NCBI GenBank assembly: GCA_965238175.1
Contig: CBDEGZ010000003.1
Coordinates: forward strand, 1,664,001 to 1,728,000
Direction of reading: 5' to 3'
Length of the DNA stretch: 64,000 nucleotides
Origin: Gammaproteobacteria bacterium
GTDB lineage: Bacteria > Pseudomonadota > Gammaproteobacteria > CAJXQU01
The notes beneath the pieces were generated by a model that did not search any database, was not told the DNA's origin, and saw only the letters and a list, made by a program, of their open reading frames with translations. Below are positions 1-64,000 of this stretch, piece after piece (within the stretch, counting starts at the first letter, position 1; the number at the start of each line of letters is the position of its first letter). Position numbers and translations under genes: made by a program.

Positions 1-1
1 G

Positions 2-625
2 CATTGGGATGAAGCCTGGTTTATGCTTGGATTGCTGGCTTTAACCGGATTTCATGGCATTTCAATGATGCCATTTTTTGAAACTTGGCTGGGGCAAATT
101 GCGCGTTTGATCAATGATTCAGGACAATTGTTATGGAGCTTCACGATTATCATGACAATTAGCATGGTGATCCCGGTTGTAATCTATTTGTTTGTGATCC
201 GACTTACTCGACAGATCACGAGTTTTAAAGTCGACGATAAAAAGCTCTTCTCCGGATTTGCTTTTGCGACGTTGCCTCTAGCCTTTGCTTATCACCTGGC
301 TCACAATCTTAATCACTTGCTGCGTGAAAATGGTGATCTTTCCGCACTCATCAGTAACCCATTGGGAGTCAACGCAATGCCTTTAAGTATGATGGAAAAG
401 CATATGCGTCATACGGACATGTTGGTGCCTCAGATCTTATTAAACGGTTTGCAGACAGGTCTACTGGTGTTTGGCTTTTGGATTAGTTTGCAAGTAATTC
501 GACATAGAGGTAATCACCTCATTAGTGCTACTGGCTGGAAATTATTGCCCATGATTACTTTTGCGATCGGTATAACCATCTTTCATTTCTGGTTATTGAT
601 GCAACCAATGATCATGCGGATGTGA
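2..625 (+). CDS. Polytopic membrane protein, C-terminal part of a probable 4Fe-4S-binding (polyferredoxin-type) membrane protein; 5'-truncated by the window edge
   Basis: Frame is open from position 2 (HWDEAWF-M...); several TM segments; YHLAHNL motif; stop overlaps the ferredoxin gene. Confidence 0.55.
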   Translation, partial: HWDEAWFMLGLLALTGFHGISMMPFFETWLGQIARLINDSGQLLWSFTIIMTISMVIPVVIYLFVIRLTRQITSFKVDDKKLFSGFAFATLPLAFAYHLAHNLNHLLRENGDLSALISNPLGVNAMPLSMMEKHMRHTDMLVPQILLNGLQTGLLVFGFWISLQVIRHRGNHLISATGWKLLPMITFAIGITIFHFWLLMQPMIMRM

Positions 626-1266
626 TCATGGAAAGGCGTGATTTTTTTTTAAAAGGTATCCAAAAAATAACACATACTGTTGTTGAGGCGGCTGAAGACC
701 GTGTAGAAAAGCGCGCAACTCATTGGATACGTCCACCCTATGCAGTTGATGAACTTGATTTTCTGATCACATGCACGCGTTGTGATGACTGTATAAAAGC
801 CTGTCCTTATGATGTGATTTTCCCCTTGGCGGCAAGGCTAGGTCCGTCAGTTGCAGCGACACCAGCATTGGATGTATTAAACAAGGGTTGTCACCTCTGT
901 GAAGATTGGCCTTGCGTTAATGCCTGCCAGCCTGAGGCTCTTAAGATTCCAAAAATTATTACTGCAAGCTTGACCTCTGATCATGGAAAACAACCTGAAG
1001 AAATAGAGGTGCCAGCACCCAAAATGGCGATGGCCAGAATTGACATGCAGACATGTTTGCCCTATCAGGGTCCAGAATGTGGTGCCTGTGCGGCCAGTTG
1101 CCCTGTTTCTGGTGCGCTCAGTTTCAACATGACAAAACCAGAAATTGACCCTGATTTATGTACCGGATGCGGGCTATGTCGAGAAGTTTGTATCACCAGT
1201 CCTAAAGCGATTGAGATTGTTTCTTTGCAGAAGCCAGAGTGTGCGGAAAGTAAAGGAGCAGACTAA
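622..1266 (+). CDS. NapF/NapG/MauM-type 4Fe-4S ferredoxin
   Basis: N-terminal RRDFF; IRPP motif; Cys clusters CTRCDDCIKACP, CHLCEDWPCVNAC, CGACAASCP, CTGCGLCREVC. Confidence 0.85.
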   Translation: MIMERRDFFLKGIQKITHTVVEAAEDRVEKRATHWIRPPYAVDELDFLITCTRCDDCIKACPYDVIFPLAARLGPSVAATPALDVLNKGCHLCEDWPCVNACQPEALKIPKIITASLTSDHGKQPEEIEVPAPKMAMARIDMQTCLPYQGPECGACAASCPVSGALSFNMTKPEIDPDLCTGCGLCREVCITSPKAIEIVSLQKPECAESKGAD

Positions 1267-1469
1267 AAGGCTCTCTCGTTCGTTCCATTAAAAGTACATT
1301 CATTCCACCGTATTTAGTGTATCTGTATTTTTCGGATAAAAATTATTTCTTATAGCCGAGCCATCCTTTTTATAAGATAATTAGAACTATCCTCTGGCGA
1401 GCAAGTCTATAATGGGCCGCAAAAACTATTTGCCGATAATTACTTATTTTGATCCACTAAGATTCTATA

Positions 1470-2150
1470 ATGAAAAAAATCGTCCTTATTATATTAATAG
1501 CAATGTCTGTCATTCTATTTTTTGTTTTTGATTTAGGACAATACTTCAATCTTGAATACCTGAAGTCGCAAAGACAGGCAATCGAAGATTTTAATCAAGC
1601 CCAACCTCTTTTGACTATGCTGATTTATTTTATTGTCTACATTTTTATGGCAGCACTTTCACTACCCGGTGCTGCTATTTTGACGTTGGCAGGTGGCGCT
1701 GTTTTTGGATTATTGAAAGGAACCCTGCTAGTGTCCTTTGCATCGACAATAGGAGCAACGCTGGCATTTTTGATCTCACGAACTTTGTTACGTGATTTCA
1801 CCCAAAACAGATTTGGCGATTTTTTAACTTCATTCAATGAAGGGATAAACAAGGATGGTGCTTTTTATCTTTTCAGTTTACGTCTCGTTCCTTTATTTCC
1901 TTTTTTTGTCGTAAATTTGGTTATGGGATTAACACCTTTAAAAACATCAACCTTTTATTGGGTTAGTCAAATTGGAATGCTTGTTGGAACGATTGTTTAT
2001 GTAAATGCCGGTACTCAGTTAGCTCAAATCGAATCATTATCAGGCATTCTTACACCAGAATTAATAGGATCATTTGTGTTGCTAGGTGTCTTTCCATTAT
2101 TAGCCAAAAAGACAATAGAATTTTATAAAAGGAATTACTATGGATCCTGA
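1470..2150 (+). CDS. TVP38/TMEM64 (DedA/VTT-domain) membrane protein
   Basis: ALSLPGAAILTLAGGAVFG and LRLVPLFPFFVVN motifs. Confidence 0.9.
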   Translation: MKKIVLIILIAMSVILFFVFDLGQYFNLEYLKSQRQAIEDFNQAQPLLTMLIYFIVYIFMAALSLPGAAILTLAGGAVFGLLKGTLLVSFASTIGATLAFLISRTLLRDFTQNRFGDFLTSFNEGINKDGAFYLFSLRLVPLFPFFVVNLVMGLTPLKTSTFYWVSQIGMLVGTIVYVNAGTQLAQIESLSGILTPELIGSFVLLGVFPLLAKKTIEFYKRNYYGS

Positions 2151-3606
2151 AAGAAAATATCCAAAACCGAAAAGATTTGATCGCGATATTGTAATTATCG
2201 GTGCTGGTGCCGGAGGGTTAGTCAGCGCTTTAATTGGGACTACCGTAAATGCAAAAGTAAGTTTGATCGAAAAAAACAAGATGGGCGGCGATTGTTTGAA
2301 TACAGGTTGTGTACCCTCTAAGGCGCTTATTCGTTCGGCCAAATGGTTACAACAAACAAAACGAGCTAATGAGTTTGGTTTTGAGTCTGCCGACATCAAA
2401 TTTAATTTTGTCGATGTAATGAAACGCGTTCATAGGATCATCAAAACGATCGAGCCTGCAGATTCTGTTGAGAGATTCACCAATTTAGGGGTTGATTGCA
2501 TAAAGGGTGAGGCAAAAATCACATCACCCTATAGTGTCAAAGTTAATGGTAATACGTTGACAACACGAAATATTATAATTGCTGCAGGCGCAAGACCTTT
2601 TGTACCACCTATAGAAGGTATTGAAGAGGTAGACTTTCTTACTTCAGATACACTTTGGGAACTAAAAGAATTACCCCATCGGCTTGTTGTTTTAGGGGGT
2701 GGGCCTATAGGTTGTGAACTAACTCAATCATTTGCTCGTTTGGGTAGTAAAGTCACGCAAGTAGAAATGATGCCGAGAATAATGGGGCGTGAAGATCCTG
2801 AAGTATCTGACTTTATTACGAATCGTTTTCAGAATGAAGGTGTTGATGTTCTGGTTGATCACAAAGCCAGAAATATTGTGATCGAAAACGGAAATAAAAT
2901 AATTATTTGTGCACATAAGGGAAATGAAATTAGAGTAGAGTTTGATCAATTACTTGTGGCCGTAGGTCGAGAAGCTAGAGTTGAAAATTATGGATTAGAC
3001 GATCTTGAAATAAAACTTACTAGCAAAAACACCATAGAAGTAAATGATTTTCTGCAAACGAACTATTCGAATATTTATGCGGTAGGTGATGTTGCAGGGC
3101 CATATCAATTTACGCATACGGCTTCACACATGGCCTGGTATGCAGCAGTGAATGCCTTATTTGGTCGCTTTAAAAAGTTTCGTGTTGATTACTCGGTTAT
3201 TCCCTGGGCAACATATACGGATCCAGAAGTTGCTCGTGTAGGCTTGAATGAGCAGGAAGCAACCGAAAAGGGAATTAAATACGAAATAACAAAATATGAT
3301 ATAGAACATTTAGATCGAGCTATTACTGATGAAGAAGCTAATGGGTTTGTAAAGGTTTTAACCGTACCGGGTAAAGACAAAATACTTGGCGTTACAATCA
3401 TGGGTGAACATGCCGGTGATTTGATTGCAGAATATGTAATGGCAATGAAGCATAAGCTTGGTTTAAATAAGATCCTTGGAACTATTCATATCTATCCGAC
3501 ATTGGCTGAAGCAAATAAGTATGCTGCTGGCGAATGGAAAAAATCTCATGCACCAGAATTTGTTTTGAAAATGCTAAAACATTTTTTTAATTGGAGGCGA
3601 GGTTAA
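2140..3606 (+). CDS. Pyridine nucleotide-disulfide oxidoreductase (lipoamide dehydrogenase/mercuric reductase-like)
   Basis: GAGAGG FAD motif, GGDCLNTGCVPSK redox disulfide, GGGPIG NAD motif, HIYPTLAE. Confidence 0.9.
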   Translation: MDPERKYPKPKRFDRDIVIIGAGAGGLVSALIGTTVNAKVSLIEKNKMGGDCLNTGCVPSKALIRSAKWLQQTKRANEFGFESADIKFNFVDVMKRVHRIIKTIEPADSVERFTNLGVDCIKGEAKITSPYSVKVNGNTLTTRNIIIAAGARPFVPPIEGIEEVDFLTSDTLWELKELPHRLVVLGGGPIGCELTQSFARLGSKVTQVEMMPRIMGREDPEVSDFITNRFQNEGVDVLVDHKARNIVIENGNKIIICAHKGNEIRVEFDQLLVAVGREARVENYGLDDLEIKLTSKNTIEVNDFLQTNYSNIYAVGDVAGPYQFTHTASHMAWYAAVNALFGRFKKFRVDYSVIPWATYTDPEVARVGLNEQEATEKGIKYEITKYDIEHLDRAITDEEANGFVKVLTVPGKDKILGVTIMGEHAGDLIAEYVMAMKHKLGLNKILGTIHIYPTLAEANKYAAGEWKKSHAPEFVLKMLKHFFNWRRG

Positions 3607-3682
3607 ATATCTCTGTTGATACTAATCAAATTATGTACGTTTGCAAGGCCTAATAAAGCTCTAATTTAAAGAAACCTTCCAT

Positions 3683-5455
3683 TTGGCCGCCATTATTGAG
3701 TATAGATCTCAATTTATAGGAAAGATGGTGCGCATAATACGTTTGTTGATAATGTTGTTTTGTATGCAGACTATGATCAGTCAGGCTGCAGACTCATCTG
3801 AGCCTAATAAATCTGCTCCTAAGATTGATGTGCGTGTGATCATCGATATTTCTGGGAGTATGAAAAAAAATGATCCGAAAAATTTACGTGTCCCTGCCTT
3901 AAAACTATTAGTTGGCTTGTTGCCAGAAGGTGTTAACACGGGTGTCTGGACTTTTGGTACAAAAGTAAAGCCGCTAGTAAAACATGGAATTGTCGATAAA
4001 AAATGGAAAGCAAGAGCCAACAAGGCAGTCAGAAAGATTAGCTCAAGAGATCTGTATACTAATGTTGAAAGTGCTTTAAAAATTGTTGCACAGGATTGGG
4101 ATGAAGATGATACTGAGACAAAAAGAAATATCATTTTATTAACTGATGGTATGGTTGATGTATCTAAAAAACAAGAAATTAGTGATCAATCCAGGCAACG
4201 AATCATAGACGAAGTATTACCAATATTACAAAACAAAAATGTAACAATAAATACAATTTCCTTATCTGAAAATGCCGATCTTGAATTAATGGATGCTTTG
4301 GCTATTGGAACTGATGGATGGTCAGAACAAGTCAATGAGGCAGAACAATTACAACGTGTGTTCTTACACATGTTTGAAAAATCCGCACCGCGAGATACAG
4401 TGCCATTAGAGGATAATAAATTTACGATTGATAAAATGATCGAAGAATTTACGCTACTTGTATTTAGGAATAATGATGTAAAACAGACAACAATTACTCC
4501 ACCAAAAGGTGAGAAGTTTGATCGTAAATCAAGGCCGAAAAATATCGCATGGCTTGAGGAGAGTGGCTACGATCTGATCACCATAACTAAACCGACAGCA
4601 GGCATTTGGGAAATTGATGCGGATATTGATCCAGACAACCGGGTTATGGTTGTTACAAAATTAAAATTGTACACTTCAGATATACCCAATACTATTTTTC
4701 TTGGAGAAGAATATGATTATAAATTTTGGGTAACATCTGACGAAGAGAAAATTAAAAAAGATGCTTTTTATGAATTGATTGAAATGAAAATGACACAAGC
4801 TTCAGGTGGGAGCATTGAAGAAGTTTGGGATATTGAAAAACGCAATAATGATAATGAATTTATAAATCGAGTAGGTAAAACATTCAGCGTTGGAAAAATG
4901 GAATTGAGCGTTATTATTGATGGTAAAACGTTTAAGCGTCAACATAAACAGACAATCAATGTTTATGAACAAATTTATGATCTGGAGGATGAATCAAAAC
5001 AACGTCCTAATGGTGACAATCTATATCAGCTTCGAATAATTCCAAAACAAAAAATCTTAAATCTTAGCACCTTTAAAGCGACCGCCAATATAACTGAACC
5101 TGATGGAACTAATAATCAAGTCGAGGCAAAAATGGTGTTAAGGGGAAATGCATGGTTAGTTACTATAAATGATCCTCAGCCCGGTCAATATACAGTTGTC
5201 TTAGATGTTGAAACAAAAACGAAAAGTGATCGAAGGGTGACTGTAACTTCAGATCCAATAAACTTTGGTGAGCCTATTGTAGAAGAAGTTAATGATGAAG
5301 AGGAGCCAAAAGAAATCATTGAAGAAACGGTTGAAGAAACCGATTGGATAAAAATTGGAATAATTCTAATAGTTTTTAATCTTATCTTATTTAGTTTGAT
5401 TGCAGGAGTTTTTATTTTTTTGAAAAAAAGGAAAGGTTGTGGAATCAGAGGATGA
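3683..5455 (+). CDS. Membrane-anchored vWA-domain protein (start may be ATG 3725 or later)
   Basis: Signal peptide, MIDAS DISGSM, LLTDG, C-terminal TM followed by KKRK. Confidence 0.8.
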   Translation: MAAIIEYRSQFIGKMVRIIRLLIMLFCMQTMISQAADSSEPNKSAPKIDVRVIIDISGSMKKNDPKNLRVPALKLLVGLLPEGVNTGVWTFGTKVKPLVKHGIVDKKWKARANKAVRKISSRDLYTNVESALKIVAQDWDEDDTETKRNIILLTDGMVDVSKKQEISDQSRQRIIDEVLPILQNKNVTINTISLSENADLELMDALAIGTDGWSEQVNEAEQLQRVFLHMFEKSAPRDTVPLEDNKFTIDKMIEEFTLLVFRNNDVKQTTITPPKGEKFDRKSRPKNIAWLEESGYDLITITKPTAGIWEIDADIDPDNRVMVVTKLKLYTSDIPNTIFLGEEYDYKFWVTSDEEKIKKDAFYELIEMKMTQASGGSIEEVWDIEKRNNDNEFINRVGKTFSVGKMELSVIIDGKTFKRQHKQTINVYEQIYDLEDESKQRPNGDNLYQLRIIPKQKILNLSTFKATANITEPDGTNNQVEAKMVLRGNAWLVTINDPQPGQYTVVLDVETKTKSDRRVTVTSDPINFGEPIVEEVNDEEEPKEIIEETVEETDWIKIGIILIVFNLILFSLIAGVFIFLKKRKGCGIRG

Positions 5456-5458
5456 ATT

Positions 5459-6796
5459 ATGAATGGTTCCACATTACAAACCTTGTTAATTGTCGCCGGG
5501 GCAGAGTTTTGTTTTGCACTGTTATTTCTATGCATTTTTATGATCTGGCGTAAAGTGAAAGCTAAAAAAGAAGATTTAAAAGCTGCAAAAAGTTTGATTG
5601 AAAATGTAAAACAAATAGAACCAGGTCGTAGAGACTCATTGCTTAAGGTGTTTGGTGAATGTTATGAAATGGATGAAGAGGAGCTAAATACTGCAGTTGA
5701 TGAGTTTCTTAATCGCGAACGTGCATTTTATAAAACGATGATTTCCGTTTATGTAGATCGAGATACGGAAGAATTCTCAAAGTTATCTGGGGCATTGATT
5801 GAGATGGTAAAACCATACTCGGATCTTGCTCTTTCAGTCGAACTTTCTACGGATCCTGAAGAGTTGGAAGCTCTACAAGCACAGAACAAAGAACTTGGTA
5901 AAGAACTGGATGAATCTAAAAAAGTGATGGATGAATTGCTTTCAGAATACAATGCTAGCTTTGATAAAGAGGGTGAAGGAAAATCGCCTGAAGCAGTTCA
6001 GGAAAATAAAACAAATAGTGATTCTGGTGAGGAAGAGGGAGAAGAACTATCAGTCAGTGAAAATGTAGAAGCTCCCCAAAAAGGGGATGAAATAGAAGTA
6101 GAAATAGAAATAGAAATAGAAGAACCTTCTGCGACAAAAGATGAAATAGAAATAGATGAAATTTCTGAGATAGAGGATGAAATAGAAATAGATGAAATTT
6201 CTGAAATAGAAGATAAAATAGAAATAGACGAAATTTCTGAGATAGAGGATGAAATAGAAATAGACGAAGTTTCTGAGATAGAGGATGAAATAGAAATAGA
6301 CGAAGTTTCTGAGATAGAGGATGAAATAGAAATAGACGAAATTTCTGAGATAGAGGATGAAATAGAAATAGACGAAATTTCTGAGATAGAAGATGAAATA
6401 GAAATAGACGAAGTTTCTGAGATAGAGGATGAAATAGAAATAGACGAAGTTTCTGAGATAGAGGATGAAATAGAAATAGACGAAGTTTCTGAGATAGAAG
6501 ATGAAAATAATATAACTGAAGATATTGTTTCAGAAATAATAGCTGACGATGACGTAAATATAGAAGAAGATAATTCTAACAATGATATAGAAGCAGAACT
6601 TGCGGATGCTGGACAAATCGATCTTACTGCAGATATTAAAATAGAAGAAACCGAAATCGAGTCTGCCGCTGATGAAATTGATATTCCGACAGATATTAGT
6701 ATTGAAGAAGAAATTCAGGTTGAAACAAAAAATAATAATGAAATAGAAATAGCTTTAGATGAAATAGACATTGAGCTAGAGTCAGAAATTGTTTGA
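5459..6796 (+). CDS. N-terminally anchored coiled-coil protein with a long acidic repeat tail
   Basis: N-terminal TM, coiled coil, 10 x DEIEIDE[I/V]SEIE. Confidence 0.75.
   Translation: MNGSTLQTLLIVAGAEFCFALLFLCIFMIWRKVKAKKEDLKAAKSLIENVKQIEPGRRDSLLKVFGECYEMDEEELNTAVDEFLNRERAFYKTMISVYVDRDTEEFSKLSGALIEMVKPYSDLALSVELSTDPEELEALQAQNKELGKELDESKKVMDELLSEYNASFDKEGEGKSPEAVQENKTNSDSGEEEGEELSVSENVEAPQKGDEIEVEIEIEIEEPSATKDEIEIDEISEIEDEIEIDEISEIEDKIEIDEISEIEDEIEIDEVSEIEDEIEIDEVSEIEDEIEIDEISEIEDEIEIDEISEIEDEIEIDEVSEIEDEIEIDEVSEIEDEIEIDEVSEIEDENNITEDIVSEIIADDDVNIEEDNSNNDIEAELADAGQIDLTADIKIEETEIESAADEIDIPTDISIEEEIQVETKNNNEIEIALDEIDIELESEIV
6140..6499 (+). repeat. Coding tandem repeat, 10 x 36 bp (GATGAAATAGAAATAGAYGAARTTTCTGAGATAGAR)
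   Basis: Head-to-tail units with no spacers, in frame in ORF 5459..6796. Confidence 0.95.
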
Positions 6797-6958
6797 TATT
6801 TAATTTAATAAGTCGTAGTAGTACATAGCTTGATGGTCTTTTTAAAGAGGATATTGATTAGTAGAACAAACCATCTGATGTGATCGATCAAACCATGTGA
6901 TACCTATAGCTAATGAACAGGTAACTGAACTGCAAGATCAAGTTTTAATTTCTACATA

Positions 6959-6991
6959 TAAACCCCAGCTATTTGTTATAACTGGGGTTTT
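6959..6991. terminator. Hairpin terminator downstream of the tRNA pair (probably bidirectional)
   Basis: AAACCCCAG...CTGGGGTTT stem between convergent units. Confidence 0.7.
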
Positions 6992-6995
6992 GGTA

Positions 6996-7071
6996 TGGCG
7001 TCCCCAAGGGGATTCGAACCCCTGTTGCCGCCGTGAAAGGGCAGTGTCCTAGGCCTCTAGACGATGGGGAC
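6996..7071 (-). tRNA. tRNA-Glu(TTC)
   Basis: Reverse complement GTCCCCATCGTCTAGAGGCCTAGGACACTGCCCTTTCACGGCGG...GTTCGAATCCCCTTGGGGACGCCA. Confidence 0.97.
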
Positions 7072-7107
7072 AGTAAACTGTCATTAATCAGATCATAAAA
7101 ATGATTC

Positions 7108-7183
<76 letters not shown>

Positions 7184-7190
7184 TGATTGA

Positions 7191-7226
7191 GGCGGCAAAT
7201 TTACGCTAGTGAACCTTTTTCGTCAA
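7191..7226 (-). promoter_or_regulatory. Sigma70 stable-RNA promoter of the tRNA-Ala/Glu pair
   Basis: TTGACG-17 nt-TAAATT followed by GC-rich discriminator TGCCGCC on the minus strand. Confidence 0.75.
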
Positions 7227-7324
7227 GGGATTTCTGGACTTTTTTGGCCGCTTTGCAAAGACAACAGTCAGCACGATTAACTTAGTCGAAATATTACTTC
7301 ATTTCTGTTCAAGGTTAGCTGAAT

Positions 7325-9013
7325 TTAGCTTTTATTTTCAATTTTTGCCCAAGTATCGCGCAGGGTGACAGTACGGTTGAAAACAGGTTTTTCTGAGCTG
7401 AAAAGTTGTTCATCCGCACAGAAGTAACCTTCTCTCTCAAATTGATAAACGGCACCTGGCTTAACTTCGGCCAAACTTGGTTCTACCATAGCATGTGTGA
7501 TTGTTCGTAGTGAATCAAGGTTTAGATGAGCCATAAAGTCATCCATTTCTTTATCAGTATCAGGCTGAGGATGATCGAATAGTCTATCGTAAAGTCTAAC
7601 TTTGGCTTGAAGCCCATATTCAGCAGAAACCCAATGAATAACCCCTTTAACCTTGCGACCTTCCGGTGCAGTACCTAAAGTGGCTTGATCATAAGTACAG
7701 TGTAATTCGATAATTTCGTTTTGATCATTTTTGATCACATCATTGCAGCGGATCACATAAGCATTTCTAAGTCGGACTTCTTTGTCTTTGACTAAGCGTT
7801 TAAATTTGTTATTTGCTTGTTCACGAAAATCTTCTTTATCGATATAAATCTCACGACTAAAGGGCACAACGCGACTTCCCATACTTTCATTTTGGGGATG
7901 ATTAGCGGCGATCAAATCTTCTGTTTGTCCTTGCGGATAATTGGTGATCACAATCTTAAGTGGGTTTAAAACAGCCATTGCTCTTGGCGCATTTTCATTT
8001 AACTCTTCGCGAATACAAGCCTCTAAGGTCTCCATTTCAATTGAGTTATCCGCTTTGGTTACACCAATTCGATGACAAAATTCGCGTATCGCACTGGCTG
8101 GATAGCCACGTCGTCGCATTCCGGAAATTGTCGACATCCGTGGATCATCCCAACCCTCGACAGCACCATCTGCAACGAGTTTGGTTAACTTGCGTTTACT
8201 GGTGATCGCATATTGAAGATTCAATCGTGAAAACTCGATCTGTTGTGGATGATTGTCAGTTTTCAAGGTATCAAGAAACCAGTTATAAAGTGGTCGGTGA
8301 TCTTCAAATTCCAAGGTGCAAATAGAATGCGTTATTCCTTCGATCGCATCAGATAGACAATGTGTGTAGTCGTACATTGGATAAATACACCACTCAGTTC
8401 CCGTTTGATGGTGAACAACGCCATGACGAATTCGATAGATGGCCGGATCACGCAGATTAATATTTGGTGAAGCCATATCGATTTTTGCGCGTAGTAGTTT
8501 TGCTCCATCAGGGAATTCACCAGCGCGCATACGCGTAAAAAGATCAACATTCTCTTCAACCGTACGATCACGATAAGGACTGTTTTTGCCTGGATCGGTC
8601 AGCGTTCCGCGGTATTCACGCATTTCTTCAGCCGTTAGATCACAAACATAGGCATCACCTTGTTTAATCAGTTGTACGGCATAATCGTAGAGTTGTTCAA
8701 AATAATTCGAGGCAAAAAACTGACGATCATCCCAGTCGAAACCTAGCCATTGAACATCTTTTTTGATCGCATCAACAAATTCTTCATCTTCTTTGCTTGG
8801 GTTTGTATCATCAAAACGTAAATTACAAAGCCCCTTATAATCCAGGGCTAAGCCAAAGTTCAGACAAATTGATTTCGCATGTCCAATGTGTAGGTATCCA
8901 TTTGGTTCAGGCGGAAAACGTGTATGCACATGCCCGCCATTTTTATTAACCGTCAGATCGCTATCAATAATATTACGGATAAAGTTACTCGTTTTTGTGA
9001 CTTCTTCACTCAT
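7325..9013 (-). CDS. glnS: Glutaminyl-tRNA synthetase
   Basis: [23 protein letters not shown]; TSKRKL; VIHWVSA. Confidence 0.97.
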
Positions 9014-9043
9014 ATTTTATTTGACCCATATTTAACTCAATCA

Positions 9044-10477
9044 TTAAGTGCTAGCGATACGTTCTTCAATATAACCTAAAGCAAGTTTTATGCGATCAAG
9101 ACTTGCAGTTTTTCCAACAATTTGTAAAGTGATATCAATGCTGGGTGAAGAGGAACGGCCAACAACTGCGACGCGTAATGGTTGACCGACTTTACCCATA
9201 TTTACCTCTAGTGCTTCTGCAACTTCAATAATACATTGATGCAAAGATTCTTTTGTCCAGTCTTGCAATGATTCCAATTTTTCATAAACCTTCTCTAAAG
9301 GTTCTTTTGCGACAGGTCGTAACGTTTTTTTCGCCGCCTTCTCATCAAATCCTTCGGCGATCCAATTTCCGGCAACCATTCTGTTGGCTTCTTCATGCAT
9401 TTCTTTAAGCGTCATTATGCGTTCTTGCAGTGCTTCTGCAAGTACCATTTGGATATCAACACCGTCAGTATTTTCTTTAATGGATGACAGGTTCATCGCT
9501 AGTTGATACTGATCAAATCGTTCCACTAATTCATCAACAGATAATTTTTGAATATACTGTTGATTAATCCACAAGAGTTTATCGGTATCAAAACTGGCCG
9601 CAGATTTATTCACATCTTTTACGTCAAATAACGCGATCATTTCTTCGATACTAAATATTTCTTGATCGCCATGTGACCAGCTGAGTCGTACCAGATAATT
9701 CAATAAAGCTTCCGGCAAAAAACCATTATCACGATATTGCATAACACTCACGGCACCGTGACGTTTAGATAAACGTGAGCCGTCATCACCGAGGATCATC
9801 GGCAAATGTGCAAAAATAGGTTGTTCAAGATCTAAGGCTTTCATCATATTGATCTGACGTGGCGTATTATTTAGATGATCATCACCCCGGATCACATGCG
9901 AAATACCCATTTCGGTATCATCAACAACAACCGTCAAATTGTATGTTGGTGATCCATCGGTTCGGCGAATGATCAGATCGTCCAGTTCACTATTATTAAA
10001 CACGACTCTGCCACGTACCATGTCATCGACATCTACTGAACCTTCATCGGGATTAAGAAAACGCACTACATGCGGCTTGTCAGGATCAATTTCTTTTCCA
10101 TAGCAATGTCGGTCATAACGAGGTTTAAGTTTGTTCGCCATTTGTTCTTCACGTAAGGCATCTAGACGTTCGCGTGAACAGTCACATCGATAGGCATGGC
10201 CTTTAGTAAATAATTCATCGATTACTTCGTTATAACGATCAAATCGTTGTGTTTGATAAAACGGCCCTTCGTCGTGTTCAAGCCCTAACCAGGACATACC
10301 TTCTAGAATGGCATCTACAGATTCTTGAGTAGAACGTTCGAGATCAGTATCCTCAATACGAAGGACGAATTTGCCGTTGCTTTTACGTGCATAAAGCCAG
10401 GAAAAAAGTGCGGTACGTGCACCACCAACGTGAAGATAACCAGTAGGACTGGGAGCAAAACGAGTTTTAATTGTCAT
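9044..10477 (-). CDS. gltX: Glutamyl-tRNA synthetase
   Basis: [15 protein letters not shown]; RLSKRHGA. Confidence 0.97.
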
Positions 10478-10683
10478 GTTTTTAGTAACTTGTAAGGTTT
10501 TATTGAGCGGTATTGTACATCTTTATTGATGTTCGAGAGAGGATTAAAAGGATCTAAAAAGGTGGTTGAACATTTTTCCTTTTAACGTTTGTAGCGATGG
10601 TTAAAAGCTCGGGATAGTCCTTTGAATCTATTTAGAAGAAATGTTATCAATGATAGTCTGAGTTGGTTTAATATAAACTAAAG

Positions 10684-10881
10684 TTGGTGCCCGAACAGGG
10701 TGCGAAACCGAACTGTGAAAGCACTCTTTTAACAGCATGGAACAAGTGTAACAAAAAACTAATTTCAGAGCCTGAAACATTTTTCTCTAACCAAGATTAT
10801 GAGAAACTATTCTCAACCTTGGCTGATTGGAATGACTACCTGGAAAATCACACGCCATACTTCAAGGAGCCTCAGCCATGA
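10684..10881 (+). other. Open frame starting in the att core; probable detached 3' end of the serine recombinase gene
   Basis: (T)TG GTG CCC is in the same codon phase as ATG GTG CCC in the recombinase; its TGA overlaps the mobC ATG. Confidence 0.7.
10685..10692. repeat. Left att core TGGTGCCC
   Basis: Identical to the last 8 nt of tRNA-Leu (41003-41010); sits exactly at the core/mobile gene boundary. Confidence 0.8.
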
Positions 10882-11405
10882 GTATCCAAGAAGAAAAAAA
10901 TCAATTATCGAATCTGTTTCATAGCAATGTTGCTAAAACATTAAATCACGCTGATGTTCAAAGTGAATTAAATGATAAATTCCCGCTTAATAAAAACAAA
11001 AATAAGCTTAGGCAAGGTGAAGTAAAAAAATCAAAGAAAAGTAAAACGTCGCAGCCGCGTATTACATTGCGTCTGACGGAAGAAGAACATACTCAGCTAA
11101 AACACTTGTCCGAAGGCATGGCAGTCAGTGCCTATATTCGCAAATGTATCTTTGGGAATAAGGCGGTGCGGCGCAAGCGGCGTAGTCATGCTCCTGTCCA
11201 AGACCAGCAATCCATGGCAAAAGCACTGGCACTCCTGGGGCAATCACGCATTGCGAATAACTTAAACCAGCTTGCTCATCGTGCCAATATGGAATCGCTC
11301 ATCATGGATGAGACAACACTGGTGCAAATCAATGAAGCTTATGACTATGTGATCGTCATGCGGGATGCTTTAATTCGAGCAATGGGTCTTATTGAACACA
11401 CATGA
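10878..11405 (+). CDS. mobC: MobC relaxosome accessory protein
   Basis: RHH-like RITLRLTEEE...VSAYIR; NNLNQLAHRAN motif; ATGA overlap with the relaxase. Confidence 0.85.
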   Translation: MSIQEEKNQLSNLFHSNVAKTLNHADVQSELNDKFPLNKNKNKLRQGEVKKSKKSKTSQPRITLRLTEEEHTQLKHLSEGMAVSAYIRKCIFGNKAVRRKRRSHAPVQDQQSMAKALALLGQSRIANNLNQLAHRANMESLIMDETTLVQINEAYDYVIVMRDALIRAMGLIEHT

Positions 11406-13874
11406 TCTTAAAAGGCTCCCAACGTGGTGGCGAGATGAAACTAGCCCGCCACCTGATGAACATGCACGACAACGATCATGTAGAGCTGCATGAGCTAAGA
11501 GGCTTTGTCGCTGATGATTTAATCGGTGCGTTTAAAGAAACACACGCTATCTCGCTTGGCACAAAATGTTCTCAATTTTTATTTTCCTTGAGCCTCAGTC
11601 CACCAGAACTCGAGAATGTCCCTGTCTCCGAATTTGAAAAAGCCATTGACGCGATAGAAAAGAAAATCGGTCTTGTCGGTCAACCCCGTGCCATTATCTT
11701 TCATGAGAAAGCGGGGCGTAGGCATGCCCATTGTGTCTGGTCTCGCATTGATCCAGAAAGAATGCGGGCGATTAATCTGCCACATTTCAAAATGAAACTT
11801 CAGGATATTTCACGCCAACTTTATATTGAACATCAATGGCAAATGCCACTCGGCCTGCAAAATAAGGCGGACACAGATCCATTGAACTTCACATTGGTAG
11901 AAGCCGGACAAGCCAAGCGAGTGAAGGTCGATCCACAAGTGCTCAAGGCTATGTTTCAAAAATATTGGGCGGCATCCGATTCAAAGGTTGCATTTTCTAA
12001 TGCGCTCAAAGAACAGAGCTTTATGCTTGCCAAAGGAGACCGACGAGGATTTGTAGCGGTCGATCAACAAGGCGAAGTTTATTCCATCTCGCGCTGGGTC
12101 GGTGTGAAAGCAAAAGAGGTTCGAGCGCGTTTAGGAAAGCCCGATGATTTGCCGAGTGTTGAAGAGGCGCAAGCTCTCATTCAAGCCAATATTTGTGATG
12201 AGGTTTTAATTTCTGCTGAAAAAATAACTAAAAATCATGAGTCACAACTTCAAGAACTGGAACAAAGACGCGACATGCTTGTTAGCAAGCAACGGCAAGC
12301 ACGAGATGATTTAAAACAAAATCAACAGGCGTGTTTTATTGAAGAAACAAAAACGCGAGCAGAAAAATTACCAACGGGTTTGAAAGCTGCATGGTCAAAA
12401 CTGTCCGGCAAGTATCAAAAAATTAGTGATGAGAATGAAACGGAAATTAGACTCACAAAACAACGAAATCGAGCGGAGCACCAACAGCTTGTGCAATACC
12501 AGTTAAAAGAACGCCAAGCCTTGCAACAAGAAATACGACAAATACATTTTGAGCATGAGATAGCCATTAAGACTGTTTGGCAGGAAATGGGTAGAAGTTT
12601 CCGCCACCTTAATATTGATCCTGCTCAACCGCTGATTATACCGGTTGATGAAGAAGCGTTAACTATTGCAGCGAAAGTCAGACGCAACCCCAGAACCATA
12701 CTGGATGTCATTTCTGACAAGAAAGAAGTCTTTACCCGTAATGATATTTTGCGGGGCTTAGCCAAGTATATTGATGAGCCGACACGATTAGCACTGGTAA
12801 TTGATAAGGTCTTTCAATCCAAAGAGCTGGTTGAATTAGAAACTGCCCCCTCACCGCGTTACACCACACGCGACATGCAATCGGTGAAGGTAACACTTGC
12901 CGAACAAGTACAAACTATGGCTAAAAACAATAAGCACACTGTGCGTTCAAATCATATAAGCGCCGCTATCGCAATACAAAATAATGCACTACAACGAACG
13001 ATAGGTGCGACTTTAAGCGAAGAGCAGGAAAATGCCATTAACCATGTGCTGGGCTCAGAACAAATAGCAAACGTTGTAGGTTTTGCTGGTGCCGGTAAAA
13101 GCACGATGTTATCAGCAGCACGTTCCGCGTGGGAACAACAAGGCTATCGTGTTATTGGTGCGGCATTGTCAGGTAAAGCGGCTGATGGACTGGAAAGTTC
13201 ATCAGGGATTGAAAGCCGCACTTTGGCATCACTGGAACATAGTTGGAAAAATGGCTATAGCGAATTACAAGCTAATGATGTGTTGGTGATTGATGAGGCT
13301 GGGATGATTGGTACACGACAATTAGCACGCTTTGTCGAGAAAGCACAAAAGACGGGAGCCAAATTGGTACTGGTTGGCGACCCAGAACAATTACAACCCA
13401 TACAAGCAGGCACGCCATTCAAAGATATTTGCGATCAAATCGATACCGCACAATTAACAGAAATCCGACGACAAAAAGAAAACTGGCAACGACAAGCTTC
13501 CATCGGTTTTGCAGAGCAACGGACTGGGTTGGGGTTACAAGCTTATGAAGAAAACGGTTTTGTGAAAATCAAAGATGACAATGCCTCTGCTATTACGGCA
13601 TTGGTTGAAGATTATATGAGTGACGTTGAATTGTATGGTTTGGATGCATTAAGGCTAGCACTTGCCCATCGCAGAAAGGATGTTCACAAAATCAATCAAA
13701 CTATCCGTGCTGCACGACAATCGGCAGGTGAGTTGAGTGACGAAACCTTGTTTCAAACAATTCATGGTCCCCGTGCCTTTGCGAAAGATGATCGCATTTT
13801 ATTGACACGTAATGATCGGGAATTGGGTTTGCGCAACGGTATGCTGGGTACAGTTGAAAGCGTCGATGATAATC

Positions 13875-15100
13875 TGTAGAAATTCAGATTTGATCTGACA
13901 GTTACCCAATTATCAGTAACCGACTGTCAGGTTAAGTTTAATTCACAAACTTTTCCTTCCAGATAGCTTGTCCGTCGATGAGTGTTTCCATCGGCGTCCT
14001 CCCGCAGCACATTTTGCCTTGGTGAGTTCGTTGAGTATTGTATTTGAGCAACCATTCGTCAAGGTCGAGTTGCAGTTCATCAATCGATTGGTAAATTTTC
14101 TTACGCAAAGCGACTTGATAAAACTCATTGAGGATCGTCTTATGGAATCGCTCACAAATACCATTCGTCTGAGGTGATTTGACCTTGGTTTTGGTGTGTT
14201 CGATATTGTTCAACGCCATATAAAGCTGATAATCATGCTGGTCAGCTCGCCCACAATACTCCGTCCCTCTATCTGTCAAAATGCGCAACATAGGCAAACG
14301 TTGTTCTTCGTAGAATGGGAGGACGCGGTCATTGAGCATGTCAGCTGCCGTAATCGGTGTTTTAGTCGGGTACAGTTTCGCGTGAGCGACCTTGCTGTAA
14401 GTATCAACAAACGTTTGTTGATAAACCCGACCAATGCCTTTGAAAGTACCGACATAGTAAGTATCTTGCGAGCCAAGATAACCAGGGTGTGCCGTCTCTA
14501 TCTCGCCACAAGCCTCATCGTCGTCTTTCTTGCGTTCCATCGCCGCGACTTGAGACTCAGTGAGGATCAAGCCTTCACCAGCTACCTTATCAGACAATGC
14601 CTTCAGGCGATCTTTAAAGCAAGCAAGACCATGACGAAGCCAGATACAACGAACGCCACTGGGTGAGACAAATGTTCCCCGTTTGCGCAGCTCGTTACTG
14701 GTGCGCGTTTGACCATGTGCGGGCTCTTCCAGTGCATACTCGAGCACAACGGTTTCAATAGCCGGGTCGATTCTGTTTTTAAGATTTGGGGTACGCCGAT
14801 TACGATCAAACAAGGCTTCTACACCGCCTTCATCAGCCGCTTCTTTGTAGCGATAAAATGTATCTCTGGACAAACCCATCATCTTGCAGGCTTTTGAGAC
14901 ATTGCCGAGTTCTTCAGCGAGATTGAGTAGACCAACTTTATGTTTTATAACTTTGTCATTAGTATGAATCATGAGAGTTACCTCTTTGTGTTTTGATGTT
15001 TACGTTGCAGTTACATCAAAGCGGGTAACTCTCACTAAATCAAGCGTCGCTACGCTCCGCTTGATTTAGTGATGTGTCAGATTGGGTCTAAACTTCTACA
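13875..15100 (-). mobile_element. IS481-family insertion sequence (1226 bp)
   Basis: TGT...ACA ends; 26-bp imperfect IR (TGTAGAAATTCAGATTTGATCTGACA vs TGTAGAAGTTTAGACCCAATCTGACA, 20/26); 7-bp target duplication GATAATC at 13868-13874 and 15101-15107. Confidence 0.93.
13938..14972 (-). CDS. IS481-family DDE transposase
   Basis: N-terminal HTH (LGNVSKACKMMGLSRDTFYRY); SQDT...LTDRGTEY...PQTNGICERFHKT. Confidence 0.95.
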   Translation of the reverse strand: MIHTNDKVIKHKVGLLNLAEELGNVSKACKMMGLSRDTFYRYKEAADEGGVEALFDRNRRTPNLKNRIDPAIETVVLEYALEEPAHGQTRTSNELRKRGTFVSPSGVRCIWLRHGLACFKDRLKALSDKVAGEGLILTESQVAAMERKKDDDEACGEIETAHPGYLGSQDTYYVGTFKGIGRVYQQTFVDTYSKVAHAKLYPTKTPITAADMLNDRVLPFYEEQRLPMLRILTDRGTEYCGRADQHDYQLYMALNNIEHTKTKVKSPQTNGICERFHKTILNEFYQVALRKKIYQSIDELQLDLDEWLLKYNTQRTHQGKMCCGRTPMETLIDGQAIWKEKFVN

Positions 15101-15419
15101 GATAATCAAATAAACGTTCTTCTTGATGGTGAGACAAATAACCAATCGCGTCGTGTAACTATTTCGCCAAAGCAATATGATGCTTTTGATCATGGCTATG
15201 CTACGACGATTCATAAATCGCAAGGTGCGACAGTGGATCGAAGTTTTGTACTCGCATCGACTACAATGGATCGCCATCTCACTTATGTCGCCATGACGCG
15301 ACATAGAGAAGAGGTGCATCTTTATACCGATGAACATGCTTTACAAAAAATATTGCGTCTTGAAAGACAAGACGGGGAGAAAGTATCTCTCTCAACCCTA
15401 AAAACACGAAATTTAAGAA

Positions 15420-15625
15420 GGTAAAAGGCATATGTTGTCAGCGGTGTGCTCGGCGTAAAACAGCAAGGCTTCCGTATCATTGGTGCCACACTGACAGCTA
15501 AAGCTGCCGAGCAATTGGAAACTTCATAAGGAATTTAAAGTCGCGCCTGACTTCCAAAGAACAAAGCTGGAAAAATGGTTGCGGCGAATTACAACCCGAT
15601 GGTGTATTGGAGATTGATGAAGTAA
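15420..15625 (+). pseudogene. Degenerate second copy of the helicase motif I-II region of a TraA-like gene
   Basis: Reads ...QQGFRIIGATLTAKAAEQLETS*GI*SR/EQSWKNGCGELQPDGVLEIDE, paralleling 13094-13300; contains stops and frameshifts. Confidence 0.8.
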
Positions 15626-15631
15626 GGCTAT

Positions 15632-16141
15632 TTATATCACGATTGTTATTTTGCTTGATAAATCTAATATGAAGAACCATGCTATTAAAAATACATACGG
15701 TAACCATTGTGTATTTGCTAGCCCGAGAAATGAAGGAAGGCCATCGGTATAGATCCAAATGTCTTTAAATTCAGGATTATTGTGAACAAAGTCAAATATC
15801 TTTTTAACATGTTGATTAGCTCTTCTTACAGCGACACTAATAGCAATGATCGTTAGGAGAGAAATAACCATGGCGACAATGGGAATTACTGGGTAATAAA
15901 TGCTGTTTTCGATAGTAAACGCGCCAGATTTGCTTTTATCAATGCCAAGAGCTGTAGATGCTAAAAGGAATGCCTGTGAAGAGACGAACCAACTGGTTCG
16001 TTGAACAATCATGTTCGCTTCGTGATCTATTTCAGCTCTTAATCGATTGAAATGGAAATGTAGTTTAGTGACAACAGCCATGTCCGACTCGGAATTAGGA
16101 ACGTTTGTTACATTGTCATCAGCCATAAAATTTACCCTCAA
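15632..16141 (-). CDS. Small 3-TM membrane protein, RipA-like oligomeric membrane family
   Basis: EIDHEANMIVQRTSWFVSSQAFLL helix followed by hydrophobic segments. Confidence 0.55.
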   Translation of the reverse strand: MRVNFMADDNVTNVPNSESDMAVVTKLHFHFNRLRAEIDHEANMIVQRTSWFVSSQAFLLASTALGIDKSKSGAFTIENSIYYPVIPIVAMVISLLTIIAISVAVRRANQHVKKIFDFVHNNPEFKDIWIYTDGLPSFLGLANTQWLPYVFLIAWFFILDLSSKITIVI

Positions 16142-16175
16142 TGATAAGATTTAGCTTAACTCATAGCATATAATA

Positions 16176-17036
16176 TCAAACGGTAGGAGTTAACCGAAAT
16201 CTTATATAAGCGCGGTCATCGTAACTAATCTGGCCAGGATACTTTCCTTTTGGCGATAAAATTTCATGAATACAAAGTGGATCTTTTTCTGTTAGGTGTA
16301 ATAGATGATTCTCAGACTCTTCTAAAGAAAGAAAAATTTCCGGATAACCATCAGAGGCTAGAACAATTTCTTTTTCAGTCAAGCTAAGCTTGTGAATCTT
16401 GAAGTGACTCAAGGAAACAGGATCCCCATTTACTACACTGTATCCATATCTGTTAGAAGAGTTTGCGAAATTTTGTTGAGCTGTCAAGAATTTATTAATC
16501 ATCGGAATTGATGGATCAGATTTCAGAAGTTCTTTAACCGTACTACCTTGTACGAGTTTTGCCTCAAGAAAAGCAGATCTGAATGAACTTAATATTTTTT
16601 CGATTTTAAATGGTTGTAAAAAATCTCTATTTTTTGTTAGCGCTTGGCAGTCACCCAGTTGCCAAATTTCATGTTTGTTTTTTGAGTACACGCAGAATAC
16701 TAGTCCACCCGTATGCCTCATTTCAAAGATCCCCAGCTCTAGCTTAATTTTGTTGATATGGTCAGATAACTGAGACAGAAACTGCCCTGAAGTAATATCC
16801 GGTTTGACAGTTAAAAGAAAATCTCGAGCAGACCCAACAATTAATTGTCCAATCGTTTTAGCTTCATATGTAGTATGGTGGAGAGCTGAAGTACCGTCGA
16901 ATACGGCTACAAAATGCTCGTTAAATACAATTAAATCCTCAGTTCTTTTGGGATCTGAATATTTAGATTGCAGTAGTTGTTCTATACTAATTATTTTATT
17001 TTTCAAAAAATACCTGTCCTTCAACCAGCACCCCAT
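16176..17036 (-). CDS. PP2C-fold phosphatase-like protein (true start probably TTG near 17006)
   Basis: ED, VAVFDG, WQLGDC, VLASDG and YDDR acidic motifs in PP2C order. Confidence 0.7.
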   Translation of the reverse strand: MGCWLKDRYFLKNKIISIEQLLQSKYSDPKRTEDLIVFNEHFVAVFDGTSALHHTTYEAKTIGQLIVGSARDFLLTVKPDITSGQFLSQLSDHINKIKLELGIFEMRHTGGLVFCVYSKNKHEIWQLGDCQALTKNRDFLQPFKIEKILSSFRSAFLEAKLVQGSTVKELLKSDPSIPMINKFLTAQQNFANSSNRYGYSVVNGDPVSLSHFKIHKLSLTEKEIVLASDGYPEIFLSLEESENHLLHLTEKDPLCIHEILSPKGKYPGQISYDDRAYIRFRLTPTV

Positions 17037-17811
17037 CTCTCAGCTGCTCTATTACATCTGTTACCTTTCTTCTTATAAAAGTACCGTCCTCAATAGTCCA
17101 GCAAAAACAATAGAACATCAGTGATTGGAATAAACGAACTTCTCTAAACCGGATAAAATTGTTGTTGTTTTGTGATGGTGAAATATTTTCGGGATGAGTT
17201 GATAGTAGCAAATTAGCGTTCAAGTCTCTTAATTTGTCTGCTACATATGGAATCAGGTCATATTCTCCACCTTCTATATCACATTTTACGAATACCCGAT
17301 CGTGGTCTAAAGTATCTAAAAATTTCCAGAAATCGAAGGAAGGAGTAATGATTGTATTTGCAATATCGAAGTTTCTATCGGCTCGTTTTCTACCTGAGAT
17401 AGTACTTGTCTCACTATTACCAAGCTTGTCGTAGAACAAAGCTACTCCTTGGTTTGATGTTGAAGCTGCACTTCTTTGTGCAGTAATTTTGTCACCAAAG
17501 GAATTGAGGGCAATCGACTTTTTGAGCAGATCATACGCTACTGGGTCAGGCTCAAATGCAAGTACTTGGGCACCTTTTGTGGCAGCCAACAAGCTATAGG
17601 GACCAATCCACGCACCAAGATCTATAAATAGTAGCCCATTCATGTCACATTTTGAGACGAGGTTTATTGATGGATATTCCCAACTACCCGAAGAAAATTC
17701 GTTCCAAAAACTTTTATGTTCAATTCCTTCCTTATCGAAATAATTAGTATCTGAGTCCTCATCGACATTTATGTATAAATCAGTATCAGGTATGTTTACT
17801 TTTCGAGACAA
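16996..17811 (-). CDS. FkbM-family SAM methyltransferase
   Basis: FIDLGAWIGPYSL, AFEPDP, FVKCDIEGGE. Confidence 0.88.
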   Translation of the reverse strand: MSRKVNIPDTDLYINVDEDSDTNYFDKEGIEHKSFWNEFSSGSWEYPSINLVSKCDMNGLLFIDLGAWIGPYSLLAATKGAQVLAFEPDPVAYDLLKKSIALNSFGDKITAQRSAASTSNQGVALFYDKLGNSETSTISGRKRADRNFDIANTIITPSFDFWKFLDTLDHDRVFVKCDIEGGEYDLIPYVADKLRDLNANLLLSTHPENISPSQNNNNFIRFREVRLFQSLMFYCFCWTIEDGTFIRRKVTDVIEQLRDGVLVEGQVFFEK

Positions 17812-17820
17812 GTTAAATAC

Positions 17821-18006
17821 TCACTTTTTTAAACTATTCGAGGTTCGAGTATACATAGCTGATATAAGAAGCTCAAAATGCTTCTTCTTTGGTGATTGTG
17901 CATCCTGTAGCTTATTTAACAATGAATACAGTTCAGTAGAAAGTCTTGAGGGATGCAACGGGAGAGCGTAAGCGTCTCCCTTGCCAAGTATGGTTTTGTC
18001 TGACAA
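17821..18006 (-). CDS. Small hypothetical protein or gene remnant
   Basis: Co-oriented, ends 9 bp before the FkbM gene. Confidence 0.3.
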   Translation of the reverse strand: MSDKTILGKGDAYALPLHPSRLSTELYSLLNKLQDAQSPKKKHFELLISAMYTRTSNSLKK

Positions 18007-18317
18007 AACACATCTTGCAGCCTTCGCTGTATATTTTCTAACCTAGCTCATTTTCTGATTATAGTTCTTTCCTACTATCGCTTTTCTGGTTCATCGGGTG
18101 TCACTGCACTCTTTATCTCCCTGAGATGAGCAGGCATAAAAAGAATGCCAAGCGTCTATATTGACACATCCATCAATAGAGTTGCTGACCGTGATACAGA
18201 CCCTGTTATGCACTACCGGGAAGTTGCAAAAATACCGCCAGCGAGGCCCGGATAAGTCGCGCTGACGGTTAGTGTTAGTGGTTCCAGAAGCTATACATTC
18301 CCCACGATGATGGGCAT

Positions 18318-19052
18318 TCAATCCTTTATTGACACCAGTTTGCCGCCCAGCTCATGTGCGATATAGGCATCAATTAATCGCCGTGCATGTTCATCTGGCG
18401 TGATGCCCGGCACAATCTCCGCCTGCACATCATCCACAAACTCCCGGCGCCCCGTTTCACTGATAAAGGGTTTATCTTCTTGTAAGGCATCGGCATAAAC
18501 ACCCAGCCAGAAAGAATAAGACGCACTGGCACCAAATAGTCCATCAAGCTGAATACGAACCGACATATCTCCGACTGTGATAACAAACTCACCGACTTCA
18601 CCCCATTGTGGCACGGTACCCATCGCAGCCATGGTCGCTGCTTCAAGGACACAGCCCGGCGATTCGGGACAAGCGGTGATATCCGGGTTGCCGTTATTCA
18701 GGCGGCGTGCAAGATTCCTTGCCTCTTGACGCAGACGCATGGTTTCTTTTTCATCAGCCATCATCATGGCGTTGTGATGTTGACTAATAAGGTCACGAAA
18801 ATACGGTAAGGCTTCTTCCATCGTATCGGGAAGATGCGCCGTGTCATATTGGAATTGAAGCGTCTCTTTTCGTTCAACGCAGGTTGTTCTATTGCTATAA
18901 ATCTCGGCTTCTTCATAAAGCTTGATGTCGCCGACTAGTGCGGCGGCTTCGCCTAAATTGTCGATGCCTAGTTGAATGCAATTTTTAATTAATGTCGTGT
19001 CGAGCTCTGCATCTGCGTCTAGCGTTAAAAATACGTCTACTTGTTGTCTCAT
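18318..19052 (-). CDS. Hypothetical protein, probable leading-region gene
   Basis: 244-aa ORF with backbone-like GC, co-oriented with ardA. Confidence 0.7.
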   Translation of the reverse strand: MRQQVDVFLTLDADAELDTTLIKNCIQLGIDNLGEAAALVGDIKLYEEAEIYSNRTTCVERKETLQFQYDTAHLPDTMEEALPYFRDLISQHHNAMMMADEKETMRLRQEARNLARRLNNGNPDITACPESPGCVLEAATMAAMGTVPQWGEVGEFVITVGDMSVRIQLDGLFGASASYSFWLGVYADALQEDKPFISETGRREFVDDVQAEIVPGITPDEHARRLIDAYIAHELGGKLVSIKD

Positions 19053-19092
19053 GGTTAGTTCTTTCTGTTGTGTGGTACGTCATTGCACCATC

Positions 19093-19116
19093 GAGACCAG
19101 CCGTAAGACTGGTCTC
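19093..19116. terminator. Intergenic hairpin GAGACCAG-CCGTAAGA-CTGGTCTC
   Basis: 8-bp perfect stem between ORFs 19124..19603 and 18318..19052. Confidence 0.45.
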
Positions 19117-19123
19117 TGTGTTG

Positions 19124-19603
19124 CTATGATGTTTTAGATAAAAGTGAAAGCTCTAATTGTGCTTTGAGTGCCATCAATGTATTCACATGGTCGTGCCATG
19201 CTGCGTTACTGGTGGGGCAGTTGGCACTGGCAAGTTTTGTAAGCTGTTCAGTCACGACTTCTGTTACTGATTTTTCATTCCCCTGTGTGGCGATGGAAAG
19301 CGCTTTGTCTAACAGAGTAATGATATCAGCAGGGAAGTATTGACGAGGGTCATCATAACCAAAGGCATAATCAGAATTGTCGTAAGGTATTTTCTCTACC
19401 CCGTCTTTTTTGATGGAGGTAATGACGGTGTTATGAAGCCCCCAGCCCTCAACCTCGACCTCATAGCCTGCTTGTACCAGCACATTTTCAACCTGCCAAG
19501 TCTCTATCTGACCATCACCATCGTTAAAGCCAAATTTGTCAAAAGCTTCTTCCCATAACCAATCATAGTGACCACCGCAATTTTCGCATTCTGTAATAGG
19601 CAT
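19124..19603 (-). CDS. Hypothetical acidic protein with N-terminal CxxC
   Basis: RBS GAAGGAGA upstream; CENCGGH; directly downstream of ardA. Confidence 0.75.
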   Translation of the reverse strand: MPITECENCGGHYDWLWEEAFDKFGFNDGDGQIETWQVENVLVQAGYEVEVEGWGLHNTVITSIKKDGVEKIPYDNSDYAFGYDDPRQYFPADIITLLDKALSIATQGNEKSVTEVVTEQLTKLASANCPTSNAAWHDHVNTLMALKAQLELSLLSKTS

Positions 19604-19656
19604 TGTTTATCTCCTTCTATTTTTATATTTGTGTGTTTTTTGAATTACTCTTAGGC

Positions 19657-20175
19657 TCAATGACTCCAGAACACATGAATGTGTTGATAGCCAGTTTCGA
19701 TGGTGTAAATATCACCACTCAATTCCATATCGCATCCCATGCGCTCATAGTCGATATAGAACGCTAAATGTTCAGGAATATTGGAGGTGGTGTCTTCGGT
19801 TAGCTGCTGGGCGTAATCAGCAAGACTTTCATGTTCACCCTGATAACCCTCATTTAATGCTCTTTGGGCATCCTCAATATCACCGCACCAATGGTTTAAT
19901 ACAAAAGCACCCAACTCGCCGTGCTCTTCAAGAAACAGGGCGATATTATTGGCACTTTCCAGTCCTTCATATTCTGATAATTCGACACCGTAGAACCCTT
20001 CGTAATCATGGAGCGCATACTCTTCCGCCCCTTGTTCTGGGCTTTCGGATAGCATCTTATTCACTTGGTCTTGAATATCATTTAAGTCTTGGGTGGCATC
20101 AATCCAGACACCATGCAAAATACCGTTGTTGTATGCGGCTAAATCTGCCACGTAAATTTTAGGTTCCATGCTCAT
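19657..20175 (-). CDS. ardA: ArdA anti-restriction (DNA-mimic) protein
   Basis: IYVADLAAYNNGILHGVWIDA, EEYALHDYEGF, FYIDYERMGCD; very acidic; start MSMEPK after GAGG. Confidence 0.93.
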   Translation of the reverse strand: MSMEPKIYVADLAAYNNGILHGVWIDATQDLNDIQDQVNKMLSESPEQGAEEYALHDYEGFYGVELSEYEGLESANNIALFLEEHGELGAFVLNHWCGDIEDAQRALNEGYQGEHESLADYAQQLTEDTTSNIPEHLAFYIDYERMGCDMELSGDIYTIETGYQHIHVFWSH

Positions 20176-20213
20176 TACTTTTTCCTCTTTTCTTTTAGGG
20201 TTAAAAAAAACAC

Positions 20214-20392
20214 CCCGCTGGGGTTGAAAAACCCCAGAAAAAAAAGCGAGCTTGCGAGCGAAACACAGGTTCTGGTGGAGCCAAGCCAGGGGGAACCACC
20301 CGGTCTGCACAAACGACCAACGGGAGAGCGGAAGATGGGGGGATGGCTTGGTGGAGACAGGCTCTGTGTTAAATTATTTAGCCCCCAGCGGG
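20214..20392. promoter_or_regulatory. Long imperfect stem-loop upstream of ardA (candidate Frpo/ssi-type ssDNA promoter)
   Basis: Nested pairs CCCGCTGGGG/CCCCAGCGGG, AACACAG/CTGTGTT, CCAAGCCA/TGGCTTGG. Confidence 0.6.
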
Positions 20393-20572
20393 AGGAGAAT
20401 AAAAACAAGCGAACTGAGTTATCAGTTCACCTTATCTAAACGGGGCGTTGCGGGGTGTCCCCGCTAGAATGGGGTGATGGAAAACGGCAGCTATGGCGGT
20501 TGCAGCAGGGGAAAGGCTTTTCCCCTTTAAGAGTAATTTAAAAAACGATCTCTTAATCAGTGAGCAATCAGC

Positions 20573-21013
20573 CTAATCAAATAAATCAGGCTGTACAGAT
20601 AAAAGACGATCAATGAAGATCAAATGAGCAAAACCATTATAAAGATGGTTGTATTTCAGGCTCATATTCATGCAAGGATCATCGCAGATAGAATAGTCCT
20701 CGTTTTCTGGATCAGTAGATAATCGGTAAGCTTGTAATTTACGTGCTTGCTCACGATAGATGGACAGATCTGATTTCAGCTCATTAAGGCAAATCACTCG
20801 CAAGCGACGTAATGCTGCTGAACGAGCAGGCTCTGCCTTAGCATCAATCTGGTTAATATCATTCTTTCGGTATCCCGGATAGTTTGATAACTGTACTGCG
20901 TTAAGAATTTCCTTAGGTGTTGGTACGTGACCACCAAGCTTGTAATACCATGGATGACCGGGGCGATAGTCACGGCTACTGAGAGTTTCATATTGTTTTG
21001 ATTGGTTGCTCAT
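20573..21013 (-). CDS. Hypothetical protein
   Basis: 146-aa ORF with strong RBS GAGGAGA. Confidence 0.75.
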   Translation of the reverse strand: MSNQSKQYETLSSRDYRPGHPWYYKLGGHVPTPKEILNAVQLSNYPGYRKNDINQIDAKAEPARSAALRRLRVICLNELKSDLSIYREQARKLQAYRLSTDPENEDYSICDDPCMNMSLKYNHLYNGFAHLIFIDRLLSVQPDLFD

Positions 21014-21017
21014 AATG

Positions 21018-21250
21018 GTATCTCCTCATTGTTGAATTAGACGGTTTCCGTCTTTGTGAACAACGATAAGGCGTGCAAAGACATTTAGCCTGTGTCCATC
21101 TATTTTGTGGGGGACCGTTAGGAAGACTTGCGGCAGGATTGCCGCTTTAGTCGCGCTTACGGGAAAAATGGATTGACACAGGCGCTTTGTGCGCTAGTGT
21201 TCACCGTCAAAGACGGGAGCTGTCCTAATCACGCATGAACCGAGAGGTAC
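21018..21250. promoter_or_regulatory. ~230-nt imperfect stem-loop, candidate Frpo-type ssDNA promoter
   Basis: TCCGTCTTTG/CAAAGACGGG, GTGAACA/TGTTCAC, GCCTGTGTC/GACACAGGC pairings; TTGACA (21173) -16 nt- TAGTGT (21195) on the distal arm. Confidence 0.65.
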
Positions 21251-21303
21251 TTTTTTGATAAACAGTAGAGATAGTAAGTATTGAGATTTCTGTTATGGAA
21301 TTT

Positions 21304-21328
21304 AAAAAGCCCAACCAATGTCGGGCTT
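21304..21328 (-). terminator. Rho-independent terminator downstream of parE
   Basis: AAGCCCGAC-loop-GTTGGGCTT followed by a T run on the minus strand. Confidence 0.6.
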
Positions 21329-21531
21329 AATACATGGAGGTTTCATTACAAGCTCTCTCACTTAACTCACAACTAACCAGAGCATATTCTAAAAAATAAC
21401 AGTCCATTATGATCAATCCCAACCCTGCAAACGATTGTTATTTAAATATGAGCTGCATCAATGTTATTGGGTGATCAGTGAGGATGTTATTACGCAATGT
21501 AAGATTGATTGAATAGTTTTTAGGCAGGTGT

Positions 21532-21828
21532 TTATTCCTGTTGGGAAAAACGATTTTCGGATTTAATTAATCCCATAATTTCTATATTGTTATCAACAAT
21601 ACGGTAGAAAACAGAATGCTTGCCGTAGACACTTCGGCGATAACCAAGTCTTATTTCATCTACAGCGCGATAAAGGTAGGGGTTTTCACAAAGAGCATCA
21701 AAATGGGATAAAAGGCCATCGTAATAGTGATCGGCTTGGGTTTCGCCCCACCGCCTAAAACCATCCACGTAAAGATTTTCTAAATCGTGATCAGCTTCTT
21801 TTGAAATAACGAGTAAATATTTAGGCAC
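21532..21828 (-). CDS. parE: ParE/RelE-family toxin
   Basis: ISKEADHDLENLY..G...WGETQADHY, GYRRSVYGKHSVFYR. Confidence 0.92.
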   Translation of the reverse strand: MPKYLLVISKEADHDLENLYVDGFRRWGETQADHYYDGLLSHFDALCENPYLYRAVDEIRLGYRRSVYGKHSVFYRIVDNNIEIMGLIKSENRFSQQE

Positions 21829-22066
21829 CTTTTTTCAATCGTGTTTTTGCCTCTTCACGAATTTGTTCAGCGGTGCGGTCACTTACCCCGCCTTGTTCGG
21901 CACGGATGAGTTTGGCGCGAAGGAGTTCTATCTCATCATGTTGTTGTCTGGCTTTACGGATGAGGTCATTGACCACGTCACTACGGCTGGAAAACTCCTC
22001 ACTTTTGATCTGCGCTTGAATCCACTCGTCATTCGGTGGGGTAATAGAAATACTGGCTCTTGTCAT
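21821..22066 (-). CDS. parD: ParD-family RHH antitoxin
   Basis: MTRASISIT...EFSSRSDVVNDLIR...LRAKLIRAEQGG; overlaps parE; ATGATGCAT/ATGCATCAT palindrome upstream. Confidence 0.88.
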   Translation of the reverse strand: MTRASISITPPNDEWIQAQIKSEEFSSRSDVVNDLIRKARQQHDEIELLRAKLIRAEQGGVSDRTAEQIREEAKTRLKKGA

Positions 22067-22181
22067 ATTTTCGACTCCAAATAAGTGATTCACATATGAT
22101 GCATAATAGCATCATTAATGCATCATAGTCAAGAAAAAGCGAGGTAAACACTCTTTGAGGAAGCTATCAGATACAAAATCG

Positions 22182-22904
22182 TTACGGCGTTATTGCTGGC
22201 ACTGACACGTTGGATTGTAGCTTTACTTCTTGAAACATGTTTGGTGACGTAGGTGCTGGGTCAGGAGTTGTTTTTTCCATACCAGGAACGTGTGCTTGAA
22301 CAGGTTCGGGCATATCCTCTAATAATTCTGCATTTAATTCTTCAATATCTTCAGCAGATAAATGACCTTCAGAAACTCGTTCACGTGCATCATCAAGTTT
22401 TTCTTGATACTCAACGAGTTCATTCTTTCTTGCTTCTAGTTTGACACTAATATCAATATTTTTTTCGAAGTCTTCTGCTGTGGGTAGATTGGAATCGATC
22501 AAATCAAAGTCAAGCTCATCAGGACTGACGTCTTTGCCATGCTCATCAATGACACGTGAACCGTCTTCTGACTTAAAAACCCTTCGCCCATCTTCCATCA
22601 CATAAGCTTGAGCAAGCATTGCTTCAATTTGTGCATTAACAGTATCAAGTTGTTTCTGATTTTCCATGAGAGCGGTTACAGTCGCCGCATCGTATGTATC
22701 TAGCTTTGCTTCAAACGCTTGGATTTCCAGTTCAGTGGCAACGATGATGCCAGTCGCAAATGAACTGACATTTTCTTCAAGCTTCGCTTCAGCTTCTTCA
22801 CGTTGGACTTTATCTTCACGCGCTTTGATAAACCACTTACGTTGACGTAGCCACTCCGAATGGTGGCTATCATCATGTGTAAAATGGTTTACTAAGTTAA
22901 TCAT
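22182..22904 (-). CDS. Hypothetical acidic coiled-coil protein
   Basis: 240-aa ORF abutting the upstream gene; DGRRVFKSEDG insert. Confidence 0.75.
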   Translation of the reverse strand: MINLVNHFTHDDSHHSEWLRQRKWFIKAREDKVQREEAEAKLEENVSSFATGIIVATELEIQAFEAKLDTYDAATVTALMENQKQLDTVNAQIEAMLAQAYVMEDGRRVFKSEDGSRVIDEHGKDVSPDELDFDLIDSNLPTAEDFEKNIDISVKLEARKNELVEYQEKLDDARERVSEGHLSAEDIEELNAELLEDMPEPVQAHVPGMEKTTPDPAPTSPNMFQEVKLQSNVSVPAITP

Positions 22905-23261
22905 TTATTCTCCACATTTTTTCTTAATCAAGACATACACTAATGGTTCTGCGGGTTTATCTGGATGCTGAGAAAACCAAGTCTCAATCGTGTTCCATTT
23001 TGTTTCGCCAGAGTCATAATACCAGTCATAAATACACGTCATTCCGGTTTGATCAGGTTTATCGCGTAAATATCGCGAATAGGCAAATCCTCCGACTACA
23101 CCCGCAATAAAGGATGCCCGTTCTTTGCCATCCATCTTATTTAAAACATCCTCCGCAGTTAAAGCTTGTGCCGTGCCTGCTTGAAGTATAAACACTCCTG
23201 TAATGAGTAATTTTGCGGTAAAACTATTAAGAAATACTGAATTTATTTCCTTATTCCACAT
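22905..23261 (-). CDS. Small exported protein with two Cys
   Basis: Signal peptide ending AQA; MTCIYDW...KKKCGE. Confidence 0.7.
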   Translation of the reverse strand: MWNKEINSVFLNSFTAKLLITGVFILQAGTAQALTAEDVLNKMDGKERASFIAGVVGGFAYSRYLRDKPDQTGMTCIYDWYYDSGETKWNTIETWFSQHPDKPAEPLVYVLIKKKCGE

Positions 23262-23452
23262 AAACGATCCCTTGCGAGAAAGTTTGTTTTCGCAGGGTCT
23301 ATTTTGGTAGAATTATAGAAGAATAAAGTGAAATCAGTAACTTGCCATTTGGTGCTTAAAAGGAAAAAACGCCAAATTAAATTACCTCAGAGGGGATCGT
23401 CTATGTGACGTGGATTCTCCTATTAACACTTAAGGCAAGGTATTGAAATATA

Positions 23453-24049
23453 ATGAAAATAGGCTATTTACGCGTTAGCACGGAAGAGCAGAACGAAAAC
23501 CGTCAAGTTGATGCGCTCCTTCCCATTTGTGACGAAATTCAGTTAGAAAAGCTCTCCGCCGTTGCGAAATCTAGACCGATTTTTGAAGCCGTGCTGAAAA
23601 AACTCAAACGTGATGATACATTGGTCGTATGGAGTTTAGATCGTGCGTTTCGGTCAGTAAAAGACGCATTGATCCAAGCAGACCAATTGAAAGAGCGTGG
23701 TATCAATTTCCAAATAATTAGTCTTGGTGTTGATACCGCAACGGCTGATGGACGACTAGCATTTACTGTTGTTGCCGCAGTTGCAGAACATGAAAGAAAC
23801 CGACTTTCCGAACGTACAATACAAGGTTTAGAAGCTGCCCGAAAACGAGGCAAGATTTTAGGCCCAAAGCGTAAGATGACCGACCGTCAAATTCGTAATG
23901 CCATGAAGCGGATAGAAGCGGGTGAAGATCACAAGAAAATTGCACAGCAATACAAAGTCCATCCCTGGACATTGACGAGAAATATAAATCGTATTACAAC
24001 TGGGGCTGACACCATAAGATCTGTGTCGTATGGCAAAATAACAACGTAG
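23453..24049 (+). CDS. Small serine recombinase (resolvase/invertase)
   Basis: GYLRVSTEEQ, VVWSLDRAFRS, ERTIQGLEAARKRG, C-terminal HTH. Confidence 0.93.
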   Translation: MKIGYLRVSTEEQNENRQVDALLPICDEIQLEKLSAVAKSRPIFEAVLKKLKRDDTLVVWSLDRAFRSVKDALIQADQLKERGINFQIISLGVDTATADGRLAFTVVAAVAEHERNRLSERTIQGLEAARKRGKILGPKRKMTDRQIRNAMKRIEAGEDHKKIAQQYKVHPWTLTRNINRITTGADTIRSVSYGKITT

Positions 24050-24149
24050 TCATGCTGATATAGAGGTTCTATTTCGCTTAAAGTAAATGTGGTTAGTTCA
24101 ACTTTTGTAACCTCAGAACTATAAATTTAAGCAGCTTATAAACAATAAG

Positions 24150-24584
24150 GTGAGTACAATATTTGTGTTACCTGAAGAATGTTTGAAATTACTACTCTTA
24201 GACATCAGGAGTTTGATTCCTGATGAAGAGTTCTGTGGGGTAGGAGTAATTATACATATATCCACAACAGGACTACCAATAGCTCCCCTATGCTCCACTA
24301 TGACCCTGCCGGTAAAGAGTACACTTGCTGAGCAAATTGCGGTTTGTAGTTTTGCTTCGAGTGCTTGCCATGATGGTTTTCAATTAATATCTAGTGATTG
24401 GGAGTTAACTCATAGGAACCAATACTTTGCACCGTTCATTAAAGATAGTATCCCTCTAGTGGATAATGTAGGTGCTCGTTATATGAGTGCTAAATTTGGT
24501 TCTTCTTTAGAAAGCGTGTTATGCACAGGGTTGTTGAATGATCGAGATGGATGCTTAGTGTTTGTCAATGGTGAACTGGTTTGA
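24150..24584 (+). CDS. Minimal diadenylate cyclase (DisA_N/DAC)-fold protein with divergent motifs
   Basis: GVGVII...CHDGFQLI...QYFAP...VGARYMSAKFGS...TGLLNDRDGCLVFVNG parallels DAC GALIV...LHDGAVII...LP...LGTRHRAA.G.S...VVSEETG.ISIA..G. Confidence 0.65.
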   Translation: MSTIFVLPEECLKLLLLDIRSLIPDEEFCGVGVIIHISTTGLPIAPLCSTMTLPVKSTLAEQIAVCSFASSACHDGFQLISSDWELTHRNQYFAPFIKDSIPLVDNVGARYMSAKFGSSLESVLCTGLLNDRDGCLVFVNGELV

Positions 24585-25168
24585 TTAGTTTATTTTCAAT
24601 ACCTAAAATCATTAGTTCTATAGCTACATTGTACGCGCTTTCGGTGTTGATTATATTGATATTTTTTAACATATCTGGCGTAGCAACATTAAGTGTGGCT
24701 TTTAAGGGTGCAGTTGTACTTGATTTCTTACTTATTGGTATCTCTTCTTTTGGATGGAGATGGCTCTGGAGAAAAATCCCTAAACTTAATGATTGGATTT
24801 ATCCTGATCTTAATGGAAAATGGGATGTAGATATTCAATGGAATTGGAACGATAATTCAGGTTCTAAACCTGCGTTGGCATATATCAAACAAAGTCTTTT
24901 CAATTTTAGTATTGAGCTTCAGTCTGATGTTTCAGAGTCAGAAACCTTAGTGGTTTTACCACATAAACAGCCAAAATCAGACCGCCCCGGACTTTACTAC
25001 ATCTATAGGAACCAGGGAAAAGCAGGCGCAGTTCCACGACAAGCGGCGCATATAGGAGCAGCAATTCTAAACCTCAATTCCGAGTCGAATGACTTGCTTC
25101 ATGGGAACTATTTTACTGATAGATCGACGAATGGACAGTACACCCTGCGTCGGAACAACGAAATATAA
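24581..25168 (+). CDS. Cap15-like 2TM + beta-barrel membrane effector (SMODS-associated 2TM-beta)
   Basis: Two TM helices, then WRWLW...PDLNGKW, IKQS, SES, LYYIYRN, H.GAA.L, L.GNYFTDR.T.G; TTG start overlaps the upstream TGA. Confidence 0.88.
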   Translation: MISLFSIPKIISSIATLYALSVLIILIFFNISGVATLSVAFKGAVVLDFLLIGISSFGWRWLWRKIPKLNDWIYPDLNGKWDVDIQWNWNDNSGSKPALAYIKQSLFNFSIELQSDVSESETLVVLPHKQPKSDRPGLYYIYRNQGKAGAVPRQAAHIGAAILNLNSESNDLLHGNYFTDRSTNGQYTLRRNNEI

Positions 25169-25551
25169 AAATTTTGTCTAGGTACAAATACCTTATCCAT
25201 TTTTAACTTGGTTAGCTGACGCTTCTCACCAAGCTCTTTCCCGTGTAACGAGCAGGACATCTTCTATATAAATAGGTTAGACGGGTAGCTTATGCGTTCG
25301 CCAAAAAAATCCAAATAACAACGTCGAAGAAGCCCAAGTTTTGATTGAAGAGTTCATATCACTTCTACCTGGATACATGGTTTCACCTTCGAAACTATAA
25401 AAACCTTAAAACAAATTTTAGTGAAGCCCTTGTTTTTTAGAAAAAGCACTACATATTGTATAATATGAAATATTATGACGAAACATATGGGATTAGAGAA
25501 ATGAACGAAATTCTAACTTATCTTATGTTTTTGACTAATTCATAGGTACTT

Positions 25552-26574
25552 ATGGCCAAACTAAATAGAGAGATATTTCAGATTCTTTCTTTGAGTGGCG
25601 GAGGTGTCCGGGGTTTATACACTATTACTGTACTTGCTGAGTTGGAGCAACATCTTGCTGATGAATTCTCCGACGAGAATTATTGGATTGGCAAGCATTT
25701 CGATCTTATCTGTGGAACGTCCATCGGCGGTATCTTAGCCTTGGGGTTAGCCAATGGACAAACTGCACGAGAGTTACTTGAAATACTCGATTTGAATAGG
25801 AAAGAGATTTTTCCTTTCAAATCTCGGCTAACAAAAATATTCAAGCGTCCATATCAATCACTTTATACAACCACTCCACTCCGTAAAGTTCTTCAAAAAG
25901 CTTATAAAGGTAAAATAATTGGAGATCTCAAGGCCCGGGTATTAGTACCAGCTGTGAACTACACAACTGGTTCTGTTCAGGTTTTCAAAACACCTCACCA
26001 TATAGATTTCCGGAACGACTGGAAACTTACTTTAGTCGATGTGGGCTTAGCAACTAGTGCAGCTCCTACTTTCTTCCCTATTCATACTATAAACGATAGT
26101 AGATACGTTGATGGTGGGTTAGCAGCAAACTCTCCAGCCTTAATGGGTTTCCATGAAGTACGGCAATTTCTTGGGGATTCTAAAACCCAAACTCGAGTAT
26201 TAGTTGTTGGGACAATGGGACAAGAAAAAACAGCAGACCATAATAAAAAACTAAATGCTGGATATGTGGGGGGGTGGTCTATGGGAAAAGCGTTAGTCGA
26301 ACTAACACTTTCTGCAAATGAGGGGTTGCATAATCAAATCCTGCGGCATCTGTTATCAGAAGACTCACTCCTCGAAATAGATGATTCAGCCACAAGTGAA
26401 CAATCTAAGAATTTAGACTTAGACAACGCTTCAGATGTGGCCGCTAGTGTCCTAAAGGGACGTGCTAAGGAAAGAGCTAAGAAGACTATTTCCGAGCCAA
26501 TTTTCAAAAATTTTATTAAGCATCAGGCTCCCAAACCAACTTTCTTTTATGGTTCGAATAAGACTACTCGATGA
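25552..26574 (+). CDS. capV: CBASS patatin-like phospholipase effector
   Basis: LSLSGGGVRG, GTSIG, ATSAAPTFF, DGG; first gene of the CBASS operon. Confidence 0.9.
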   Translation: MAKLNREIFQILSLSGGGVRGLYTITVLAELEQHLADEFSDENYWIGKHFDLICGTSIGGILALGLANGQTARELLEILDLNRKEIFPFKSRLTKIFKRPYQSLYTTTPLRKVLQKAYKGKIIGDLKARVLVPAVNYTTGSVQVFKTPHHIDFRNDWKLTLVDVGLATSAAPTFFPIHTINDSRYVDGGLAANSPALMGFHEVRQFLGDSKTQTRVLVVGTMGQEKTADHNKKLNAGYVGGWSMGKALVELTLSANEGLHNQILRHLLSEDSLLEIDDSATSEQSKNLDLDNASDVAASVLKGRAKERAKKTISEPIFKNFIKHQAPKPTFFYGSNKTTR

Positions 26575-26584
26575 GGACGACTCA

Positions 26585-27772
26585 ATGATTCAAAAAAACA
26601 AAATTACAAAGTTATTACACACAGGGTTTAATAACGAACATTTTTACGAAGAATTGAAGATAACTGATGCTGAGGATAAAGAGCTAAAAGTCTGTCGAAA
26701 TGTCATTCGTTCCTCTTTAAGAAGAGGCTTCAATGAATTAAAGAATAATGTGAATGTCTCTAACTCAGAGCAGTACCAGTATATATACAAACTTACACCA
26801 AAATTCTGGACTCAGGGAAGCTATGTTTACAAAACACTCAATAATCCGGCACACAGCCCACCGCAGCAGATTGATTTAGACGATGGCGTCTATTTTCCAA
26901 TGGATGTTGTTGAAAATAGTCCAGTTGCTGCTAAGAAGGTCTTACTCGAAATTATTGAAGACATTCTTCAACCGCTTTGTACTGTTAATGACTGGATGCT
27001 TATAATTAAATCCACTTGTTTTCGAATACTAGTAAGTAAGCGTATTCATATAGATATCCCCGTTTATGCAATTCCTCAAGATCGTTACCAAATTATGGAA
27101 GCGAAATTCCAAAATAGCAGGACTTTACTTGATGCTGATACATTTCTCGATGAGGAAATTTATCTAGATCCACACAAAATTTATCTTGCGATGCATAATG
27201 ATGATGAACACTGGAAAGCATCAGACCCAATGAAGCTTCAACGATGGTTCCTTGACGAGTGTTCAATTCATGGGCGTCTCAGGCGCGTATGCAGATATTT
27301 AAAGGCATGGAGAGATCATATATGGGAAAAAGGTGGTCCTTCATCAATTACTCTTATGGTAGTTGCAGCACAAACTTTTGATCAACATCTTAATGACACT
27401 GGGAAAGGTTTCCAGACTGACTGTCAAGCTTTATTAGCCATAGCACAAGCTATGCCGAGACAGTTTTCTTCTGAAATAATTAATCCAGCGGAAGAACAAG
27501 ACGAAGAAGTAATGTTCCCTAGAGGCAACTCAAATGAAGAGTTGAAAGAAATCCGAGCGAAGATTCAAGCTTTTAAAGATGAGGTTCAGCTAGCGCTTTG
27601 TGAAACAGAAAATAGTGACACTTGTGTTAAACAACTACGTGAAACATTTGGTCTTCGTATTCCTTATCGACCTGAGTGGGTAGAAAGTATACAAATAGGT
27701 GCCGCAATAAGAAGTCTACCGGCTAAGAAGCAAGAGTATCCGAAACCTCCAAAAACTTTGAAATCAGCGTAG
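26585..27772 (+). CDS. CBASS CD-NTase, DncV/CdnA-like
   Basis: PKFWTQGSYVYKTLN, QQIDLDDGVY, HIDIPVYAIP, SDP, RVCRYLKAWRD; ATG at 26585 after GAGGA. Confidence 0.92.
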   Translation: MIQKNKITKLLHTGFNNEHFYEELKITDAEDKELKVCRNVIRSSLRRGFNELKNNVNVSNSEQYQYIYKLTPKFWTQGSYVYKTLNNPAHSPPQQIDLDDGVYFPMDVVENSPVAAKKVLLEIIEDILQPLCTVNDWMLIIKSTCFRILVSKRIHIDIPVYAIPQDRYQIMEAKFQNSRTLLDADTFLDEEIYLDPHKIYLAMHNDDEHWKASDPMKLQRWFLDECSIHGRLRRVCRYLKAWRDHIWEKGGPSSITLMVVAAQTFDQHLNDTGKGFQTDCQALLAIAQAMPRQFSSEIINPAEEQDEEVMFPRGNSNEELKEIRAKIQAFKDEVQLALCETENSDTCVKQLRETFGLRIPYRPEWVESIQIGAAIRSLPAKKQEYPKPPKTLKSA

Positions 27773-27784
27773 CTTCAGTTTCGG

Positions 27785-29539
27785 TTGCTTCAAGCTAACT
27801 TATCAATAATTGCTGAAACCTTAGTTCAAGAAGGGTTTCAAAAAGTTCAAAGAGGTAATCTAAGTTTCGAGGGGGACATTAAAACGCATGATCTTCATTT
27901 TAGAGTTCGATTTAGCAAAATTGATCCGCTATTTTTAAGGCTCCCCACTGCAACACTTCTAAGTATACCTGACGAAATAGAACACAAATTACCTCACATA
28001 GAGCATAACAATAAGTTGTGTTATCTGGATAAATCAAATACCTACCTAGATCCTTTCGAGCCTAAAAGAACGACACTCATTATTGTTGGTGCTGTTAAAT
28101 CCTTATTAGATTCTTATTTTGAAGAAGCTCAAGTTTCTGACGATTTTGCTGATGAGTTTGGCTCTTATTGGGAAGGAAAATACAGATGTTGTTTGATTAC
28201 TAATCAACAGAGCGGTATATCAAACCTCATCAAGTCACGAGATCTTGAAGGAAAGAATCTATCGGAGTTTATTATCGTAGCTGACGATGAAGAGTTACAG
28301 TATTGGTGTTCTAGAAGAAGTTCTACAAAGTCAGATATGGGACCGTCAAATAAGGCAATTATTCTTTCAATAGAAGAGCCTTTGGTTGTCGAGCATAATG
28401 CTTGGCCACCTCAAGCTTGGCCTGAGTTTATAAAGTGGCTGAGACTTTGTCATCCTGAGACTGAGAGGAAATTACTACAAAATTTACTAACTACACTTAA
28501 AGATAGTAAAAATATCACCATAGCTCTACGCTCAGAGCGTGCAGGTCCATTTGGGGTTCACGTTCAATTTACTAAAAAACTTAGAATAATTGCAGAGCGT
28601 TTTAATTCGTCTAAGAACTCAAAAGCAAATAGGCGTGGAAGGAAGCCTCCCTGGCTCCATTTCCAAACAGTAATAAGTAATCAAAATTTAGTTTCAAGCT
28701 TCTCAAGGTTAGATATAGTTGATGTATCTGAAAAATTCGTATACGAGCGTAATTTACTCTCATCATCATTACTAAATAGGAAAATCGCAATATTAGGGTG
28801 CGGCACGGTAGGTAGTTTTGCCGCTAACTTGCTTGTAAAGGCTGGAGCTGGAACTGGACAATATGGAAAACTAGACTTATTCGATGAAGATTTACTGTCG
28901 AGTTCAAATTTAGGACGTCATTTATTAGGAGTGGATTACCTGTTTGAGAGAAAGGGGGCTGCATTAGCTGATTATCTAATTAAGAGTGCTATACATCAGA
29001 CAAAAATTGAAGGGTTCGAAAATTTTCAGTTATCTAACCTTTGCCGCGTATCGAAATATGATCTTGTGATTGATACTACTGGAGATGAAACATTTTGTAT
29101 GTTGTTAGCCTATGGTATGCACGAATTACGAAGACAAAATATGTGTCCGCCACCATTGTTACACGCCTGGGTAGATGCAAGCGGTCGTGCAGTAAGAGCG
29201 CTAATTGATGACAACTCTGGAGCATGTTTTCGTTGCTTGAAAGTGAAAAAAGGTGGAGGTTTGTTTGAAGAATTAATCGAACGGTACCCTCTTTTCAAAA
29301 ATCAGAAGGATGAAGGTATTGCACGCCTTACTCATTTCCGTTGTGGCGAGAGCTATATACCTTTCGCAGCAGGTGTATCTAGCTCGGTTGCTGGAATGGT
29401 TCAACAGATGGCTTTAGATGTATTTAAAGAAGACCCTGGGCCACGTTTCCGCCACCAGAGCTTTGACACTTGTATTCAAAATACTAAATCTAAAAGCCCA
29501 AATAAAGTTACAGGCTGTCCGTGTTGCAATCCAAATTAG
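27785..29539 (+). CDS. cap2: CBASS Cap2 (E2-E1/ThiF fusion)
   Basis: LPHIE...LCY E2-like region, EFGSYW, LGCGTVGS, SNLGRH, CFRC and C-terminal CPCC zinc ligands. Confidence 0.9.
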   Translation: MLQANLSIIAETLVQEGFQKVQRGNLSFEGDIKTHDLHFRVRFSKIDPLFLRLPTATLLSIPDEIEHKLPHIEHNNKLCYLDKSNTYLDPFEPKRTTLIIVGAVKSLLDSYFEEAQVSDDFADEFGSYWEGKYRCCLITNQQSGISNLIKSRDLEGKNLSEFIIVADDEELQYWCSRRSSTKSDMGPSNKAIILSIEEPLVVEHNAWPPQAWPEFIKWLRLCHPETERKLLQNLLTTLKDSKNITIALRSERAGPFGVHVQFTKKLRIIAERFNSSKNSKANRRGRKPPWLHFQTVISNQNLVSSFSRLDIVDVSEKFVYERNLLSSSLLNRKIAILGCGTVGSFAANLLVKAGAGTGQYGKLDLFDEDLLSSSNLGRHLLGVDYLFERKGAALADYLIKSAIHQTKIEGFENFQLSNLCRVSKYDLVIDTTGDETFCMLLAYGMHELRRQNMCPPPLLHAWVDASGRAVRALIDDNSGACFRCLKVKKGGGLFEELIERYPLFKNQKDEGIARLTHFRCGESYIPFAAGVSSSVAGMVQQMALDVFKEDPGPRFRHQSFDTCIQNTKSKSPNKVTGCPCCNPN

Positions 29540-30018
29540 ATTTCTTATCACTCCTCCCGTCAGGAGCATATCTTATTTTGCCTCATGAATTGATTGAGAA
29601 AATGCATAGATATAGACAACTTAATGAAGCTGATAGAGAAGCTGGCGGAATTCTGGTTGGAAGTTTGCGTAAAGATATTGATTCAGAGAGATCCGCTGAT
29701 TTGGAGCATATTGAAATTATAGATTTCACAACTCCAAGGCCAGCTGATAGAAGATCAAGGTTTGGCTTCTTAAGGAGGAATGAGCATCACTTACGACAAG
29801 TGCACCAAGTATGGAAACAATCAAAAATGCTCCAGACATATTTAGGGGAATGGCATACGCATGCAGAACCACACCCTAAACCATCGTTTGATGATCTAAA
29901 AGAATGGAAGAGGGTATTGAGAGATCGTAAATGTATTCTCATTATTATTGGGCAGGCTTCCGACTGGGTTGCTTTTTGGGATGGCCATCATCCATTCGAA
30001 CTAACTCAATTAAGATAA
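29521..30018 (+). CDS. cap3: CBASS Cap3 JAB/MPN isopeptidase
   Basis: EAGGILVG; YLGEWHTHAEPHPKPSFDD JAMM motif. Confidence 0.92.
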   Translation: MLQSKLDFLSLLPSGAYLILPHELIEKMHRYRQLNEADREAGGILVGSLRKDIDSERSADLEHIEIIDFTTPRPADRRSRFGFLRRNEHHLRQVHQVWKQSKMLQTYLGEWHTHAEPHPKPSFDDLKEWKRVLRDRKCILIIIGQASDWVAFWDGHHPFELTQLR

Positions 30019-30161
30019 AATTGTTAGTCATCAACGTGTAATGTTAAACATATCACCGAATTAAATTAGAGCTGCTAGCTTGCTCGTTTCAGCAGATATC
30101 CAACATTTTTCTTGTCAACCAGCTAGCAAATTGATACTGACATTGTTAGAAAGGAAGTGTC

Positions 30162-30356
30162 ATGGAGGATAAGTTCTCAAAAGAGAATAATGCTGAGCTA
30201 ACCAGTGTTATTGAAGATAGTGGTTTTCTGAGTCAATTCCCAGATCATGTAGCATGGACAGATCCCGGTGGGGCAGGTTTTATAAAACCGAATAAAAATG
30301 GAGAATCAAAATCTATCAAGCGCCTCGATTTACGGCAAATGCTCAAGTTAGGTTAG
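30162..30356 (+). CDS. Small hypothetical protein
   Basis: RBS AAAGGAAG before ATG; 64 aa; overlaps the stop of the convergent gene. Confidence 0.4.
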   Translation: MEDKFSKENNAELTSVIEDSGFLSQFPDHVAWTDPGGAGFIKPNKNGESKSIKRLDLRQMLKLG

Positions 30357-31320
30357 CCGCGAACAGCTTAGCTTTTGCTTCTTCTATAGATGTATCGTCT
30401 GGTCGATATTCATCCCAATAAGTGTTCCTAAGTTTTTTCTTACCTTTCATTGGGCTGTGTTTCAATGCCCACTGTAAATCACGGGTAAGGGTTTCCGCCC
30501 ATCGTTTATCAATCGCTCTTGTGTTTCTATTTCTAAATATCGTCCCCCAGTTTTCGTCAATGAAATAAGATGTTGCATTTCGCTCAGTTGCCCAATGTCC
30601 CATATTGGCAACAAAGACGTTGACGAGATTGGTTTCAAGTGCCAGTTTTTTATATAACGAGACATCCCAGACAGCTGGATCTGTGCCGTGCTCTTCGGCG
30701 TATATGAACGCGTAATAAAGCTGTAAGCCAACTTCACGAAAAACAAAACACTCAGTGAGAGTCCATTCGTAGGACATGTAGTTTGTCAGTAAACGGAAAG
30801 AGAGTTCAATATTATTTCTGAGTTGACCTTCCAAACTTTCATTGCTTCTCACCTGATTTTTTCGGTGCTCAAATTTTTCTTTATAAAAATCTAACCGCTC
30901 TTGTGAATCAGGTGGTGGTCCGAGAAGTAATAATGTTCCCGCATGAAAAAATAAGTGCGGATAGATTAACGCATTACTCACGACCTGATCTTGAAAGGCA
31001 TGGTAAATGTTCGAAATAGTCTTGGCGCTAATCCCCGTTCTCTTCTCAGTATTCTTAATCTCCTCTCCTTCGAAAAAAGACAACATCAGCAGCTCAAACT
31101 CTGAATCAGAAAGTTTTGTAAATTTGGAATATTTACTTTTTGATCGATAATTTTTGGGTTTTAAATTTGGCGCAATTTTCTTTTTCCATTTAGAAAAATT
31201 GCTGGTCGATAAATTATTCACACTGCAATACTCAGCCTGTGATAAGCCTGAAGTCTTCCATGAATTGATGTGCTGCTTCCAAAAATCGTTTTTTTCTTTT
31301 TTCACTAAACTACGTTTCAC
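30343..31320 (-). CDS. Protein with an N-terminal IS66 TnpA-like HTH and a second transposase-like HTH
   Basis: FWKQHINSWKTSGLSQAEYC...FSKWKKK; KLSDSEFELLMLSF...TGISAKTISNIY; no DDE motif recognised. Confidence 0.6.
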   Translation of the reverse strand: MKRSLVKKEKNDFWKQHINSWKTSGLSQAEYCSVNNLSTSNFSKWKKKIAPNLKPKNYRSKSKYSKFTKLSDSEFELLMLSFFEGEEIKNTEKRTGISAKTISNIYHAFQDQVVSNALIYPHLFFHAGTLLLLGPPPDSQERLDFYKEKFEHRKNQVRSNESLEGQLRNNIELSFRLLTNYMSYEWTLTECFVFREVGLQLYYAFIYAEEHGTDPAVWDVSLYKKLALETNLVNVFVANMGHWATERNATSYFIDENWGTIFRNRNTRAIDKRWAETLTRDLQWALKHSPMKGKKKLRNTYWDEYRPDDTSIEEAKAKLFAANLT

Positions 31321-31692
31321 CTCTTATTTCAGGCAATTTTAATTTCCATTTTTGAAAAGAAAACCCTTTTAAAATCATATGAATAAGGTTTCCGTTCTGA
31401 AAAATATTCTTCCACTCACGCTTTGACCGTGGGGTTGATGGAAGCTTACGCTGAGCGCCAATTCGGTGCTGTCCTATTTTGTACAACAGGTGAATCCAGT
31501 ACCCATTGAAACACTTTGTAGAATTTTATTTGAATAAAAATTTATTACTAACATTCGTAAAAAAGGAAAACAGTATGAGAACAAATATGCGTAATGCCAA
31601 CAATGAAACCGAGTATGTCAAATTGCAGCGAGATAAGAAAGTTGGTGCAAGTGCTGGGCATAAACTGAACGTCATATATGAGCAGGTGAACC

Positions 31693-32916
31693 ATGCTTAG
31701 TTTTACGCAAGACATATTTAAGAATGCACAAGACGAGGCGACAGATTCCTACACTGAATGTCAGCAACAAATTCAAGAAGTCGTTGTCACCCCGATTGTT
31801 GATAGTGACATTGAAGCTACCCGCACTGAAGCGACGATTAGTCAAATTGAAGCCCTTTCAGACAAGACGGCAGCGACCTTGGAAGGCACCTGTAGCGAGC
31901 AGCGTATCAAAGCACACAAAGAAACCCGTCTGTTCAAACATGTCAGAGCCATTGACCGCGAATGTCTTCATCCGGACGTACTTAAAACCATCTTTACCGT
32001 TGTTTTCTGCATTCTAGGCGAAGGGACAATCGCAGGCGCCATGTTTGCACTCGAAGGCAAAACCGGGCTTGTCGGCGGCTTTGCCTATGGTTTGTCTTTC
32101 GCGACTGTCAATGTGCTATCTGGGATGGCGATTGGTTTTTTCACCTTACGATACTGGCTTGATTATTATAATCGGATAGGCACATACCGGCTGAGAAGAG
32201 CCATCGCCTGTGCGTGTTTTTTTATTTTTACCGGTTTTCTTTGTGTGCTCATTTTTAGTGCTGCACGCGTCAGAGTAACTGGCTCCCATAGTAATATTTT
32301 TGACTTCGAAACAGTCAGCTTTTTAAGCACCTTCAATGATGCTCTGACCTTGGTCATCATTGCGCTTGGTGTATTGGGCAGTGTCGTTGCCATCTATAAA
32401 GGTTACAAAGGCCTGTCTGATCCAATTCCCGGTTTTTCAGAAAGTGACCTTTATCCAAAACGTACCGTCGATAGACCGGTGCAAGCCATGGTGGACAGTA
32501 CATTAGATCGGCTTGACGAGATGTACGACAACGCTGTCGATGACATTGAGTCTGCGATTGATGAGGCCGAAGATTTTCATGAGGCACAACATCAAAAAGC
32601 GACAACGCTGCAGAAAAAGCTCGTTTCACATAATGCGTTAATCACGCAACTCTCACTCAAAATAAAAAATCATACGAGTGCTGAAGGCTTTATCAATCAG
32701 TCCAAAGACACCTTGAGCTTGGACATATCACACCTGCATATTCCCATTGCTGAGACGTTAGCCCCGCTGACACAACACAGTCGTGCCTCACCCGATTACA
32801 ACACCTTACTGAGTCGATTACAGACGGCGTATGAAAGTGGCATTAACCACGTGCAAGCCGCACACGCCGCCTTTCTTAACAGTACCACTTTGTTTGAACA
32901 GGAGAATAAATCATGA
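31693..32916 (+). CDS. 4-TM membrane protein with coiled-coil termini
   Basis: Four hydrophobic segments; RBS AGGTG; ATGA overlap with the next gene. Confidence 0.8.
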   Translation: MLSFTQDIFKNAQDEATDSYTECQQQIQEVVVTPIVDSDIEATRTEATISQIEALSDKTAATLEGTCSEQRIKAHKETRLFKHVRAIDRECLHPDVLKTIFTVVFCILGEGTIAGAMFALEGKTGLVGGFAYGLSFATVNVLSGMAIGFFTLRYWLDYYNRIGTYRLRRAIACACFFIFTGFLCVLIFSAARVRVTGSHSNIFDFETVSFLSTFNDALTLVIIALGVLGSVVAIYKGYKGLSDPIPGFSESDLYPKRTVDRPVQAMVDSTLDRLDEMYDNAVDDIESAIDEAEDFHEAQHQKATTLQKKLVSHNALITQLSLKIKNHTSAEGFINQSKDTLSLDISHLHIPIAETLAPLTQHSRASPDYNTLLSRLQTAYESGINHVQAAHAAFLNSTTLFEQENKS

Positions 32917-33812
32917 ACAATATAAGACGACGAACGCGCTCAAATCGTCGACGCGCAAATCAATCTTCCAAGAATCGATACGGTCTCATTGCAGGTATTG
33001 TCCTTGTCCCAATCAGCGTACTGGGTCTTGGAAGCGTCTTATTAAAAAGTGAGCTTAAGAAAGAAAAAATAGACAGTGATACCTATTGTTATCAACAAGA
33101 GAGCCAGTATGAAGCGGCCTTCTTTATTGATTACAGTTTGACTAGATTTGCAAGTTCATCAACACAACGAAGTCTAACGAATTCTCTACTATCGGCTTAC
33201 CGATCTCTTCCCGCCAATGGCAAGCTATCGATTTTTAATACGGCAAAAAATAAAAATAGCGATATTGTCACGCCGGCATTCACCCTATGCAGGCCTGCAA
33301 AAAATGCCAAGGAACAAAAAGCGCTCAATGGGCTTGAAGACACAAACGAGTATGTCAAAAGTCGTTATCAGAAAGCCGAGTCTACCTTCACGGCGCATGT
33401 TGATACGTTAATTAAGGAAACCACCTCGAAAAAAGAGGCACTTAATTACGCGCCTTTACTCGAACGCTTTCAGGGGATCAGTCGTTTCTACAATGAAGGC
33501 TCACTGCAAAAATTATTCGTCTACTCACACGGTATTCAATACTCTGGATTTGCGGAATTTTGTTTCAAAAAAAATCACCTGCCACCATTTTCAATCTTTA
33601 AATCCAGTAACACTTACAACACGCTGAAACCAACACAAGCGTATGAGGGTGTCGAGGTTCATTTTCTGCTGGCAGAGTACGCTCGCCTTCCGATAAAGGA
33701 AGCGCCTTATTGTACCAACCACGAGATCCGTCAATTTTGGCCTGCCTATTTTGAACACAATGGCGCGAACGTCGAACTCTCCATTTTGAAGAGTTATCAA
33801 CGCGATGACTAA
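32913..33812 (+). CDS. Membrane-anchored protein with a degenerate vWA-like fold
   Basis: Basic N-terminus + TM; FFIDYS and LFVYSHG resemble degenerate MIDAS strands. Confidence 0.55.
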   Translation: MNNIRRRTRSNRRRANQSSKNRYGLIAGIVLVPISVLGLGSVLLKSELKKEKIDSDTYCYQQESQYEAAFFIDYSLTRFASSSTQRSLTNSLLSAYRSLPANGKLSIFNTAKNKNSDIVTPAFTLCRPAKNAKEQKALNGLEDTNEYVKSRYQKAESTFTAHVDTLIKETTSKKEALNYAPLLERFQGISRFYNEGSLQKLFVYSHGIQYSGFAEFCFKKNHLPPFSIFKSSNTYNTLKPTQAYEGVEVHFLLAEYARLPIKEAPYCTNHEIRQFWPAYFEHNGANVELSILKSYQRDD

Positions 33813-33826
33813 TTTAAATCAACACT

Positions 33827-34516
33827 TTGGAGGGTGATATGGATCTGCCATTTCGAATTCCTGACATCTTGCTGCCCATTCTTTTTGGGGCGCTCTTATG
33901 GTTTGGCTGTGTGTACTTTTTTATTACGCCGGCACTGACAGAAAGGGTGATCGATATTCATGTGAGAGAAGAATGTGAAGGTCATGCTGATCAGGTTTTT
34001 TGTGATTGCCTGTTTGAGCATTTTTGGGAGCGAGGCGCATCGATAAAAAGCACTTTATTTTTATCAACGTTTTCGCTCTCCGAGCCACGGATCAGTCTGT
34101 TTGATACTAAGCGTAATCCTTATGTGGAATATGTTTCCTATCAGATGAAAAAACCGAAACTAAGAACGGCATGCGACACCACAGGAAATGCTTCACTTCG
34201 TTTAGCCGAAAAACGCGCCACAGAAAAAATAGAAGAGAAACACAAAAAAGAACTGGCTGAGATTGAGAAACAACACAAAGAAAAAATGGCGCAAGAAAAA
34301 CTAAAAAACAGTGAGCATCAAAAAGTACTTGAAGTGGCAAACGCCGTAAAGAATTCCAAAGTAGGACAGTATTTACAAGAAGAAGCAGAGAGAGTGAAAA
34401 GAGCAAATGAGCTTCGTGAACGAACAACAGACGTTGGCCTGAATGTGTGGGAAAGCACCTTGGATTGGGTAGAAAAAAAGCGTCGTCATTATGAGAGGAG
34501 AAATAATTATGAGTAG
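33827..34516 (+). CDS. Hypothetical membrane-anchored coiled-coil protein
   Basis: N-terminal TM, C-x7-C-x-C motif, charged coiled coil. Confidence 0.7.
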   Translation: MEGDMDLPFRIPDILLPILFGALLWFGCVYFFITPALTERVIDIHVREECEGHADQVFCDCLFEHFWERGASIKSTLFLSTFSLSEPRISLFDTKRNPYVEYVSYQMKKPKLRTACDTTGNASLRLAEKRATEKIEEKHKKELAEIEKQHKEKMAQEKLKNSEHQKVLEVANAVKNSKVGQYLQEEAERVKRANELRERTTDVGLNVWESTLDWVEKKRRHYERRNNYE

Positions 34517-34928
34517 AGAACGCTTTTATTACAAAAGTGATTCGTACCTTGTCACATCAAGAATCTTTAAAACAAAGCGTCGTGGGTATCGAATGCCAGC
34601 TATTACGCAAGTGAGCTTACGCCGTACTCAGTTCTACCTGTTACTTCCCGTTCTTAGTGGCGTTATGAGTCTCGTTCTTTTTTTTGGAGATTTGCTCTAT
34701 CTGCATGAAATATTTTCAGGTGGGTTTGTGGCGTTAGTGCTGGGTGTTGCGTCATGGTCAGTGGGCACCATACATCTGAAGGGTTTTAACGTTGATGGCA
34801 TAGCAACAGTCGGACTGTATTGGAAAATGGCAGAACTTAACGAAGCTCTCAACCATGTTCTTTGGGAGTCGGAGATTCAACAGAAGGGCGTTGGCAACAG
34901 CGGAATGTCATCACGCTCAGATTATTAA
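34509..34928 (+). CDS. Hypothetical 2-TM protein
   Basis: MSRERF start after GAGGAG; two TM segments. Confidence 0.7.
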   Translation: MSRERFYYKSDSYLVTSRIFKTKRRGYRMPAITQVSLRRTQFYLLLPVLSGVMSLVLFFGDLLYLHEIFSGGFVALVLGVASWSVGTIHLKGFNVDGIATVGLYWKMAELNEALNHVLWESEIQQKGVGNSGMSSRSDY

Positions 34929-34940
34929 CAGGAGAAGACG

Positions 34941-35255
34941 ATGGAAAACAATAATGACTTAATGAAAGTTACCAACGGCACGATTGTCAAAATCAATCTG
35001 CATTTTTTACAAGCGGTCGTATTCGGTTTGATTGCTTGGTGGTGCTACCCCGAGAGACCCTTTGATATTGGTTGGGGATTGGTGTCGTTCATTTCGGTCT
35101 TGGTGGTGTTAGCGGCTATCGCCAGTGCCATCAAAGACATGACGAGACTCCACCAACGCGAAAAGACCATCAAGGCGTATTTACAACAAGGGGCGCAGCC
35201 CAAAGCCTCCACATTGGCATCGGATGATGCGTTAAAAAAAGCGGGGATGCGGTAA
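34941..35255 (+). CDS. 2-TM protein, possible detached membrane anchor of the coupling protein
   Basis: RBS AGGAGA; two TMs; ends STLASDDALKKAGM. Confidence 0.7.
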   Translation: MENNNDLMKVTNGTIVKINLHFLQAVVFGLIAWWCYPERPFDIGWGLVSFISVLVVLAAIASAIKDMTRLHQREKTIKAYLQQGAQPKASTLASDDALKKAGMR

Positions 35256-35800
35256 TGACGACTAAAAATAAAAAAAACTCTGACGTGCGCTTTGATGCTG
35301 AACCTTTATCAGAACGTGATGACCATTTTGAAAATGCTGAGAGGGAAGACAGTGACATTGATTGTTTAAATGACGATCTCTCTTTTGTGACGGACGCGAT
35401 TTATTCTGCGTTATTAGATCCTCCATCGAATGCTCTACGCAATCAGTATTGGTGTATTGAACCCCGTACTCTTTTGGATTTCCAGTTATCACAGCATACG
35501 AAGGAGGAAAAACCGAGTCAGTCAACCAAACGACTCCTTGGACTAACCTCGAAAGGTGAACCACTCTTTGCATCAAAGCCTACTCAGCGTTTGTTACTCA
35601 GTGCGGCTGGTGGTGGCAAGACAACCTGTGGTGCATTGCCATCATTTGTGACTGACACCCTTCATCGAGAGTTGTTAACCCACCCGTTTCTTGAGAACGA
35701 TAAAGAACGTCCCCGGCGTATTGAGACTGTCTCTAGAACTGCCTGTTCACCACAGCTATCAGCAGATGATCTATCAAACAAAGGAGATGTTGATCCATGA
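35255..35800 (+). CDS. Hypothetical protein containing a partial copy of the coupling-protein Walker A region
   Basis: TKRLLGLT...LLLSAAGGGKTTCGALP; stop/start overlaps on both sides. Confidence 0.55.
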   Translation: MTTKNKKNSDVRFDAEPLSERDDHFENAEREDSDIDCLNDDLSFVTDAIYSALLDPPSNALRNQYWCIEPRTLLDFQLSQHTKEEKPSQSTKRLLGLTSKGEPLFASKPTQRLLLSAAGGGKTTCGALPSFVTDTLHRELLTHPFLENDKERPRRIETVSRTACSPQLSADDLSNKGDVDP

Positions 35801-37191
35801 ATAATCCGACCAAACGAATCCTCGGACTGACCTTTGATGGTAAACCCATCTTCGCCCCCAAGCATGCTCATAGTCTGTTACTCAGTGCAGCCGGTGGCGG
35901 TAAGACCACCTGTGGCGCAATGCCCTGGTTGCAATCACTCATTGCCGATACGGATCGTACGATTCTCGTCACCGACAGCAAAGATTGTGAAATGGCGGCA
36001 CAGGCTATTGCGATGTGCCTTGAGGCGGGACGCAAAGTCGCCTACGTCGATAGTTTTGCCAGGCTAGGTAAAGACAATCCTTATCGCATTTCACCGAATC
36101 CGTTTGGTGGTGTGGTCAGTGCGTATCAAAAGAATAATGGCGAGTTGTTGTTTGCCACCGAGAATGCCTGTCATGCTCTGATCGAAGAACCCTCTGATGA
36201 TGCCAAAAATGAATATTGGCGTACTGAGCCTCGCGCCCTGATCGAATTTTGTTTGAACTCGTTGCTGGTGCGTAATATTCGGTTGGCCACACCGGGCGGT
36301 GTTTGGGCATTGCTGGCAAATCCTGAGATGCTACTTGAGGTTGCCGCTATCGAAGCGGAAGAAGGCGATGATGCCATGAAAGCACTCGCCAACCATGTGC
36401 TTGGTATGGCAAAAAACGAAGAGCACTACTCGCAACACCGTGCCGCTGCTACCAAAGCTTTACGTATCTATGCGTCAAATTCAGCCCTGCATCAATCCGG
36501 CGTCGGTGAAGTCATAACCCATGAGAAATTGATTGAGGAGAACTACGTCGTTTTCCTCGGTGGACCTGTTAAATACATGGAACGCCTTGGGGCTGATTAT
36601 GCATTGCAACTGCAAAGCTTTATGGAGGTAGTGTTATCGGGTGAAAGTGGTCCCGTCAGTTTTATTCTGGATGAATTTACCAATGCGCCTTTAAAGGCAT
36701 TGATCTCACAACTGACCACCATGCGCGGCTATGGTGGAACCTGCCACATGATAGCCCAATCCCGCTCAGAAATAGAACGCAAATACGGCAAAAAAGAAAC
36801 CCTGACCATTGATGAGAACTGTGTCATCAAGCAGTGGTTTGGTTTTTCATCGTTTGATGAAGCAGAAAAAGTCAGTCGTGCCATGGGTGAGACCTTGAGT
36901 GTCTCATCCAGCATTGGCGTGAACTCCGACAAGGTGGATTTTTCCGGGAACTACAGTACCGGAAAAGAGCGGCTTTACACGCCAGACATGTTGATGAGCC
37001 TGCCACCGGATGAACAAATTCTTTATGTGAAAGGTGTAGGGTTTATTCATTGTAAAGAAATCGTTCAGAACGAAATTGCACCGAGCTGTACTTACCTGAC
37101 GGATAACCCCATGGAAGGGGAACGCCTGCCACCTAATCCGAAAGTCACATTGCCATTTCCCCAAGAAAAAAATAAGGAGAGAAAATCATGA
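35797..37191 (+). CDS. VirD4/TraG-family type IV coupling protein, lacking N-terminal TMs
   Basis: AAGGGKTT Walker A, VTDSKDCE, FILDEFTN Walker B, MRGYG...IAQSRSEIERKYG, ERLYTPD. Confidence 0.88.
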   Translation: MNNPTKRILGLTFDGKPIFAPKHAHSLLLSAAGGGKTTCGAMPWLQSLIADTDRTILVTDSKDCEMAAQAIAMCLEAGRKVAYVDSFARLGKDNPYRISPNPFGGVVSAYQKNNGELLFATENACHALIEEPSDDAKNEYWRTEPRALIEFCLNSLLVRNIRLATPGGVWALLANPEMLLEVAAIEAEEGDDAMKALANHVLGMAKNEEHYSQHRAAATKALRIYASNSALHQSGVGEVITHEKLIEENYVVFLGGPVKYMERLGADYALQLQSFMEVVLSGESGPVSFILDEFTNAPLKALISQLTTMRGYGGTCHMIAQSRSEIERKYGKKETLTIDENCVIKQWFGFSSFDEAEKVSRAMGETLSVSSSIGVNSDKVDFSGNYSTGKERLYTPDMLMSLPPDEQILYVKGVGFIHCKEIVQNEIAPSCTYLTDNPMEGERLPPNPKVTLPFPQEKNKERKS

Positions 37192-37454
37192 AACCCGTTC
37201 GATTTTTACGCGTTAGTTATTTTATCTGGATACTAATCTTATTGGGTCTGTGGTTGTTCACAGTGACCGCTGGTTTGCCCCATTTCCGTTGGTCTTATGA
37301 CTGGCGAGATGATGGACAAGGGTACGATCCACATGCGGAACGTCATTACACGCGCTGCACCTATTTAGGGCCTTATGGGCAGTTCACCCTTCACCCGATG
37401 AATGGGCACTGTGCGTTTATCCGCTTTCAAAAGAAAGCCGGCAGTCAAGACTAA
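37188..37454 (+). CDS. Small membrane-anchored protein
   Basis: RBS AAGGAG; ATGA overlap; N-terminal TM; RCTYLGPYG...GHC. Confidence 0.7.
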   Translation: MKPVRFLRVSYFIWILILLGLWLFTVTAGLPHFRWSYDWRDDGQGYDPHAERHYTRCTYLGPYGQFTLHPMNGHCAFIRFQKKAGSQD

Positions 37455-37708
37455 TGCGTCTCGACCAGTTTAAGCCACGGCGCGGGATCGCGATGCTTAA
37501 GTCCGAACTTTTGCACAAGCTCCATCCGGGCAAAGCCTTTGAGGACGTTGAGCATGGTGTCAAGTCGAACACCGTCTTTCAATTGTTGATCGCAGTCACT
37601 CCGTTCCTGAATGTCCAGACCATACGGCTCAATGGCATACCAGAAGCCGTGATAGTCCATCGGTTCCAACCATTCTTCAACGGCTTGTCTGTCTTTAAAT
37701 GTTTTCAT
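37451..37708 (-). CDS. Small hypothetical protein
   Basis: RBS GGAGG directly upstream; 85 aa. Confidence 0.6.
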   Translation of the reverse strand: MKTFKDRQAVEEWLEPMDYHGFWYAIEPYGLDIQERSDCDQQLKDGVRLDTMLNVLKGFARMELVQKFGLKHRDPAPWLKLVETH

Positions 37709-37770
37709 ACCTCCAAACTAGCATTTTTGGATTCGCCACTTCAAGAAAAATCGACAGGAGGGTTTTCGTC

Positions 37771-38262
37771 ATGGAAATCAACTTCTCAAAAGAACTAAAA
37801 CAAACCTTTAACCTAGCCACTCTGCGAAAAAAAACAAAAGGCCTGAGGTCGCCTAATGATTGGGAAAAGGGTAACAAAATTATGAACCAGTACGAACGTG
37901 AGACGAAAAAACAAACGAAAGCGTATTACGCCGAGTATGACAACCGTGTCAGTAACGTTGTTAAACAATTAATTGATAAGGCGGGTGCCAAAAATCGTGA
38001 TTTTAAACACCGCTGGTTTGGTAATGATAATTTTGACAAAGAGAAGTTGACCCGACAAGCCCATAAAGTCGTGCAGCATGATCATCATCGCCGGATGACA
38101 CGTTTAGAAGAAAACGAGGCCATTGATCTTGGCAAACTCGTTGAAACCATCGAGCAACGCGACAAGTTACGTGAAAAACCACGAAAGGACTTTGAGAAAG
38201 CGGCAGATAGACGCAAAACACAAGAACACCCTCAAACACAGACTCGGCATCGTCGCCGGTAA
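37771..38262 (+). CDS. Hypothetical basic helical protein
   Basis: ATG after AGGAGG; Arg-rich C-terminus RHRRR. Confidence 0.75.
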   Translation: MEINFSKELKQTFNLATLRKKTKGLRSPNDWEKGNKIMNQYERETKKQTKAYYAEYDNRVSNVVKQLIDKAGAKNRDFKHRWFGNDNFDKEKLTRQAHKVVQHDHHRRMTRLEENEAIDLGKLVETIEQRDKLREKPRKDFEKAADRRKTQEHPQTQTRHRRR

Positions 38263-38292
38263 ATAGTTAATCAACATAGGAGAAGAAAGGTT

Positions 38293-38979
38293 ATGAATCA
38301 ACTCTACGATAATCAAGAACGAGAACGCGTTATTAAAGCCCGTGACAGTTATTCAGGAAGACTACTCACCAATAGTCAGTTTGATGAGGCGATGTCGATT
38401 ACCGGCATTATGGAGCGTGAGATCAAAAAAAACGGCACCTTCAAACAAAAGCTCGGTGATTACGCCCAAGCTTATGCCCGTACTGAAAAGTTTGATCACA
38501 TGAAAGCCGAAACCACCATTCGTGAGTTATTCACAGCTCGCACAGGGCAAACCATGAATCAGATGCGCGAAGCATTGATCAAACGCGAAGATACATTGCT
38601 AGGTCGAGAAGGCAAATCCTCACCTGATCAAAAAGCCGTTGAGCCTCAGATTTCAGATTCTGAAAAACAACGCGCTTACCATGCCGCCATGGATGTGGGA
38701 GGCATGATTGAGAAAGGCGACAAGATTGCTTTTTATCGTGCTTATACCCATCAATCATCAGAACTCGCACAAGAGTTAGGGATTACTGAAAACGGGGCAA
38801 AAGTGTTGATGAAAGACCAATTTGAGCAAATAGAAAAGAATGACATTTATAAATGGGGGAAGGAGTTGGAAGAAAAATACTATCGACCTCAAATCAAGGC
38901 AGAGCAGGAAGCGCGGGAAGCCAAGCGAGACAAAAACAATCCGCCTGAGATGAAACAGGCACCGTCTCGTGCAAGATAA
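38293..38979 (+). CDS. Hypothetical helical protein
   Basis: RBS AGGAG/AAAGG; 228 aa; basic C-terminus. Confidence 0.75.
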   Translation: MNQLYDNQERERVIKARDSYSGRLLTNSQFDEAMSITGIMEREIKKNGTFKQKLGDYAQAYARTEKFDHMKAETTIRELFTARTGQTMNQMREALIKREDTLLGREGKSSPDQKAVEPQISDSEKQRAYHAAMDVGGMIEKGDKIAFYRAYTHQSSELAQELGITENGAKVLMKDQFEQIEKNDIYKWGKELEEKYYRPQIKAEQEAREAKRDKNNPPEMKQAPSRAR

Positions 38980-39158
38980 GGAGAAAAAAGCCTACCGAAG
39001 ATAGCGCGAAGATATTAATTTCATCGTTAAAAACGCAATAATCTTACGCGCTATTTTCTTGCTGAAACTAGGAATATATGTCTATAGTGTTCTGCTTATG
39101 TTCTTGCATTGTGTGAGACAAAAAACGTAAGGAGGATTTGAGCAAAAAGGAGACAAGA

Positions 39159-39497
39159 ATGAAAGACAATAAGCAGGGTGAAGATATAAAAACGAGTGAG
39201 CGACTTCTTGAGAATAACGCGCTTGGCAAGAGTGATTATTTGCCTTCACTTGTGTTTGATCCTGAACAGTATGTGGATGATTTTGATGAGCTAGATTTAA
39301 GCAATAAACAACATATTGAGTTTCTTCAATCGCTTTGGCACATCATGTCCACCTTTGTTGATATAGGTTGGGGAGTTGAATCTGTCCAGTTATTTTTACC
39401 GGAATTATTTGAAAAAGCTGGGCAGGATTCTGACAAACTGTTAAGACTAGAAGAAATACAAACAATTAAACCATCTGAAGGAGGATATGATGAGTAG
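39159..39497 (+). CDS. Small acidic protein coupled to the recombinase
   Basis: RBS AAGGAG; overlaps the recombinase start. Confidence 0.7.
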   Translation: MKDNKQGEDIKTSERLLENNALGKSDYLPSLVFDPEQYVDDFDELDLSNKQHIEFLQSLWHIMSTFVDIGWGVESVQLFLPELFEKAGQDSDKLLRLEEIQTIKPSEGGYDE

Positions 39498-41049
39498 TCC
39501 GTCAAAAGCCCTTATTTATTGTAGAGTTTCAGACACGAAACAAAAGCTTGAAGGCTCGGGTCTTGAAAGCCAGGAATTTCGTTGTCGCCAATATGCTACC
39601 AGTCAATCTTATCAGGTTGAAAAAGTCTTTTTAGATGATATGTCTGGTGGTGGTGATTTTATGAAACGCCCCGGCATGGTGTCCTTGCTACATTATCTTA
39701 ATCAACACAATGAAACGAACTATTTTGTTATCTTTGATGATCTAAAAAGGTTAGCCAGAGATACCATGGCGCATTGGCAATTACGCCATGCCATGATGGA
39801 AGTTGGGGCGAAGGTAGAGTGTTTAAATTATAAGTTTGATGACACACCGGAAGGTGAGTTTGTGGAAACTTTATTTGCCGCGCAAGGCCAATTAGAGCGT
39901 AAGCAAATTGGTCGTCAAACCCGGCAAAAAACCAAAGCCAGGTTAGAAGCAGGCTTTCATGCCTTTATTGCACCGACTGGGTTTAAATATAACAAGACCA
40001 AAACGCAAGGTAAGCTATTGCAACGAGATGAACCGGTAGCTTCGGTGATCGCAGAAATGATGGAAGGTTTTGCTTCGGGTAGATTTCAAACCAAGATGGA
40101 AGCAAAGGTGTTTCTTGAAAATCACTCACTTTACCCGAAAACCGCTAGTTGCAAGATTGGTAATAATCAGATCAATAAAATCTTAATGAACCCACTTTAT
40201 GCAGGTTATATTCAATATAAGCCATGGGGCGTATCTTTGCGCAAAGGGCAACATGATGGCATGGTTAGTTATGAAACCTTTCTTAAAATCCAAGAGCGTT
40301 TAAAAGGTCGTGCGCATGCTCCGGCACGTAAAGATTTAAATGAAGAATTTCCCTTAAGAGGCAGTGTCATTTGCACGTGTGGAAATTGCTTAACTTCGGG
40401 TATGTCAAAAAGCCAGACTGGTAAATATTATCCTTATTATAATTGTCAGAAAAAAGGCTGTGACCATTACGGTAAATCCATTCGGCGTGATGTGATTGAG
40501 GGAGAATTTGAAACTTTACTTGAACAGCTTTCGCCAACTCAAAATGTGATAAAAACCGCGAATAAAATGTTTAAAGCCTTGTGGACTCATCGCGAAACTT
40601 CTCAACAAATTTATAAAAAAACATTAGAGAAACAAACCAAAGTCATTGAAAAGAAAATAAACGATTTACTGGATCGCATTGTTGAAGCTGAATCGTCCGT
40701 AGTGGTGAAAGCTTTTGAGAAAAAGATTCATGGGCTAGAAAATGACCAGCGTGTAATTGAAGAAAAAATGGGCCAATGTGGTCGTCCTTTACGACACTTT
40801 GATGACATGTATCGAACCTCGATGGTGTTTCTTGAGAACCCGCATAAAATATGGGCTTTTGGTGGGTTTGAAGACCGTCGAGCAGTGCTAAAATTGACCT
40901 TGGCAGAGCGATTGGTATATGAGCGAAATAAGGGGTATCGAACCCCTGATTTATCGTTACCTTTCAAGATGTTAGAGGGTGTTTCGGGGGGTAAAAATAA
41001 AATGGTGCCCAGAAGAGGACTTGAACCTCCACGACCCGAAGGTCACTAG
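39487..41049 (+). CDS. Large serine recombinase (integrase); last 47 nt overlap tRNA-Leu antisense
   Basis: IYCRVSDTKQ catalytic motif, DDLKRLARD, NPLYAG recombinase domain, CTCG...YYNCQKKGC zinc ribbon, coiled coil. Confidence 0.93.
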   Translation: MMSSPSKALIYCRVSDTKQKLEGSGLESQEFRCRQYATSQSYQVEKVFLDDMSGGGDFMKRPGMVSLLHYLNQHNETNYFVIFDDLKRLARDTMAHWQLRHAMMEVGAKVECLNYKFDDTPEGEFVETLFAAQGQLERKQIGRQTRQKTKARLEAGFHAFIAPTGFKYNKTKTQGKLLQRDEPVASVIAEMMEGFASGRFQTKMEAKVFLENHSLYPKTASCKIGNNQINKILMNPLYAGYIQYKPWGVSLRKGQHDGMVSYETFLKIQERLKGRAHAPARKDLNEEFPLRGSVICTCGNCLTSGMSKSQTGKYYPYYNCQKKGCDHYGKSIRRDVIEGEFETLLEQLSPTQNVIKTANKMFKALWTHRETSQQIYKKTLEKQTKVIEKKINDLLDRIVEAESSVVVKAFEKKIHGLENDQRVIEEKMGQCGRPLRHFDDMYRTSMVFLENPHKIWAFGGFEDRRAVLKLTLAERLVYERNKGYRTPDLSLPFKMLEGVSGGKNKMVPRRGLEPPRPEGH

Positions 41050-41089
41050 CACCTGAAGCTAGCGCGTCTACCAATTCCGCCACCTGGGC
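41003..41089 (-). tRNA. tRNA-Leu(CAG), integration target
   Basis: Reverse complement GCCCAGGTGGCGGAATTGGTAGACGCGCTAGCTTCAGGTGCTAG...GTTCAAGTCCTCTTCTGGGCACCA, long variable arm. Confidence 0.97.
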
Positions 41090-41199
41090 TTGAAATGTCT
41101 TATCATTTCTCACTGGGATGTGAGAATATGTCAGCTAACGTCTTTAAAGACATTTGCATGCACACTTGCATGTACCTAAAACGGCCTGGACAATATCAA

Positions 41200-41235
41200 G
41201 GCGCGAAATCTACCCGACCATATAAAGAGTGTCAA
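41200..41235 (-). promoter_or_regulatory. Sigma70 promoter of tRNA-Leu
   Basis: TTGACA-17 nt-TAGATT plus GC-rich discriminator TCGCGCC. Confidence 0.78.
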
Positions 41236-41246
41236 TGAGCAAGTGA

Positions 41247-43442
41247 ATGAGTAAGAGTAAAGAGAAAAAAATCACCCAAAAAACTGATCCGCATTACCAG
41301 CGTGAAGCAGCAAAATATGAAAACCCAATCCCAAGCAGGGAGATGATCCTTGCCTATTTGAAAGACTGTGGTGGTCCGCGAAAATTTGATCATATTGCAA
41401 ATGATCTAAACCTCCGAGATGAAGAACAAACCGTTGCATTGAAGCGACGCTTGAGAGCGATGGAGCGTGATGCACAGTTAATTTATAACCGTCGTGGAGG
41501 TTATGTGCCGCTGGCCGAAGTTGATTTGATCTCTGGTCGCGTGATTGGTCATCCTGATGGTTTCGGGTTTCTTGTTCAAGATAAAGGTGGCGATGATATT
41601 TTTCTTTCTGGCCGTCAAATGCGTAGTGTTTTGCATGGCGATCGTGTTGTTGTCAGCATCACAGGAATTGATCGTCGAGGTCGTTCGGAAGGTTCGATAG
41701 TCGAAGTTCTTGAACGTGCAAATGAACAGGTTGTTGGTCGATATTATGAAGAAAGCGGTGTTGGTTTTGTTGCACCGGATAATAAACGCATTCACCAGGA
41801 TATTATGATCCCACAGGATGCATCCGGTGGCGCATCAAACGGACAAATTGTTGTAGCCGCAATTGTTAAACAACCGGATAAAAGAGCGCAACCAGTTGGC
41901 AAAATCGTTGAAGTAATGGGTGACCATATGGCTCCCGGAATGGAGATCGAAGTTTCGATCCGTGCCCATGAGTTGCCGACAATTTGGCCGAAGGAAGTAG
42001 AAGATGCGGTACAGAAATTGTCTTCAGAAGTCGATGAGAAAGATAAACAACCGAAAGACTTTCCAAGAGAAGATCTACGAGATACACCTTTGGTTACCAT
42101 CGATGGTGAAGATGCTCGGGATTTTGATGATGCAGTTTTTTGTGAGCGGCAAGGCAAGGGCTGGCGCTTATTAGTCGCGATTGCCGATGTTTCACATTAC
42201 ATTCAAGTAGGCTCTCCACTTGATCAAGAAGCACATAAACGCGGAACGTCGGTTTATTTTCCTGATCGTGTTATTCCTATGTTACCCGAGATCATTTCTA
42301 ATGGATTATGTTCTTTAAATCCGGACGTTGATCGACTTTGTATGGTTTGTGAGCTCTCTATTAATGCACAAGGACAAGTGCAACGACATCGCTTTTTTGA
42401 AGGTGTTATGCGATCAGCCGCGCGACTAACATATACAAAAATGGCCGCGATTGTCATTGATAAAGAAAAACAATTATGCACGGAATATAAAAATGTTCTT
42501 CCACATTTGGATGATCTTTATTCACTCTACGAACTTTTCAGAAAGAATAGAGAGAAGCGTGGCGCTATCGATTTTGATACCACCGAAACAAGAATCGTAT
42601 TTGGTGAAGAGAGAAAAATAGATCGGATCGAACCCTTAGTTAGAAACGATGCACATAAATTGATCGAAGAATTTATGGTGGCTGCGAATGTCGCGGCGGC
42701 AGAATTTTTGTTAGCAAATGAGATACCTGCTCTTTATCGAATCCACGAAGATCCTGATCCTGAAAAACTTGCAGATAGACGAAAGTTTTTAAATGAACTT
42801 GGTGTCACGCTTGGAGGAGGGGATAAGCCGACGGCAAAAGATTTCGCAAAATTATTGAAAAAGGTTGCAGGTCGTGAAGATGCGCATTTGATCCAGACGT
42901 TACTTTTGCGTTGTATGCGGCTCGCGGTTTATAACCCAGAAAACGTCGGTCATTTCGGTTTGGCTTTTGATGCGTATACACACTTCACTTCGCCGATAAG
43001 ACGTTATCCTGATCTGCTTGTACATAGAGCAATCCGACATCTAGTACGAACAAAAACATCGGATAATTATAATTACAGTTCTGGTGATATGCAGGTACTT
43101 GGTGAACATTGCTCGATGACCGAAAGAAGAGCTGATGAAGCCACCCGAGATGCCATAAGTTGGCTTAAATGTGAATACATGATGGATAAGGTTGGGGAAG
43201 AATTTGAAGGTGTTATTTCTGCCGTTACTTCATTTGGTTTGTTTGTAGAGTTAGATCAAATTTATGTAGAAGGTCTTGTACATGTTACCGCGCTGAAACA
43301 TGATTATTATCAATTTGATCCGGTAGGACAAAAACTGACCGGTGAACGTAGTGGCAAAACCTATCGCTTAGCAAACAAAATTCGAGTTCAAGTAGCGCGC
43401 GTTGATCTTGATGAAAAGAAAATAGATTTTGAGTTGGTGTAA
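41247..43442 (+). CDS. rnr: Ribonuclease R
   Basis: YENPIPSRE HTH, GHPDGFGF, TIDGEDARDFDDA, HFTSPIRRYPD, S1 domain. Confidence 0.96.
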   Translation: MSKSKEKKITQKTDPHYQREAAKYENPIPSREMILAYLKDCGGPRKFDHIANDLNLRDEEQTVALKRRLRAMERDAQLIYNRRGGYVPLAEVDLISGRVIGHPDGFGFLVQDKGGDDIFLSGRQMRSVLHGDRVVVSITGIDRRGRSEGSIVEVLERANEQVVGRYYEESGVGFVAPDNKRIHQDIMIPQDASGGASNGQIVVAAIVKQPDKRAQPVGKIVEVMGDHMAPGMEIEVSIRAHELPTIWPKEVEDAVQKLSSEVDEKDKQPKDFPREDLRDTPLVTIDGEDARDFDDAVFCERQGKGWRLLVAIADVSHYIQVGSPLDQEAHKRGTSVYFPDRVIPMLPEIISNGLCSLNPDVDRLCMVCELSINAQGQVQRHRFFEGVMRSAARLTYTKMAAIVIDKEKQLCTEYKNVLPHLDDLYSLYELFRKNREKRGAIDFDTTETRIVFGEERKIDRIEPLVRNDAHKLIEEFMVAANVAAAEFLLANEIPALYRIHEDPDPEKLADRRKFLNELGVTLGGGDKPTAKDFAKLLKKVAGREDAHLIQTLLLRCMRLAVYNPENVGHFGLAFDAYTHFTSPIRRYPDLLVHRAIRHLVRTKTSDNYNYSSGDMQVLGEHCSMTERRADEATRDAISWLKCEYMMDKVGEEFEGVISAVTSFGLFVELDQIYVEGLVHVTALKHDYYQFDPVGQKLTGERSGKTYRLANKIRVQVARVDLDEKKIDFELV

Positions 43443-43548
43443 AAAATATTTCTTTGATTTGTTCAAAGTATTTTAAAACTAAAATGATTTGGCTGATTAA
43501 ATATAAATACTCTTTATTCCTTGTGGTGTAATTTGATCATTTATTGAT

Positions 43549-43902
43549 ATGGAAAATACTCCACAAAGACATCAAGCAATAACTACAGTCTCAACTATAG
43601 GAATATTACTATCTGCAGCACCAATTGCTTTAATTATTTGGAATTTTTTCTACAAAGGTTTTGTAATACATGGATCTGAAAGCTATATTTACATAAAAAT
43701 ATTCTTATCTTTAACTACTATAATTTCATTTCTTGGATTTATTTATTTACGCAAGTGGGCAATTTTCTTACTTTTTAGTGTATTTATAAGTTACATCATA
43801 GTACCAGTATTTCTTGAAACAACCGGTAGTTACTGGATGAATTTTATTATCCCTATATTTGGTTTGTTTACAGCATATCAAAATAAAGAAGTGTTTAGAT
43901 AG
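43549..43902 (+). CDS. Small AT-rich 4-TM hypothetical protein
   Basis: 117 aa, almost entirely hydrophobic. Confidence 0.55.
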   Translation: MENTPQRHQAITTVSTIGILLSAAPIALIIWNFFYKGFVIHGSESYIYIKIFLSLTTIISFLGFIYLRKWAIFLLFSVFISYIIVPVFLETTGSYWMNFIIPIFGLFTAYQNKEVFR

Positions 43903-44065
43903 TGTTATACCTAATGAATAATAGGGTTAACAATAAAATATCAAGGTTCGGCAAACTTAATTTGGTACAACAGATTATTTTTTTATAAAATAGCATCAAA
44001 TGTGATGTTATTTTAAACCTTCACAATTCTACTTCAGACTTGAACTTAATCTATCGCTTGAAATT

Positions 44066-44959
44066 TTATAACACTGCTTTGAGAGCAATCTTCAGTTCGG
44101 TATATTTAAACTTAAAATTGTTATCGATAAACCGTTTAGGAATGACTCGTTGACCGCCGAGTAATAACCTAGACATCTCGCCTAATCCTGTTTTTAAAAT
44201 AATTGATGGAATGTGCATAAAGGCGAAGCGATTGAGACTACTCGCAAGCGTTTTAGTAAATTCGTTATTAGTCACGGGTTGTGGAGCTGTACCGTTAAAC
44301 ACACCAGAGAGTTCTTGATTGTTGAGTAGGTGAATTATCATTTTGATCAGATCATCTCTGTGTATCCATGACATCCATTGTTGTCCGTTTCCTAATCGTC
44401 CACCTAAACCTAATTTGAATGGTAAAATCATACGACTAAGAAAGCCGCCATCTTTTCCTATCACCAGTCCAATTCTGAGTATGCAAACGCGTAGACCTAA
44501 CTTGTTTGCCTGGTTTGCGGTGTGTTCCCATTCCGCACAGAGTTGGTGGGCAAAGTCATCTTTAAACTCGGATGTCTCATTAAGAGTTTGATCAGCTTGA
44601 TTACCATAGAAGCCAATTGCAGAAGCACTAATTAGTGTTTTAGGTTTTATTTCTGCATTGGCTATGTAATCGATAATTTGTCTGGTTATTCCTATACGAC
44701 TACTCAATAAAATTTTCTTACGTTTCAGAGACCATCGTTTATCTGCAATGGGTTCACCTGCAAGATTAATAATTGCATCGAAATGATCTGTTGGTTTTAG
44801 TGACGTTATTGATTCAATAGAAGAAACATTCTTGCTGAATAAGGGTGGAATTTTTTTAGGTGTGCGACTAACGATCGTTAGCTGATGATTTTGTGACAAT
44901 AAATATTCACAGAGCGCTTTTCCAATGAATCCACTGCCACCCGTGATTAGTATTTTCAT
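44066..44959 (-). CDS. TIGR01777/YfcH-type NAD-dependent epimerase family protein
   Basis: ITGGSGFIG, INLAGEPIA, GQQWMSWIH, GQRVIP. Confidence 0.92.
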   Translation of the reverse strand: MKILITGGSGFIGKALCEYLLSQNHQLTIVSRTPKKIPPLFSKNVSSIESITSLKPTDHFDAIINLAGEPIADKRWSLKRKKILLSSRIGITRQIIDYIANAEIKPKTLISASAIGFYGNQADQTLNETSEFKDDFAHQLCAEWEHTANQANKLGLRVCILRIGLVIGKDGGFLSRMILPFKLGLGGRLGNGQQWMSWIHRDDLIKMIIHLLNNQELSGVFNGTAPQPVTNNEFTKTLASSLNRFAFMHIPSIILKTGLGEMSRLLLGGQRVIPKRFIDNNFKFKYTELKIALKAVL

Positions 44960-44983
44960 TGCATGCTTTACACTTATAGAAAA

Positions 44984-45415
44984 CTATTGATCTGCAGAGC
45001 TAATAAATTTTGATCGAATTTCTTCGATTCTTGATCGGTTTTTTCCGAAGTCAGAGTGTCCTAATCTTGAAGCAGATCGAACATGACAAATACTATTATC
45101 GGGTTCACAGTAAAATTCTAGATCATCAACAAAGCCCATCATCGGTGTTTTACACTCTGCATGGATATAGTTTTTATTTGAGGTAATGATTGAGATGCCA
45201 GATTTATAAGTGAGAATGTTTTTTAGTCTTAACATATCACTTTCTGAATTATCACCGAAAATGAAAGGTGCAATTTTATGGTTATAGGAATTATTTGCAT
45301 TACTTAAGTTATCCGAATCTATTTGACTTGAAACACAGTTGGGCGAATCAGGGCAGGGAAGTAGCTTGCCATTTTTGACGCCAAGGTTTGTTGGTCTTTT
45401 TCCTGAAAAGAACAT
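44984..45415 (-). CDS. DUF1499-family protein
   Basis: CPDSPNCVSSQ, FVDDLEF, VRSASRLGHSDFGKNRSR. Confidence 0.88.
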   Translation of the reverse strand: MFFSGKRPTNLGVKNGKLLPCPDSPNCVSSQIDSDNLSNANNSYNHKIAPFIFGDNSESDMLRLKNILTYKSGISIITSNKNYIHAECKTPMMGFVDDLEFYCEPDNSICHVRSASRLGHSDFGKNRSRIEEIRSKFISSADQ

Positions 45416-45417
45416 TT

Positions 45418-46518
45418 TTAATTATCCGCCAAGTGTTGTAAATGAGTGATGTTATAGTCATAACCAAAGCCAAAACGAAATCCATTTTCTTTAGTCGAAA
45501 ATAAAGTGTTTGGTAATACGGTGAGTTTGTGCTTTTTGATCAAATTTTCTGAAAAGTCTAAGGCTGAATTATTTCCATTGAGTAAGGGAAAGCAAACTGA
45601 ACCGGCTTCAGGTAAGACAAAATTAAGAGTTGAATCATTTTCAGACATGAAGGTTTTTAGTTGATCGAAATTATTTTTGATCAGTTTTCTATTTCGATCC
45701 CATATTTTTGTATGATTCTGGATAACACTAGTCGCTAACTTTTCATCTAATAAACTATTACAGATCGATAAAGATAATTTTATATTTATTGCGCGACCAA
45801 TGATGGATTGATCTTGACAATTGATCCAACCAATTCTGATTGCAGGTAACGCATAAGCTTTAGAGATAACACCAATACTGATCGCTTTGGGATAAAGATC
45901 CGCAACCGAAGGTAATTGATCTTCTTGATTATATTCAAGCCCGCGGAAAACTTCGTCAGATAATATCCAGCAATTATTTTTATCGCAAATTTCAATAATT
46001 TGTCGCAATTCATTTTCGCTGATCATCGCGCCGGTCGGGTTATTTGGAAAGTTGATGATCAATAATTCACAACCAGCACTGACTATTTCTTCTAATTTAT
46101 GTAGATCAATTTCCCAATGTTGATTCGCTATTAATGGAATGAATTTTATTTCACAACCTATGTCTTGTGCGGTATCAAATAAAGGTTCGAATATGGGTGT
46201 GATTGCAGCAACGGTATCGTTTGGTTCAAGTAAGGCTTGAATACTACAAAAGATCGCTTCTTGTGCACCAGCGAATGTGGCAATTCGGTTAATATCATTG
46301 TGATCATAAAGTGTTGTAATTGCTTCTCGGAGTCCTAAGTCTCCAAGTGTTGTTGCATGATCTAATTTTTGCTGGGGATCAAACCGATCTATTTTCCCGA
46401 TCAATTCTTCTAGTTCGGAGGTTGTAAATGGTTGGGGATTCGATTGGTGTATGGGCGTCGGAGAATAAGATGCCCATTGTCTGTTATATTCAGCTATGCT
46501 TTTTTGTTTGAATCGCAT
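45418..46518 (-). CDS. PLP-dependent class I/II aminotransferase-fold enzyme (candidate OvoB-like C-S lyase)
   Basis: NFPNNPTG, SDEVF, SKAYALPAIRIGW; overlaps ovoA. Confidence 0.82.
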   Translation of the reverse strand: MRFKQKSIAEYNRQWASYSPTPIHQSNPQPFTTSELEELIGKIDRFDPQQKLDHATTLGDLGLREAITTLYDHNDINRIATFAGAQEAIFCSIQALLEPNDTVAAITPIFEPLFDTAQDIGCEIKFIPLIANQHWEIDLHKLEEIVSAGCELLIINFPNNPTGAMISENELRQIIEICDKNNCWILSDEVFRGLEYNQEDQLPSVADLYPKAISIGVISKAYALPAIRIGWINCQDQSIIGRAINIKLSLSICNSLLDEKLATSVIQNHTKIWDRNRKLIKNNFDQLKTFMSENDSTLNFVLPEAGSVCFPLLNGNNSALDFSENLIKKHKLTVLPNTLFSTKENGFRFGFGYDYNITHLQHLADN

Positions 46519-48614
46519 CTTTTCCAGATTGTCATTTGTGCAATGGTATGTTGATGCTTACGAGCTGTTTCTCGGATTACAAAAGGTACATCAATCGGTT
46601 CACAGAATGGCTCGAAATGATCTTTTAAGAAATGGTATAGACCATCCAGTGTCGTGACATTTTCACCATTGATTTTTCGACCACCAACCCAATGTTGCTT
46701 ATCGGTATATTCTTCTAACCAAGTGTAAGGAGATGTGAGAACAAGTAAGCCACCGACATTCATACGCTTATGAATTGATTTTAAAAATATAGCTGGTTCA
46801 TACAGACGATCGATTAAATTACCTGCAAAGATTAAATCATAATCTTTATAGTTGGGTTTTAAATTACAAGCATCTCCTTGACTGAAATCAATTTTATCCG
46901 CAAATTGATCAAGATTAAGATCTTCCAAACTGATTTGTTTGAGAGTGGTTAATTCACCCTCATCGGTAATCAAGTATCTCAATTGGCCGTGATCGCGCAA
47001 ACTAAGCGCATTACGTATAAATCGTGTGGAGAAATCGATCGCATCAACATGTGTTGCATGCTGTGCTATCTCAAAACTACTGCGACCAACGGCACAACCA
47101 ATATCGAAGGCGCGATCAAATTTTTTATCACCAGCAACTTCTATTATTTTAGCAATACATGCTTTCGGGAAATTAGGAACAGAAAAGTATTCAGCGCCAT
47201 AATGAAACTCCAGATACTGAGAAATAAATTCATCAGATTCATAACTATTAAAAGTCTGATCAACTTTTTCATTCGATTCAATATAACGAAAACCGGCATG
47301 CTGATAAAAGTGACGACGAAAAGCATAACGGCTGTCTCTTAAGGCTTCATTACCGGTGGAAACCCAACTGCCACCCTTGATCAGATTATGTCGACCATCA
47401 AAAGTAGGGACTGAAAAGTCATCATAGGCCGGATGAACTTTAAAACCATCAAATGCATCAATGGCGGTTTCAGTCCATTGCCAGACATTGCCAACAATGT
47501 CACCGAATTTAGCGTGCATAAATTGATCAACTGGCGACGAGGATGCCCAGTATTCAAGATTGATATTGCCCGGTGCTTTTATCCACTCGGTATGATCATT
47601 TTCGATATAGAGATCATAAAGTCGGTACCATTCAGCTTCGCTTGGTAATCTTATTTTTTTTCCGGTGCTCGCAGAGAGCCAATTACAGAAGGCTTTTGCT
47701 TCATGAAAGTTCACATCGACAGGCCAACTCCAGGGCATATCAATTTCTTCAAGCATTGTTCGATAGCGAAAGGAGTGATTATTTTTGATCCAAAATATTG
47801 GATAGCTGACTTTTTTAAATTGGTTCCACTCCCAACCTTCTTCGTTCCACCAACATTCGGATTGATAGCCACCGTCTTTGACGAATTTCAAAAACTCTTT
47901 GTTAGAAACAAGAAATTGACTTGCGTTAAAAGGTGAAACGTTAGACTTCAAAGAACCATATTCATTGTCCCAGCCAAAAGTTTCTGAGGGTTGCGAACGA
48001 CCTTGAATAACTTCACCAGAGGCTATTGGAATCAAATGATTTTCTGGAGCATGTTTTTTGCGTGTACAACATATTGGCCAGTCAGTACTTGGTGCGACAA
48101 GGTCAATCGGTAACTGTCGAATTAAAACGGAAGAGGTTTCAAGATGAATTCTTTCGTGTTCAATTCCCATTAAAATAATCCAGAAAGGATCATTCCACTG
48201 TATCGGTAAACTAATTGGAAGTGTGTCGATTAATTGATCGACTAATGCATGAACTTCTTTTCGATATTCACGAACTTGTTCTACGCCAGGCCAATTATAA
48301 TTTTTTTCATCGAGATCATCCCATGACATCTCATCAACACCGATTGCCATCATCGATTCCATATCAGGGTTTACGCGTTGTTCTATGTTTTTGGAGACGA
48401 TCAATTTATTAATATAAAAAGTCGCTGTATGTCCGTAGTAGAAAATTAGAGGGTGACGAAGTGGCTCTGGACGTTCGAAGTAAGCTGAATTATTTTTTAA
48501 AGTAGCAAAAAGGGATTCGTATTGTTTACAGGTCGCATGAAAGTATTCACGAATCTCTTCACGTTTTTTCTCAGCATCGCCTGAGTCGATAATGGGTGTT
48601 TTATATGTTTGCAT
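46494..48614 (-). CDS. ovoA: 5-histidylcysteine sulfoxide synthase/methyltransferase (ovothiol biosynthesis)
   Basis: LRHPLIFYYGHT, GVDEMSWDD, iron motif HERIHLE, FGE domain, RYAFRRHFYQHAGFR, C-terminal DIGCAVGR methyltransferase with RETARK. Confidence 0.93.
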   Translation of the reverse strand: MQTYKTPIIDSGDAEKKREEIREYFHATCKQYESLFATLKNNSAYFERPEPLRHPLIFYYGHTATFYINKLIVSKNIEQRVNPDMESMMAIGVDEMSWDDLDEKNYNWPGVEQVREYRKEVHALVDQLIDTLPISLPIQWNDPFWIILMGIEHERIHLETSSVLIRQLPIDLVAPSTDWPICCTRKKHAPENHLIPIASGEVIQGRSQPSETFGWDNEYGSLKSNVSPFNASQFLVSNKEFLKFVKDGGYQSECWWNEEGWEWNQFKKVSYPIFWIKNNHSFRYRTMLEEIDMPWSWPVDVNFHEAKAFCNWLSASTGKKIRLPSEAEWYRLYDLYIENDHTEWIKAPGNINLEYWASSSPVDQFMHAKFGDIVGNVWQWTETAIDAFDGFKVHPAYDDFSVPTFDGRHNLIKGGSWVSTGNEALRDSRYAFRRHFYQHAGFRYIESNEKVDQTFNSYESDEFISQYLEFHYGAEYFSVPNFPKACIAKIIEVAGDKKFDRAFDIGCAVGRSSFEIAQHATHVDAIDFSTRFIRNALSLRDHGQLRYLITDEGELTTLKQISLEDLNLDQFADKIDFSQGDACNLKPNYKDYDLIFAGNLIDRLYEPAIFLKSIHKRMNVGGLLVLTSPYTWLEEYTDKQHWVGGRKINGENVTTLDGLYHFLKDHFEPFCEPIDVPFVIRETARKHQHTIAQMTIWKRCDSNKKA

Positions 48615-48647
48615 GGATGACTATTTTATTGTTGTTTGGTTCTGAAT

Positions 48648-48881
48648 CTAGACCGTGGTTATACGTATTTGTTCCTCTCCAAATTGAATAATATCACCTG
48701 AGACTATCTTTTTCCTTTTACGTGTTTCAATAAGCCCGTTGACGAGTACTTCACCAGCAGCGATAACAGATTTAGCTTCGCCACCACTTGAAACCCAGCC
48801 TTCAAATTTCAGAATCTTATAAAGCTCCACGGGTGATGTTTTTATTTCTACAGATGGAATGTCTTTTTCTGATTTGCTCAT
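48648..48881 (-). CDS. S4-domain RNA-binding protein (YbcJ-like)
   Basis: LYKILK...SGGEAK...VNG..ETRKRKKI. Confidence 0.9.
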   Translation of the reverse strand: MSKSEKDIPSVEIKTSPVELYKILKFEGWVSSGGEAKSVIAAGEVLVNGLIETRKRKKIVSGDIIQFGEEQIRITTV

Positions 48882-48885
48882 TTAA

Positions 48886-51800
48886 TTAACCGATCCATTT
48901 TCGCGCATTATGAAAAATCTGCATCCACGGACTTTCTTCTTCTTTCCAGTTCTCGGGTAACCACGAGAATTGTTTTTTCAGAAACACACGTTCTGGGTGC
49001 GGCATCATAATTGTGACACGACCATCTGTTGTTGTAAGTCCGGTTAATCCTAATTTTGATCCATTCGGGTTGGCCGGATATTTCTCAGTCGTATCACCAG
49101 AGTTTGTGATGTATTTAAGGCTGACAATGTTTTGATCGATTGCATTTTGAGATGCTTTTTGATCATAACTAGTGCGGCCTTCACCATGAGAAACAATAAC
49201 TGGCATTTTAGATCCAGCCATTCCTTTTAGAAGAATAGAAGGAGACTCTTGAACTTCGACCATGCAGAGTCGTGCCTCAAATTGTTCGGATTCATTGTCT
49301 AAAAATAGTGGCCAATGATCGGCACCTGGAATAATCTCTTTCAACTGTGCCAACATCTGACAGCCGTTACAAACGCCTAAAGTGAAAGTGTTTTTTCGAT
49401 TAAAAAACTGACTAAATTGTTTTTTCAATTGCGTATTGAATAAAATTGTTTTTGCCCAACCGCCACCAGCACCAAGAACATCGCCATAAGAAAAACCACC
49501 ACAAGCGACCAGACCAGAAAAATCTTTTAGGTTAATTCGACTTTCGATCAAATCGCTCATGTGGACATCAATTGCGGAAAAGCCAGCGCGATCAAAAGCG
49601 GCCGCCATTTCGAGATGTCCATTTACACCTTGCTCACGCAAAACCGCAATGCTGGGTTTGGTTTCTGTTTTAGATGATTTATTCAATGAGTAGCTGAGTG
49701 AGATGGATAAACCAGGATCACTAGCATCTTGTATCGCTTGATATTCCTGCTCGGCGCATGCTGGGTTATCGCGTAAGGATTGCATATGAAAAGAAGTGGA
49801 TGACCAAAGTCGTTGGATTTCCATCAGATCTTCAGAATAAACTTGATCGCCGTTTTGACTAATATCTATTATCTTTTGATCATTTGTGGTTCCGATAACC
49901 TTAACGTGATTTTTTAGCACACCATCAGAGTTCAAACATTTAAGGACTTGTTCAGTATTTTCGTGACTTATTTGTATCACTGCACCGAGCTCTTCGGAGA
50001 ATAAACTTTGCAAAGAAGCTTCAGCTAAATTAATATCGAGACCAGTTCTTCCAGCCAATGCCATCTCGGCCAGGGTTGTGAACAAACCACCATCGGATCG
50101 ATCGTGGTAAGCGAGTATTAAGTCAGCCTCGATTAATAACTGAATAGAGCGGAAAAAAGATTTAAGTAATGCTGGATCGTCAAGATCGGGCGCTTCGTTA
50201 CCAATTTGATTAAAGACTTGTGCTAAGGCGGATCCGCCGAGACGATTTTTTCCGGTACCCAGATCGATCAAAATTAAATCTGTTTCATCTTGATCCGTGC
50301 GTAGCTGTGGGGTGAGTGACATGCGTACATCGGCCACAGGTGCAAATGCAGTGATGATCAATGACAGTGGAGAAATAACAGCGTGATCTTGATGACTATT
50401 TTTTTCAGGTTCTTTCCATACGGTTTTCATCGACAAAGAATCTTTGCCGACAGGAATGCAAATTCCCAGTTTGGGACAAAGTTCCATACCAACCGTTTTT
50501 ACGGTATCAAATAGACGAGCATCTTCATCGCCATGGCCACAAGCAGCCATCCAGTTTGCTGAGAGAATAATGTCGGACATTTTTAGAATACGTGCAGCAG
50601 CAATATTAGTGATTGCCTCTCCAATTGCCATACGACCCGAGGCGGCAGCATTGATTAGCGCAATAGGTGCGCGTTCACCCATTGCCATTGCTTCACCTGT
50701 CGAGCCAAGAAAGGAATTGGATGTTACCGCACAATCGGCCACCGGAACTTGCCATGGGCCAACCATTTGATCGCGCGCAACCAGGCCGGTGACACTACGA
50801 TCGCCGATGGTGATCAGAAAACGTTTGTCCGCAACGGTAGGCAATTGTAAAACGCGTTCTACAGCTTGTTTGATTGTGATCGATTTTGGATCAAATGCTG
50901 GATGATCAATATTATGTCGTTGAGTTGTACGGCTCATTTTTGGTGGCTTGCCGAGTAAAACCTGCATTGGTAGATGGATGGGTCTATCAGCGAACAGACG
51001 ATCATTAAGAATTAATGTACGCTCATCAGTTGCCTCACCAAGTACGGCAAAAAGACAACGTTCGCGTGAACAGATCTTTTTGAAAAATGTCAGCGTCTCA
51101 GGAGCAATGGCAAGTACATAACGCTCCTGTGATTCATTGCACCAGATCTCGACCGGTGACATTCCGGGATCTGAACTCGGTACTTCACGTAGCTCAAAAA
51201 TAGCGCCGCGTTTTGCATCATTAACCAGTTCTGGTAATGCATTGGAAATTCCACCCGCACCGACGTCATGAATAGAAATGATCGGGTTGTTATTTCCTAA
51301 TGACCAACAGCTATCGATGACTTCCTGACAGCGACGTTCCATTTCTGGGTTATCGCGTTGTACAGAAGCGAAATCGAGATTCTCCTCACTTTGTCCTGAG
51401 GTAACGGAAGAGGCGGCGCCACCGCCGAGCCCGATTAACATAGCTGGGCCACCGAGGACGATAATTTTTGATCCAGCAGGAATTTGATCTTTATGTGTAT
51501 GTTGTGGGCGAATATTACCCAAACCACCGGCGATCATAATAGGTTTGTGATATCCGCGGACTTCTTCATTAATTTCTTGTTCATAGCTACGGAAATAACC
51601 GCATAGGGCAGGGCGACCAAATTCATTATTAAATGCAGCGCCACCAATGGGGCCTTCGATCATAATGTCCAGCGCAGATGAAATGCGCTCAGGTTTGCCG
51701 TGATCAATTTCCCACGGTTGCGGTAGATCAGGAATTTTTAAATTGGAGACTGAAAATCCGGTTAATCCAGCCTTAGGTTTTGAGCCACGACCTGTTGCGC

Positions 51801-52776
51801 CTTCATCGCGAATTTCTCCTCCAGAGCCTGTTGCGGCACCAGGGTATGGGGAGATCGCCGTTGGGTGGTTATGTGTTTCTACTTTAGTCAGGATATGGAT
51901 ATCTTCATTGGTATATTCATATTGTCCCGTTTCTGGATTGGCGAAAAAACGATCGCCAGCATATCCAGTTGTAACTGAGGAATTATCAGAATAAGCGGAT
52001 AAAACGCCACCAGGATTTGTTTCATGTGTATTTCTGATCATAGAAAACAAACTTCGATCTTGTTTTTCACTATCGATTGTCCAATCGGCATTGAAAATCT
52101 TATGACGACAATGCTCAGAGTTAGCTTGGGCAAACATCATCAACTCGACATCAGTTGGATTACGCCCAAGCTCAGTAAAATTCTCGAACAAATAATCTAT
52201 TTCATCTTCTGATAAAGCCAGGCCCATTTCTGTGTTTGCAACACTTAATGCGGAACGACCATTTTTGATCATGTCTACATGTACGATTAAACCAGGCTCG
52301 GTTTGATCAAAAAGGTGATGCGCCTGATCGGGATCGGTCAGTACGGTTTCGGTCATTTGATCATGAATGAGGGGGGCGATTTGTAATAAGGTTTGATCGT
52401 CTATTGGCTGATTATTTTCGGTTCTGAAATACCATTGAACTCCGCGTTCTAAACGTTTGATTTTTTTCAGACCGGCATTTTTAGCTATATCGGTCGATTT
52501 ACTCGACCATGGTGAAATGGTTCCGCTACGTGGAATAACTAATAAGGTTTGTCCTGCGTGATCTATTTCAGGATTTTCGCGATCAAAAGTTTTTTCATAA
52601 GACAAAATTTCTTCAAGCTGTTGATTTTCATGTTGATTAAGACTAGATGTACACTCCGAGAAATGGATGAAATGGCTACTGATTGAATTTATCTGAGGGC
52701 AGATTTTCTGAATGTTGCGTAAATATTTTTTAAGCCGAAAATCCGAAAAGGCTGGTGAGCCATAAAACGTCAGCAT
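48886..52776 (-). CDS. purL: Phosphoribosylformylglycinamidine synthase (large type)
   Basis: [40 protein letters not shown]. Confidence 0.98.
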
Positions 52777-53396
52777 GTTTTTTTCTTACCCATCAATCAA
52801 ATGTAAATGATAACTTATTTATATGCTTAAAGTGACCGGTAACAGCTAAAACATAGGCAATAAAAGCGGCTCTATTATTAGAGACGCATAAATAATATGA
52901 CGTTGATAGGCTAATTATTTTCCAATAATGTTTTTAAGTGTCGCAAACCAGCTTGAGATATTGTCGTTACAGTACCAATGGAGAGTATTTCTTTAATTGA
53001 GTACTTACACTCCATTTATTATTGTTGTTGGTTATTCTACGCTCCAAAACGCGGCTTGGTGTTTTATAAGGAACTGCCCAAAAAAATGCACTATTGACCT
53101 AAGATAATTGTGAGATTTTAATATTTAAATTTGATCTATATTCAAGGGTGAGTGAACTGGTCGTTACGAAAGTAAAACGCTCAACGAATGGGAATGTTTT
53201 TTGCTTCACATGGGTTTGATCAAAATTTTAAAGCATTCTAATCCTTTACATATAAATTCTTATTTTATAACTATGTATTACAATTTTCTAATGTAAATAA
53301 TACGAAATGTTGGTTAAATGGCTGATTTATAAGTGGGATGTTCGTAATTATTCAAATCACCCTAAACATTACTCGTCTTAATTTAGGAGTAAACTA

Positions 53397-54506
53397 TTGA
53401 AACACTTGACTAAACTATCATTGGTTAAACAAATTTTAGAAAAAGCATCTTTAGTACAAGAACAATCAGGAAAATCCGTAGCATCTCAAGTAGTTGAAAT
53501 GATCGCTCTAAGACGAGGTAAAAGTAAAGTAAACCCTGAAGAGTATTATAACTACCGTCTATATGACGACAATTTTTCTTTGCAAGATAAGCAACAGTTT
53601 GGAGGTTGGCAGTTTAAGGAAAAAACAATGAGCTTTAAAGATGGCCGTTGGGATTGGCCCATGCGTGACAAGATATTGTCACAAATTTATCTTGAAGGCG
53701 TTGGCCTGCTGTGTCCTAAGATTTTAGCTTTTTGTGGAAATGAAAACCGTCATCTTGGTCTTATTCCTGCCTATAAGCCTGATCAAACGTTGGTTGAATT
53801 CTTACGCGACGAAATTGAATATCCCTTTTTTTGTAAACCGGTGGCAGCATCGTTGGGTCGTGATGGGACTGCTGTTTTAGGTTTTGATGAAAGTAATAAT
53901 AGTTTGATTTTAGCGAATGAAACAAGACTATCGGTTAATGATTTTTTGCAAAGGTTAAAAGAAGAAGATCGTGGTACGGTATTTCAGCATAGTGTTGCAC
54001 CTCACCCCGAAACCGTAGAAATTTTCGGCAATAGACTGTCTTCTCTGAGATTGGTTTCTTTAATGCACAAAGAAAAAACACGCGTTTTCAAAGCCGTGTT
54101 AAAGATACCATCAGGCAAGAATATGACCGATAATTTTGACCATGGTCAATCTGGAAATATTATCGCGAAAATAAACACCGAAACAGGAGAGATTGAAAAA
54201 GTCATCTCTGGCGTTGGTATTCATCAATGTGAGGTTGATAAGCATCCCGATACTGGCAAATCACTTCTTGGGTTTGTAATTCCAGAATGGGAGAAAACAA
54301 GAGATATCTGTTTGCTTGCAACAAAATCTTACCCGGGTCTATTTATGCAACACTGGGATATCGCTATAGGTGAGAATGGGCCTTCTATTCTTGAAATGAA
54401 TTTCCCTGGTGATATTGATCTTCTACAGCATGCCTACGGCGAAGGCATTATTAATGATGAGTTAAATGCGTTGATGAAGGAGAGGAGCTTGTCGAAAGAA
54501 TATTGA
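53397..54506 (+). CDS. Sugar-transfer-associated ATP-grasp protein
   Basis: EYYNYRLY, FCKP, SLRLVS, DNF, HPDTG, WDIAI...P.ILEMN. Confidence 0.8.
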   Translation: MKHLTKLSLVKQILEKASLVQEQSGKSVASQVVEMIALRRGKSKVNPEEYYNYRLYDDNFSLQDKQQFGGWQFKEKTMSFKDGRWDWPMRDKILSQIYLEGVGLLCPKILAFCGNENRHLGLIPAYKPDQTLVEFLRDEIEYPFFCKPVAASLGRDGTAVLGFDESNNSLILANETRLSVNDFLQRLKEEDRGTVFQHSVAPHPETVEIFGNRLSSLRLVSLMHKEKTRVFKAVLKIPSGKNMTDNFDHGQSGNIIAKINTETGEIEKVISGVGIHQCEVDKHPDTGKSLLGFVIPEWEKTRDICLLATKSYPGLFMQHWDIAIGENGPSILEMNFPGDIDLLQHAYGEGIINDELNALMKERSLSKEY

Positions 54507-54704
54507 AAGGATTTAACAGGTTAAGATTTTAGACTTCTGACGACTAAATTAACAGAGGGTTTGATACGACTGAAATGTAATTAATAAAAGCACATTTACA
54601 ATTAACATATTTGTTTGATTTGCGACGCTATTTTTCCTCTAATGTACTTAGCTGATAATGGTAATTCATGATAGTCTGTGCGACTTTAAAAATACCATTT
54701 TCTC

Positions 54705-56900
54705 ATGCAAGCAGCACCTGATCTTTTTTCCTATAAAAAATTCTGGGCTCACCGTTTTGGAACAGCGCCGGTTTTACCCATGTCCAGAGAAGAAATGGAC
54801 GAGCTTGGGTGGGATAGCTGTGATGTTATTTTAGTCACGGGCGACGCATACGTGGATCAGGCGAGTTTTGGGATGGCATTAGTTGGTCGTGTGCTTGAAG
54901 CCCAAGGTTTTCGAGTTGGGATCATCGCGCAACCAGACTGGCAGAGCACGAAAGACTTTGAGCGTTTAGGTAAACCGAACCTCTATTTTGGCGTGACCGG
55001 CGGCAATATGGATTCGATGGTGAATCGTTATACCTCTGAACGCAGAGTACGATCAAATGACGCGTATACACCTGATGGTGCTGGTGGCCAGCGTCCTGAT
55101 CGTTGTGTGATTGTTTATACGCAACGATGTCGCGAAGCATTCAAAGGTGTGCCTGTGATCATCGGCGGTATAGAGGCCAGCTTACGACGTATCGCACATT
55201 ATGATTACTGGTCAGAAAAAGTTCGTCGATCAGTATTACTCGATTCCAAAGCTGATATGTTGATGTATGGTAATGCGGAACGTCAGATCGTCGAAATTAC
55301 GCATCGCATGGCCAAAGGTGAAACACTGGCTCAAATTACGGATGTACGTGGTACTGCGTTCGTGTGTGATCAACGGCCAGATGATTGGTGGGAGATCAAT
55401 TCAACAGAACTCGATACACCTGGGGAAATAGAAGAACCGATTGATCCGTATCTGGATACGACCAAAAGTAAAACGGATAAAAGTTGCGACTCGCAAGAAA
55501 AGCAAGCGTTAGATTTGGATCAATCGAAAAAGAAAAATCTCAATGTAATTCAATTCGTACCCAACCCACGGAAAGCTGTTCGCGAACGTACCGTCATTCG
55601 TATTCCTGCCTATGAACAAGTGAAATCTGATCCGGTTCTTTATGCACATACATCACGTATTTTGCATTTAGAAACCAATCCCGGAAATGCACGCGCTTTA
55701 ATTCAGCAACATGGCCAGCAACAGTTATGGTTGAATCCGCCACCAATTCCTTTGACGACTAAAGAAATGGATGCGGTTTATGATCTGCATTACACGCGTC
55801 AGCCACACCCTGCTTACGGCGATGCAAAAATTCCTGCTTATGAAATGATCCGTTTTTCGGTACCGATCATGCGTGGTTGTTTTGGTGGTTGTACGTTTTG
55901 TTCGATTACAGAACATGAAGGACGGATCATTCAAAATCGATCAGAAGATTCTGTTATTCGAGAGATAGAAACTATTCGAGATACAGTGCCTGGTTTTACC
56001 GGTGTTATTTCTGATCTCGGCGGCCCGACAGCCAACATGTACCGCATTGCATGTAAGAGTCGTGAAATTGAGGCTGCATGTCGATTACCTTCATGTGTCT
56101 ATCCTGACGTGTGTAAAAATCTAAATACAAGTCATGATCCATTGATCAAAATCTATCGCCGCGCCAGAAAACTTTCTGGTATTAAAAAGATTTTGATCGC
56201 TTCAGGTTTACGCTATGACCTTGCCGTGAAATCGCCAGAATATGTGAAGGAGTTAGTCACACATCATGTCGGTGGTTATTTGAAAATCGCGCCGGAACAT
56301 ACCGAGACTGGACCATTAACGAAAATGATGAAGCCTGGCATGGGTTCCTATGATCGCTTTAAACAAATGTTTGATAAATATTCTAAAGAAGCGGGCAAAG
56401 AGCAATATTTGATCCCCTATTTTATTGCGGCACATCCAGGTACGACAGACGAAGATATGATGAATTTAGCTATCTGGTTGAAACAAAATGGTTTCCGCGC
56501 AGATCAAGTTCAAGCGTTCTTACCTTCCCCTATGGCGACGGCTTCTGCGATGTTTTATACGGGCAAAAACCCACTGAAAAAAGTCGCGCGTGACAGTGAT
56601 CCAGTTTTTATTCCAAAAGGAAAAAAACAACGACAATTACATAAAGCTTTTCTTCGTTATCATGATGCGAATAACTGGCCATTGTTAAGAGAAGCGTTGA
56701 AGAAAATGGGCCGTGCCGATTTGATCGGTAATGGTAAAAAGCATTTAGTTCCCAGGTGGCAACCAGCTGGAACCGGCGATCAAATTGAAGGGCGACGAAT
56801 TACGCCAAAGGCTAAACGAACTTTTGCAGCAAAACCCTTTAAAACTCAGCATACCGGCTTACCGAAAGTACCAACGTTTAAAAAGAAAAAACGAGTATAA
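54705..56900 (+). CDS. ygiQ: YgiQ-family radical SAM protein
   Basis: [37 protein letters not shown]. Confidence 0.93.
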
Positions 56901-56940
56901 AAATTAAAGGTAAGGCTTGATAACTTTTTGCAATTTAATT

Positions 56941-57507
56941 TTATTCGCGCGACATAAATTTTCCAGTACTGGTATTTACCTTAATCATTTCCCCAGCTTC
57001 CAAATATTCAGGGATTTGGACTTCGATACCGGTGGTTAATGTTGCTGTTTTAGTACGATTTGCTGCACTTGCGCCTTTAATTTTGGGTGTGGTTTCGATA
57101 ATTTCCATGGTGATTGAAGCGGGTAGTTCAATAGCAATAATGTTGCCATCCATTAACATCGCTGTAATGTCATCCATGCCGTCGGTGATGTAACCAATTT
57201 GATCTTCGATATCCTGTTTGTTGAGAATGTGCTGGCTGTAATCTTTATTATCCATAAAAATATAATCATCACCATCAATATAAGAAAACTGCACTTTTAT
57301 TCGTTGACTGTCGGCTTCTTTTAGCATGTCGTCTGATTTATAAGACTCGTCTCTTTTTTGACCCGTTTGCAGATTGTTATAACGAATTTTATACAATGTC
57401 GAAGCACCTCTTGAAGACGGACTTTTACTTTCGATAGTTTTAACTATGTGTCCGACACCATCAATGTCGATGATCATTCCACGTTTTAGATCGCCTGCTT
57501 TTGGCAT
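56941..57507 (-). CDS. efpL: Elongation factor P-like protein EfpL (YeiP)
   Basis: EF-P fold with SPSSRGASTLYK loop (Arg tip) and KGASA. Confidence 0.85.
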   Translation of the reverse strand: MPKAGDLKRGMIIDIDGVGHIVKTIESKSPSSRGASTLYKIRYNNLQTGQKRDESYKSDDMLKEADSQRIKVQFSYIDGDDYIFMDNKDYSQHILNKQDIEDQIGYITDGMDDITAMLMDGNIIAIELPASITMEIIETTPKIKGASAANRTKTATLTTGIEVQIPEYLEAGEMIKVNTSTGKFMSRE

Positions 57508-57555
57508 AATAATATCTCTTTAAATGTAGTAATTTTTTAAACTAATAAAAACTGA

Positions 57556-59088
57556 TTAAGGTTTTCCCCAGATGTGTTCATTTACTGCGGGTTTGTGTTC
57601 TTTCGATGGTTCTTTTAATTCTTCTTTCTCTGAAAGAGACTCAGTATCTTCTGATGATTGTTTATTTATATCCGGCGCATCAAATTGATCATTATCGGGT
57701 ATTTCCGAACTTAACTCTGTATTTGAATCCAGATCTAAACTTTGTATCACCTTAGATTTCTGAGTCTGTTGCTTCATGGTTCTTTTTTTCTTGTTTTTTG
57801 ATCGGGTTTTCTTTTTTGGACGTGCACGTTCCGGCATAAGTGGAGCTTCTTTATCAGCCGCAAATCCTTCTATTTGTTCTCGTTTTACCCGGACGTCATT
57901 TCGTTTTTCTATCACGCCAAAATGTTGATATTCGTGATGGGAGATTAATGAAATCGCGGTTCCAGTTTCTCCAGCACGACCAGTACGACCAATGCGATGA
58001 ATATAGTCATTCGGTGAACGAGGTAAATCATAATTTATCACGCAAGGAAGTTGTTCGATATCAATACCGCGAGCCGCGACATCGGTTGCGATTAGAATGC
58101 GTATTTTTCCCGCTTTAAAATCACGTAATGCAGCTGCTCTTTTAGGTTGTTCTTGATTGCCGTGCATGGCGTTTGCTTTCACACCACGTTTTTCAAGCTT
58201 AGTAACAAGATTATCGCAGGTGCGTTTTGCGCTGCAAAAAATCAAAGCCTGTTTCCAATCATTTTCTTTAAGCAAATACGCGAGCAGATCATTTTTCTTA
58301 TCATGATTGACGGTGATTGCTCGTTGATCAATTTTCACGTCTTCCAGCGTTTCGTCCACATTGATAATGGTTGGCTCATTCATTACTTCTCGAACCAGTC
58401 TTCGAATACTTTCAGGAAAGGTTGCAGTGAACATCAGGTTTTGACGTTTGTTAGGAAGCAGCTTCAGGATGCGGTTAATTTCATCCTCAAAATCGCCTTT
58501 CATTAAGCGATCAACTTCATCGATGACTAGGGTTTTGACTTGATTAAATTTGATCGCATTTTGATCTACCAGATCCAATAAGCGTCCTGGCGTTGAAACT
58601 AAAATATCTGTACCACCGCGTAGCGCCATCATTTGAGGATTAATTTTGACGCCACCATAAACACTAAGACAACGAAGAGGAGGATTTATATTTTCAGCAA
58701 TTTGTTCAAACACTTCGCGTACTTGAATGGCAAGTTCGCGTGTGGGAACTAAAACCAGGACTTGCACACAGTTGCTATTGGCTCTTTTTGTTCCATCGTA
58801 ACGGCTGTAAGTGTCTTTTTGACCGTAAACATTTAAGCTGCTCAGGTTTTCTAATAGCGGTAAGACAAAGGCCGCTGTTTTTCCAGAGCCTGTTTCAGCA
58901 CGAGCCAATACATCCTTTCCTTGAATCACGGCGGGAATGGCCTCAAGTTGAATATCAGTTGCCGATGTATACCCCGCTTTCTCAATTGCAGTCAGAATAA
59001 CAGAAGAAAATGAGAAGGTAGTGAAATTGGGTCTTATAGGATTGGGAGGATGTTTTTTCATAGACGTATTAATGATAAATAAGGACAT
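57556..59088 (-). CDS. DEAD-box RNA helicase (RhlE-like)
   Basis: AETGSGKT, PTRELA, TPGRL, DEVD, ARGID, HRIGRTGR. Confidence 0.93.
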   Translation of the reverse strand: MSLFIINTSMKKHPPNPIRPNFTTFSFSSVILTAIEKAGYTSATDIQLEAIPAVIQGKDVLARAETGSGKTAAFVLPLLENLSSLNVYGQKDTYSRYDGTKRANSNCVQVLVLVPTRELAIQVREVFEQIAENINPPLRCLSVYGGVKINPQMMALRGGTDILVSTPGRLLDLVDQNAIKFNQVKTLVIDEVDRLMKGDFEDEINRILKLLPNKRQNLMFTATFPESIRRLVREVMNEPTIINVDETLEDVKIDQRAITVNHDKKNDLLAYLLKENDWKQALIFCSAKRTCDNLVTKLEKRGVKANAMHGNQEQPKRAAALRDFKAGKIRILIATDVAARGIDIEQLPCVINYDLPRSPNDYIHRIGRTGRAGETGTAISLISHHEYQHFGVIEKRNDVRVKREQIEGFAADKEAPLMPERARPKKKTRSKNKKKRTMKQQTQKSKVIQSLDLDSNTELSSEIPDNDQFDAPDINKQSSEDTESLSEKEELKEPSKEHKPAVNEHIWGKP

Positions 59089-59221
59089 GGCATTCTAACT
59101 TAAATCTTTTTTTAAAGTAGAAATTTGATTTCGAGTTGATTTGAAAAATACATAACCATACAAAATTAAAGGATTAGTTCAGGCTGCCGAATAATATTTA
59201 GAAGACGGAGGTGATTGTCCT

Positions 59222-59737
59222 GTGGAGACACAATTAGACCAAAAACAAAAGAATATAGAACCAGATGATTTAATCGTCTCAAAGACGGATCTCGAAGGGA
59301 AAATCACTTACTGCAATTCGGAATTTATGATCTATACCGGGCAAAATCTTGAGGATTTAATCGGTGAAAAGCATACCGTGATTACCCATTCAGACATGCC
59401 TCAGTCTATTTTTCGTTATATGTGGAAAGAGTTGGAAGCGTATAACGAAGTTTGTGTTGTAGTTAAAAATAGAAGTAAAGACGATGCGTATTTCTGGACC
59501 TTCATGACAGCAACCCCAACCTTTGGAACTGACAACCAACTGATTAGTCATTTCTTTGTGCAACGGAGTGTATCAATAGAAACAATTGCTTATTTTGAAG
59601 CACTATATCAACAGATGAGAGCGATCGAATTAGAATCCGAGTCTGATGAACAGGGAATGGATGCGTCTTTCGAAATTATGAATAATGTAGCGGTTAAGCA
59701 GGGACATAATGAATTTTTCTATTCCTATTACGCTTAA
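59222..59737 (+). CDS. Stand-alone Aer-type PAS sensor
   Basis: [30 protein letters not shown]; overlaps the MCP gene. Confidence 0.85.
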
Positions 59738-61211
59738 AAATGTGCTACTGGTCAATATTATATTGCTGCTTTTTGTCAGTATTTTTGCCATTGGCCACTA
59801 TCAGGCCAGTACCTGGTTATTGTTAGCACCTCTAATTGCCTGCGGACTTCTTCTTATGGTAAGAGCAGAGTCTGTTAGTCGATCCGATGATACTATGGAC
59901 AAAATTCAGACATTACTGGATGAAGCCTGTAATGGTAATTTAGATCATCGAATCCTTGATGTTCCATGGGAACATCCACTAAACGGTGTTGTTACTGATC
60001 TTAATGAACTTCTCGATCAATTCGAGGTATACAACCTTGAAGTTGATAGTGTTTTTAGACTAGCGCGTTATGGAAAATTCTATCGACGAACTATGGCCAG
60101 AGGAATGCGTGGTAGATTCAAAATAGGCTTGGAGCGGATCGATAACTCATTAGAAATCATGAAACAAGGTCATTTGCAGCGTCAGCTGGATACGATGTTT
60201 GCGAGTCTTGGACAGCTTAAAACGAGTAATCTGTTACAAAATTTGAGTAATAATCAAAACGATCTGGACTCTATTATGTGTGAGATGAGTCAAATTGAAA
60301 AGAACTCTAAAGCTACTGCAGAGTCCTCTTTAAGCAATCAAGTTTTGGTACAGTCTGTTGTTGATCATTTAACAACGATGATTGATCATTCCTCCTCGAT
60401 GCGTAATGATTCAAAAGAACTTTCTACCAGTAGTCAGGGAATTTCTGAAATGGCGAACATGATTACCAGTGTTGCGGAACAAACGAATTTACTCGCACTG
60501 AACGCTGCGATAGAAGCGGCACGTGCGGGTGAGCATGGTCGAGGTTTTGCAGTCGTTGCAGATGAAGTTAAAAATCTTGCAGAAAGTACCAAGCAGGCGG
60601 CGAAGAAGATTGTAGAGACCACAAAGATATTTACTGAGGCTGGCGCTAGTATGATCAGCAGTACAGAGAACATGGCGACTGCAGGTGAACAATCGAAAGC
60701 GATTATTTCTGATTTTGAATCCAGTTTTGCTGAATCTGCAAAAACATCGCAGGAAACTTATGAGAATGTCGCTTCAGTCAAGATCATTTGTGATGCTGCT
60801 TTGATTAAAGTTGATCATATTATCTATATGCAAAAAGCTTATCGTGCTGTTGAAACTTGTAAAACTGAAAACTCGAGTGAAGTGACGGTTATGTCTGAGG
60901 CTTCCGAGTGTATGTTTGGACAATGGTACTACGGTGGTGAAGGTCAAGATGTTTATAGTCATTTACCAACTTTTTCAAGTATTGATGCTCCGCACCAGGG
61001 CATTCATGACAATATTCATAATGTAGTCAGCGCTATTAATAATTTAGATTGGCAGCAGTCCGATGATTCGCGCCAGTCAATCTTGACTAACTTTATACAA
61101 GCTGAAGAATATAGTGGTCAGCTAATGAATCTGATTGACCAACTCGCTCAAGAAAAGAATAAATTTGAATCATCCAATAATGATGAGTTAGGAGAAGTTG
61201 AGCTTTTTTAA
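59709..61211 (+). CDS. Methyl-accepting chemotaxis protein with C-terminal CZB domain
   Basis: [30 protein letters not shown]; DH...CMFGQWY...H...H. Confidence 0.9.
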
Positions 61212-61231
61212 GCAATCTTTCTGGTAGAGTT

Positions 61232-62521
61232 CTAGTCACCAGTATTTTGGATGGTAGATTGTAATTTGAGCTGATTCATTTTTACTGTTTTTACAGCTTG
61301 TTTTGAGGTTTGTAGAATCTCAATAGTGTAATTGCCAATACGTAGACTGGTACCTGTAGCGGGTATGTTTTCCAGCGTTTCAATAATCAAACCATTAAGT
61401 GTTTTGGGGCCGTCCAAACTTAAATCCCACTTCAGAGATTTGTTAATGTCCCGAATATTAGCACTTGCATCAATCATGTAGCTTCCATCATCTTGCTCAT
61501 GAATATCTTTGCTGTATCCAGGATCGGTAGTAAATTCCCCAACAATCTCTTCGAGGATATCTTCTAAAGTGACTAAGCCTTCTAAATCGCCATATTCATC
61601 AACAACAAGCCCTAAACGACACTTTTCGCGCTGAAAATTGCCGAGTTGGGTATGTAGTGGTGTACCGATGGGAACAAAGTAAGGGGCAAGGGCTGTATCT
61701 TGTATGACCTCTGCGGATAAGTTTTCTGAATCTTCGAGTAAATCGGGGATCTTACGAATGTGTATAATGCCGACAATCTGGTTTAGATTACCGAAATAAA
61801 TAGGAATACGGGTGTGGCGACAATTTCGTAATTGTTCTTCAAGTTCTGATACGTCGGTATCGAGATCAATGCCAGTCACTTCATTTCGAGGGATCATAAT
61901 GTCTTCAACGGTGACGTTTTCTAGATCAAGTATTCCAAACAACATTTGTTGATGGCGTTTGGGGATCATTGTTCCTGCTTCTTGTACAACAGTACGGAGT
62001 TCCTCACGGCTGAGAGCCATTTCACCACTATCAGTTTTGGGTGAAATGTGGAGTAATCCAAGCACACCATTTGCGATCAAATTAACCAACCAAACGAAAG
62101 GATACAAAATAACTAAAAGCGGTTTGAGGATGATCGAAACCGGAAAAGCAATAAGCTCTGGTTTTAGAGCAGCCATTGTTTTTGGAGTAACTTCCGCAAA
62201 GATCAAAACGATCAATGTTAATACTGCCGCTGCGATAGGAATGCCGACCTCTCCATATAGGCGAATTGCAATAATGGTTGCGATTGATGAAGCGAGAATA
62301 TTAACAAAGTTATTACCGAGCAAAATAAGGCCAATCAGTCGATCTGGTTTTTCGAGTAAAGAATTGGCCCGGATTGCACCTTTATGATTTTGTTCGCAAA
62401 GGTGTTTTAGCCGATAGCGATTCAAAGCCATCATGGCGGTTTCTGAGCTGGAGAAAAAAGCCGAAAGTAAGATGAGTAAAGCAAGGGCTATAAATAACAA
62501 CCCTATAGGAATATCGTCCAA
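61232..62521 (-). CDS. HlyC/CorC (CNNM/DUF21 + CBS) family transporter, YfjD/CorB-like
   Basis: SAFFSSSET, GNNFVNI, EVTPK, VVDEYG, EEIVGE. Confidence 0.92.
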   Translation of the reverse strand: MDDIPIGLLFIALALLILLSAFFSSSETAMMALNRYRLKHLCEQNHKGAIRANSLLEKPDRLIGLILLGNNFVNILASSIATIIAIRLYGEVGIPIAAAVLTLIVLIFAEVTPKTMAALKPELIAFPVSIILKPLLVILYPFVWLVNLIANGVLGLLHISPKTDSGEMALSREELRTVVQEAGTMIPKRHQQMLFGILDLENVTVEDIMIPRNEVTGIDLDTDVSELEEQLRNCRHTRIPIYFGNLNQIVGIIHIRKIPDLLEDSENLSAEVIQDTALAPYFVPIGTPLHTQLGNFQREKCRLGLVVDEYGDLEGLVTLEDILEEIVGEFTTDPGYSKDIHEQDDGSYMIDASANIRDINKSLKWDLSLDGPKTLNGLIIETLENIPATGTSLRIGNYTIEILQTSKQAVKTVKMNQLKLQSTIQNTGD

Positions 62522-62609
62522 TTATTATTGATCCTTGTGATTAATTAGAAGCTATTGTTGGGTGTGAATTACACCTAAGTCAAGTGACTTATGCACTCTA
62601 TATATTGTT

Positions 62610-63455
62610 TTATAATTTATGCAAAATTAGTTCCAATACGGCTTTGCTACCAAAGTAGGCGAGTATTAAGGCAATCATACCGGCAATGGTGAAGCGGATA
62701 GCCGTTCTACCTCGCCAACCGAAACGTGTTCTGCCCCAGAGTAAAATAGCAAAGGTAATCCAGGCACAGATCGACAGAACTGTTTTATGAATCAGGTGTT
62801 GGCCAAAAATATCTTCTACAAAAGGAAAGCCGGTGATAAATGAGATCGTTAGTAGTATGAAGCCCAGCCAAATGAATTGAAATAATAGCGATTCCATCGT
62901 TTGTAACGAAGGCAGAATACGCATGATGGGGATGGGGTGCCTATTCTTAAGGCGGGCATCAGCAACTGCCAACATTAATGCTTGTAATGCTGCAATACTC
63001 AACAGGCTATAGGCTAAGATCGAGAACAGAATATGTAACTGCAAACCTTTGGGTAATTCTGATGTGAATACATTTTGGGCAGGTAACAATTGATTCATAC
63101 CCAAGGAGATAGCTGCGATAGGAAAAAAGATGATCGCTAGACTCTCCATGGGTTGCTTAAGTGAGCCAATTAGTAATATTGCAGCTGTTAACCAAGCGAC
63201 AATGGATGACGCATTTGTAAAACTTAAGTTGATGCCTTTATCTGAGATCATCACATCGTGAAGTATAAAGGCATGCAAAATTAACCCAGCAAAGCCAAAT
63301 AACATCGCAACATTTCGATCACTCTTCTTGATAGTTATTTTACTAAACAACTTCCTGCCGATTAGTAGCGAAGAAGCCAGGTAAAATATGATCGCTGAAA
63401 AGGTCATTATTTGTATTCCTGTCATGTTAAAGATGATGACATAATCGAGAGACAA
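62610..63455 (-). CDS. Cytochrome c assembly-family membrane protein (YpjD-like)
   Basis: LHILFSILAYS, LPSLQTME, HKTVLS, GWRG, LAYFGSK. Confidence 0.9.
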   Translation of the reverse strand: MSLDYVIIFNMTGIQIMTFSAIIFYLASSLLIGRKLFSKITIKKSDRNVAMLFGFAGLILHAFILHDVMISDKGINLSFTNASSIVAWLTAAILLIGSLKQPMESLAIIFFPIAAISLGMNQLLPAQNVFTSELPKGLQLHILFSILAYSLLSIAALQALMLAVADARLKNRHPIPIMRILPSLQTMESLLFQFIWLGFILLTISFITGFPFVEDIFGQHLIHKTVLSICAWITFAILLWGRTRFGWRGRTAIRFTIAGMIALILAYFGSKAVLELILHKL

Positions 63456-63500
63456 TGAGAAACTGATTTTTCTTTTTGATTATAAGTATGGCTTAGTGTT

Positions 63501-63947
63501 TTGCCGACTATGAGAACTATTATTTCAGCTGTCATTTTATTCATTGTCTTATTGGTTTTAGCCGATTATCAAGGATGGTTGGGAGTGCGTAGTAGTACAG
63601 AACAGGATTATTTCGGTGTACGTTTTGCAGCAGAGGATGAGGAAAGCGGTAAGAAAATCATCGATTTTTTTATCAACTGTACACGTAAGGGGAGTCGCAA
63701 TGCGTGTTCTATTCAGCAAGGTCAAAACAAACCCACAAGAGAAGCTAAGTTTGGAGTTATAAAGTTGGTTAAAAAAACCTGGTTATTTAACAAAGGTGGA
63801 TCAGTAATCGGTGAAGATGAGGTGGATGTGCATTTGATGTTTATTCATCAGGATTATGATCGGCGAACCAATACCTATTCTATGAAGCAATTACTCTCCA
63901 TGCAGAGTGACGTTGTTACAGTGAAACTCACAAGGAGTTTAAAATGA
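63501..63947 (+). CDS. Hypothetical membrane-anchored or exported protein
   Basis: N-terminal hydrophobic helix; ATGA overlap with the next ORF. Confidence 0.6.
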   Translation: MPTMRTIISAVILFIVLLVLADYQGWLGVRSSTEQDYFGVRFAAEDEESGKKIIDFFINCTRKGSRNACSIQQGQNKPTREAKFGVIKLVKKTWLFNKGGSVIGEDEVDVHLMFIHQDYDRRTNTYSMKQLLSMQSDVVTVKLTRSLK

Positions 63948-64000
63948 GTGATGCCCTAAATTATTTACTTGCGGCTCGTCCAGAAGCGATGAGTGCCTAC
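63944..64000 (+). CDS. Start of an ORF cut by the window edge (MSDALNYLLAARPEAMSAY), possibly carboxymuconolactone decarboxylase/AhpD-like
   Basis: RBS AAGGAG, ATG overlapping the upstream stop; only 19 codons visible. Confidence 0.45.
   Translation, partial: MSDALNYLLAARPEAMSAY

Follow-up and report, generated by a model that had tools for sequence, protein, structure and literature searches.

Directly upstream of a CBASS operon, in the 64,000-nt stretch of gammaproteobacterial DNA analysed here (the window), lie two overlapping genes, and the question they raise is whether they form a defence system in their own right and, if so, of which kind. The first-pass annotation had read them as a minimal diadenylate cyclase (DAC)-type enzyme coupled to a Cap15-like effector and had proposed that they act as a Panoptes-like decoy guard, a reading which is now supported by homology to the solved structure 37jy, by the Cap15_CD_rec domain of the second gene product and by the guard logic reported for homologues. 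We consider it about 85% probable that the pair is a divergent Panoptoo/PanDA system (panS-panE). The accompanying claim that the system was new does not survive, given that it had already been described in two preprints of 11 Aug 2026, one naming it Panoptoo (Ragucci, Haley, Kranzusch, bioRxiv 10.64898/2026.08.10.743927) and the other naming the same system PanDA (Nabhani, Sullivan et al., bioRxiv 10.64898/2026.08.10.743972). That the architecture read from raw letters alone is the one in these preprints validates the scan rather than constituting a discovery, and the modest value of the locus lies in its being an intact, divergent PanS-PanE pair from a clade without a characterised member.

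The first gene, panS (24150..24584, + strand, GTG start, 144 aa), would encode a minimal DAC-domain synthase and the second, panE (24581..25168, + strand, TTG start, 195 aa), a 2TM-β (S-2TM-β, Cap15-like) membrane effector. Both ORFs are present and intact, and the overlap previously described was confirmed, the TTG start of panE sharing the TTGA at 24581-24584 with the TGA stop of panS. A Shine-Dalgarno-like word, GGTGA, lies 7 nt 5' of the panE TTG. The sole such word near panS, AAGGTGA (24147-24153), overlaps the GTG at 24150 and is possibly better suited to an in-frame GTG at 24165, from which a protein of 139 aa would be made; this version is close in length to the nearest relatives (140 aa). 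No promoter-like site was found between panS and the resolvase gene upstream of it, the promoter and terminator scan being no richer than in shuffled sequence.

The assignment of gene 1 to PanS is carried by its similarity to a solved structure. Used as a single sequence in phmmer, the 144-aa protein matches PDB entry 37jy, 'Panoptoo PanS synthase', over residues 15-141 (E 3.4e-16), and a family profile of 81 sequences (A1) reaches the same entry at E 1.4e-42, with positions 6-143 (of 144-147) aligning to the 147-aa solved PanS. The same profile also recovers 16 DAC chains in the PDB (E 2.5e-6 to 0.07). The depositors of 37jy describe PanS as a DAC-fold dimer (10.64898/2026.08.10.743927), and homology to this entry suggests that the window protein adopts the DAC fold as well. 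Of the 81 family members, 32 match the DAC family in Pfam (PF02457) at E up to 0.01; the window PanS has no match to it at E up to 1 and does not reach its gathering score. The crystallised PanS from R. etli likewise shows no PF02457 match at E up to 0.01. More widely, searches with the window protein in Pfam and PADLOC (both at E up to 1) and in NCBIfam (at E up to 10) gave no match beyond a single line, MTBP_N at E 0.18, which is noise. Pairwise BLAST against a canonical CdaA-like DAC was not significant (E 1.1), and hhalign of the family profile with that single CdaA-like sequence gave a weak alignment (probability 23%, E 8.7e-4). As had been stated, the protein carries no transmembrane or regulatory domain; no 19-residue segment exceeds a Kyte-Doolittle value of 1.6 (maximum 1.5) and no additional domain, from Pfam or otherwise, was found.

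The residues of PanS give a consistent picture. Profile alignments place HDGF (residues 74-77) and GARYMSA (residues 108-114) in register with HDGA and G-x-R-H-R-A-A, their counterparts in canonical DAC domains, which bears out both the motif order and the two changes reported earlier, from DGA to HDGF and from RHR to GARYMSA. DisA, CdaA and CdaS (PF02457) share a homologous catalytic domain with the window PanS, as the profile matches to CdaA/DAC chains of the PDB show, with HDG and G-x-R in register, but differ in carrying regulatory, transmembrane or DNA-binding domains, in having DGA and R-H-R where the window protein has DGF and R-Y-M (the catalytic D and G being kept, as is the first R), and in serving a homeostatic role as opposed to the immune role that analogy suggests for PanS. 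The lid of the window PanS is also longer than that of CdaA, the D-to-R distance being 35 residues against 32 in a CdaA-like protein from one of the collected loci (L037). All columns that are invariant in the 81 sequences (G30, G32, D75, G76, F77, G108, R110 and S118) are present in the window protein, and its F28, D75, G76, F77, G108, R110 and S118 occupy columns whose conservation in that alignment is 90% or higher, up to full invariance. D75, G76, F77, G108, R110 and S118 correspond to D68, G69, F70, G103, R105 and S113 of EcPanS, the six residues reported to be essential; in the same preprints D68, G69, G103 and R105 are given as 100% conserved and F22, F70 and S113 as about 99% (10.64898/2026.08.10.743927; 10.64898/2026.08.10.743972). 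The correspondence of the conserved residues was also checked in the R. etli and Acinetobacter homologues.

Outside this core the window protein departs from the PanS proteins that have been studied. It has HDGFQ, a variant found in 4 of the 81 aligned sequences, against HDGFH in 71; the PanDA preprint puts HDGFH at about 94% of members, which means that the fifth residue can vary (10.64898/2026.08.10.743972). Its D-to-R spacing of 35 residues compares with 37 in R. etli PanS, making the lid two residues shorter, and at the two proposed determinants of base choice it carries A109 and S113, where the cUA makers from E. coli and R. etli have G/A and the Acinetobacter protein, which makes c-di-AMP only, has A/T. 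Among the three named plasmid homologues compared, identity is about 32% to R. etli PanS, 26% to the one from Acinetobacter and 29% to the one from Shewanella baltica, and no protein in the collections searched is more than 60% identical to the window PanS-PanE pair. The window PanS groups apart, its clade containing relatives from metagenomes only and no characterised member, in a quick tree in which the 4-row clade holding the window protein was the only one well supported (SH-aLRT 96). The window protein, or other members of its clade, may already be among the homologues listed with the preprints.

Such minority motif variants, taken with the lack of a detected promoter upstream of panS, could point to a decayed Panoptoo remnant in which HDGFQ, G-A-R and the short lid have abolished synthesis and the effector is inactive or not expressed. 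We regard this as very improbable. Neither ORF is interrupted, every invariant column is kept, and these variants are found again in relatives of other origin whose genes are intact and paired (HDGFQ and GARYMAA in P0002 and P0003, GARYMSA in L005). Moreover, an inactive PanS combined with an active PanE would be lethal.

The second gene is the easier of the two to classify. Residues 74-191 of PanE match Pfam PF18153, Cap15_CD_rec, above the curated cut-off (E 4.1e-18), and N-terminal to this β-barrel are two hydrophobic segments (approximately residues 7-30 and 33-58), in agreement with the two transmembrane helices and Cap15 barrel recognised at first pass. PADLOC returns its 2TM effector PDLC00704 (E 1.8e-34), which is filed there under CBASS 2TM effectors, and in the PDB there is a match to Cap15 7n34 (E 0.004). 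PanE is a Cap15-type 2TM-β effector with a cyclic-dinucleotide receptor β-barrel. It resembles the CBASS Cap15 of Yersinia aleksiciae (7n34) in both of these elements, but is paired with a DAC protein instead of a CD-NTase, and in tested homologues the ligand represses the effector whereas that of Cap15 activates it.

The CBASS that had been placed about 380 bp downstream is complete, with CapV, CD-NTase, Cap2 and Cap3 all present on the + strand, and the gap between panE and capV measures 383 bp (25169-25551), so that panSE stands upstream of a type II CBASS. The operon begins with capV (25552..26574), a patatin-like phospholipase effector (Pfam Patatin E 4e-32; PADLOC phospholipase effector E 1e-104). 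It is followed by a DncV-like CD-NTase (26585..27772, the ATG at 26585 being chosen although the longest ORF runs from 26462; Pfam DncV-like_NTFase E 1e-28 and DncV_C E 2.5e-31, PADLOC cyclase E 1.5e-113), which matches the cyclic AMP-GMP synthases of the PDB (4u03, 4txy and others) at E about 1e-52. Then come cap2 (27785..29539), an E1-E2 fusion (Pfam ThiF and Prok-E2_B; PADLOC E1-E2 E 1.6e-154), and cap3 (29521..30018), a JAB deconjugating peptidase (Pfam Prok-JAB E 1.3e-10; PADLOC JAB E 8.8e-41). The PanDA preprint names a CBASS of this kind, type II with Cap2/Cap3 and a patatin effector, as a typical neighbour (10.64898/2026.08.10.743972). Adjacency of panSE to CBASS is reported to be frequent (about 50%) but not obligatory, the CBASS in question having Ub-like machinery and an effector of the patatin or 2TM class (10.64898/2026.08.10.743927; 10.64898/2026.08.10.743972).

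This proximity invites the reading that gene 2 supplies the adjacent CBASS with a further effector, of Cap15 type, which answers the cGAMP of its DncV-like enzyme, and that gene 1 is an unrelated or degenerate ORF; the short distance to capV and the lack of Pfam, NCBIfam and PADLOC matches for gene 1 both fit it. We give this the least credence of the alternatives considered. Gene 1 is significantly similar to solved PanS with all invariant residues kept, the start and stop codons of the two genes overlap, and the pairing is conserved in relatives while the neighbouring CBASS varies. The last point comes from a survey with a six-sequence alignment (A3), which collected 3 loci in genome contigs and 27 in metagenome contigs; the same profile found no locus in viral contigs, and the single window PanS used as query found no relative in genome contigs. 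In 24 of the 25 close loci where this could be assessed, the start of a PanE homologue lies no more than 80 nt beyond PanS, L028 being the one without, and a Cap15_CD_rec gene lies 3' of the PanS homologue in all three named plasmid records examined. CBASS parts, counted solely from matches to the cyclase, CapV, Cap2 and Cap3 (the second 2TM query, which also matches PanE, was left out), occur in 14 of 26 close loci and in all 13 that have 1 kb or more of DNA on each side. The 26 loci include near-duplicates and form 20 groups at 97% or higher panS nucleotide identity, 10 of them with CBASS parts; in the groups without such parts, all contigs are shorter than 2.3 kb or the pair sits at a contig end. 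The neighbouring CBASS varies in type (type I with its own Cap15, or type II with CapV) and in orientation, lying upstream, downstream or convergent. The co-occurrence of a DAC protein with a 2TM-β effector and the proximity to CBASS, which the earlier annotation had put forward for survey, were thus both found, and the survey, mostly of metagenomes, independently confirms that PanS is paired with PanE and that CBASS is tightly linked to them in the subclade.

How might the pair work? We infer the enzymatic activity of the locus, its product, the toxicity of PanE and the trigger from homologues. PanS (139-144 aa, DAC domain only) would dimerise and, because it lacks a sensor domain, would synthesise 3'3'-cUMP-AMP or 3'3'-c-di-AMP constitutively. 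This nucleotide would bind the β-barrel of PanE and hold the two-helix membrane protein inactive. A phage sponge (Acb4, perhaps Acb2) or nuclease aimed at the cyclic dinucleotide by which the neighbouring type II CBASS signals would deplete the decoy pool as well, and PanE would then be released and permeabilise the membrane, such that the infection aborts. This follows what both preprints report for homologues from E. coli and other sources, namely that a minimal DAC protein, PanS, constitutively makes 3'3'-cUA or 3'3'-c-di-AMP and thereby represses toxic PanE, that PanE is toxic alone and is rescued by PanS with the rescue lost in D68A or R105A, that bound cUA or c-di-AMP was present in 11 of 11 purified PanS proteins, and that the phage sponge Acb4 is necessary and sufficient as the trigger (10.64898/2026.08.10.743927; 10.64898/2026.08.10.743972). 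The window locus shares with Panoptoo/PanDA a DAC-only protein of about 145 aa followed by an overlapping 2TM-β effector gene, the invariant catalytic residues, carriage on a mobile element and a genome in which no housekeeping DAC was detected.

A conventional, positive mode of signalling would have PanS silent until infection, its nucleotide then activating PanE as that of a CD-NTase does Cap15. CBASS effectors of the Cap15 family are indeed activated and not repressed by nucleotide, PADLOC groups PanE with them, and the window subclade lies apart from all characterised homologues. We nevertheless find this mode very unlikely, given that PanS is devoid of sensor and regulatory domains (the profile spans nearly its whole length) and that, as reported, product co-purifies with every homologue tested and PanE on its own is toxic unless PanS is supplied. 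The same experiments on homologues, with toxicity of lone PanE, rescue by PanS and triggering by Acb4, disfavour the stand-alone inducible system that the first-pass annotation had offered as its alternative to a decoy. The guard logic is shared with Panoptes, which combines OptS, an mCpol, with the 2TM-β effector OptE (Nature 2025; PMC12657218, PMC12657230). According to both DAC preprints the two systems are alike in that a constitutive decoy nucleotide represses a 2TM-β effector, in the sponge trigger and in their frequent position beside CBASS, and the window PanE belongs to the same effector family. They differ in the synthase, which in Panoptes is a minimal CRISPR polymerase (Cas10-palm-like) rather than a DAC domain, and in the product, given as 2'3'-c-di-AMP for Panoptes in the Panoptoo preprint (10.64898/2026.08.10.743927). 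Identification of gene 1 as an mCpol (OptS) was ruled out by the 37jy match and by the lack of any palm, GGDEF or mCpol match in Pfam at E up to 1.

A search for a housekeeping DAC returned 0 PF02457 matches in the genome of the window (97.7% complete), while the control was positive in 11 of 14 known genomes. This fits the exclusivity reported in the preprints, in which genomes with PanS regularly have no non-immune DAC (10.64898/2026.08.10.743927; 10.64898/2026.08.10.743972). One apparent exception was seen among the relatives, a Flavobacteriaceae MAG that has a panSE contig as well as CdaA.

With regard to the product, the altered motifs had been taken earlier as a hint that it might not be canonical 3'3'-c-di-AMP, a guess in line with the Panoptoo preprint, where 3'3'-cUA, and not c-di-AMP, is the product of most PanS enzymes tested (10.64898/2026.08.10.743927). 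For the window subclade itself we lean slightly towards 3'3'-c-di-AMP over 3'3'-cUA. It is also conceivable, though improbable, that the subclade (HDGFQ or HDGFH with G-A/S-R-Y-M, and a short lid in the window) makes a nucleotide other than these two, such as a cGAMP-like or other mixed dinucleotide corresponding to whatever the accompanying CBASS uses as its signal; in a weaker form of this idea, to which the Flavobacteriaceae MAG points, PanS would coexist with a housekeeping CdaA, its product being insulated from c-di-AMP homeostasis. Were another nucleotide made, the guard would be tuned to the very sponges that threaten the neighbouring CBASS. The unusual residues at the proposed determinants of the choice between cUA and c-di-AMP make the window PanS a reasonable candidate for a study of product specificity. 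As a separate observation, wherever a locus has sufficient flanking sequence, the subclade adjoins a CBASS.

Finally, panSE is carried on a mobile island, an integrative mobile element, beside this cGAMP-type CBASS. For the tRNA-Leu region, no att-like repeat of at least 15 nt was found elsewhere within the 64,000 nt of the window. Directly upstream of panS lies the gene for a small serine recombinase (resolvase; 23453..24049, + strand; Pfam Resolvase E 9e-35), which is mobility context and not part of the defence mechanism, and a second copy of it, with 80% identical DNA, is present elsewhere in the genome.

The two genes of the pair, which overlap on the forward strand, encode proteins of 144 aa (gene 1, panS; 24150..24584, GTG start) and 195 aa (gene 2, panE; 24581..25168, TTG start), the TGA stop of the first being overlapped by the TTG start of the second in a TTGA at 24581-24584, with a GGTGA word 7 nt 5' of that start. 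The end of panE is separated by 383 bp from a complete type II CBASS downstream, comprising, again on the forward strand, a CapV patatin phospholipase (25552..26574), a DncV-like CD-NTase (26585..27772) whose closest solved structures are cyclic AMP-GMP synthases (E about 1e-52), Cap2 E1-E2 (27785..29539) and Cap3 JAB (29521..30018). The first-pass annotation, made from sequence alone, had described this arrangement accurately in every point that could be checked (ORFs, TTGA overlap, CBASS about 380 bp downstream), with one caveat over the start of gene 1: the sole Shine-Dalgarno-like word nearby is better placed for an in-frame GTG at 24165, which would give 139 aa, than for the one at 24150. 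Its interpretation, a cyclase-effector guard beside CBASS, is supported by our analysis; its suggestion of a candidate new system is superseded, as the system is already in print, defined as Panoptoo by Ragucci, Haley and Kranzusch (10.64898/2026.08.10.743927) and as PanDA by Nabhani, Sullivan et al. (10.64898/2026.08.10.743972). In the former, PanE is toxic when alone and the operon is triggered by SPO1 Acb4; in the latter, Acb4 is necessary and sufficient. A search of full-text literature for 'diadenylate cyclase' with 'Cap15' found the pairing nowhere beyond these two preprints. The evidence supports panSE of the window as a newly found, divergent member of this described system, in which constitutive synthesis, repression of PanE and triggering by a sponge would operate as they do in the homologues.

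Gene 1 is unmatched in Pfam, NCBIfam and PADLOC at E up to 1, 10 and 1, respectively; among PDB sequences its single match is 37jy_A, 'Panoptoo PanS synthase' (147 aa; E 3.4e-16, residues 15-141). Among 1.84 billion cluster representatives HMMER found 216 relatives (E up to 0.001), mostly of 140-160 aa and at best 48% identical, and a word-indexed search added three closer ones at 53-61% identity. Across 81 aligned full-length family members G30, G32, D75, G76, F77, G108, R110 and S118 (window numbering) are invariant, and F28 and H74 are conserved at 90% or more. D75, G76, F77, G108, R110 and S118 correspond to conserved residues of EcPanS, in which D68, G69, G103 and R105 are described as invariant and rescue is lost in D68A and R105A, according to the PanDA preprint (10.64898/2026.08.10.743972). 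The profile of this alignment matches 37jy (E 1.4e-42) and 2fb5 (E 0.17), as well as 16 chains that carry the name DAC domain, diadenylate cyclase or CdaA (E 2.5e-6 to 0.07), and in the DAC alignments HDGF falls on HDGA and G-A-R-Y on G-A-R-H. The Pfam DAC family PF02457 is matched by 32 of the 81 members (E up to 0.01); at this threshold neither window PanS nor the R. etli counterpart of the crystallised PanS is matched. Against a canonical CdaA-like protein (L037), BLAST with window PanS was not significant, and hhalign with the family profile gave a weak alignment (E 8.7e-4, probability 23%) with the motifs in register. Given the weakness of this direct comparison, the predicted identity of gene 1 as a minimal DAC-type cyclase, which the first-pass annotation had proposed, draws its support from profile-level homology and the solved PanS.

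Solved at 1.5 Å with cUA, R. etli PanS is a DAC dimer whose lid is asymmetric, and the authors attribute the asymmetry to this lid (10.64898/2026.08.10.743927); the PanDA authors suspect positions R-1 and R+3 of governing base choice (10.64898/2026.08.10.743972). These are T107 and T111 in TmaDisA (c-di-AMP), G104 and A108 in EcPanS (cUA and c-di-AMP), A112 and T116 in AbPanS (c-di-AMP only) and A109 and S113 in window PanS; the pairs recorded in the 81 sequences include G/A (22), A/T (17), A/A (12), S/T (11) and A/S (9). The lid lies in the stretch that runs from the catalytic D to the R, which is 35 residues long in window PanS, shorter than in R. etli PanS (37) and the Acinetobacter plasmid homologue (40) but longer than in the CdaA-like protein (32). 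If the suspected roles of these features hold, an A at R-1 together with a short lid would tilt the expected product slightly towards c-di-AMP. The HDGFQ motif of window PanS is found in 4 of the 81 sequences, and a quick maximum-likelihood tree groups this protein with three sequences from metagenomes (SH-aLRT 96) and separates it from the homologues of R. etli, Shewanella and Acinetobacter.

Gene 2 is a predicted 2TM-beta effector, and its earlier description as Cap15-like agrees with a match of residues 74-191 to Pfam Cap15_CD_rec above the curated cut-off (E 4.1e-18), with 17 PADLOC '2TM' effector models (best E 1.8e-34), with the Cap15 structure 7n34 (E 0.004) and with two hydrophobic segments, at about residues 7-30 and 33-58, N-terminal to the barrel. 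Using a 6-sequence PanS alignment as query, we collected 30 loci, 3 in species genomes and 27 in metagenomes, and 26 of the 30 were close (PanS at least 43% identical to that of the window). Of the close loci, 25 have 200 nt or more of sequence downstream, and in 24 of these a PanE homologue (47-61% identical) begins no more than 80 nt after PanS; the sole exception, L028, has BlaI/BlaR-like genes downstream and its PanS at the very start of the contig. CBASS parts (cyclase, CapV, Cap2 or Cap3) occur at 14 of the 26 close loci and at all 13 with at least 1 kb on both sides. With near-duplicates collapsed, 10 of 20 groups have such parts, the others being short contigs or having the pair at a contig end. 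The PanDA preprint places about 50% of systems within 10 genes of a CBASS, which generally has Ub-like machinery and an effector of the patatin or 2TM-beta kind (10.64898/2026.08.10.743972). The partners vary: L005 has the gene order of the window, L013-L015 a convergent type II CBASS, L006, L008, L010/L011, L018/L019, L027 and L030 a type I cyclase with its own Cap15, and L022 Cap2, Cap3, cyclase and Cap15; PADLOC confirmed the type I cyclases (E 1e-104 to 1e-130). This variety argues that PanS-PanE is a separate unit rather than a component of any single CBASS.

On three of three named plasmids (R. etli, S. baltica, A. baumannii) there is a Cap15_CD_rec gene after that for the PanS homologue; adjacent to them are type II CBASS genes on the R. 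etli and A. baumannii plasmids, and an IS-truncated cyclase and Cap15 in S. baltica. In the latter (OS117 plasmid pSBAL11701, 4787..7073; PanS named 'diadenylate cyclase' in RefSeq) the cyclase by Cap15 and panS-panE is a C-terminal fragment directly after IS66, and so the guard pair may have outlived the CBASS that it accompanied. Two loci with more distant PanS-like proteins (29-33% identical; L031 9364..10441, L032 9316..10393) have the reversed order, 2TM-beta gene then DAC, and the pair is embedded in a type II CBASS: CapV and the CD-NTase precede it, and it is flanked by Cap3 and by a 562-563-aa gene that occupies the Cap2 position by size alone and has no Cap2 match. Such an arrangement could represent an integrated CBASS-guard operon.

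Among 400 genomes scored within the class, 3 were found to have PanS-like genes, the window's own included; the 6.6-kb resolvase-panSE-CBASS stretch was found in 0 of 20 relatives, 6 of them of the same genus. The putative mobile-element region holding the defence genes (10878..41089) includes a MobA/TraI-type relaxase-helicase (11402..13879), ArdA antirestriction (19657..20178), a putative two-gene toxin-antitoxin pair recognised from its translations (21532..22093), a resolvase just upstream of panS (23453..24049, forward strand), an IS transposase around the pair, a type IV (T4SS) coupling protein (35797..37191) and a large serine recombinase (39487..41049) that overlaps tRNA-Leu (41003..41089) at its 3' end. 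A search of the rest of the window for att-like repeats of the tRNA-Leu region, 15 nt or longer, found none. With a relaxase, a coupling protein and a recombinase at tRNA-Leu around it, panSE looks like cargo of an integrative mobilisable or conjugative element, in line with the mobile carriage that both preprints report for the family (10.64898/2026.08.10.743927; 10.64898/2026.08.10.743972). The PanDA preprint also states that no PanS was found in any genome with a non-immune DAC (10.64898/2026.08.10.743972), and PF02457 has no match in the genome to which the window belongs. A Flavobacteriaceae MAG may run against that statement, its 8.9-kb mobile contig being possibly mis-binned: it holds both panS-panE-capV-cdn-cap2-cap3 in the window order (L005, PXFS01000094.1) and the canonical CdaA-like DAC (L037 1135..1914; 259 aa, N-terminal membrane part, PF02457 E 8e-41). 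Between the CBASS and the coupling-protein gene of the window, ORFs of 145-407 aa (30343..31320 and 31693..34928), which at E up to 0.01 match nothing in Pfam but, weakly, DUF6232, are candidates for additional cargo of the island. The genome has a second copy of the resolvase gene, at 80% DNA identity and a distance of about 325 kb (L036, G000:C3:2013079-2013609).

Follow-up and report, generated by a model that had tools for sequence, protein, structure and literature searches.

Large serine integrases are leading tools for the one-way insertion of large DNA, and to our knowledge the setting of direction in natural large serine recombinases (LSRs) is known only for separate RDF proteins. Integrase genes that contain their own attP are typified by phage Mx8, for which Tojo et al. 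reportedly described IntP and IntX in 1996, and by SSV1. Mx8 Int is a tyrosine recombinase, with chemistry and site architecture unrelated to those of serine integrases, and it has neither a coiled-coil directionality device nor a coupling to conjugation genes. In Tn916, which also relies on a tyrosine integrase, excision brings the transfer genes next to the opposite, promoter-bearing end of the element, and this joint is transcriptional only. In the locus described here, by contrast, the two ends meet within an ORF, and the gene behind it is predicted to be translationally coupled.

Among serine recombinases a precedent for overlap with the att site exists: dsiB, a CcrB-like LSR that McMurdie et al. 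(2011, PMC3146451) described in the ssrA genomic islands of Dehalococcoides. It is a serine recombinase of about 540 aa at the island edge, with a 3' end that always overlaps the att repeat and continues, in antisense, into a tRNA-like gene. Likewise, the 3' end of the integrase gene studied here (int) overlaps the att site and runs antisense into a tRNA gene. Compared with dsiB as described there, the target differs (the T-loop of the tmRNA gene in Chloroflexi, as against the CCA ends of many tRNAs in Proteobacteria), and dsiB has a longer direct repeat and a partner, the small recombinase DsiA, unlike int. Moreover, here the tail of the circular form is conserved, under purifying selection, coupled to a mobC gene and predicted to dock on the enzyme. 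RecF-like, ParB and Mom genes, which belong to the dsiB-type module, were not found among the 26 island ORFs scanned. A full-text search of the openly accessible literature returned an attP inside a serine integrase gene only in PMC3146451. The initial annotation of the locus did not mention dsiB.

A second parallel is found in mycobacteriophages of clusters G, N and P, whose immunity depends on integration (Broussard et al. 2013, described in PMC9262239). According to PMC9262239, attP again lies within a coding sequence and attB in a tRNA gene, and integration alters the C-terminus of a protein and thereby the state of the element. There it is a repressor gene that is split, integration is carried out by a tyrosine integrase, and an ssrA-like degradation tag is what the protein loses, whereas here the split gene is the serine integrase gene itself and, by eye, the tail shows no degradation-tag ending. 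Finally, PMC11722253 states that RDFs bind near the coiled-coil base of LSRs and that engineered C-terminal fusions of Int and RDF work. The tail described below would resemble them, as far as a structure model goes, in being a linker-tethered helix on the LSR C-terminus near the coiled-coil base; the fusions in that account are man-made from RDFs that are separate natural proteins, unlike the natural tail.

The explanation that we consider probable for this locus is an attP-in-int element whose integration swaps the tail of its integrase and splits an operon.

Integrase gene and tRNA targets

The window, i. e. the whole 64,000-nucleotide stretch of gammaproteobacterial DNA that was analysed, contains int at 39487..41049 on the + strand, which in its integrated form codes for an LSR of 520 aa. 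Its assignment to the large serine recombinases, made in the initial annotation, is borne out by domains, sequence matches and the fold of a homologue. Pfam finds the N-terminal catalytic domain (PF00239 Resolvase, E 1e-23, residues 8-156), the Recombinase domain DBD1 (PF07508, E 1e-5, 26.1 bits, above cut-off) and, below the cut-off of 25.3 bits, the zinc ribbon DBD2 (PF13408 Zn_ribbon_recom, E 3.3e-4, 21.4 bits). PDB sequences matched by int are the TP901-1 integrase, the A118 integrase and a resolvase-family recombinase, and 2809 homologues were found. The AlphaFold model of one of these, P0272, has a pLDDT of 89.5 and long paired helices at residues 190-268; at E<=0.001 this model has 25 matches in the PDB, every one a large serine integrase, with those of SPbeta, A118/LI, Bxb1 and phiC31 as the best.

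The 520-aa ORF ends in ...KNKMVPRRGLEPPRPEGH* and overlaps an intact tRNA-Leu(CAG) gene (41003..41089, - strand, called by ARAGORN), the right half of attB, by 47 nt. Hence the final 12 residues of the integrated form, Int-520 (RRGLEPPRPEGH), are tRNA antisense. On the + strand of the window, TGGTGCCC occurs only at 10685 and at 41003, separated by 30,318 bp. The copy at 41003..41010 (attR core, + strand) is the antisense of the last 8 nt of tRNA-Leu (GGGCACCA); the copy at 10685..10692 (attL core, + strand) lies at the distal end of the island. Codon 506 of int (ATG) starts at 41002, so that the T of TGGTGCCC falls on the second position of this codon, and the left-end ORF at 10684..10881 opens with TTG GTG CCC, which places the core in the same phase as in int. 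The predicted joined ORF has 508 plus 62 codons and a stop, i. e. 570 aa, as computed from lengths alone; upon excision the 12 tRNA-antisense residues would give way to a tail of 62 residues (EQGAK...KEPQP) in the circular form. The two joints predicted for excision connect the int 3' end at 41010 with 10693, and the flank at 10684 with 41011. Coordinates, phase and lengths thus agree with what the initial annotation had proposed, namely that the int frame crosses the att core into the tRNA-Leu antisense and that a core repeat in phase gives 570 aa in the circle versus 520 aa when integrated.

The anatomy, together with the fused forms described below, places an attP core inside the integrase ORF in the manner of Mx8 and SSV1. 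All int domains in Pfam are those of serine recombinases, so the tyrosine-recombinase feature of that class is lacking. The element works like the attP-within-int elements of the Mx8/SSV1 kind and is not a member of that class.

The same reading into tRNA genes recurs in homologues. A tRNA-antisense end motif is present in 100 of the 120 homologues listed. In the genome of the window (G000), five further int copies read into a tRNA at equal spacing, while a sixth runs into a truncated tRNA-Arg remnant. Within this one genome, Leu, Met, Arg and Lys tRNAs are targeted, and a second G000 island of 18,933 bp at tRNA-Met has an 8-bp core and the same layout. For the copy at tRNA-Leu(CAA), a 10-bp match 76.6 kb away opens a 61-codon frame in G000, and this frame has neither similarity to the tail nor the T-loop motif. 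Judged from sequence, the attP-in-int arrangement is family-wide and spans many tRNA targets, which the initial annotation did not record. A tRNA-targeting int family contradicts the 2014 statement that serine integrases were not known to target tRNA genes (PMC4383910).

The tail and the genes behind it

The tail ORF (10684..10881, + strand), in phase with int through the core, matches no Pfam family and is defined by its homologues and by purifying selection. In the window it is of the long type with two SN..L..W motifs. A 35-position profile of the tail found 314 proteins at E<=0.001 among 1.84 billion representatives; in 132 of the 150 matches listed, the core codon pair is in phase. A tail match was found in 8 of 400 genomes of the class, and 28 tail loci were confirmed in genome contigs. 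At 34 of the 35 loci examined the tail homologue starts at a core at the CCA end of a tRNA, in the same phase and with an open frame. In 28 distinct DNAs, the LFxTLxxWNxYL block shows a pS of 0.87 against a pN of 0.23. These data support conservation of the tail as a protein.

Fusions of the tail to recombinases in relatives, which the initial annotation had suggested looking for, do exist. At least 12 tail sequences are fused to a recombinase C-terminus; the fused (attP-type) proteins are P0098, P0272, P0271, P0229, P0183, P0264, P0136 and P0244, and attP-type junctions are present at L015/L024, L021, L025 and L039. The only full-length fused protein is P0098 (553 aa), which has a divergent tail. 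A search for longer fused forms gave 10 proteins, of which only P0272 has recombinase domains on record. Probably, clustering at 50% identity in the representative library hides fused forms. The window tail as the query gave no tail match in PLSDB (72,556 plasmid records), and with P0271 as the query the recombinase part alone was matched, in 7 records.

Directly behind the tail lies a MobC/NikA-like relaxosome accessory gene (mobC; 10878..11405, + strand; Pfam NikA-like 4e-9, MobC 8e-7), and its ATG overlaps the TGA of the tail (ATGA). An overlap of 4 or 1 nt between tail stop and mobC start occurs at 16 of 19 related loci as well as in the window. The coupling of the tail to mobC and the relaxase gene, absent from the initial annotation, means that excision would also rebuild an operon. 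The relaxase-helicase (825 aa, 11402..13879, + strand) combines a MobA/VirD2 nuclease with AAA_30 in Pfam. It is probably cut short at its C-terminus, and directly 3' of its gene there is a transposase with HTH and rve domains (13938..14972, - strand; Pfam HTH_29, rve_3, rve), which we read as an insertion sequence. As the relaxase is apparently truncated by this insertion sequence, the copy in the window may have lost the ability to be mobilized.

At the other end of the island, a type IV coupling protein (T4CP, TraG/VirD4-like; 35797..37191, + strand; Pfam T4SS-DNA_transf 6e-25) shares one + strand gene string with int. The start of int is overlapped by orf119 (119 aa, 39138..39497, + strand), which belongs to no Pfam family and is conserved: tblastn recovers it ahead of int in each of the 4 full-length G000 copies. 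orf119 is a candidate accessory or directionality factor. In between are a small resolvase gene at 23453-24049, which does not adjoin int, and as cargo a CBASS-like defence operon (25552..30018, + strand, from the ORF list and domain scan) with patatin, DncV-like nucleotidyltransferase, an E1/E2 protein and a small ORF. The 26 island ORFs scanned include an integrase, a MobC/NikA-like protein, a relaxase and a T4CP, and no VirB4-type or pore protein was recognized among them, in a scan that left small ORFs aside and in which 12 of the 26 had no Pfam family. By its gene content, the element would be an integrative mobilizable element of 30.3 kb.

How the tail could act was approached with structure models. 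P0098 was dropped as the target, as its divergent tail was misaligned, and P0272 was used; the docking target was therefore a homologue with a short tail, not the long tail of the window. In the P0272 monomer model the linker has a pLDDT below 50 and the tail helix 62-80. The complex model of P0272 with the tail, built with custom alignments, scored 0.69 against 0.02 for the best control. The runs gave 0.69, 0.69 and 0.02, the partner fold being uncertain in the 0.02 run, with a contact agreement of at least 49% and a partner pLDDT of at least 43. A score of 0.69 is reached by 58 of 80 solved complexes and by 2 of 110 mismatched pairs. The modelled contacts join residues 200-207, 279-308 and 328-333 of P0272 to tail residues 351-373, so that the modelled helix sits near the coiled-coil base. 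In the window Int the predicted contact helices correspond to about residues 441-470. This predicted docking suits the idea, raised in the initial annotation, of a built-in directionality factor, and offers a lead. The alternative suggestion of a degron found no support; by eye, no ssrA-like end was seen in the tails inspected.

The most serious competing account, which we regard as unlikely, takes the tail as an independent protein or leader of about 35-65 aa that belongs to the mob module, starts at the ATG of the core and feeds ribosomes into mobC. Its fusion to Int would then be a by-product of the attP position without effect on recombination. This would explain why 51 of the 150 ORFs listed start exactly at the core, why 96 of 132 tail ORFs have ATG at the core, and why tail, mobC and relaxase travel together with the start/stop overlap mentioned above. 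It also fits the count of only 8 tail-bearing genomes in 400, set against 2809 recombinase homologues in another database, which may place the tail with the mob module and not with int. However, the base before TGG at attL is chromosomal and variable: the core codon reads L or V in 36 of 132 cases and is CTG at the attL of L030. No conserved ribosome-binding site or promoter was seen upstream, and in the window a simple scan of the + strand from 10300 to 11500 gave no promoter-like site. Furthermore, the int frame enters the tail without a stop in every attP-type junction, so a long Int would be made regardless, and the model docks the helix on the recombinase itself, with controls at or below 0.02.

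A second account, still less probable, is that the read-through has no protein meaning and the segment behind the core is conserved as DNA only (an attP arm, an oriT or the mobC ribosome-binding site), the open frame being incidental. McMurdie et al. judged the ssrA-antisense part of dsiB unlikely to be functional (PMC3146451). In the present tail, the DNA motif GAAAC-TTCGAACC accounts for the ETSN residues, and the closing (K/Q)EPQP shares its DNA with the GGAG and ATG signals of mobC. We accept that these two ends are probably conserved as DNA. Yet of the 20 codons between both signals, 19 are variable at the third position and 12 at the second, and on this evidence, together with the pS and pN values given above, we reject DNA-only conservation for the LFxTLxxWNxYL block; the frame is, moreover, open and in phase at 34 of 35 loci.

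att sites and the island boundary

By its cores, by comparison with a relative and by its cargo and mobility genes, the integrated mobilizable island extends over 10685..41002, i. e. 30,318 bp core to core. The relative G002 lacks the island and has gltX, then a spacer of 107 nt, then tRNA-Leu. In the alignment with G002, the core marks the change from attL-side to attR-side homology: the left flank ATA.TAAACTAAA aligns with the G002 spacer up to the core, and the tRNA aligns after the core. As G002 is diverged (its gltX is only 86% identical, and the spacer has diverged too), the crossover is bounded only to -3..+8, through the core end. The alignment indicates that the LSR inserted the island exactly at the CCA end of tRNA-Leu(CAG), and that its attP straddles the last codons of int itself.

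The 8-mer TGGTGCCC alone is not significant, with 0.95 matches expected in the window and three or more in 6 of 100 shuffles; the significance of the core repeat derives from the comparison with G002 and the tail homologues. That chance produced the repeat and the island has its true ends at other positions, as the expectation of about one TGGTGCCC per 64 kb and the diverged G002 spacer might suggest, is hardly credible and is contradicted by G002, where gltX is joined directly to tRNA-Leu and flank and tRNA align on either side of the core; in addition, tail homologues start at the core in other genomes, and the second G000 island has the same layout. The initial annotation had named a boundary elsewhere in island-free relatives, an out-of-frame junction and a tail not conserved as protein as findings that would speak against it. 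None of the three was found: the boundary is at the core, the junction is in frame and the tail protein is conserved.

The left arm of attP lies within the coding sequence of int (40963..41002, + strand). It opens with TTCAAG, which encodes the FK of the LPFK motif, and reaches the core after a fixed 40 nt. This spacing is identical in 5 of 5 G000 copies that abut a called tRNA, and the distance from PF to the core codon is 14 residues in 91 of the 120 homologues listed. The right arm lies at 10685..10720 on the + strand. In attB, the T-loop antisense motif TTCGAACC occupies positions 18-25 from the CCA end, starting at 18 in 6 of 6 tRNA arms; in the right arms of attP it is found at positions 23-30 in 22 of 23 distinct arms (33 of 34 loci). 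The sole exception is the arm of the window, where by eye only CGAAC (10709-10713) fits the motif within positions 23-30 and the best scripted match to TTCGAACC is 6/8 at position 17. A mirror-image motif, GGTTCGAA, was also sought in the left arm and was rejected, as the best matches were 5/8 at scattered positions in 9 of 10 arms.

According to PMC11722253, attB has the DBD2 motif of LSRs nearer to its centre than attP does, by about 5 bp. The positions of TTCGAACC, 18 versus 23, show this offset, which in sequence terms is the one that defines B-type and P-type half-sites in LSRs. The recombinase DBD2 appears to read the T-loop/T-stem sequence TTCGAACC of tRNA genes. This suggests that tRNA targeting relies on DBD2 for the near-universal T-loop sequence and on the first DNA-binding domain for the acceptor stem, which would account for the ease with which Leu, Met, Arg and Lys tRNAs replace one another as targets within one genome.

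Integration state, directionality and mobilization

In the attP-in-int reading that we prefer, the crossover would take place in TGGTGCCC, with the coding sequence from the LPFK motif to Met506 as the left arm and a right arm that opens the tail. Integration would replace the tail by arbitrary tRNA-antisense residues, giving Int-520, and would sever int from the tail, the MobC-like gene and the relaxase gene, which would be left at the far end of the island. Excision would rebuild Int-570 and restore the gene string T4CP ... orf119, int-tail, mobC, relaxase. Expression of the relaxosome genes, or their translation by coupling, might then be confined to the excised circle. The tail may consist of a flexible linker and the amphipathic helix LFxTLxxWNxYL, which in the model folds back on the helices of the coiled-coil base. 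Int encoded by the circle, which must integrate, and Int encoded by the chromosome, which must excise, could then be controlled differently as to direction, for instance by reacting in different ways to the co-transcribed product of orf119.

A more far-reaching possibility, which we put forward tentatively and hold with some doubt, joins both effects: the tail would be a natural, covalent directionality module at the coiled-coil base, and the same junction would license synthesis of the relaxosome only after excision. Circle-encoded Int could, for example, be blind to the orf119 factor and so be restricted to integration. If, on the other hand, the tail acted like a classical RDF, circle-encoded Int would be biased against integration, the opposite of what the recipient needs.

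For annotation, this means that many entries of the family end in a tRNA-antisense peptide set by the insertion site and not by the recombinase gene, and that tail ORFs are called as orphan proteins of 35-130 aa. Given the CBASS-like cargo of this island, the int family would be a vehicle for moving defence systems. If the proposed explanation is true, two Int isoforms dictated by the integration state in a widespread natural family would represent a new kind of directionality control and a ready-made design for self-limiting integrases. Should the tail in fact be a directionality module, whether or not the element is integrated would by itself decide the direction in which its LSR works.

The recombinase gene and the ends of the island

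The large serine recombinase gene int (39487..41049, + strand) encodes 520 residues with Resolvase (E 1e-23), Recombinase (1e-5) and zinc-ribbon domains, the last of which (3.3e-4) matches slightly below Pfam's cut-off. Over its final 47 nt the ORF is antisense to the 3' part of tRNA-Leu(cag), which ARAGORN places at 41003..41089 on the - strand. On the + strand, TGGTGCCC occurs only at 10685 and 41003, a spacing of 30,318 bp. Codon 506 of int (ATG) starts at 41002, and the frame at the left island end starts at 10684 (TTG GTG CCC) and stays open for 62 more codons, to 10881. Thus the core has the same codon phase at both ends, and the joined form has a computed length of 508 + 62 = 570 residues. 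The 8-mer core alone carries no significance, with 0.95 copies expected and at least three found in 6 of 100 shuffles.

These values for ORF, core, phase, spacing and length are those of the initial annotation, all of which were correct. Its observation of an att core inside the recombinase gene, by which excision would swap the C-terminus, is confirmed, and this structural part of its interpretation is valid family-wide.

The boundary was compared across six species of the same genus. In an island-free relative (G002, 86% identical in gltX), gltX is followed by a 107-nt spacer and directly by tRNA-Leu(cag). In a three-way alignment the end of this spacer (ATACTAACTAAAAA) matches the flank of attL, the left island end (ATATAAACTAAAGT); past the core, G002 aligns with the tRNA, i. 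e. with the side of attR, the right end. Because the G002 spacer has diverged, this limits the crossover only to -3 to +8. Within the family, the base preceding TGG is A in essentially all members at attR, giving Met, whereas at attL it varies, giving M, L or V. This places the crossover within the core, to the right of this base.

We read the island as an integrative mobilizable element. A MobC/NikA-like gene (10878..11405) is followed by a relaxase-helicase gene (11402..13879), directly past which lies a transposase with HTH and rve domains (13938-14972, - strand). A second relaxase-like fragment at 15458-15660 is 47-62% identical to residues 578-645. The relaxase of this copy is probably truncated, and the copy may therefore be immobile. 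The island also carries an ArdA antirestriction gene (19657-20310), a small resolvase-type serine recombinase of 198 aa (23453-24049) and a CBASS-like anti-phage operon (25552-30018) with patatin-like phospholipase, DncV-like nucleotidyltransferase, E1/E2 (ThiF + Prok-E2_B) and a small ORF (29521-30018). The + strand genes from 31693 to 41049 overlap or almost abut; this string includes the type IV coupling protein gene (T4CP) and ends with orf119, a 119-aa ORF, and int. No VirB4-type or pore protein was found among the 26 island ORFs scanned, twelve of which have no Pfam family. At 5999-6593 there is a tandem array of at least 12 units of 36 bp (62-94% identical); by eye these are rich in GAA, GAT and ATA and would give an acidic 12-residue repeat if translated.

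The tail as a coding segment and its link to mobC

That the 62-residue tail might recur at other att sites or fused to recombinases, as the initial annotation envisaged, was examined by tblastn, and homologues of both kinds exist. In the window's own genome (G000), a second copy was found at C3:976000 (E 1.5e-8), in the tRNA-Met island (C3:975560-994981, outside the window), which stands in tandem with a decayed older copy. Its 8-bp core TGGTGGGC lies 18,933 bp upstream of the tRNA-Met recombinase copy and has a decayed recombinase remnant ahead of it. The junction runs in a single frame (...LPFKVLRKYFTQKEVMVGIDVETSNQLFETLAEWDDYLQHHVPYFQEPQP*), with its stop overlapping the ATG of a MobC-like gene; it is an attP-type joint, as in the circle, kept in a tandem array.

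Tail matches occur in 8 of 400 genomes of the class. A 35-position profile built from seven tails retrieved 314 proteins at E<=0.001 and 27 at E<=1e-10 from 1.84 billion representatives. Among the 150 tail proteins listed, the core pair [MLV][VA] (xTG G[TC]N) stands with the expected spacing in 132, and 51 begin exactly at it; of the 18 without a pattern match, P0133, P0223 and P0230 show the pair by eye. Scanning genome contigs confirmed 28 tail loci in Gamma-, Alpha- and Betaproteobacteria and one Pseudobdellovibrionaceae MAG, and the core xTGG[TC]G is in phase at 34 of 35 tail loci. The only full-length fused protein found, P0098 (553 aa), runs straight from recombinase into a divergent tail. 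P0272 (378 aa) is likewise directly continuous but cut at a contig end; recombinase sequence also continues into the tail in P0271, P0229, P0183, P0264, P0136 and P0244, and joints occur at loci L015/L024, L021, L025 and L039. At L039 (3905-6349) a mini-element has ~2.2 kb between the tail at its attP-type joint and a C-terminal recombinase fragment, which runs into tRNA-Arg(ccg).

The tail is conserved at the protein level. In its 20-codon block LFxTLxxWNxYLxxHxPYFx, pS is 0.87 versus a pN of 0.23 (28 distinct DNA versions), and third positions vary in 19 of the 20 codons, second positions in 12. The segment is therefore translated in the int frame. Two types exist, a short one of ~35 aa and a long one of ~65 aa in which an SN..L..W motif is repeated; the window has the long one. 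One variant, AHFEGETSNRLFQTLEEWN[DE]FLKK[YF]APFFKEVA, hardly differs in protein or DNA between L031, L035-L037, L039, L041, L042 and L044-L048, which lie in genomes labelled Gammaproteobacteria, Alphaproteobacteria, Micavibrio, Kordiimonas, Halioxenophilus and Thiodiazotropha. This near-identity suggests that one element lineage spread recently across classes.

The tail's stop and the start of the MobC-like gene share an ATGA in the window, TGA overlapping ATG, and a homologous gene (PFSLRLT.EER..L....G...GAYIR) overlaps the tail stop by 4 or 1 nt in 16 of 19 related loci. A simple scan of the + strand from the chromosomal flank to mobC found no promoter-like site, and gltX, being divergent, gives no read-in on its side. 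Excision would rebuild a single gene string (T4CP ... orf119, int-tail, mobC, relaxase), and we infer that expression of mobC and relaxase depends on it.

Attachment sites at tRNA genes across the family

Homologues of int number 2809 at E<=0.001 among 7998 scored candidates. In the best 120 of the 2809 (50-100% identical, 416-888 aa), 100 have a C-terminal peptide that fits a tRNA-antisense pattern, e. g. MVPRRGLEPP or MVPRGGIEPPTRGFS, and in 91 of these the core codon lies exactly 14 residues past PF in the conserved motif LPFK; the other 20 of the 120 are mostly cut short or have a motif outside the search pattern used. G000 carries five further copies. Those at tRNA-Met, tRNA-Leu(caa), tRNA-Arg and tRNA-Lys all have TTCAAG, 34 nt and TGG, i. 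e. 40 nt from T to T, the TGG being the antisense of the tRNA CCA. The fifth runs into a truncated tRNA-Arg remnant. By these sequence features, an attP that straddles the recombinase 3' end at tRNAs is a family trait. The remnant copy belongs to a related element (C3:1739860-1745100, ~12 kb past the window end) adjoined by IS-like sequence, whose coupling protein is 97.8% identical to that of the window island.

Right after the core, the residues ETSN are encoded by GAAAC-TTCGAACC, where TTCGAACC is the antisense of the tRNA T-loop and T-stem. Of 23 distinct attP right arms, 22 (33 of 34 loci) match TTCGAACC best at position 23, counted from the T of TGG; in all six tRNA arms on the side of attB, the empty site, it stands at position 18. 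The exception is the window's own attP, with a best match of 6/8 at position 17 and only CGAAC at the expected place. A mirror motif was not found in the left attP arm. According to PMC11722253, a motif of the second DNA-binding domain (DBD2) 5 bp further inward in attB than in attP is the accepted distinction of site types in large serine integrases. The offset fits a model in which DBD2 would recognize the T-loop sequence, which is near-universal, and the acceptor stem, identical within each attP/attB pair, would be read by DBD1. Such reading would explain the family's movement between tRNAs.

Predicted role of the tail and related systems

An AlphaFold model was obtained for P0272, a short-tail homologue and not the window protein (mean pLDDT 89.5, pTM 0.71). 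Besides the recombinase domain and the zinc ribbon, it has a long helical hairpin (190-268) and, past this hairpin, a helical bundle; a low-confidence linker (334-353) then precedes a helix (354-369, pLDDT 62-80). Each of its 25 PDB matches at E<=0.001 is a large serine integrase (SPbeta, A118/LI, Bxb1, phiC31). Folded as a separate chain with residues 1-337, the tail (344-378) docked with a score of 0.69 (runs 0.69, 0.69, 0.02; best control 0.02). Of 80 solved complexes 58 attain this mark, as do 2 of 110 mismatched pairs; own alignments were used here, which makes these counts approximate. Contact agreement between runs was at least 49% and partner pLDDT at least 43. The predicted contacts join tail residues 351-373 to residues 200-207 (hairpin start), 279-308 and 328-333. 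As a prediction, the model supports binding of the tail to the recombinase. According to PMC11722253, directionality factors bind near the coiled-coil base, and an engineered factor fused by a flexible linker to the integrase C-terminus is functional. A candidate for a separate directionality factor is orf119 (39138-39497, no Pfam family). It shares 11 nt with the start of int, and each of the four full-length copies in G000 has a conserved counterpart of it upstream.

Mx8 (IntP/IntX) and SSV1 offer parallels with tyrosine enzymes, whereas the window enzyme is a serine recombinase. The same difference applies to the integration-dependent immunity of mycobacteriophages, as described in PMC9262239. 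Nearest to the present case is dsiB, from the ssrA islands of Dehalococcoides, which its authors propose to be perhaps fully functional on the circular element only (PMC3146451). Full-text searches of the main text of openly accessible papers found no further one on attP inside a serine integrase gene. The present case is new in its tRNA CCA-end targets and the breadth of the family, in the conserved and selected circular-form tail coupled to mobC, in the T-loop motif with its 5-bp offset, and in the predicted docking of the tail.

The functional part of the initial interpretation, that the tail sets recombinase behaviour, is plausible but unproven. The circle can encode the long form only and the chromosome the short form only; therefore integration and excision are necessarily carried out by different recombinase isoforms, and the tail may change the direction of recombination, in either sense.
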